From Paramecium tetraurelia (lineage: Eukaryota): a stretch of 42,952 bases of DNA. The notes below the pieces were generated by a model. That model had not been told where the DNA came from, did no database searches, and was given only the letters and a program-made list of their open reading frames with translations. Both the position numbers and the translations under genes were made by a program. Position 1 is the stretch's first letter; every line of letters begins with the position of its first letter. This document shows positions 1-42,952 of the stretch, one piece after another. The DNA is taken from NCBI GenBank assembly GCA_000165425.1, contig CT868004.1, positions 248,001 to 290,952 of the forward strand, given 5' to 3'.

Positions 1-348
1 TTATCGGATATCTCAAGTTAATAAAGGAACAATTTTTCTTCCTAATTTAAGGATTTAATAATTCAATCTTATCCTAAAATCTATTCTTTATCTTAGCGAT
101 AAGGTTTGGAATTAATTAGAATCGAAATTTTCTCATTTCTTATTTTAGTTGAAATATAATTTAAGAGGAATTTAAAAAAATGGAAAAGTAAACCTTTGAT
201 TTTAAAAAGCAAACAGAATTCCGAGTTTTTTAAAATGAAAAGCAATTTTAAGACTGCATTCTCTACAAAGATATAATAATTGAATGATACTCAGAGATAC
301 TTTATAGTTTTTAAAATAATCAAGTATATTACTTAAAATTATATATGT

Positions 349-870
349 TCAATTTGTATTTTACTCTTTGATTCTTGCCATTTCAAAAATTACTACCAAA
401 CAGCATAACAATGGAATAGCAATAATCAAGATAAGATTTAGGTTTAATTATTGTTGTTTCTTAAGATTATTAACACTGCTTTAAAGTTTGACATTATTGG
501 CTTTCTTTTAATTTCTCAATTATTCTACAATGTCTGTAATCGAGTTTTATTGTAATTTCATGATACTGTTGCTGATATTGTTTGGTGATTAAGCATGTTT
601 TAATTTAGCAGACTCCACTATGTCCTTATATTTACTTTATTTCATTCCCTTCTCTAGCCTAATAGAGTTTAGGCTTTCACATTTTATTTGATTAGTATTG
701 TATAAATCATCATACAATTTTTATCGGTTGAAAAATTCTTTACTGCTGAACGGTTAACAAATCGAAATTCGTTCCATCGATTTAAAGGATTGTTAATGAT
801 TCTCCATTTAATCTTCAGCTATTGTGGTTTTTTAGTGACTTTTGGAATTCATATTTTATTTATTTATCAT
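349..870 (-). CDS. Hypothetical coiled-coil protein with C-terminal transmembrane anchor (tail-anchored), ~173 aa
   Basis: Intronless open frame in ciliate code, MINKQNMNSKSHQ...QQQLNLNLILIIAIPLLCCLVVIFEMARIKEQNTN-TGA; 522 nt = 174 codons; single hydrophobic stretch near the C-terminus. An alternative in-frame ATG lies at 852. Confidence 0.65.
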
Positions 871-1682
871 GATGAATATTTTGAATTAAATGCTAATAAA
901 GCTTATGAAAATATTTTTAACTATTTAACAGAGGATAATTTTATTTATCTCCTTTAATAAATAAACACATAATATTATAATTGTCTTTATTATCATCACT
1001 TATCTTTTATTTTCATTTATTTGTCCTGATCCTCAATATTATTTTTGGCTGATTTATTCCTACTTGTTATTTATAAACTAGTATATTAAATACTTTTATA
1101 ATAAAATAATAAATTCTAATTTTTATATCAAATGAAGGAAATATTATAAATATTCTTTGAATTCAATTGTGTTTAAATGAATAAATAATTCATATACATA
1201 CATACTAAAACAAATTTATTATTTTAAGTATAATTAAAATAATTCTAAAATTAGTCTATCCTACTTTTTTAAAATTTATATAATTTGCAATTATAATTTG
1301 ATAATTGTAATTTATTATAAAAGTAACAACATGAATACATAAACGAACCAATTCAAATTAATTGAATATAATCCTATCTAATTATAATAACAGTTTTCCA
1401 TGATATAACTACTCTGAGTTAAGGAAAATATTATAATAATACAATTGATATTAATACTATTATTATCTCAAATTTTTTAATTGCAACTAGAAAATTTTAG
1501 AAATGGATTCATATTTAATATATTTTTCTAAGTTGTAGGTTATTTTTAACAACTTCAAAAATTTGCACTTGTAAATTTTAGGGGACATCTTTTGAAATTT
1601 TTTGATTAAATTAGAAATTAATCAATTATAATGTTTTATAAGTTCAATTAAATCTTATTAGGATCGAATTATTTAATTACAA

Positions 1683-4600
1683 ATGAAATCCGCTAATAAG
1701 ACAGCTTCGATGATAGTGACAATGTTCACGCAACAGAAGTATCATATTGTCTAATATTTAGCTAAGAATTACAACTTGCGTAAGCAAGGAAGGAATTTGA
1801 TTAACTCACAAGGGAAATAGCAGAGAGAAGAAAGAAGCTGCTTTCAGAATTGAATAAGGGTAAGGCTTAAGAAAAGGAAAAGGTAGATGCAAACAAAGCA
1901 GAAAAATTCAAAAATATGGTACTTAAAATATTTAAAAAATTAGGATGAGCACAGAATACCATTGGAAGAACTTGAATAGAGATTTTAAACAAGTTCAAAT
2001 GATGGATTAACTAAAGATGTCGCCAATTAAAGATTGTAGGAAGTTGGAAAAAATGAATTAACTTAAAAAGAAAAAGTACCTTGGTATATGAAATTAATCC
2101 ATGAATTAACTTCTATGTTTTCAATGCTTTTGTGGGTTGGATCAATCTTGTGCTTTATAGCATACGGATTGGCTCCAGAGGATCCATCAAATGTAAATTG
2201 TATTGTAATATTTTAGTTATATTTGGGTATTGTTATAGTAGTAGTAAATACACTGACAGGAGTGATTACATTTTTCTAAAATGCAAAATCAGAAGCAATA
2301 ATGGACTCCTTTAAAAATTTCATACCTCCTGAGACTTTAGTAATAAGAGACGGGCAACAATAAAAATTACCGGCCTCTAATTTAGTACCTGGAGATGTAG
2401 TAATTGTAGAAAATGGAAAGAGAATTCCAGCGGATATTAGAATATTGGAGAGCAATGAGATGAAGGTTGATAATTCAAGTTTGACAGGAGAATCATTATT
2501 GCTAATGAGATCTTTAGAATGCACAAACCCTGCCAATCCTTTGGAGACTAAAAATTTGGCATTTTTTGGAACACTTTGCAAAGAGGTAATTTAAGATCTA
2601 TTATAAAAGGGAAATGGAAAAGGCTTGGTGATTTTTACTGGAGATAATACAGTAATTGGCTAGATAGCAGGTTTAGTAGATAGTTCTGGAGGTGATGATA
2701 CTACTTTAAGAAAGGAACTTAATAATTTTATAAAGAACATAAGTGTAATATCAACAATATTTGGAGTAATCTTCTTTGTGTTGGGCTTTGCTATTGGATA
2801 TCGTATATATAATTCTAAGATTCTTAGCTCCGATCACAAATCTTGTCTTTGGAATAGGAATTATTGTAGCCAATGTTCCAGAAGGACTTTTGGCCACAGT
2901 TACTGTTGCCTTAACACTAACCGCAAAAAAGTTGGCTTATAAGAAGGTTCTAGTGAAAAACTTAGAGGGAGTTGAAACCCTTGGATCTACGTAATAAATT
3001 AACTAAATAATAGATCGTGTGTATGTTCTGATAAAACAGGAACGTTGACTTAGAATAAAATGACAGTTGAAAATTTATGGTACAATAACAAAAAACATAA
3101 GGGAGCAAATTTAGAAAAAATGGGTCAAAAACATTAATACGAATATGATGTCAATGAATTAGGATTTAAAATACTTTAGGAAACAGCTGTGCTTTGTTCA
3201 GAAGCAGTGTTTGATAATTCTTTGCCTCAAGATTAAAAGATTCGAATATAGAATGCAATTGGTTTGAATTAATAGTAAAAAGATTAGAAATTAAAGGAAG
3301 CCAATGAGAAATGGGAATTGAATTTTAATAAGATGCTTTGTTAAGAAAAACCAACTATAGGGGATGCATCTGAAACTGCTTTAATCAAGTTTTTCTAACC
3401 TATAAATGATATCTAGAAAATGAGATAAAGTAGAACACCTGCTAAAGATTCAGAAAATAAGCTTGCAAAAATGCCCTTCAATTCTAATAATAAGTATGCA
3501 TTCATCATAGTGGAATACGAGACCGAAGATTCTCATTATTGTTTATTAAGCAAAGGAGCACCAGAAAGAATATGGAAGTTATGCAATTAAGTATATAAGG
3601 ATGGATAAATTGAATCAAAGGATGAAGAATGGGAAAAGTCCTTTGAGTAGATAAATGAATAATTTGGAAGACAAGGAGAACGAGTATTAGGATTTGCCAA
3701 GCTGCATTTACCAAAAGAATAATTTCCATTTGGATACTAATTTAACATGGATAAGATGAATTTCCCTTTTAATAATCAAGTATTTGTTGGTTTAATCTCA
3801 TTAATTGATCCTCCCAAGGACAATGTTCCTTATGCTGTGATTAAATGTAAAACAGCAGGGATCTAAGTTATTATGGTTACTGGAGACTAACCAGTCACAG
3901 CTACAGCCATAGCTAGATAATGTAACATAATAACAGAGAAAACAGTTGATGAGATAATGATTGAAAAAGGAATATCATTTGAAGAGGCATTCCATTAATC
4001 AAATGCCCTAGTAATTCATGGTGATAAATTAACTAAAATGGCAATTGATGACGAAGGTCTACCTGAAGATGAAAAAGGTAGACAATTGCAGGAATGGTTG
4101 AGCAAACCATAATTAGTCTTTGCAAGAACAAGTCCAGCATAGAAATTGATTATTGTTGATGGATGTCAAAAGAGAGGACATATAGTTGCTGTGACAGGTG
4201 ATGGAGTTAACGATAGTCCTGCAATCAAGAAGGCAGATATAGGAATTGCTATGGGTATTACTGGATCTGATGTTGCTAAGGATGCAGCTGATATGATATT
4301 GTTAAATGATGATTTTTCAAATATTGTGATAGGCATAGAAGAAGGAAGGAAGATCTTTGATAATTTAAAGAAAAGTATGGCTTATTGTTTGACCTCAAAC
4401 ATTTCAGAGCTGGTTCCATTTATTGGATTTGTTATCTTTAGACTACCATTACCATTAACTACAGTATTGATATTATGTATCGACTTGGGAACTGATGTTT
4501 TTCCATGTACCACTTTTGTCTTTGAGGATGCTGAAATTGATATAATGACGAGGAAACCGAGATCAAAGAGTGATCATTTGGTTGGTGGGAAAATGTTCAT

Positions 4601-5399
4601 CTATGCATATTTGCAGAATGGATTCCTATCTACATATTGTGGGTTCTTTTAGTGGTTTGCATCCTTTTATGATTTTGGGTTCTATCCTTCAAATCTACTA
4701 TTCATAGGAATTAGGAAAACTATTCTACCAAAGATTAATGATGTATATGATCCTTAAGATCCTTGGTTTGGTAATACAAATCTAAAGGAAATATTTTAAG
4801 ATGGAACTTGTACAGAATTTCCTGAATCTGAGGTGAAGGAGGTAGATTGGATTTTTGCCAATCATTCCAAACTTGATTTGAGGATGGCTTATCTTGAATG
4901 CAAAGATGGTAAGATTTAGTAATTATTTGAATGGGCCTAATGTACTGTTAATTTAGTATCTCCATATACAAATAGACCTTATTGTTATACGACTGAAGCC
5001 TCAAATTATGCTTAAACAACATTCCTATATGGTATTGTAGTTGGGTAAATAGCCAATTATTAGGGTTTGAGATCTTTAATAAATGCAGGATCCTTTTAAG
5101 GTAATCGATTCACAGTATTTATTAGGTTTTTCGAATTATTATATGTTTTTCGCCTTCTGGGTGGAATTTATGTTAACAGTGTGTTTGTCTTATGTACAAG
5201 TTTTTAACGCAGTATTTGGAACTAGGGACGTGTTATTTATTCATTATGGCACTGGAGCACTTCCTTTTGCATTAGTGATGCTAATTTGGGCAGAGGGAAG
5301 GAAATATCTAGTATATTTTTTAATTATAATGTGTAGATACGTCGTTTCAAATCAAAAACATCATTTCCTAGTTGGTGGGAAAGATGCGTTTAATTCTGA
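1683..5399 (+). CDS. P-type IIC ATPase, Na+/K+ (X+/K+)-ATPase alpha subunit-like, ~1173 aa, 8 introns
   Basis: Motifs [33 protein letters not shown] (Q=TAG), [50 protein letters not shown]. Introns 1739-1761, 1919-1943, 2193-2216, 2586-2609, 2803-2827, 2991-3013, 5101-5125, 5311-5336 (total 195 nt) leave 3522 nt in frame, ending SWWERCVQF-TGA. Confidence 0.97.
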
Positions 5400-5540
5400 A
5401 ATTTATTGATATTCAATAATATTATATTATGATAATTGAAATATTATAAAATAGGTTTAATTAGTTCTTACTTGTAATGTATTTAATAAAAAATGAGTTA
5501 TAAAATAAGTAGGTTGAGAATCATTAAATTAACATTATTA

Positions 5541-6512
5541 TCATTGATCAAATTTGACCATGGACTCATTCAATAGTATTATATCAAAGATTTCAATCAA
5601 TTTATTCGCTAATCTATAACCACCGACAGCAATGTTGCTCTCGCAGAACTATTTTGCTTACTCAACGTAGTTGTTATTAAAGTTGTTAGAAGACTAAATC
5701 ATTGGATAAACAAACTGTAAAGCCTACCTATAACCAACATAAGTCCAAACTGATGGATTACTATGTAATTTAAAATCTAATTTACGTCATATCGTAATCT
5801 TTATAATTGGAGTAGGGGTATGAACGGATTAAGTTCTTCGCCCAATTGTCCAGATACTCTTAATCTTTTTAGGATAAGGGTCGAGATAGAAAGGTGGAAT
5901 TGGAAACGAAGGCAAATGCACCTGCATCCCAAAATGAATGTAAATTAACAAAGGTACCATTTTCAATCTAATAAATATATGTATTGATGCTACTTGTAAT
6001 TTCATGAGATTTCCTCCTTAGTCTCCATTTGGATAGGTGACATTCCAAAAGGCAGTATCATGAAGTGGTTAATGAAGATCACCAATAACATGCAACAATA
6101 CTCTAATCATTTCAGCCTTGAAAACTGTGTGTCTGAATTTGGCAGTTTTGGTGCTGGTTAATACTGAGGTAGCTGAATTGATGGCATAGATGGAATTAAT
6201 GTTTCTGGCTTGATCTTCTATCTTGATTTAGAGACCGTCTGGATTCATTGGACGATTTGTGTAATGCCAATCATTCATGAAATTGGTTCCAGTTTCTTTG
6301 ATATCATCTAGCCACACTGCAGCCTCGGCAAAGGTGTTAGATTTTCCATCTGTAAGTGGGTTTAAGTCTTGGATTAATGAATCAGCCCAAGCCAAAACAT
6401 CAGGTCGATTTTCTCTGAGATGATTTTTTGCTATTTAAGCTGTCATCATATGACCGACATCCCACCATTAATATGACAACATCACTAGGGTAGATAAAAG
6501 AAGATATTTCAT
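5541..6512 (-). CDS. S1/P1 family nuclease with signal peptide, ~306 aa, 2 introns
   Basis: MKYLLLSTLVMLSYQ-WWDVGH (mature-start W..GH), AAVWLDDIK, WHY, LHVIGDLHQPLH, GDQGGN, LHSFWD, GGYRLA. The zinc-ligand motifs of S1/P1 nucleases are present. Removing 26- and 25-nt introns gives 921 nt in frame. Confidence 0.93.
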
Positions 6513-6611
6513 TAAAAATAATATAAGTTATTACGCAATTTGGGATTCGGTTATATAATAATAATGCTAAGAAAGCAATAATTAATTAGATCAGTATTTT
6601 TAATACAAATA

Positions 6612-7473
6612 TCATCTCCATTTAATAAATTGTTAATCGGATCTATTTTTCTTAAATATAGGCTTTAATCTGTTATCCTTGATATAGAAATGAGAATGTC
6701 TTACCTTTTCTTGCATAATCGTAGAGTATTGGAAATGACCCTATAACTATTCTACACCTTGGATTCTGGCATAGGTGATTTCACAGATCTTTTAAATCTT
6801 ATGGAAATTAATACTTTTTCTGAGTTAAAGAGCTTCCACTTTTTGCCCTGAAATTCTAAAAAAAACTTTGGTATAAATTTGGTATGCAAGAAATTAATGA
6901 ATGCATAACCTACATTGCATTTATTCTAATATTGATTAAAAATTTACAGTAAAATCTATTGGAAGATAAAAAAAATCATAAGTGTCCTTATGATTAATGT
7001 CCATGTTCTCTAGCAACATTGGTTGGGTGTATTTGTTTGGGATATTGCGGATCATCAGAGTAGTTCTATCATCATCACAAATCTTTATAGGGATAGACTC
7101 TTACTTTAGCCAGATCAATTTAGAATTGAGTGATCTACACCTGTGGCTCGTATTTTCTGTTGTTCTTTTACTGAAATTACTAGAATAATGTTGGCATGGT
7201 CTTATAAAAAATTTCTTCCTATTTCACTTCTTGAATCGATTAATTCAACTCTTAGATCTATTAAGATGTAGACAAAGTTTCAGGCAAAGTAGATGTGTTG
7301 GAACATATTGTGATTGATCTATTTTTCACCCACATCTATGGGTTGTCATTAATATTTTTAGATAAACATTATTATTATTCATTCTTTTATTTTTATTCCT
7401 GTTGTTCATTATTATGTTTAGGCCTAACAAATTACCCAAAGCACTTCGGATTTATTGTGAAGGGTTGTTGCAT
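6612..7473 (-). CDS. Mei2-like RNA-binding protein (C-terminal RRM3/RRM_2 type only), ~254 aa, 4 introns
   Basis: [20 protein letters not shown]...[23 protein letters not shown]...[19 protein letters not shown] matches the Mei2 RRM3 signature. Introns of 22, 22, 26 and 27 nt give 765 nt in frame. The N-terminus is Gln-rich. Confidence 0.92.
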
Positions 7474-8382
7474 TATTTTAAAACAAATTTTATTTATATA
7501 AAGATTTTTAATGAACAACGCTTATTCTGTAGCAAATATAATTATTATAATTAATTTAAATTGATTCAACTGTTCTTGTTCACATAAATTACATATTCAA
7601 GATTACTGATATCAAGAATTTATAGCAAAAATGGTTATCTATTATAAAACACACTCATAATTATATAAACAATTAATCCTTTTTATTAATGGTTTTATGG
7701 TAACAAAGAAGTTTGTTTTTGAATTATTGATCAGGTTGGTATATCAGTTATTAGAAAAAGGGACATAATTATCTGGTACTAATAATATTTTAGAAGTTCA
7801 TAAAATGAAAAATTTAATCATCAGCTAAATTATCATATATTCAATATTCAAATAATGAATATTATGTGAGAGGATTTCATAATTTCTGAATGAATAAAAT
7901 TAACAATAAATGAGATATGTAAATTATTATCCAAATCAAGAAATTATGACAAGGATTATTGTTTAATTATCAGATTAATACTATTAAATAAAATATATTA
8001 TTCTTAATATTTATGAAATTATTAACTATATTATTTTATCATATAATCAAATTCTCTTATTTTTTTTAAATTAAACTCAGCCCTGAAATTCATAACCTGT
8101 TTTGGTTCGAATTTGACGATAATCCTATTAAATTATAAAATAACTGTTTTTCAGCATTGTGCTTACTTACGTTTATTTGGTAATTTTGCTTCAAATGTTT
8201 TTATATAATCAAGAAATGATAATTCTTTAAAGAATAGAATTAAAATCTATAAAAATGTGTGTCAAAGAAATTTTATTAAATAAGTGAGAGAATATTATAA
8301 TCATCTTAAAATTCATAAGGTTTTGAGATGACTAACATTTTTTTTATATGGGTTTAATTTAAATTAACTTAAAAAGTCCAAA

Positions 8383-8739
8383 TCAATTTTATGCATGATT
8401 TGGTTGCATAGTTTCTTCCAATTCTCTAAGTTATTGTCTTGCTACATTTATCATGAATTCAAGTTTAGATGCGTACTAAACTAAATCCACAATTTCTTTC
8501 TGCTTGCTGTTTTTAGCTGATTTCCTATCATAAATGTCTTCCTATTCCCATCCATCACATTCATTTGATGATTCCTCAGGTGATTATATTTTATATTTCT
8601 TTTTCTATCTCAACTTTTGACAAAGACATCCTCTCTCCTTTTGTATACTCTTTTTCAATATTCCTGATATTTTCACTTGGTTTTCAGTTGATTTTTAGTC
8701 ATCGATGAAATTGATGTTATTACAATCTAAGTCAGCCAT
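8383..8739 (-). CDS. Hypothetical protein, 118 aa
   Basis: Open frame MADLDCNNINFIDDQKSTEN...RQQLRELEETMQPNHAQN-TGA (357 nt) with coding-like composition. No recognisable domain. Confidence 0.55.
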
Positions 8740-9012
8740 TTTAGTATATAATTTAATATAAATAATCTCAAAAACGACAATTGGATTTTATTTCTATTAT
8801 CCTTTTACTATCCGTTTTATAAATTCAGAGGCAATCAATAGTTTGAACTATTATAGTAAATAATCAAATACTGCTCACTTTGTTAAGACTCAAATATTAT
8901 AATTACGAACTATTTCAATATAATTATTTCTTTTTACAATATAATATATTTACTAAAGAATATAAATATTATATTGTTAGTTCTCATAAAGGGAGATCAT
9001 TAGTTGATCAAA

Positions 9013-10214
9013 TCATTTTCTTTATTTCATTAAGAACTTGTTTTGGCCTTCCTACATTTCTTGTAATTTTTACTACTACTATAAGTCCATTAATTCTATT
9101 CAATATATATTATATACTTTAATAAAAAGCTAAACCATTTGAGTAGGCATCAAATTTAACTGAATTTTAATTCTTTTTAGTAAACCCTTAATCAAATATT
9201 GAGATATCTTATTTGTCTAAATTTAATAAGAATAAATACTAGAAAATAATAATTGCGGTTATCTTAAACCTGTTTGTTGCATTAGTCCTAGATTTTATTT
9301 ATGATAATTTTTACTTTAATTTGATTACTGTGATAGACTAATAGATTGATCTAAATAATTGCTTTAATAATTCTATTGTGATATACTGATATCAGAAGAT
9401 GAAGTCTGATAATAAGAAGACTATTGACTTGGGAGTAATGAACTTTGTGAGTACTAATTAATAGTAACAATTAATGTAGTCAATAGATATGAGAAGTTCT
9501 CAATCTTTTTATCATCAATATCTCGAATTTTGTAAATTTCCTTAAATTTGCTTAATATGTCGATATACTTGCCATAATAAGGAGTTCTGATTGATTAAAT
9601 AATCATTTTAGGTCATAAATTTAGCAATTGTTTGTTAAAACACTTGTTATTGAGCTTTAACCCTCAGGATTTCATTATGAAATTATTGATAGTCATTTTT
9701 TAATTTGGACATGCTCAGTTATGAATTATTGGCTAATATCAATTAATTTTATATTAACTTTAATTTTAGTTATTTTCTTCCAACTGTTCTTGTTATTCTA
9801 TAGATTTTCTTTTTATTTCACACAATAAATGTCTATATTATAAATGGAGAGTAAAAATACTTCTTTTCTTTTTAAAAAAAATTGTGTCTAAATACATGTT
9901 TTCCAAGTTCATTTTTAATCTTATGAAAATCATATATGTTCAATTATCTAATAAACGAAGTATAATTATTGTGCTTAAAATACTTGGGTAGTATCTAAAG
10001 TATTAGATTAATATAGAGATACTTTCTTAGCAAACTCATAAGGTTTTTTTATAATAAAAGCTTAGCCTTCTTCGTTCCATTAAATGATATCAGAATAATT
10101 GGAATTCTATATATTAGAGCAACATTGTACCTCTAAGATATCATAGGTTTTAGTTAAGAAGGAAGGAATGGATGACTATTATTGGAGAATCAAGTTTTCC
10201 TTTGAATTATCCAT
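9013..10214 (-). CDS. Heat-shock-factor (HSF)-type transcription factor, >=6 short introns
   Basis: IPSFLTKTYDILE..IIQWNEEGQAFII..ILPKYFKHNNYTSFIRQLNIYDFHK..FRHNFFQKEKKHLLCEIKRK is an HSF DNA-binding domain. A downstream HR-A/B-like coil (QNSLLWQEIYKIRD) follows. One internal intron is not fully resolved. Confidence 0.92.
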
Positions 10215-10312
10215 AAAATATTTAAAAATGACATTCCTAGAATAATCTAAATTGATATTATAGTTATATTATAAACATATGATTAATTACATAAAGATCT
10301 TAAATAAATTAA

Positions 10313-10567
10313 ATGTTTCCATGTATTTCATATAATCACATTAATAGGCAATCTAGTGATAACTCTGCTACGATAATCGTTAACTTTATAACCAGAATAT
10401 TTTCAGTTGATCAATTAAATAATGATGGTAGAATGAATAATTTAATGAGGATAATCAAAATAGGAAGGAAAGGAAATTCCCTTGAATTACTGGAATACCC
10501 AGCTATCCGCACTTTTCAGTTGACTAGATCACTTAGATTGGTTCCGTATTTACACTACTTTTCTTGA
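10313..10567 (+). CDS. Possible small hypothetical protein (84 aa), divergent from the HSF gene
   Basis: ATG 98 bp from the HSF start on the opposite strand, open to TGA. No domain recognised; could be non-coding or a fragment. Confidence 0.25.
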   Translation: MFPCISYNHINRQSSDNSATIIVNFITRIFSVDQLNNDGRMNNLMRIIKIGRKGNSLELLEYPAIRTFQLTRSLRLVPYLHYFS

Positions 10568-10964
10568 ATTCAAATCATCTTCAATTTGACGACATTTATA
10601 ACTTTGCTTCCTTCATTTCGTGTCCTTTAAAATTTATTCTAAGGCCCTTCTGTTATACTTCTTGAAACAATTTATGTATCTATCCAATAGTAATTTAAAA
10701 TATGTAACCTGATTTGAATTTGCTAGCACCAAAATGAAATGGAGTTTTTGTAATTTCTTTCTGCTTTCTTGCTTTATCAAAGTTACATTGGGATTCTCAA
10801 AATAATGAATTTATTATTATATAAATATTAGTCATTTATATATTATAATTCATGTGTTCTTCATCTATATTTTATATTTTTAATTTTAATCTTTTTCTAA
10901 CTTTTTCATATCAAATCTTATCTCAATCCATTGACATATATAATTAAATAATTAAATTATTTAG

Positions 10965-11980
10965 ATGAGCTCTAATTCTCAAAAATTATAAAAGCAAAAT
11001 AGCTAATCTGATAATGAAATCGATGCACATCAGAACAAGGCTATAAAACAAGACTGTGTATAGATTTAAGCTAAGTATTTTTATATTAAATTTGATACAG
11101 ATCAAAAAATATACAAAAGAAAAATCCAGAATAAATTAGAGCAAAATAAGTTCAAATTGATTAGATTTCTCAATTCAAATTTGATAGTTCATTGTATTAT
11201 AAGATGAATTTAAGAGAATAGACCATTTACGATTTTGATTTTCTAAAAATAGATAAAGATCTATTGTCTAATTAGACTTAAATTCTAGTATATATTGTGA
11301 ATTATTATAGATTGAGGATAAGAAATCGAAAAAAAAGTTTCTTATAAAGCCAATCCAAACTGAAAGTGAAATAATTCAAGTAAATAGATAAAATATATTA
11401 GAAATTATTTTAATTAAATTCTAAATTTATCTTAACACCTCAAAACATTTTCAGTCATCATGTCCAGACACAAAAAATTGATAATCTTGCAAAGGAAATA
11501 AGTAATTGATTTAAGTTGAATCAAGAAATAATTCATTTAAAGTTTCAACTACTTTTGTTTTAATATTGCAGCAAATCGATTCTGCATTTTTCTCATGAAT
11601 TGTCAAATGCAAAACTAAAAATAATACTTGGCGATTTATTATAAGCATTGATGTCAGCAAAGGAGAATTAACTCGTATTAGATGAAATAACTTTGGACTC
11701 CATCTTGTATTGCGAGGAAAATAATAATTTCAAGCTCAATGACTACGCCAACGCAACAATTGGTGATAACTAAAGTAATGTAACCGATTTAGGAATGTGT
11801 TTCGCTCAACTCATTCAATAAAAGAATTCAAGGCGGAGATATTAAAATTTATAAATCAATTTAAATGAATGGAAATTGAATAATAAAGATGACCCATTTA
11901 CAAGTATTACCTTACAAATGATCATGAATGAAAAATCACTTGATGAAATCAATTATTAATTGTAATTAATAGATTGTTGA
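10965..11980 (+). CDS. Degenerate protein-kinase-like (pseudokinase) protein, ~321 aa, 2 introns
   Basis: Introns 11075-11100 and 11502-11525 give 966 nt in frame. Kinase-like order of motifs: KKKFLIKPI, LLFQYCSKSIL, LLQALMSAKENQLVLDEITLDSILY, NFKLNDYANA, QSNVTDLGMCFAQLI. Confidence 0.65.
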
Positions 11981-12197
11981 AATTCATATTTTTATAATAA
12001 TATAAAATGATTAAAATTATTCTTGGAAATCATCTCGTCAATTTATTCTTTCTCATTTTCAGACTTTAAGAAAAAGAAATAATTAAATACTGACTATTTT
12101 TAATAATATCTATATAGAAATCTAATCTTATATAAACATTAAATTATTAATAAAATTATATAAGATATAGCAATTTATTTAGACTACGAGAATAAAC

Positions 12198-15100
12198 TCA
12201 TTTTAATTTCTTTAATAATGTTAATGTATGTGGTTCTGTCAATGTTTCTATAGGTAGATTTGTTAATACTAATCTTAGCAAAATTAATCTTTAATTTGTG
12301 GAGTACATCCAAATTCCAAAGACCATAATATAAATAACTATTAAAGATATCCCTGCTGCCAAGTAATATGAATAAATCACGTCTAAATCCTCTGCCATTA
12401 CATTCTTTAAGATTATCATAATGTTATCTATAAACAAGTTAGTACCATCAGTTGTATCTAAAAAGTGCTCAAAAATTGCATTATTGAATTCTTTAGTATT
12501 TAATTGCTCTAATACAATATCGAGCTCATCTCTGTAATCTTTGTTCTCGATCTCATAAATGAATTGCTGTTTAAACAATGTATCAATACGACTCACTACT
12601 CCTTGAATACCAGAACTTAGGAATTCCCGATTGTCATCATCTGGATTTGGTGTTCCATATTTAGCATCAAAAGAACTAGCATCTTATTCACAAAAAGGAA
12701 TGAGATCAGCCAATAGGATACAAAAATCTTCAGAATACAAGTTAAATAGAACAGCTTCATCATCTCCATTTATTCTATTCGATTCTAAAATGAATTCATA
12801 GATATTTGTTAAATTTTCAAAATAGGAGTCATAATATTCCAAAAAGATAGTCATAATTTCTGCAGCACCTTGAAAACTCTAAATCTACGCATCGGTATAA
12901 TATTTCTTTTCTATCAGTTTATTATATAAAATTTGTTAAGATTTGATTACTAAAGCACAGCTTATTGTAATATCTTATTAAGAGGTAAATCTAATAAAAC
13001 TTAAAGTCAATTATTAGGTAGGATATAAATCACTCGCTTGGGAATTGTACAAAAAATAACCTCCAATTATAAATCCAAGAATAATTAAGAAAGTAATTGT
13101 TATAATGAAGACCTCTTTTATAATTGATATTCCAGAATTAGTGATTCTAGAATTTAATACAACATTCTGATTTTTTCTAATTTTTTTCTACCCTTCATCA
13201 TTATTTATATCTGACTTCTATGGATTTTTATTCGACAATTACAATTAATACTCCTTCAATATCCTAGATTAAGTATAAACAGATTCTAAACCCAACTAAT
13301 TTAAAGATGAATATAATAATTTGTAATAGTTTTGCTATTTCCAACTTTACTTCCCTATAAATGTTTACAAAGTTTCATTTACATAAGAGAATCTGATAAT
13401 TTGCTCTTAGGCTTAATTCTCCTACAACCTTCCAGCTAAAAGTATGATAGCTTGACAATATTTTTCAAGTTGATTCCAATAATAAATTTAACCAAACATT
13501 ACCAAACTTAGCACTATTATCTCAATACTAATTTGTAATTAGTATTCAGTTAGCTTTGACTACTATAAATCAAAGAATAATATATTCAATGAATCCAGCA
13601 GTTCAACATTCATGTAATTCACATTCTTTAAGTTATATCTTAATGTCAATAGATTATCTAGATAGTTTTGGTCAATCAAGTCTTCCAAATCATCAAAACT
13701 ATGATATTGAGCCTAAAATAATAAATCTGCAATATTTGATATAAAATTGATAAAATAAGTGTATGTGACTACTTCATTATCTTGATATAAGAAATCTAAA
13801 TTAATTTTACTTAACATTCCTTCATACTCAATCCCAATAAATGTATCATACATGCTCCTTAAACTTCCAAGCATTGTGTCTGCAAGTACTTGGATCTCTT
13901 CTAATGTTTAAATAACTATGTATTCACTGCTATTTATTATATCCAATGAATTGAAGACTAGACTCCATATATAACAAAAAGTCTTAAAGAAATATCTGTT
14001 AAATAATAAAGGAGCTTGAATATTAATTAGAGTCTGTAATAATTCATCATGATATGAACTCACATTTATTAAATGGATTATGATATATATTGCAATTATC
14101 AGGACAATCAAAATATTGATTGCTAACAATGCCTATAAACTTTGAGTTAAATCCCTCTTTGATTGAAATTTCTTAATCACTTGAATTGCAGATATTCCAG
14201 ACGTACCAGAAGTATTACTTGATCTTGATTTCTTTGCACTCACTTCAAAATCATTTTTCTTTTATTACAACTAGTTTTCTTATAATTGTTATAAAAGATT
14301 ATGACTATTCTCTTTCTTATTATTGCTACTTATTCCTTTTACTTGTGATGATTCTGGAACATCAATATCATTTATAATAGGATCTCCATTTCCATATTCA
14401 AGTTGGTTTTATAATTCCGTAAAGTCCTTTTCAATTAATCCCTGTAATTATTACTACTTAGAGGAAGGACTGACAAATTAAATTCTTTGGGAAATAGGTG
14501 CATAACTCATGCTATCTCTTGCAGATTCAATGGCAATCAATTGCCCTTCATAATTAGATAATTCTGGCAGTCTACTCCCATACTTTTTGATCAATAATGA
14601 AACCTCATTAATCTTTGAAACATCTGGACGTATCTCCTCTACAGCTACAGACGGTGCTTCCAATCCATTTTCACTTGGTTGAATATAAGACTAACTGTTT
14701 TCCATATTGGCTAATACGTATATTATTGAAATTACTTTATTAGTTGTAATTTGTTGAAAACGCATTGTTTGAATATTAATTGTTTGCAATTGATTCGTTT
14801 GTTTTATTATCATCAGTTTTTCTAATGTCTAAAATTTCTAATATAAAATAAGCCTTTCTTTAATCCTTTTTTCCCATTATTCTAAATTACAATTGAACTT
14901 TACTAATAAAACTTTATTTCTACTTTTCCTAAAAATACATTATTATTAATTACCTCAAACCTTTTTATATTATCAACCATTTAAGTTTAAACAACAACAT
15001 TAAATAATGGTAATTAATGTAGATATTAAATGCTTTTCATTGAATTCTACATTTCATAATTTTCCATAAGTTATAATTGGACGAGTCTTGTTTTATTCAA

Positions 15101-17635
15101 ATCTAATGATGTTTGACTAGTCCTTGATTTTTATATACTTTAGGATTTTTCATAATTTTGTGTTGAAAATTGTTTCAATGATTGCTATAATTTGTATCCA
15201 TCCTCTAGTATATCCTTTTAATTGAAGAATTTCCAAATTTTACAATAATTATCAGGTGATCCATATTATAAATCATTTTTCAATTTATTCCTTAAATCAA
15301 TGAGCAAATCAAAAATATTGGGAAATAACATGCAAATACTTATTTGATAAATCATATCAGAAGTGAATTTGGTAATCGATTGTTAGAATTAGAAGAACGT
15401 CTCATAAAAATTTTAAGTGCATCCAATCAGATAACCATCCTCTCCAAACAAAACAAAATCTGATGAATGTTTAACCTTTGACATGCAACCCATCAGTATA
15501 TAATCATCTAAAAGTGAAAAATCATTATCAATTTTTAATTATTATGGTACTAAAAATCCTTCTCTAGAAATTCCGAATACTAACTTATAGTCATCAAAAA
15601 ATATAGATTTCGCCGACTACAAATAATCCTAAAGTAATCTATCGTGTTTTTCTGCAAAAAATGATGGCATCAAAGCACTTATATTATCTATTTATTAAAA
15701 TTCTTATTCTTCAAAATCAAAATATTTGGCCAATAACCTTTTATCTGAATTCACTATTTTCCCTCTATTTCTAACCATACTAATTTAAACTAATGCTGCT
15801 CTCTCTTCAACTAACAGAATATTTGTTATTAGATCATCCTATTGTGTATGTTCAATATTAAATATTTCTGCAATTACTTATTCACATATTTAAGTACTAT
15901 AATAATCATTCATTATTGCACTGAAAAACATAGATATGAATTTGATAGTTTATACGTTATAAATCTAAGATAGTTTATCCAAATTATGAAAATCAAATTT
16001 ACAAAATCTTTAAAGTTCTTCATGCAAGATTTAAATTTTTGCACTTTAGGAGATAGCCATTCTCTCAATATCATAAATACTATTAAATCCTTTTATCTGA
16101 TTGGTCCAAAAACTAATTTTTTCCAAAATTATCTCCTTTACCTTTGGTATAAATGATTCTTAGAATTTCAAAGTTTCATGTATCGATTAAATGCTTAATT
16201 ATTTTTCTTATTATTATTATTATTACTAAATACTATTCAATTTAATTAGATTCTGCTATTTTCTGACTAATTATTGAAGAAATTGACTCATTTGATATTT
16301 GACTACCATAAAAAAGTATGATTGCTAGTTAGTTAGAGTTTCATACTTTTTTAATTCTACATATGCCAACAATGGTCGATTGATGTATTCAGCTACATAA
16401 TTAATAAAGAATAACTCAAGTTCTTCATACATAGTTTTAGTATCGCTTTTTGCTTTTTCAAGTTCAGTTTGCAACATACAATAAATAGTTTAATTTGTCA
16501 ACTGAATATGATTATCATTTTTTCTATGTTTCTTATTCCAATTTTTAGCACAATTAACTTTATGAGCTTTGTAGTAGAAATACAAAGAGAAGAACTGCTA
16601 TTAATAGATTAGTTTATTCATTGCAACGCATTATAAAAACAGTTCTTATGCTAATGAAATACAAGAAAAACAATTGATATCTAAATCGTAGGCTTAAATG
16701 GATTTCCTCTCATGAAACACTTCTCCTAAATAATACGAAAATAAAGCAGTAAATAAAAGTAAATATAATATGTCTTCTTAAGCAATTATTTTGCCATCTG
16801 TAAAGACGGAGAAACTGATTATGATGTTGATAAATTCAGCAACCAAGCTTAATTTAAAATGAGTTTCATTCATAAATGGTAAATAGGGTTTAAAGATTAG
16901 GCTTTCAATAATTTTAAATATTAAAGAAAGATGTATTATTGCAATTTGAGCATATTAAACAGTGTCTTAATTGTCAACAAAATAAAATACAGCCATAATT
17001 ACCTGCAAAACATAATGTAAGGGTTGAAAGCCATTAAACTTTGATTGGATGTAGTTGCTTGGAATGAATGTGTAAGCTCTTAAGAAATATTAGGAAAAGA
17101 ATATAATGATTGTGAATAAAATTAAAGTTAAAAAGTTAATGATACTCTGTATTCCAAGAAGTGTATTTTAAAAATTAAGAGTTTCTGGACCATTTAAGAT
17201 TTGCGACACTAATAAAAATAAAATGGGTAATTGAAATACTGTTCCTGTGATTTGTAAGAAATAGAAGATGGATTTTCTTATTGATTGATGTTCAATAATG
17301 CTTCGATTATCGTAAATTCCAAATAATAGCAAAGTGAATATGATTAGAATAATGACAATGAGTAACAGAATAGTAATTATGAATGCAGTCATTCTGAAAT
17401 CAATTTAGGAGTCTGCAAAAATTGGTATGATTAATTAAGATTGAGCTATCATTTGAAATAGTTTGAAATGACCATCACTATAATCCCATAAATTCCATCC
17501 ATGCATTGGCAATAACAAAGCGATATATTAGGAATACATAACAAATATCGATAATTTTAACCAGAAATGAGTTGGTTATGTAGTATGCTTAATGTGAGCC
17601 AAACATGATAGCTAATCAACAATTATAAATTTCAT
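12198..17635 (-). CDS. Large multi-pass membrane protein with internal PAS domain (TmcB/TmcC-like, expanded ciliate family), ~1,800 aa
   Basis: N-terminal block of many TM helices (e.g. MTAFIITILLLIVIILIIFTLLLFG), a helical region, then PAS-like RGKIVNSDKRLLAKYFDFE..ISALMPSFFAEKHDRLLQDYL..GISRKGFLVP. Two paired-TM modules follow, and it ends RLVLTNLPIETLTEPHTLTLLKKLK-TGA. One intron is seen near 14929-14953; a second is inferred from frame. Confidence 0.85.
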
Positions 17636-17706
17636 ATTGCCGCTTTTAAATATTTTTATAAAATAATCATCAAATTATATTCATTAGAATCAATATTATT
17701 AATTAA

Positions 17707-20700
17707 TCATTTTTTCGGTAACCAAGACATATCTTTTTGTTGAATTTTCTTAGCAATTTCTCTCTCCAAATAATTTAATTCCCTCTTTTATTGTAAACAA
17801 ATCAAGAAAAACAAATAAGAAGATAATTTATGTTCTTTTTCAATATGCTCCTGCCAACTAATATTTCTAAGATTAAATAAATTGATTACTTTTCTCTGCA
17901 TTAATCATAGGATATCCCACAAATTTTACAAGACTTGCTCTTTTGATTTTTTGACAATGAGTTGCTATGAGAGTATTACCCACTAATTATACTGATGATG
18001 AGGGCGAAACACAATATGAATATGAGCATAAACAATGTAACAACAAATATGTAATTACCCCAATCATGAGTTTCATCTTCAGAATTAAAGGAATTTTGTA
18101 GTCTGAATCCATTCCCAAAGAACTTCCAGAATTTAGATATGAATGAAAATCGAGCAGTATCTTCTTCATGAAATACTTCAGCATCTTCAACTACAAATGC
18201 TAGAAATGAATAACAATGGATCACAATCAAAGTCAGATACAGTATGAGTAGAATCTTCCAAAAGTTAACAAGTACTGATGATAACACTTTTCTTAAACTC
18301 TAAAATGATAAATAATAAATCAATTACATTCACTCTTGATACTATATCAAATAATAGTAATGAAATGAATGGTGAAGCAAGAAAAGACAAAGCGGCTAAG
18401 ATCAAATAAGTTAAATGATACAGAAAAGTAACATTTGAGATTTAAGCTAGTATTCTATTTTAATTTAGATATTGATGCATCTTCATTTTACGTTTCAGAT
18501 TCGTTTTCTTTTGTTTTTGAGGATCCGGATAAATCTAATTTAGACTTTCTGTCCCTTTCAACCCTAAGTTCACATCTTCCTAGTTTTGATCTCTATAATA
18601 ATCAACTCTAAATGCTATATATGGTTATTGATTTATAATTTCAATCATTAGTACGAAAGCAGATGACAATATCAAAATGATTGTTAAAACGATAACAATA
18701 ATTTCGATTGTTTGACTCTTAAAAAAGAAACTGTTTACCTTTCGTTATAAATCACCCAGATAACATAAATTTAGTGTAAGCACTATCAAGTAATTTAATA
18801 TCTTCAGCAAATGAATGTTGATTGAAAACCAATTCAATTTTGGATACTTCGAAATATTTTAACGAAATGCTACTTCTTTTTAGAAATACTCAGACATAGT
18901 TTTTAACTATTCATACCTGCCTCTCTTCATTCTTAACATCTTAGCCTTTTTGGTAGTTTGTTGTAATAAAAAGAAGGATTGAAAAGGTAGAATAAAATAT
19001 AATAACTTATTCTCATCATGTTGGCTGATTTATATTTATCCTACATACTTACTAAAAAAGTTAATAGCCTCAGCCATCTTCATACACATATTTTTCTTAA
19101 TGATGTCTCTTTGATTATTATATTAAGCACCCTCTAACCAATTTATTGCAATCACTTCTAATTTCTATTCAATTTTGCTCTCCCTTTTTTCTGCAGGGTC
19201 TATAACCTGATCTTGTTCATCAAACTTTTTGAATGGTATTGCTTCATCTAAGGACTACTTAACAAACTATTTTTTATTTGTTATTTTGTAAATGCTTTCT
19301 TTAAACTTGCTTTTCGGACTTGAATTATCACCAAACATTGTATACTGTTTATTTACCAAGGGGGGAGTCTTCAAAGGCGTCGATTTCTTTTTCACATTTA
19401 TTTTTTGTTGTGTCCTTAAGTCTTTTATATCTAGAGAAGCAATTATAGAATCATTTGAATTCAAATATTCCTTCAATAACTCCACTCGTTTTTAATTGAA
19501 CTCTTGTTATTTCACAAAATTCTTCATACTAATGAAAATTCTTAGAAAATTTAAATTTTGCTTTTAGTTTAATGACAATTCATTAGGTTAATCTCCAATT
19601 ACTCTATCCCGCAACGTCTACCAATAGTCCTTCTTCTTATCAAAATTTCCTATACTTTCAATGTTTTCACTCAAAATGTTAAATAAAATAATTAAGTCAA
19701 AGCAAATTCCTAATACTTCAACCTCTCCAACAGCAATGAAGTTTGATTAGCATTTTAAGTTTGTGCAATTAATATTATCTACATGATTGCATTTCTATCC
19801 TTACATAACAATATTCAGTCTTGGAGCAAATTATTCATATATCTTTAATAGTTTCTCAAATAGCATTTAAAAATTTAAGTCTGTATAACTATAATGTACC
19901 TCTAATTTGACTTACAATAGTAATTAAATAGCTGATTTAAATAATACTCTAAAAGTATTATCTTATAAGTTATCTGCTAGAATATCATATTTTTATGTTG
20001 TTATAATAAATTAGATGATTGAAATTAATGGTTTATGGCTAAAAACTAGATATTAATTTTGTGGATTTCCTTCACAAAAGTTATTTAAGCATTTTAGACA
20101 CTCAGAATATAATGTAAGTATGTCCAGCTCAGTACATATATGTGTTAATTATGATCTATTGATATAATTATAAAAATTGGATGTAAAATATAATACCTCC
20201 TCTATTAAAACTTATTGATTATTAGAGTCGCAAAACTAGCAACATCTATCAATATATAAGATTAATTTTCCAATAAATCTTAAGATTGAAATTATAATCT
20301 TAAAAAATTGGCCAAGTAAATAATTTCTTTCGTTTTAAATATCCACTCTACTAATAAAAAATCCTTATTGATTTGACTTAGTAACCTGTTTTGAATGTTG
20401 CTCCAAACTTAACAATCTATCAACTTGATTAAATGCTCTTGAAATGAATTTATGAAATGATAAACAACTTTCATTCGAGAACATATTTCCCAACTATCCT
20501 TCATCCATTTTTTATATTTATTCAAATATTGATAAAGTTAATTGAACTTTTTTAATACAATGTAAAGCATATTCATTATCATTTTCCTCTAAATATATCA
20601 TAAGAAATGGAATTTATTTTAATGCAAAATGAATCAGCTTTTCTTTCTCAATAATGCTCTACTCTTTTTACAATATTTCATTTAATATATGCAAGGCTAG

Positions 20701-23700
20701 AAATTTATCTTAGCTAGCTTCTTCTTTTAATAATCTTGAAAATGTATATATGACTTCTTCGTCACTCTGAAGTTTCAATAGAAATTATTCCTACAAATCC
20801 TCAAATAATAATTTATCCAATCTATATAGATTATATACATTATCTGGATTGATCAATAAATCAAATTAATAAATAAATTAATTAAATGTTTATTGAATGA
20901 AGATGGACTTTTATTGATAATATGTTTATTACAATGTTTATTTTCTTTGGGCTTCCTTTTGATCTTATTTATTGAGTTTCCCCTTTTGGCTCTCAAAATA
21001 ATTTGTCAATTATTAATAGAATTTATCTAATAAATAAATAATTATAATTTACTTAAGTCCAGCAAACTCTTTGATGACTCTTTTGTTTACATATGGGTTT
21101 CATAATATATGACTGCATCTTAAAATGTTAGATACTAATCTAAGTCAGGTAGAACTTTTAATTATTTTAATTTGATCAACACTCCAAAATGTTCATCCAA
21201 AATATAGTTGAATAAACTACAAAATTTATCTCTGCTCACTAGTTTATCACCATTATCAACACTGTATTCCCCTTCCTGAATCTGCAAATCCTAATGAAAT
21301 GAAAACTCACCTCTTATCTTATCCATCATTTCGCTAATTGTTAGGTGATTGTCCATCATATATCTCCTTAATTTCTCATAAAATTAATATAAATGTTTTT
21401 TAAGGTCTTCTTATGAAAATTTCTAATTCATTCTTTGTTTATATTCCTTTATTTACATTTTGATAGCTCTTTAAGTTTTGTGTTCTTGGGCATATTTGAT
21501 TGTTTTAAAGTGCTTTAGATTAGAATCCAAGGGACATTGAGTTAAGCATTTTGATAGAAAGAATTAAATCTAAGCCAAATACACTCTAAACTTTGGAGTA
21601 AGTAATTAGATTTCAAGAATTACCAAGGTTTGTCTCATGCTTTCTAAAATTAATTTAATTAATGCCAAAGGTTCATAAAGAGAATCTTCCACTACCTAAT
21701 TCATTTACTCACTTTGAAATGCTTATTAATTGTGTTAGTTTTCAGATATATTCCATTTTCTGATTTATATTTCATTGAATAATTGCTAGAGTAGTGTTAA
21801 AACACCAAATTGAATATTCTACCAATTTGAAATTGCTAATACATATTTCCAATATTCAGTGTAATCATTCACAATTCTCTTTTGTTCATTAATTTATTAT
21901 TATTATAATTAGGCAGCAGTATTTTGATTTGTTAATCCAAGAGTTGAATTTAATAAGTTCTTTTTTTTCTCCTCTGTATCCTAAAATAACTTGTCCTTCA
22001 TATATTCTATTTAGAATATATCCTATCTCATATTTTCCTTATCCTCAGGAGAATTTGATTCAAATGTCTTTACTAACCCATCCAGATATTTAGGAAATGC
22101 CAATAAGTCATTTAATATCAGCAATAACAGTTCTCTCATATCTTGCATAGAAAAAGTATGGTTCGTTTGAATTTAAGTGGCATAAACCAATTTGATTAAT
22201 TCTGATTTCATTAGATATGAGGTTCCAGGATTGTGTATCATTTAATTAATTTATTCAGTAAATAAAATACCTTGGATCTGTTGAACTCCTAAGGGATAAT
22301 CTTTTATGACTTAGGCTGTTAATGAATTTGAGGCTGAAAATATTTAATAATCCAATCCATAAAATGATTATTCATCATTCTAATTCTTAATTTCATTAAA
22401 TTGTTTGTAGTATTAAAGTTCATTAATGAAGTTAGGCACTTTAAATAAATTACTTAATATTTCCCTTTTTATGATAGTCAATCTCTCAGGTGAAATTTAT
22501 TTGTTTTGTAAAATGGACAACATAGCATAATAAAACTATTGACAACTTGATTTGTACTCATACATAGTGCTGAAGATGCATTTGACTAATTATTATATTA
22601 AACTTTATTTTTCTACCATACTCTAACAAAACACTCCAACTAATTTTGACACCTTAATATTATTTGCTCCTAGTTTTATGATAATGAAGATATCATCTTA
22701 TATTTCTTCACAATTTAATTTATTATTAATTAAAAACAAGCACAATAAGTTTATGCAGATTTACTATGTAGGATTAAACTCTTTAAAGACTTTAAGCAAT
22801 CTAAGAATTTATTTATGTACTCCTAAATTTCTGAGTATATTTTAGGTTTTTTTTAATTAGAATTAATCCATTTTAAATTCTTTAATTCTATTAATTAACT
22901 TATTTAAGAGGTTCTCGATTTCCTGATTTTTATCCTCTTTTTATTAAACTACTCCTTCCTAATTTTTTTTTTACTAATCCTCTAATTATTAAATTAATAA
23001 TTCTAATTTAGTAGGTGAAAATATGGATTCGCTTGAATTCCCTGTTAACTATTGATACAATTCAGTTTCTTCACCTTCTAGGATTATTTCAACTTATTTT
23101 AATTTTTAAATCCATTATTGATTTACTCCTTAGTTTAATGCTTCATAACATATTTTGAAACCCTTGCTTTGGAATAGAAAATTTGAGAAGTAGAACCCCA
23201 ATAATGAACCTAAAATTAAATTTTTGTTTTCTCCCAATTACATCCTACTTATGATATCTTTAATTTCAAATATAAGTTTATCTAATGATTAAAGACAATA
23301 GGTTTAATGAGATCTTTAAAAATGTTTAATGAATTCTTATATTTACACATTCAATTAAATAATGAAATACTACTTAAACAAGAGTCCCGCGTTAAAAAAT
23401 AGTTCATCAATTAGATCCACTAACCCTTATTATTGTAAAGAAAGAGCACTACTGATTAATTCATTTAGCCAACTCTCTTTGACTTCCAACGCTAACTTTT
23501 CCTTCAAAGATAAAAAGGGTACAAAAATTTATAGCATTGGTTTGACTATGTTACATATTTGTTCTTCTGTTAAATATCCAAACTTTATGATTTTATATAT
23601 TAAATGATAGAGAGTCGTTAAGAATTTGATTTTTTATGAAACCTTGCTTTTCTATTCAACCTTCTCAGTCGAAACCTAATTAGAACTCATTGAAGGCAAG

Positions 23701-26648
23701 CGAACATACATTTTCTTCTTTTTAACTTGAATCAATCCTTCCTAAAAGCTCTGCCCTATAGTTAATAATTCAAAAAGTAAGGGTAACATTTTATCCTCAA
23801 ACTCCTTTATAACTCTTTCAACCTCTGTAGGTTCGACTTAATGATTGAAAATTTGAGCTATCTTTTTGTCTTTTTCCATTTATAGTTAACCCCAAATAAA
23901 ACATGTTTGAGAATCTATTGGTAAAAATGGATCTATATCTATGTATAAAACTTCATACAACTTTAGATAACTATTTTTCATAGATAATGGAATTAAAGTT
24001 GATTTTATGACCTGTTAGATGTGATTGGATGAGATACCAAGTTGTTTCACTTTTTTCATGCATTTTTTATTCCTGCCTTTACATAGATGAGCCAAAAGAT
24101 TCACACATGCAGTTAAGTAACTCAGGAATTATAGTAGAGATTTCTTATATAGTATTTTTTCCCCCAATTCTTCTAAAGAGAATAATTCAATTTCATTGTT
24201 TTCAGACGGTCGAATTAAATGTAATTATGACAAAGATGGATTTTTTATCAGAAAATCTGCTAAAGCTTCTTCTCTGAATAGTGTAAAGGTTGGTTTTGAT
24301 TGAGTGATATTAAATAAACATAGAAATTTGGTTTTCCCACTTTTTCCTTATGAAAACAATTCCTTGCATACTTTCTTTTGATATCTTATTATTCCTTGAT
24401 TATTCGAATCAACCATGGCAATCGAAATGATTTTCAAGTAAATTGTCATGTCATAAATATTATTTCCAATTTCATTAAGTGGCTCCAATAATTTAACCCA
24501 ATCTGCTAAGTCAATATTAGTCTAATCTCGAACTGCCTCTCTCAAAATAGCAGCTACTTATGGGCCATAACTCCTTATTTATTAGCATAAGAATTCGTCA
24601 TTGTCCAATGCAATTCTTCTATTAATTTAGTTATTCTTAATTGATAACAAGATTATTCTATATATTTAAATTGGCATGGATGCTAAGACTTTGAATGCAA
24701 CATAAGACTATAAGTGATTATAAATATAATACTGCTGATTACTGAGATGGGAGTGGGCGATCTGTTTTATAGAGACGACTTCTATCCTTCTCTCGGAACA
24801 CTTTTTAAGATGTGAAGACAATATTGTCTATTAATTTCAATAATGAAAATAAGAGTTCCAATATTTTCTATTCTCTCATCACTTTTTATTTTTAGGCATA
24901 ATTTATTTAGTTGTTATTATTTATCTCATGCTCATTCGGCTTAATTGTCAAAAGACTATTAAGATTATCCAATTATAATTGTAAATGATACACTTCTTGT
25001 TCTAATTAAGACTTCTATGATAGAGATTTCAAGTAATCAAATAATACAATATCATCATTTTATTTCCTCTTATCTGACACTATTGACCATTATTATAGAT
25101 ACACATGAAAATTCAGAATTCTCATTTAAATTTCATTAAAGTCCTCCAAAATGTTAGACGATTAAACATCAATAGATTTGACTGAAAATAGTTGAGGAGA
25201 TTAATCAGTTTAAACTTGCTAAAATTAAAATTTGGCATTCTAAGTTAAACATAAATAAGTTCCCAAGGCACTTTAAATGCTAACTATTTATTCATTAGAT
25301 TCTTATTGACCAGTCTATTCAGGATTAATGTAAAATACACTATAGTCATCTTAAACATATCCTGATGTCAGTTTTAATCTTTTCTCATCATTAGGGTCTA
25401 CAGTTAAATATTATTGTGTGAAAAGAGATTTTAGTTTGCAAGCATTAGGTTATTCCAACTATTCAGTGAATGGATAAATTGGCTGAATCTCAAAATACGT
25501 ATATGAGTTAAGTAGATTACTAGATAATGCTTCGTAGTCTTATACTAAGTATTTGTTAAGATCTAGAGTTCTTAATGCAAATGATTCCTATTGTGATTAC
25601 TATTGATCATTAGTTCCACTCGTAATAAGAGCTGTTTTATTTGCAATAAATGATTGTAACTATTTTTCACTTGTTCCAACAGCAATTTAGGATTGTTAAT
25701 GAATTATTTACACAATGTTGTTTTGATAATGTTTTACTTTATGAAGTTGAAAACTGTCAGGACAATCACTTGCATTGATATCAATAAATTTATTGCTCGA
25801 ATATCTGGATTCATCCTTCTCGAGTTTTAAATAATATTACCTATTTGAATCTTATTAAAAGAATAATTAATCATTGTACTAAATTTTATCTCCTACTTTC
25901 TTTGCACTCGAACTAGGCATTATTCTTAATATATTCTAATGTCCTATTTGAGATGATAGATTCACAGAAAATGACCCTCTCTCTTAAGACGGCATATCCA
26001 AGTTAATCATCACACTCAATTTAGACTTTATATTCACTAACACTATCCGCTAACCATAACATATGTGACTTTAATCATTTTTTATTGTCCTTGGATTTCG
26101 AATTGTAAAAAAGCATTTCTGCTAATGGGAATATGGATTATTGATGACTTGATTTGACATATTCACACAATTTATTGAACCTGAATATTTTAAATTCCCT
26201 ATTAATATCAATTCATGGAACAGTACATCTGATTACTTCCCAGACATTGTTACGTTTGTTTTTATAACAAATGCATCACCAAATTTCAAAAATGGATGCT
26301 CTGATTATCTATGGCTTTATAGCTCTTATTATGGGTCTCTATTTTAAATAAATGATTTCTTTTTTAATTTTGTGACTTCTTTCTATTCTGATTAATTCAC
26401 TGATACGTCATTGTCTAAAATCTCATCATTTTCTTATTATCTTAAAATGTCCTAATTCGAATCTTTATTTATACTTATTAAGGAGTCGTTGATGATCTTA
26501 CTTTTGTTTAAAGAAATGTCAATTATTTTGATTTCTTAGACTCTTATTCAAAATCCTCTCTTTATTATATTTGAGCCTCCTGACTTGATTATTTTCCAGA
26601 GTATATGCTAATTGGTTATATTAATGTTGGCGATCTATTCAAATCCAT
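17707..26648 (-). CDS. IP3 receptor/ryanodine receptor-type Ca2+-release channel (CRC) homologue, full length ~2,900 aa, divergent pore
   Basis: N-terminal FLKFGDAFVIK..CFFTIR..VGDKIQYND (suppressor beta-trefoil). QKVMREQKILELLFSLL (IP3-binding core helix). QNILRNLGVH (second RIH). CLNNFCEGNPQNQ (RIH-associated). EAINFFSKYVGQIQI..LYFILP. Six-TM block. C-terminal CKIC..HIEKEH..YLFF..DMSWLP. Several 20-30 nt introns. The start could extend to an in-frame ATG at 26759. Confidence 0.92.
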
Positions 26649-28089
26649 TTAATGAGGATTGTTTTGCTTAAGTATTCTAAATGCTATCTTAAGCGCGGCA
26701 ATTTTGATATGTTCAACACCTTTCTTACAAGATTGTTATGCAACAAACGAAATGTTCATGTAAGTTTCGTAAAATCAATATTTTAATATTATAAATTTGG
26801 GTTCTTTTTCATATTTCTAAAATAATTGATTTATGATAGTGCAATCATTGATAATTAAATTAACTTCCGAATGATATATGCAAAATCAGCATTTATAAAT
26901 TCAAAATTTTACATCATTCTTTGAGTGTATTTCACTACTTCAATGCCTGATTTAAACATATTGAATGCAAACATATTATTTGAGATAAATAAGATTATCA
27001 ATAAGGAGAATTATATAATGATTGTTTTAAATTATAAAATTAAACCATATTTACTTGTATTTACACAATTAATATTGATTTAACATAACCATGATATGAA
27101 ATAAATGATTGTTTTAAAATATGATTTGAATAAAAACCTACTTTGGTAATGGAAAAATGGTTTTCTTGATGCCAATAATTAAAAATTAAAAGATTTATGA
27201 TTTTTCCTTACTGTCATTATTATTTTCATAGCCCAAACCTACATGGGGTAAGTAATACCTCTTGGAGTCTGAGGCTATATTCACAGAAACAGTTTTTATA
27301 TTAAATTATATTGTGGAATGCCGATTCATATGAAAATTAATGGCAAATACAATAATTTAGTTAAAGTTAATTATATTCATCATAATTATAGAGAATTCAA
27401 GCATCTACGCTACAATTATTATATTATATCTATAAATTTGAGGCAATAATATAAATTTATTTTAATATTTCTGTTGTTTAACCGATAATATAATCATAAT
27501 CTAAAGATCTTATGATGGATTTATTTTGTAAAAGTATATATTATCCATATAATTGCAATTTTGAAATATTCTCATAGAATTCTTTTTTGGCTTATTCAAA
27601 ATTATACTTCATTCTCAAATGTCAGGACACATATAGCACAAAAACAATAAAGAATGTCAACTTTACATGAAATGATATTGTTAGAATTACCTAAAGAAAA
27701 TATACATATAAGAAATTAAAGCTTTGTATCTAGAGAGAAAGCTTATAGTTGACTAAATTACAATATTAAATAACTAACAGGAATTATAAAGAAAATAATT
27801 ATGATCTTCAAATTTCTTAGTATTCAAAATATAGAGTAATACAACAAAGTAATGATTTGAAAAGATACATCCTTTTTAACATTAATTCATACCATTTTCT
27901 TTCACAGACTAAACTTAGAATTATAAATTTAATATAATAGTTTCTTAAATAATTGATTTACTTAAGGATGAAATCCTTCACTGGTTAAAGCATTTTTATT
28001 TGATTATCAAATTAATTCAATATTTACCAAATAGAAGCAACTAAAATAATTGTTAATTTAGTTATCAATATGATATTGATTCTATAGAA

Positions 28090-28419
28090 TCATTTTTTGA
28101 ATTCTTTATATCCAACATAGCAACCGCCTACTAATGCGCCGACTCCAATTGCTGGTAATGCAATGGATCCGATTCCTGACATTGCTAATCCTTAAGCTAT
28201 AGAAAAGGCACTTCCTGATGCAACACTTCCAATGCCGGCTTAAGCAGCTGCAGCAAAGCTTCCTGCAACTGGTCCTATGGAAGAGAATCCATAAAGTGCC
28301 AATCCAGCCTTAGTTAAAGCAGTGCTTGTTCCTGCAACAATAACTGTTATTAAGCTTCCGTTCTTGATATTATCTAATAATCCAGGCTTTTTAGGTTTGT
28401 CAAATGATTATGAATTCAT
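28090..28419 (-). CDS. IFI6/IFI27-like (ISG12/FAM14 motif) small Gly/Ala-rich membrane protein, 109 aa
   Basis: Intronless 330 nt: MNSQSFDKPKKPGLLDNIKNGSLITVIVAGTSTALTKAGLALYGFSSIGPVAGSFAAAAQAGIGSVASGSAFSIAQGLAMSGIGSIALPAIGVGALVGGCYVGYKEFKK. Matches the GF..G..AGS.AA..Q...G.V..GS.F...Q...M ISG12 pattern. Confidence 0.85.
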
Positions 28420-29324
28420 AATAGAAATGATGTTTTTATAAACAAAAGAATTTTAAACTCCATGATATAAAATTTCCAGATTCTAGAATTAAATAGAAAG
28501 TGAATTATTTTAATAAATATTAATAATAATTATAAAAATAAATGTAATTCAATAACACTTGTCAATATCTTATTTTAAGTGGGAGCATTCTAGGTATTTA
28601 ATTCAAGAATCTCAAAACAAAGAAATCAATTTGGATCAAGATTCAAAAATTACTTGGGTTTTATAATACCAAGATATTAGAACAAAGCGATGTTCTTTTT
28701 TAAAATAATCAGTAAATTAATAATAACTGTAAAAAAAGTATTTTCCTTTTCAATTATTATGTTAGAATTGTAAAAATTACAATTCATTCTTCCTCTAACA
28801 TCTAGAGTTCATATAGTGTTCTACTATAAGAATTGAGAGCATTGAAAAGATATTTTTTCAAAAGGATAAAAATACAACAAAGAGGATATCAATAGGAATT
28901 TGATGATATTAATTAAATTCAAACTATAATTTCAAGATAGGATTTATAAAGTCATAATGAATGTAAAACAAACAAAGATGTAGTTGTGGATTTCTTAAAA
29001 TTTTTGTTTTTTTATTCAACAAAAAGCATTTACTTTGAAAAATAATGTTGATTTTCCAAAAAAATAATGAAAAATTTATCTATAAAATTAGAATGATAAT
29101 ATATCTATTGTAATAAAAGGATTTCTACTTGTCTTTCTTTATGAAAAGTTTTAATGAAGTATTACCTTTTTTGTAAAGGTTTGCTTAAATATTTGATACA
29201 ATTTGTAAATGCTTAACATTAGTTTCCAAAAAAAGTGATAAATTTCGTTTTTCATAACTTATAGTTGCTTAGAAGAGATATATTTCTAAGCCAAAAATTA
29301 TGTATTAAATATTAAAATAAAACA

Positions 29325-30722
29325 ATGAATCAAAAATTAATTTGCCCTTCACATCACAATTTAATTCAAATAGTTTGTTTGAATGAAAAATGCTAATCAT
29401 TTCGATTTAGTTGTTATGAATGTTTAAACAAGGAGCATCATCTTAGCCATATTAGAGATGTAAAAACAATATAGGATTTTCTAGAATATAAATTACAAAG
29501 ACAAAAAGAAGATTAAGATTTTGCTAGTTAATTTTAACATTATCTTGAATAGATAATCAATGTTTTCAATTAAATAAGAAGCAAATTACTATTTTTATAA
29601 TCGAATAAAATGGATAATTTGGACTAAATGAATGAACTTTTGAACTTGTTTTTATAACAAAATTAGGATAAATTTGTCTCAATCATATTGAAAGTTTAAT
29701 AAGAGTTGTTATCTGTATTAAAGAACTACAGCGACAATCTTAATGAGATATAAATTAATTCATTCTAATCAAATCTAGGGAAATAGGATGTCAAATACTA
29801 ATTAATTTAAAATATAAAAGAAAGTCCTATTTACTCTTTTTCATTTAATTGCACTTCCTCAATGCTTGCTGCAGGTTATTCAACAGGTTAGATTGCTATA
29901 TTTGAATTAGGAACAGAATAAATTAGAAAATAGTAAATATTAAAAGAGCATAAAGGATCTGTTTATTCAATTGAATTTTTTTATCAGAAGGACTGTTTTA
30001 TTTCTGGAGGTCAAGATAGGATGATTTTAATATGGTCTTTTGAAAACAAACTCTGGATTTGTTAGTAAAGAATAGATGCTCATTCAGATTGGGTGAGCCA
30101 TCTTATTATTAATAAGAATAATACTCTCATTATCTCTAGTAGTGGAGATAAGACTATCTAGTTTTGGAATAAAGATGAATTATGGAAACGTTGCTAAACT
30201 ATAAATGCTCATTTAAATACAGTTAATAGTTTAAGTTTAAATGATTCTGAAGATCAATTGATCTCATGCTCATGTGATCATACAATAAAAATATTTGAAT
30301 TCAATAATTCAAATTGGATAATACTTTAAACAATCAAATTAGATAAATTAGGGTTTAGATTATGTTTTATTAATAATTTTACATTTGTTTTCCATTCTGA
30401 AAATTCAATAAATTTAAGTGTCTATAAACTCAGTTAATCAGATGGTTAATATCATCATATAAAAAATGTTTTGATCGAAAATGGGGATCATTGTGGCAAT
30501 TTATTCCCTTCTAAATACATAGGATCTAAAAATATTATATTAACTAAAAATGGATCTAAAGTAAATTTGATTAAAATATCTTCTGATGGAGAATTTTTAT
30601 TAGAAGAAGTTATTGATTTTGGTACTAGAAATTTATTTGGAAATATATCATATGATGGTGAATATATAGCCACATGGGATAAGATTACAAAATAGGTACA
30701 AATTAGAAAATTTGTTCAATGA
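29325..30722 (+). CDS. B-box-like zinc finger + coiled-coil + WD40-repeat protein, 465 aa, intronless
   Basis: N-terminus CPSHHNLIQIVCLNEKCQSFRFSCYECLNKEHHLSH, then a heptad-rich linker. WD repeats: EHKGSVYSI..FISGGQDRMILIW and AHSDWVSHL..ISSSGDKTIQFW. Ends FGNISYDGEYIATWDKITKQVQIRKFVQ-TGA; 1398 nt in frame. Confidence 0.9.
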
Positions 30723-31621
30723 TTTTTATTACCCAACAGTATTATCAATTGGAAGATTCTTTTTAAATTTTCGCAATAATTTTCTTGTAAATTAATACTA
30801 ATCTTCCAGTTAATCTTAAATATGGTATTGAAAAGTCTTTGATTCAATTTAGAATCTTTTCTTAATAAAATTGCATCTTTTATTAATCAATAATTTGAAG
30901 TTACTTTGCTAGAAAATGCTTAAAAAATGATCATTCAAGTACATTCATCCTTTACCTCCAAAAATCCAATTTTAACCATATCAACTAACCCTTCTATGAA
31001 AAACATTTTAACCACCATTCAAACAACCCAAAAATGATCTTTGTCAAATTTTATTCTTCACAATCTGCCAACATTTTACAATTAAAAAATCTTGTTATAA
31101 TTCTAAAGATCATTTCCATCAACATAGATAAATTACATTTTCGGCCACAAAAACTCTCCCCAATTCTAATATACTCTTCAATTAATGAACTCTCCGTATA
31201 ATTTGTTCAAATTCAATAAAACTTCTAATAACTTTTACTTAATTCTATTCATTTACAGTCGAATACAGATTCAACTCTCCTTTTAAACTGTCGATACAAA
31301 AGTTCCCTATCTTTAAATATATAAATCACAAAATGCCCAATCCCTATTAGGTGTTACTATGTAAGAAAAGCTAATTCAGTATTTATAAAATAAATGGTAA
31401 TGAGTTTTGATTAAATTTATTAAATTTATCAAGCTTCCAGAAAAAATAATAAGTCAGACAATTATCTAAGCAAATAGAATATTAATTATGTTTTAATCCT
31501 TTAGAAAATGATATTTTAATTAAAACATATAATTATTTCTTATAATATTAATAGAAAGAGCTAAATATCATATAAATTATGTAAAATATTTTATTCTCAA
31601 ATAATTTATCAAAAGTATTAA

Positions 31622-34021
31622 ATGATCCAGAATATAGGCTTACAGGATTTCGAAATCTGTTAGACACATAGAGAAAAAATAGTTTACATTGATAAAGAAT
31701 AATCAGACTCAGCAAAAAGGGCCCTATGCTATCAATGTGTTGCTGAATAGGAAAAAAATAGAAATCTAAAAATGATAGATAATATCAAAAGCCAACTATC
31801 TAATTTAATGGAGTATTTAATTTAAAACAGAGAATCGCGAACATAATAAAATATTGATTTGTTAAAAGAATTACATAATTTTTTACAATAATAATAAGGA
31901 AAATTTTGTTACTAAATAGAAAAATGTCAATAGAACATATATAATTAAATAAGTCTGTTACAAAAGGCTAACTTATAATACAAAAATAAAATAAGCCAAA
32001 TAACAATACATGATTTGAATAGTCCAGACAAACTAAAGTCTTAGATAAAAAAAGAAGTTATAGATTGCAAGGGTGTAAAGGAATTTTTGATAAAACAAAT
32101 AAATGGTTTTGAAGTATTTTCAATAAAGTAATAATTTGAAGAAAGAATATAAAAAATTGATTTTGGAGATTAAAATTTAGAATTAGAATAACTATGTAAT
32201 TTGGAATTAGTGAACAACGAAAATGAATAATAACAAAAGAATATTTGGAAGTGTGACCTACATAAGGAGGAGATTATGTTTATAGATTTGGGACATCAAT
32301 AAACTATTCCTAATCGATTGGCATGTAGAAAATGTGTGCCAAAATATAATATTTAGTTTACAAATATCGAAGATTTGTAAATGTAATGGTAAAAGTATGA
32401 TTAAGATACTCAAAAGTCAGCTTAGGCCTATCTAAATTTCCAAAAAAAGATTAATAATTAAATTTTAAAAACAATATAAGAATTCAAGACTGAAGTCAAT
32501 CAGGATATTGATGGATTATGTTAATTAATTTAAAAATCACTTTAATTCAACGTTTATGATTCATTTTACAAACCTTTTACATTGTTATAGAAAGATTGGC
32601 TAACCATTTCAAGGGATGAAATCATTATTATTGCAGATTCTATAAGTTAAAAAAATAGAGACTAAATTATTAAAGCAAATGTCAGAAATGAATTCAAAAA
32701 TAATGAGTAATTTATAAAAAATACTATTGCAAGTAATTTCTAAAAGATCTAAAGTCTTATCAATACATTATTATCTGAGATATAGGAAACAATACCTTAA
32801 GAAAACAATCTTTATCTATAAACTAAAAAACACTATTAAATAAGAAAACCAAAAAATTATTCATTTCTTGGTCCTACAACAACCCGTAATGAACAATTCC
32901 TTACTGAAAACTCTCCAACAATTAAGAGAGAATTTAATATTGAGTCTAATCGTGATTCTTTAGAAATAGATACAATTGATCGAGATTCTCCTTAATTAAA
33001 CAAGATTTCTAGGATGAAATCCCTTTTTAGGTAAAATTGGGCCAAAAACATTTAAAGGCCATTTCAATATGAAGTGGTCTGTGAGATTAATGAAAACTCA
33101 CAAACTTTTACCTTTGCCATTAATTCTTAATGTTCAATTTTGGTTTTGGGATAATATAGAGGACAAATCAAAGTTTTCTCATTTTCTAATGGATCATTAA
33201 AATTGATATAGGTTTTAAGTGAACATAATTTTAATGTAAAATGTCTTTACTTTATGAAACAATCTTCATCATTTTTATCTGGGAGCAATGATAGATCCAT
33301 AATAATTTGGGAGGAAGATTATAATAAAAGGTGGTATAGTTGTCAGAAATTAGTAGGTCATTAAGGGTATGTTTAATGTCTCATCATGAATACTTAAGAA
33401 AACCTTATAATTTCAGGTAGTTAAGATAAGACTATAATATTTTGGATCAAAGAAATTGATTGGAAGTGTCATTAGATATTGAGGGCACACGAAAATAGTG
33501 TAAGGAGTATTAGTTTAAATGCTGTTGAAGATTAATTAATATCTTGTGCAGAGGAAGATTTCAAAGTATTAGTTATATAACTTTAAAACGATCATAAAAC
33601 TTGGGCCATAGTACATGAGATTAAAGTAAATTACTGGGGTTCAAGTGTACTTTTCATAAATGAAAGTATGTTTGCATTCTAACCACATGGGATTGATTAG
33701 CTTTATCTCTTCAAATAATAAAGGAATTAGAAAAATTAATATATCTTTAAGGAATAGATAGCTATTAAAAGTGGACAAAATTGTACTGCTTTATTTCCTC
33801 TAGTTTTCATAAAGTAAAAATCTATTTTGATGACAAAAAATGGTCTATTTATCAATATAATTCGAAAAGATAAGAATGATGAATACGTAATTGAATAATC
33901 ATTCGAAAATTCTGTAAATTGTTGCGGAATTTAAGGAACTCTGTCATCAAATGGAGAATTTCTAATAATATGGGATGGACAAGTCAATAGGATCATAGTA
34001 AGGAGGTTTGAACAATATTGA
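31622..34021 (+). CDS. Tandem (zinc-finger-like + coiled-coil)x2 + WD40-repeat protein, 799 aa, intronless
   Basis: Modules CQTH..ALCYQC and CDLH..RLACRKC are each followed by coiled-coil. WD repeats: EHNFNVKCL..FLSGSNDRSIIIW and GHQGYVQCL..ISGSQDKTIIFW. C-terminal GTLSSNGEFLIIWD; 2400 nt in frame. Confidence 0.9.
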
Positions 34022-34881
34022 TTCTGATATTTGTAATATAATTTTAAACTATATATTGTAGATTTTATCTTATGTTATTGTATGATTGATTAATTTCAAA
34101 CATATCATTATTTTAATAAAAATAATTTTATTTTTGAAGATCCTTTTATGTGTATTTGAATTTCCTTTTAAATATAAATTTTATATACATTTATTCAGAA
34201 TCTTTATCAACTTATCTTATAGAAGATATTGTTATTATTTAATAAAGCTATCTTTTTCAAAGTGAAAATAAATATTTTTATCTTATAAATGATTCCTTAT
34301 GATATTCTATTTCAAAATTTATAGTTGCAATCTACATAATACTTTTATAAAATCTAAGAATAATGATTTATTTAACTACAACAAGAATATAGCTACAAGA
34401 TGAATATTAATGTATATATAACATAATTTAATTGAAAATAATTATTTCAAAAAATTAGTCTTTGGCGTTTGAACCTAGGACACTCTGACTGGAGGAAAAC
34501 CAGCAATTGCCAAGCCACAGAATACTGAAAGTCCTTCACACATGTCTAGAAATGGTATGAAATTGAAGAGTCATTTACTCAATATAGCATGGAAGAATTT
34601 AATTATGATTTTTGAATAATTTTCTCCTCAATTATTAGGTCAAAAAATGAACAAATATAAGGAAACTTTTATACACCATTGTAATCTCATAACTTAAATG
34701 CGTAAAATATAATTTTTTGTTTTAATATAAAAACGTGTGGATTTAGGAGGATTCAGAAAGAATTTGTAGAAACCCCTCAGATTTTGTAAACTCAAGCAAT
34801 CTCACAAAAAATTTTATCTATGAATTTCAAACCATAAAATCGGTTTTAATCTAACCACATAAAACTTATTCTGCTTCTTTC

Positions 34882-35031
34882 NNNNNNNNNNNNNNNNNNN
34901 NNNNNNNNNNNNNNNNNNNNNNNNNNNNNNNNNNNNNNNNNNNNNNNNNNNNNNNNNNNNNNNNNNNNNNNNNNNNNNNNNNNNNNNNNNNNNNNNNNNN
35001 NNNNNNNNNNNNNNNNNNNNNNNNNNNNNNN
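34882..35031. other. Assembly gap (150 N)
   Basis: Run of n characters. Confidence 0.99.
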
Positions 35032-35039
35032 CCGGCACG

Positions 35040-38000
35040 GCGCGTCTGGGATCTCGCCTAAGCGATTCCCTGAATAAATTTCTTGTTGAAGTTAAATTCC
35101 AAGTTTAATTAATGGTCCTAATAAACCAAGAATCAAAATTCCGATTTAGCAAAATCCTAACAAAATTTGAAATTCAGTTGTCAAATAATTATCAAAATCA
35201 GAGCAATAGACTAAACTTGTCAACGTAAAAAGCATTACTGGAGCTTCCATCAAAATTATTCCAATTAATTCTAATTTTGGTATATTTTATCTGATCATTA
35301 ATAAAGATCCAATATATGCAAAAATCAAAGCGGTTATCATTGCACATTAAAATATATCACTTTTTTAGAAATCAATTAATTTTAAGATGAAAATCAGTTT
35401 TTTCAATAAACATATGCCTTCATGTTAGTCATTTCTAAATTTCGAAATATCTAAGATTTTTAGTTAATCCTTTGCAATGTAGACTTAAAAAATAAGCGAA
35501 CATACTCAACACTCCAATAGAAATATATTAGGATATAATTAATCGATATCCTAATTCATTATTCGATGTCATAAATAGAATAACTTTAAAAAGTAAATCC
35601 CAAGCATTTGCATAATATATCTGCTTTAAACTTTTCATCGTATAGAGCTACTTTAAATTGATGAATTGTTAATTGAATTTATATATCTGAATTCCTATCT
35701 TTTCTAAAACTCTGTATTTACTTGAGCTAAAAAATTTAAAATAATTAGAGGAAAAAAAATATTTAAGAAGTATTTTGGATAGAATTATAAAAGGATATAG
35801 AGGAGAACAATCAAGCTAAGTTTGGATATCTAACTCTAAATATTTACTATTGTAGAGTGTCGAAAATTTCTACACTTGATTATGAATCTCCAACAAATAG
35901 CATTAGTACACTAACAGCTCCTAACCCTATCATTAAAGCATTCCCAAAATTTTTAAATTTTTTTGCAACATTAATTTACTCCTAAGTTAAAACTTTAGGT
36001 TTTTAGAGTAATATTGTTTATGTTGGGAGATCAACTGGCATATTATTGTTATCGATTAAACCTTAGTTAATTGAAATAGATAAATTTAGTAGAATTTAAG
36101 CAGTATCTAAAAATAAGACATCAAATTCAAATAAGGCAATTGTAAACTAAGTGTCATTTACATTCACTATTATAAAATAATGAAAATTAATCATACTGGA
36201 TGTATAGTTATTTAATATTGATCTTAATTTAAATTATGTATGTTAGATAAAATTGACTATGTAAAATTGAATTTCGAAATATATTTTACTTAATTAGAAA
36301 TCTACATTAAACATATTAATGTTCGTATGTTTGATTTTAATATATCAAAGAGAATATTGTTTTATAAAGCATTAATTAGGCTATTCCGAAGTGCAAATCC
36401 AATTTTCCTCTATTTTACAACGACTTGAACAGCCATCAAAATTGTCTTGATTAGCATCATCGCATTTCTCTGAATTTGTTTGATTTCAATCTCCACAATA
36501 TAATTTGTTATTTTGATTTTCTGAAATCAGTGTTTTTTGCATCCATCTGCAATTAACTCATATCCTTCTTAACATTCAAAGCATATACCTTGATTGCATT
36601 TAGAATAATAAAGATCACATTAAAATATACATTAATAGCAACCATCATTTGGAATATTATTTAAATCTTCACATCCTTCTGATCCAAATACTATTATTCC
36701 ATCTCCACATTTTGGTTTACATAATTTACTCACATCCAATTCAAAATATTCATAACATAAAAACAAAGTTTAGAAGTAGCACACGAGAAACAATTTTGAT
36801 CGTAAGCAAATTTACAATCATTACAATCATCATAAGAATTATAATTTCCATCATCCCATTACTCTTAAGATGAAACAGCAAGTTAACCATCTCCACACTG
36901 TTGATAACATTTATTATCTATAATTTGCCATCCTTCAATACAAGCATAGCATTATAATTCTATACATAATATGCATTCTAATTAGAAACTTGCTTAGCAT
37001 TTATAACATCCATCAAATTATACATTACTTTAGTCGTCACAAAATTCATATTCAATTGTAATTCCGTCATCACATTTAGGAATACATTCTTTCTTATTCC
37101 AAGATAACTTATAAAAAGTTTCGCATTCTAGACATTTATCAAACTGACTCTATAAAAAATTTAGTATTTTTTTTTACTGTAATAATAATATCCAAATCTC
37201 TCATATGTTTACACATTACAACCAACATTATTAATGGATAAAGAATCAGCAAATTAATAACTTAATAATTTATGATAATATACTGTAAACTATTTTTAAT
37301 AATTTGATTTTTAGTATAATTGCCATAATCTAAGAAATTAGAAATTTAAATAAAGGTTTTGTCCTCTGATTTTTAATCTCAAATTCCATTTATTTCAACA
37401 CATCTTTTCTCTACCAATTAATAATTTGATTGGTATTATACGTATTGACCATACACACATTATTTACAAAGTTGAATGCACGAAAACTTGCATTAAAATC
37501 AACCATCATATTCATATATATTCCCCTCATCACATTCTTCATTATGAGTAATTATTTGATCTCCAAATTTTGGTTAACATGTTTCTATACAATATCATAT
37601 TCCCATCCTTTCTAACACTCAATACAAACACCTCTAATACAATTACTACAACCTCGAGACAATCATAATTTCCTTAAAAGCATCCGTCAAAAGGATCTTT
37701 GTTCTCATCTATAGAAGTAACTCTATATTTTTGTGTATTAACGTACCCCAAAAGAAATAAGGTTTACCTCCAAATATCAATCAGTTCCACAAAAAGTGAA
37801 GCATCCCTGTCCATATTAGATTACCCAATCCAGATTATGTATTTTAACTACTATTATACCATTTTAATAGGCTGATCTAAAAATTAAGAATAAACTAAAG
37901 TTTAGTCATAGAGTGACGCATTCAGTAGCTAAATAAGAAGTAATCTTGTCCAATTCATAATTGCTGTAAGAAGCAATCATTTCATTATGTCCTAATGATT

Positions 38001-38512
38001 TAATCATTTTTAATTCTATAAAATAATAAATTATAGTTGGAATGTACATAAATCAGGTGATTCAGAATTGTTATTATTTAATCCAAACTAGATTGCTATT
38101 AGTTTATTATGAAAATCTACCTAATGCATTTTAAAATAGATATATAAATGTTGGGAATATTAGAAAAAATTAATAGAAATGAATTTTAATTAAATTTAGT
38201 CACCAATTCAAATTAAAAATATAAAGCGAGATAAAAGCGTAATGTAATTATTTCTATCTTCACTGCTGCCAACTCTTACTTAATTTATCAATGACTAAAT
38301 TTAAGCTGAATCATTATCAAGTTTCCCCGATAATCCTACCTGAAAGATAATTTAAAACAAAGACTCAGAATAATTTAGAATTCTATATTACTAATCAATA
38401 ATTATTATAATAATATGTATGAATTCCCCAATAAGAAATAAGTTTTTCTATCCAAGTCCAGTTGACTATTATTTATTATAAGTTAATTTTATTTAATTAA
38501 ACATAATATCAT
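35040..38512 (-). pseudogene. Pseudogene of a Cys-rich repeat (Myxococcus cysteine-rich/DUF4215-type, CGDG..E.CDDGN...DGC) surface membrane protein
   Basis: Repeats such as DENKDPFDGCF, FGDQIITHNEECDEGNIYEYDG*FQC (TGA at 37499-37501) and CGD*NQTNSEKCDDANQDNFDGCSSRCKIEENWIC (TGA at 36486-36488). Frameshifts between repeats. TM segment LMIGLGAVSVLMLFVG downstream. Boundaries approximate. Confidence 0.85.
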
Positions 38513-38743
38513 AATAATAAATTAAAGAGAGAAGTCTAATTTCTTGATTGATTGATATCAGCAAATAGGTTTTTTATTCATTTATCAATAAATATGATAA
38601 CAGATATTTTAAGGTTTTGAAAGAAATATAGTTTCTTGTATTATAATCAATAATACATGATACATGTGTATGAGTCTCAAAATTTACACAATCTGCTTTC
38701 TAAAAAGAATAAAGTTTAGAATTTTTTATTTATTTTATTAAAA

Positions 38744-39733
38744 ATGTTATAAGAAGAATTCTCGTATTAACTTTAATCACACCTTTCCTATGATTTATAG
38801 CTATGCTTGGCAATTGCAATCAACCACAATAATTAATAATTAATTGCAAGTGAATAAAGTTTAATCAAACTCTTCCAATTCAAAGATGGTGTTTTGAAAT
38901 TATTGGGGGCTTTTAAAAACTCTGCTGATATCGTAACGCTTAATTATTTTAAGAAAAGATCAAACTTTATTTCAGGTTCATATGATTCATAGCTGACTAT
39001 TTGGTCTACTAACATTTAATCCTCAAAATATTTATTAAAATTAACTGGGTGCTCAGATAATATTAATTGTCTAGTCATTCACCCTAGCGAAGATCTAATA
39101 ATCTGCGGTTCCAATTGTATCCAATTTTGGTCTTAGGATTCTGAAATTGCAAAGCACTAATAATGGGTTAAGTTCTAAAATATAGGAAATCAAATAGAGA
39201 GATGTTTTGGATTATCACTAAATTAAAATGGAAATGAATTAGTGTCATGTGGAGAAGCTAGATAAATTCTAGTTATGAGTGGTTCAACTAAATAATAATG
39301 GAAAATTATTTAAACAATTAGTGTAGAATATTAGGGTTTTAGATTGACTTACATTTCCGATCGAGTATTCTCATTTCAACCTGAAAGATCAGATTTTCTG
39401 GAAATCTACTCTTTCAATTCGTTTTTCGGAAAATATAAGAAATATGATGATATCTAAGTCACTTTAGGTAGTAAATACTGTTATGAGTATTTTCCCTCTG
39501 TTTACAATCCTTCTAAGAAAATTATTCTATCAAAAAATGGTCAAAGTATAAATATTATCAATGTGTGTTCCTAATCAGATTAGTAAGAAAATATGAAGTT
39601 TAAATTACAACAAAGCATTTAATTTGGTACATCAAGTATATTTGGAACAATGAGTGATAATGGTGAATATTTAATCATTTGGGAATATGATATTGGCTAA
39701 ATTTAAATTAGAAAATATTTGGTGGTGAAATGA
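38744..39733 (+). CDS. WD40-repeat protein (propeller only, same family as 29325 and 31622), 329 aa, intronless
   Basis: MLQEEFSYQ..CLAIAINHNN..FISGSYDSQLTIW..INCLVIHPSEDLIICGS..YFPSVYNPSKKIILSKNG..FGTMSDNGEYLIIWE..IQIRKYLVVK-TGA; 990 nt in frame. Confidence 0.88.
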
Positions 39734-40005
39734 GTGATAGGATTAATATTGTTTGCATTTAACCCTTGGCAATCTTAATAATTTATTTTATATTAATGGA
39801 TTTTGTATTAAGAAGTTAATTTAAGTATAGGGTAAGTTAAATAGATTATTAAACTTAAGAATTGCATTATTAAGAATTCTTCTAATTCTTCGTTTAGATA
39901 AAATCTTATCATATATGTAATATCCAGTCATAATTGATAATTAAATTATGAATTGCCAGTCAATAATATATGATGTATCATAATCAGAAAAATAATGCTT
40001 GTAGT

Positions 40006-40545
40006 TCATGATGTTTGAAATCTAATAAAATTTTGAAATTATGACAGAGAAATTATAACAATTATCACAAATAAATTTATAATGTTTCCAATACATTTTA
40101 TTGTTAAATTAAATTGTAAACAGATTCTATAAGATAGATTTTTTTAGAATACACAATTAAAATTCTCATTACAAATCAGTTTTGGTTTTAGTTGATATAG
40201 TCCAAGCATGTATTTCACATTTGTTCTTTTTCAAAAACTTCTCTTTGTTGTCTTTTGTTAAAAACTATTCTAAGTTTGCAGATTCTAAAAGGTTTGTTTT
40301 TAAAGGCTAAAGAGTCAATTTCCTTTTTGTTTCTTTTAATCTTGAATGCTAACTAAAGGTAGAAGAATTCTTTATGCTACATCGGTTATTCGATCTCTTA
40401 CAAAGCTTATTTGAATAAATTTCAGAATCATTGATCCTGAATGCTTTAATTTAGAAGCTTTTTTTCTGAAGGATTGATGAATTTAGTTCCTTGTTTCAGT
40501 TATTATTGATTTAATTTCATCTCCGTAAGTACTAGTTTTGGCCAT
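40006..40545 (-). CDS. Hypothetical protein, ~179 aa
   Basis: Open frame MAKTSTYGDEIKSIITETRNQ... to TGA (540 nt). No domain recognised; the true 3' end is uncertain. Confidence 0.4.
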
Positions 40546-41136
40546 TATTATAATTTATGATTTTAAGAGAAGCTACACTATATTTAAAGTTTTATTTTAT
40601 CTAATTATGGTATAAGTGTTAAGAAAGTTTTGAATTAGCATGCAGAATCGATTTAAATGAATATATACATAATAAATTCTTATTTAACTAATTTTTTGAT
40701 TAAAGAAAATTTGAGTAATTTTCTATTAATAATTGAAACAACGTTTATTCTCTAATCACGCTTTACTAATTTAAAATTATATTGTATTTAAGCGAAAGCA
40801 GAATCATTAACATGATTCTGTTTGGAATTTTTATTTAATGGGTTTTGGTGCTACATAATGAAATGCAAGGAAAACGAAAAGAAATTAATAAATTTACATA
40901 AAACCATTATTAATTAATGTTTTACTTCAAAATTCCTTATCCCTTATAATTTAAACTGTTAAACAATTATCATCTTTGGATATCAAACAGAATCCTTTTG
41001 ATGATCACATTTTGTCTTCGTTTTACTATTTAAATATTGAATAAAGCAGATAATAATTTATTATTTATGTTACCCTTTTGAAGAGAAAAATATTTGGAGT
41101 GAAATAACCTGAAAATTTTTGGATTGCAAACAACCT

Positions 41137-41286
41137 NNNNNNNNNNNNNNNNNNNNNNNNNNNNNNNNNNNNNNNNNNNNNNNNNNNNNNNNNNNNNNNN
41201 NNNNNNNNNNNNNNNNNNNNNNNNNNNNNNNNNNNNNNNNNNNNNNNNNNNNNNNNNNNNNNNNNNNNNNNNNNNNNNNNNNNNNN
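41137..41286. other. Assembly gap (150 N)
   Basis: Run of n characters. Confidence 0.99.
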
Positions 41287-42680
41287 TCCTCATATTAAAT
41301 TATAAGGATAAACACAAATGTAGCTTTAATAGATTATTACTTATGAAGTATCTCAGCGCTTCTTTGGACTTCTCAGTAGAAATTATTATTAATCTTTATT
41401 GATCCAATTTATCAATAAGAAGAATTTAATTTATCATTAAATATGTAAAATTCTAGAACATTGCTTCTTTTAAAAATGTTTAATATCATTAGTGATATTT
41501 CAAAGTACACTGTCCTTAACCAAACAAAGTTTAGAAATTCTGATTTATAAGAAGAGTTTATATTTCAAAAATTTTAATGAATTGGTTAATATTTTATAAC
41601 TTTCTTATCTAAGATAACGATCAAAGTTTTGAAAATTATACATTTTTAACGATAGAACATTCTTATCTATCACAAAATGGAAAAAAAATAATATTTATTT
41701 ATTATATATGATAAAAGAATACGAGAGGGTTAAATTCATTTTCCCTCGTTTCGAGAAATTCATTATAATGGTAATGAGATAAATTAAGCATTAGGACTTT
41801 AATACTAAAATAGCATTGGAGGATTTGAAGTTTACATTCGTAAATGTTTTGAAGATTGATCTTTTTGCTCGAAAGCTAGCATTTTTTATTACTAAAGGTT
41901 TCAATTAAGTACAATTGGATTCCTAAAAGTCACTTTAAGGGCAGACAGCATTAAATAATTTAAACAAGGATAAAGCCCAAATTGAGATTGTTGTTAAATT
42001 TATAGATGAAGGAGCTTGATTGTATTGATATTTGACAGGGATGTAATTAGAGAACCTCATAAAATATTATATATTTTTATTGGATATATTATTAAGATAA
42101 ACATGTTTGAATTAAATTTAAATTATTTTTTTATGTTCTTACAGTTCTGATTGCTCTATATTATTCTGTCAAGCTTGTATCATCCCCACACTTCTAGGGG
42201 TTTAGCTTTAATAGATCTCAAGGAAACAATTTAAAATAGAGCCAAGATAATATCAATTTATAACCTAATAATTAAAAATATTATAATTCTCAATTTTGCA
42301 AGGCATAGTATTATGATCTACAATCATTTTATGTGAATGAGAATAGGCAGGGTTTTCTAATATCGCTACAGAATTTTTAATTTTTCACTAAAAGATCAAA
42401 ACACTATATTTAAGAGAAAGAATGAAGAGTTTTAATTTATTTATTGTAATACCTAAAGTTTTTTACTTTTCTAAACAAACCATAATTCAGAAATTGTATG
42501 TATAGTCTTCTGAAATGAATTATAATTTATTTTATATAATTGTAAGTTTAGAAATCTAATTTGATGGACAAGACTTTTCATATTAGATTAATAGATGAAG
42601 GCTAATATATAAATTGTAAAAAAAAAGTAGATTATTAATAACTCAAAAGTTTTTCATGAATAGTTAGTTTTATATTAATT

Positions 42681-42952
42681 ATGGATATTCGCCATCCATT
42701 TTACTAAAATTTATAGATTCAAAAAATTAAATTAAACTTTATTTGGAAGGGAGTCCCCGGATAACAGTTAATTTTCGGGAGCCTCGACACACAACTAAGG
42801 CACGCCTTGAATAAATGTGCCGGGACAAGGTCAGTTTCTTGTGACCACCATTAATGGCAATAACTTCAATGTGACAGAAATGGATCCTTATTGTGTGGAT
42901 TTAGAGAGGTTCCCACCATAGATGGATAAAGAAAACAGATGAAACTCGGACC
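42681..42952 (+). CDS. 5' part of a hypothetical protein, truncated by the window end
   Basis: MDIRHPFYQNLQIQKIKLNFIWKGVPGQQLIFGSLDTQLRHALNKCAGTRSVSCDHHQWQQLQCDRNGSLLCGFREVPTIDGQRKQMKLG.. is open to the edge. Noticeably more GC-rich than the flanks. Confidence 0.4.

Follow-up and report, generated by a model that had tools for sequence, protein, structure and literature searches.

A giant IP3R/RyR-like channel gene of Paramecium tetraurelia with a rewritten filter loop and S6 gate

A gene of Paramecium tetraurelia encodes a giant IP3R/RyR-like channel of 2975 aa in which the sequences aligned with the selectivity filter and the S6 gate have been rewritten. IP3R and RyR channels are functionally defined by a glycine filter and a hydrophobic S6 gate. 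The gene is spliced and transcribed and is not decaying. We favor, with modest confidence, the view that its product is an expressed and maintained full-length channel of this superfamily, still a cation-passing tetramer but with altered conductance, selectivity and gating.

The DNA analyzed (the window) is a stretch of 42,952 nucleotides, positions 248,001 to 290,952 of contig CT868004.1, and coordinates are given within it. A tblastn search with P0001 and a splice model using the ciliate code place the gene on the minus strand at 26759-17707, with a TGA stop at 17709-17707; the coordinates were rechecked. There are six exons, at 26759-26475, 26451-24733, 24707-21053, 21026-18328, 18299-17890 and 17866-17707. 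The spliced translation matches the P. tetraurelia protein CAK59787 (P0005) with 100% identity. Within the gene 214 in-frame TAA or TAG codons are read as Gln, and the single TGA is the stop (NCBI table 6). All five introns are GT..AG: intron 1 (23 nt, 26452-26474), intron 2 (25 nt, 24708-24732), intron 3 (26 nt, 21027-21052), intron 4 (28 nt, 18300-18327), which is immediately upstream of the pore exon, and intron 5 (23 nt, 17867-17889), which interrupts the zinc module. The sequence-only reading had described an unbroken frame. This holds for the spliced model, but the frame runs through to the tail only when the 23-nt intron at 17889-17867 is removed.

Transcript contigs were compared with the model for two runs. 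Those of run X5 lack all five predicted introns, and those of run X3 lack introns 1, 3 and 4, with no X3 contig over the other two. At intron 1 the contigs leave out 23 nt at 26451, one base from the modeled 26452. Loose contig ends recur at 18330, 19463, 20794 and 22931, and are taken to be putative cross-matching transcripts of the ohnologue. Oligo-dT RNA reads on the gene number 41 and 73, and depth is low. The first mate is nearly always on the plus strand, so the reads fit an RNA from the minus strand. The RNA check suggested with the sequence-only reading is answered by spliced contigs and stranded reads. The stretch or part of it is present in 20 run rows from 11 studies, with at least half of its words in 17 of the 20; there is no RNA run among the holders listed by that run index for the stretch.

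On sequence grounds the locus is a member of the IP3R/RyR superfamily, and can be called CRC-like; Pfam, profile and hhalign comparisons agree on this, as the sequence-only reading had it. Pfam Ion_trans matches the pore frame with E = 6.3e-08. Ins145_P3_rec (PF08709) matches the N-terminal region with 29 bits on P0005 (cut-off 23) and 32 bits on the genomic frame, covering residues 217-339 (25743-26109, minus strand, calculated from the exon model in which exon 2 starts at residue 96). A profile of nine related proteins (see below) compared with solved chains gave E = 5e-21 for ITPR2 and about 1e-13 for the RyRs and IP3R1 (RyR 3e-13), and among the matches listed from this search 51 of 51 distinct sequences are named IP3R or RyR. 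Alignment by hhalign to P0018, a relative with the full set of domains, gave a probability of 98.8 over 2232 columns. It covers the core solenoid, in which this protein and RyR3 have their CEG and QG..C.N motifs in register. Hydropathy peaks match S1, S2, S3/S4, S5 and S6. We also calculated an AF2 monomer of residues 2500-2975; its mean pLDDT is 52.4, falling below 50 over the filter loop, and it served only to read secondary structure and to look up the fold. Despite the poor model, 49 of the 49 matches listed (ranks 1-50) in the look-up are RyR or IP3R, with a best E of 2.3e-10.

Pfam RIH, RIH_assoc and MIR gave no match on P0005 at E up to 1, and the SPRY, RyR-repeat and EF-hand domains were not found there. 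A word-indexed search with the pore piece among proteins of 308-2000 aa found no match. Two further word-indexed protein searches returned from Paramecium the gene's own two clusters alone; the remaining matches were fish RyR3 and a single unnamed protein. An exhaustive search of representative proteins gave three matches at E up to 0.001 and missed the gene's own cluster, so that relatives absent from it mean little.

The pore lies in exon 5 (17890-18299, residues S2787-K2923), which carries the end of the S4-S5 linker, S5, the lumenal loop, the pore helix, the filter-equivalent loop, S6 and the first half of the zinc module. The 80-residue peptide quoted in the sequence-only reading is Y2816-Y2895 (18212-17973), which falls inside the interval 17900-18290 given there and within the minus-strand frame 17802-18329 (NCBI table 6). 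In the AF2 secondary structure, at low confidence, S5 is followed by a pore helix of 12 residues, a loop and then a long S6. The pore helix is placed at F2839-G2850 (18108-18143) by the alignments and by AF2 helix 340-351, corresponding to residues 2839-2850. Ahead of the filter the G-x-R sequence is retained as G2850-F-R2852, as had been noted. At the site of the canonical GGG[V/I]GD the sequence is QNSFNS (Q2854-S2859, 18081-18098), which stands opposite the GGGIGD of the RyRs in both HMMER (RyR2) and MAFFT (RyR3, P0016-P0018) alignments. The earlier statement that the filter was replaced by LQNSFN was therefore right about the replacement but not about its register, the L lying opposite the residue that precedes the first Gly. 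There is no GGG in any of the four proteins of the gene's own lineage (A), and in the five of the ohnologue lineage (B) it is found solely near residue 1259, distant from the pore. GG[VI][GSD] occurs in none of the nine.

S6 extends from W2866 to Y2895 (17973-18062) in the MAFFT alignment, with its register set by the intermediate sequence P0015. At the aligned site of the canonical G-x-I-I-D-[TA]-F the sequence is S-I-I-S-G-Q-Y, confirming that the gate motif is rewritten. Compared with RyR, S2889 replaces the hinge Gly, S2892 the gate Ile, G2893 the Asp and Y2895 the Phe. Two Cys precede the pore helix in RyR3, P0016 and P0017 (MAFFT). The lumenal pair is absent here, as the sequence-only reading had claimed, there being no Cys from C2815 in S5 to C2883 in S6. 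The C-terminal module is intact, again as claimed: the four C2H2 zinc ligands C2910, C2913, H2930 and H2935 (17830-17930) have the C-x2-C-x16-H-x4-H spacing of RyR3 (P0020) exactly, and the alignments show a W2971-L-P2973 motif (17716-17724) two residues from the end of the protein. Exon 6 (17866-17707), which lies beyond the interval 17900-18290 to which the earlier description had been assigned, supplies the other half of the zinc module (H2930, H2935) as well as the WLP tail.

The nine proteins, all of them full-length, come from five aurelia species; they are orthologues and ohnologues and form two ohnologue lineages (A, n = 4; B, n = 5). All nine are intact, in agreement with the earlier view of a maintained gene. 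Identical residues in all nine number 2018 of 2975. FFGNGFRLQ and D2861 are invariant in 9/9, as are the four zinc ligands, and 22 of the 30 residues of S6 do not vary. D2861 is the exception among the acidic residues past the filter, which are otherwise unconserved. The filter hexamer is QNSFNS in 4/4 of the A lineage, and QNAFSQ in 4/5 or QSAFSQ in 1/5 of the B lineage, so that three of its six positions differ between the lineages. The gate-equivalent residue is Ser in A and Thr in B. Ranked by conservation within the protein, the region running from the pore helix through S6 stands only at the 30th percentile. The filter hexamer of animal channels is a conserved consensus according to PMC3213138. 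None of the nine has a canonical filter at the pore, and the suggestion that its absence might be an assembly error is not borne out.

The protein resembles RyR1-3 (8uxf, 5gky and fish RyR3 P0020) in the layout of S5, pore helix and S6, the G-x-R before the filter, an S6 beginning I-F-x-x-T, the zinc module and the CEG and QG..C motifs of the core solenoid. Unlike them it has the substitutions in filter and S6 described above, lacks the two lumenal Cys and the SPRY, RyR-repeat and EF-hand Pfam domains, and has a shorter S5-pore loop and a shorter S6-zinc linker (3 residues). Identity to RyR in the channel domain is about 25%. With ITPR1-3 (3jav, 6dqj, 12ad) it shares a similar total length and the N-terminal beta-trefoil, and ITPR2 is the best profile match overall, in alignments to IP3Rs that begin past the filter, at S6. 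It differs from them in having neither GGGVGD nor the long glycosylated, Cys-bearing lumenal loop. The closest relative outside Paramecium is P0015, a fragment of 425 aa assembled from a public run; it scores 148 bits, where canonical relatives reach 60-73. Its S6 ends L-I-S-G-T-Y-S, with Ser at the gate, Gly at the Asp site and Tyr at the Phe site, and it too lacks the glycine filter, which argues that the rewritten pore is a trait of a clade. P0015 differs in retaining the hinge Gly and in having a very different filter-equivalent loop.

How unusual this is within Paramecium can be judged from the inventory of release channels of Ladenburger and Plattner (2011; PMC3213138), here as far as the portion of that paper available to us extends. 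The full GGGxGD is present in only 3 of its 34 channels (CRC-IV-1a, CRC-IV-1b and CRC-IV-2), making a rewritten filter the rule in Paramecium and no exception. The filter region of CRC-VI is said there to have 'practically no similarity' to GGG[V/I]GD. Thus a divergent filter is a kind already known among Paramecium release channels, of which this gene is a further case. The possibility, raised with the sequence-only reading, that a CRC subfamily with this filter was already described holds in part: non-canonical filters are published. CRC-VI (CRC-VI-1, -2a/b and -3) is the nearest comparison, as giant IP3R/RyR-like proteins of the same organism with a six-TM C-terminal channel domain and a filter unlike the consensus. 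Compared by description, CRC-VI proteins are 2021-2774 aa long vs 2975 here, and their channel-domain Pro is 11-47 residues from the end vs 2 here. Their accessions differ, and their conservation is said to be confined to the channel domain (PMC3213138). In this protein, by contrast, the N-terminal match to Ins145_P3_rec is significant.

The same holds for the wider set. In the part of the inventory available to us, CAK59787 and CAK81313 are not among the 22 CAK/CAI accessions listed, the other 12 entries carrying TPA or database identifiers, and none of the 34 CRCs has a length of 2975 or 2982. In the 32 published CRCs whose channel domain has a terminal Pro, 11-75 residues separate that Pro from the C-terminus (PMC3213138), vs 2 here; we infer that it corresponds to the proline of WLP. 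The gene and its ohnologue are apparently an uncatalogued pair, set apart from the 34 by accession, length and C-terminal layout. Literature searches by gene, protein and UniProt identifiers found no paper on the gene, and a search for CRC inventories later than that of 2011 found none.

In the interpretation we favor, the family architecture is kept, with an N-terminal beta-trefoil, a long helical solenoid with CEG, a six-TM channel domain and a C2H2 C-terminal domain predicted to be coupled to S6. The glycine filter has given way to a loop of Gln, Asn, Ser and Phe with an invariant Asp behind it, and the hydrophobic gate Ile to Ser. Most likely the protein still forms a cation-conducting tetramer in an internal membrane, with conductance, selectivity and gating that probably differ from those of animal IP3R and RyR. 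The filter would be lined by side chains instead of the glycine backbone, and the gate may be more polar or displaced. In RyR1 the gate is the hydrophobic Ile4937, and the filter is described as wide and governed by acidic charge more than by exact fit (PMC5034117, in the part available to us), so conduction could persist through a loop that has no glycine but keeps a conserved Asp. Several features weigh against this. Judged from the three drifting positions, the 30th-percentile rank of the pore region and the very different loop of P0015, the hexamer is not tightly constrained; D2861 alone is conserved among the acidic residues past the filter; RNA depth is low; and loss of the gate Ile, hinge Gly and neighboring Asp might abolish normal gating.

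A rival reading is a non-conducting pseudo-channel, an IP3R/RyR scaffold for assembly, tethering or signaling, or else a modulatory subunit in heterotetramers with the ohnologue or other CRCs. This idea, present in the sequence-only reading with a possible dominant-negative role, is speculation, and we regard it as possible but rather unlikely. All six filter residues are replaced along with those of the gate, the hexamer drifts between ohnologues, the pore segment is conserved no better than the protein average, and there are many CRC paralogues in Paramecium to mix with (PMC3213138). Yet FFGNGFRLQ, D2861, most of S6 and the module joining S6 to the zinc finger are invariant across the ohnologues, and a pure scaffold would hardly need them. 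The loop residues moreover remain polar (Q, N, S, A, F), neither bulky nor hydrophobic, and we know of no silent subunit in the IP3R/RyR family.

Alternatively Ca2+ release could be canonical and essentially unchanged, the filter sequence being uncritical in ciliate CRCs and the protein an ordinary channel of some trafficking organelle. Although so few CRCs have the full GGG[V/I]GD, Ladenburger and Plattner place members of all six groups on vesicle-trafficking organelles and suggest a supply of Ca2+ there (PMC3213138), and the filter of RyR is wide and depends on charge (PMC5034117). However, nothing is left here of the central GG[V/I]G, which most CRCs retain in original or varied form; the S6 gate motif is altered too, and the authors, in the text available, leave open the permeation of CRCs lacking the canonical filter (PMC3213138). 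We therefore consider this quite improbable. A decaying pseudogene, or an artefact of assembly or annotation, might be suspected from the low read depth and the failure of Pfam to find RIH and RIH_assoc, but is rejected as most improbable given an intact frame of 2975 codons with one TGA, transcript contigs that exclude all five introns exactly, a pore sequence shared by the ohnologue and by four other species, each assembled independently, and the presence of the stretch in runs from many studies.

These results suggest that the 34 release channels published for Paramecium (PMC3213138), so far as we could consult the list, fall short of the full set by at least one ohnologue pair. Their value is tempered by the divergence of the filter already described as common among these channels (PMC3213138). 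An unlikely but more far-reaching proposal is that the gene, its ohnologue and P0015-like relatives are a seventh, uncatalogued lineage of ciliate IP3R/RyR-like channels, with an Asn/Gln/Ser loop and a Ser gate, and an ionic job other than Ca2+ release. Such a job might be to carry monovalent cations or counter-ions, or to act as the leak channel in a Ca2+ store, with the Ca2+/zinc-finger gating machinery kept. A conserved and expressed paralogue that has neither the glycine filter nor the hydrophobic gate, and that keeps the gating module, is a natural experiment on the need for the pore loop in these channels.

The window is AT-rich (GC 0.22–0.32), and its minus strand carries a run of long open frames in the ciliate nuclear code between ~17.7 and 26.8 kb. 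In a tblastn search these frames are covered in six pieces by a relative from Paramecium pentaurelia, and the pieces are joined by five GT..AG introns of 23, 25, 26, 28 and 23 nt. The spliced channel protein has 2975 residues, running from an ATG at 26759 to a TGA at 17709–17707, with 214 in-frame TAA/TAG codons read as Gln and no internal TGA. It is 100% identical to P. tetraurelia CAK59787 (XP_001427185, GSPATT00030423001). The pore peptide Y2816–Y2895 lies in exon 5, at 18212–17973 on the minus strand.

Directly downstream of the channel gene, two long minus-strand frames of 918 and 955 aa (12198–17680) contain hydrophobic stretches and give no Pfam match up to E 0.001; they may encode a single large membrane protein, or two, of no assigned family. 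A plus-strand P-type cation-transporting ATPase gene at 1854–5399 consists of two adjoining frames with Cation_ATPase_N, E1-E2_ATPase, Cation_ATPase, Hydrolase and Cation_ATPase_C, and one or more short introns or frame changes break it near 2975. Three plus-strand genes with WD40 beta-propeller matches (29145–30722, 30899–34021 and 38621–39733) have similar C-terminal sequences, and appear to be locally clustered paralogues. On the minus strand at 28090–28548, a small hydrophobic frame rich in Gly and Ala resembles Ifi-6-16 weakly, its 19.5 bits (E 0.0009) falling short of the 29.1 cut-off.

The channel protein is a member of the IP3R/RyR superfamily, as the sequence-only reading had proposed, and this follows from several lines of comparison. 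In Pfam the pore frame matches Ion_trans and a region close to the N-terminus matches Ins145_P3_rec, while RIH, RIH_assoc and MIR give no match at E up to 1. A profile of nine full-length proteins from the aurelia species matched 51 distinct sequences among solved chains, every one named IP3R or RyR, with the best score for ITPR2 (5e-21) and about 1e-13 for RyRs and IP3R1. Alignment by hhalign to P0018, a 3475-aa relative carrying the full Pfam domain set, gave a probability of 98.8 over 2232 columns. Two motifs of the core solenoid, C-E-G and Q-G-x-x-C-x-N, can be aligned with RyR3; the Glu of the former we take to be one of the ligands through which Ca2+ activates RyR and IP3R. For residues 2500–2975 the AF2 model is poor (mean pLDDT 52.4, pTM 0.42), and shows S5, a 12-residue pore helix (2839–2850), a loop and a long S6. 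With this poor model, all 49 Foldseek matches listed (ranks 1–50) were RyR or IP3R chains, the best E among them being 2.3e-10 and TM about 0.42–0.46 on the query.

Three features of canonical animal IP3R and RyR are missing from the channel protein: the filter, the gate motif of S6 and the paired lumenal Cys. A phmmer search of solved chains with the pore frame (E up to 10) returned RyRs as 37 of 38 distinct sequences, led by RyR2 (E 0.013), and aligned G-F-R-L-QNSFNS-E with RyR G-V-R-A-GGGIGD-E. The same register was obtained by MAFFT with fish RyR3, P0018, the short relative P0015, and P0016 and P0017, two relatives with canonical-like filters. Since both alignments pair GGGIGD with QNSFNS, the claim that G-x-R is kept and the filter replaced is borne out, with the hexamer shifted by one residue from the LQNSFN first proposed. 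The four proteins of the lineage to which the window's gene belongs (A) contain no GGG and no GG[VI][GSD] at any position. There is no Cys between S5 and S6, as had been noticed, compared with two before the pore helix in RyR3, P0016 and P0017.

The TM6 motif is likewise replaced. An I-F-x-x-T anchor in S6 is shared with RyR, and the register beyond it is fixed by P0015, where the T-[YF] pair is kept along with the hinge Gly. In the MAFFT alignment the hinge Gly becomes S2889, the gate Ile (Ile4937 in RyR1, according to the part of PMC5034117 covered here) S2892, the following Asp G2893 and the Phe Y2895. P0015, a 425-aa fragment, is the best of three proteins found by exhaustive search of representative proteins at E up to 0.001, and a reciprocal comparison also makes it the nearest relative outside Paramecium (148 bits; canonical relatives score 60–73). 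It too has Ser at the gate, Gly at the Asp and Tyr at the Phe position and lacks the glycine filter, but its loop sequence differs. The replacement in S6 thus predates any particular loop sequence and has been retained better. The zinc module, C2910-x2-C2913-x16-H2930-x4-H2935, has spacing identical to RyR3 by MAFFT. Module and tail are intact, as first read, although intron 5 interrupts the module, and exon 6, just beyond the interval originally assigned, encodes the W-L-P tail and the rest of the module.

The full-length relatives fall into two 90%-identity clusters. Lineage A (P. tetraurelia, octaurelia, pentaurelia and primaurelia) is 93.5–100% identical to the window's protein, and lineage B (P. 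tetraurelia CAK81313, octaurelia, pentaurelia, primaurelia and sonneborni) about 74%. The P. octaurelia lineage B protein is annotated with 3045 aa, against 2979–2983 in four orthologues; the excess probably stems from how the gene was modelled, for instance an intron left in or an extended start. Of the 2975 positions, 2018 do not vary among the nine proteins, including FFGNGFRLQ and D2861, 22/30 positions of S6, 11/14 of the linker and 52/66 of the zinc-finger domain. The hexamer is QNSFNS in 4/4 lineage A proteins, and QNAFSQ (4/5) or QSAFSQ (1/5) in lineage B, so that three of six positions differ between lineages. The flanking loops are poorly conserved (3/15 and 1/6 positions invariant), and conservation from the pore helix through S6 reaches only the 30th percentile among all 57-residue stretches of the protein. 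Together these features speak against a tightly tuned filter.

In evolutionary terms the channel gene is functional. Among the indexed runs containing its sequence, none is recorded as RNA. RNA-seq had been proposed as a check, and two oligo-dT runs contribute 41 and 73 reads at low depth, with the first mate on the plus strand in almost all, as expected of minus-strand RNA. In contigs from two runs, X5 has all five introns removed exactly, and X3 three, the remaining two being uncovered. One contig of each diverges at 18330, 19463, 20794 and 22931 into unlike sequence; these ends are probably local matches of the 74%-identical ohnologue transcripts.

We judge it most likely, at somewhat better than even, that the protein conducts with altered selectivity and gating, because the RyR filter is wide and acts through a field of acidic residues, according to the part of the RyR1 structure paper covered here (PMC5034117). 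It would form tetramers in an internal membrane, with a permeation path lined by Gln, Asn and Ser side chains and then the invariant Asp; gating might still operate through S6–zinc-finger coupling, with Ca2+ perhaps acting as co-agonist. That the subunit conducts nothing or is purely modulatory is distinctly less probable; this reading stays in play because the loop has drifted between the ohnologues, which argues against a finely tuned filter. A Ca2+-release channel of an essentially ordinary kind is more doubtful still. Decay or artefact is very improbable; conservation in two lineages with spliced, stranded transcripts excludes pseudogene and assembly error for practical purposes.

In the portions of Ladenburger & Plattner 2011 covered here (PMC3213138), P. 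tetraurelia has 34 Ca2+-release channels (CRCs) in six groups, whose permeation the authors left open. Whole GGG[V/I]GD occurs only in CRC-IV-1a/b and IV-2, others retaining a GG[V/I]G core or variants, and group VI is said to have almost no resemblance to it there, so a rewritten filter is an already described property of this family in P. tetraurelia. The gene and its ohnologue are very probably outside these 34. Neither accession is in Table 1 of that paper, and no listed CRC has 2975 or 2982 residues. The terminal Pro of the channel domain is 11–75 residues from the C-terminus in 32 entries, compared with 2 here for the W-L-P proline, its presumed counterpart. Only CRC-I-1a/b/c are of similar length, but these have 81–94% mutual identity and contain GG[V/I]G, and the channel protein has neither property. 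Twelve entries are identified solely by TPA or database ids, and for these the exclusion is based on length, layout and text. Literature searches found no paper by gene, protein or UniProt identifier, and no CRC inventory after 2011. What is new is an ohnologue pair seemingly missing from the published inventory, in which the S6 gate motif is replaced too.
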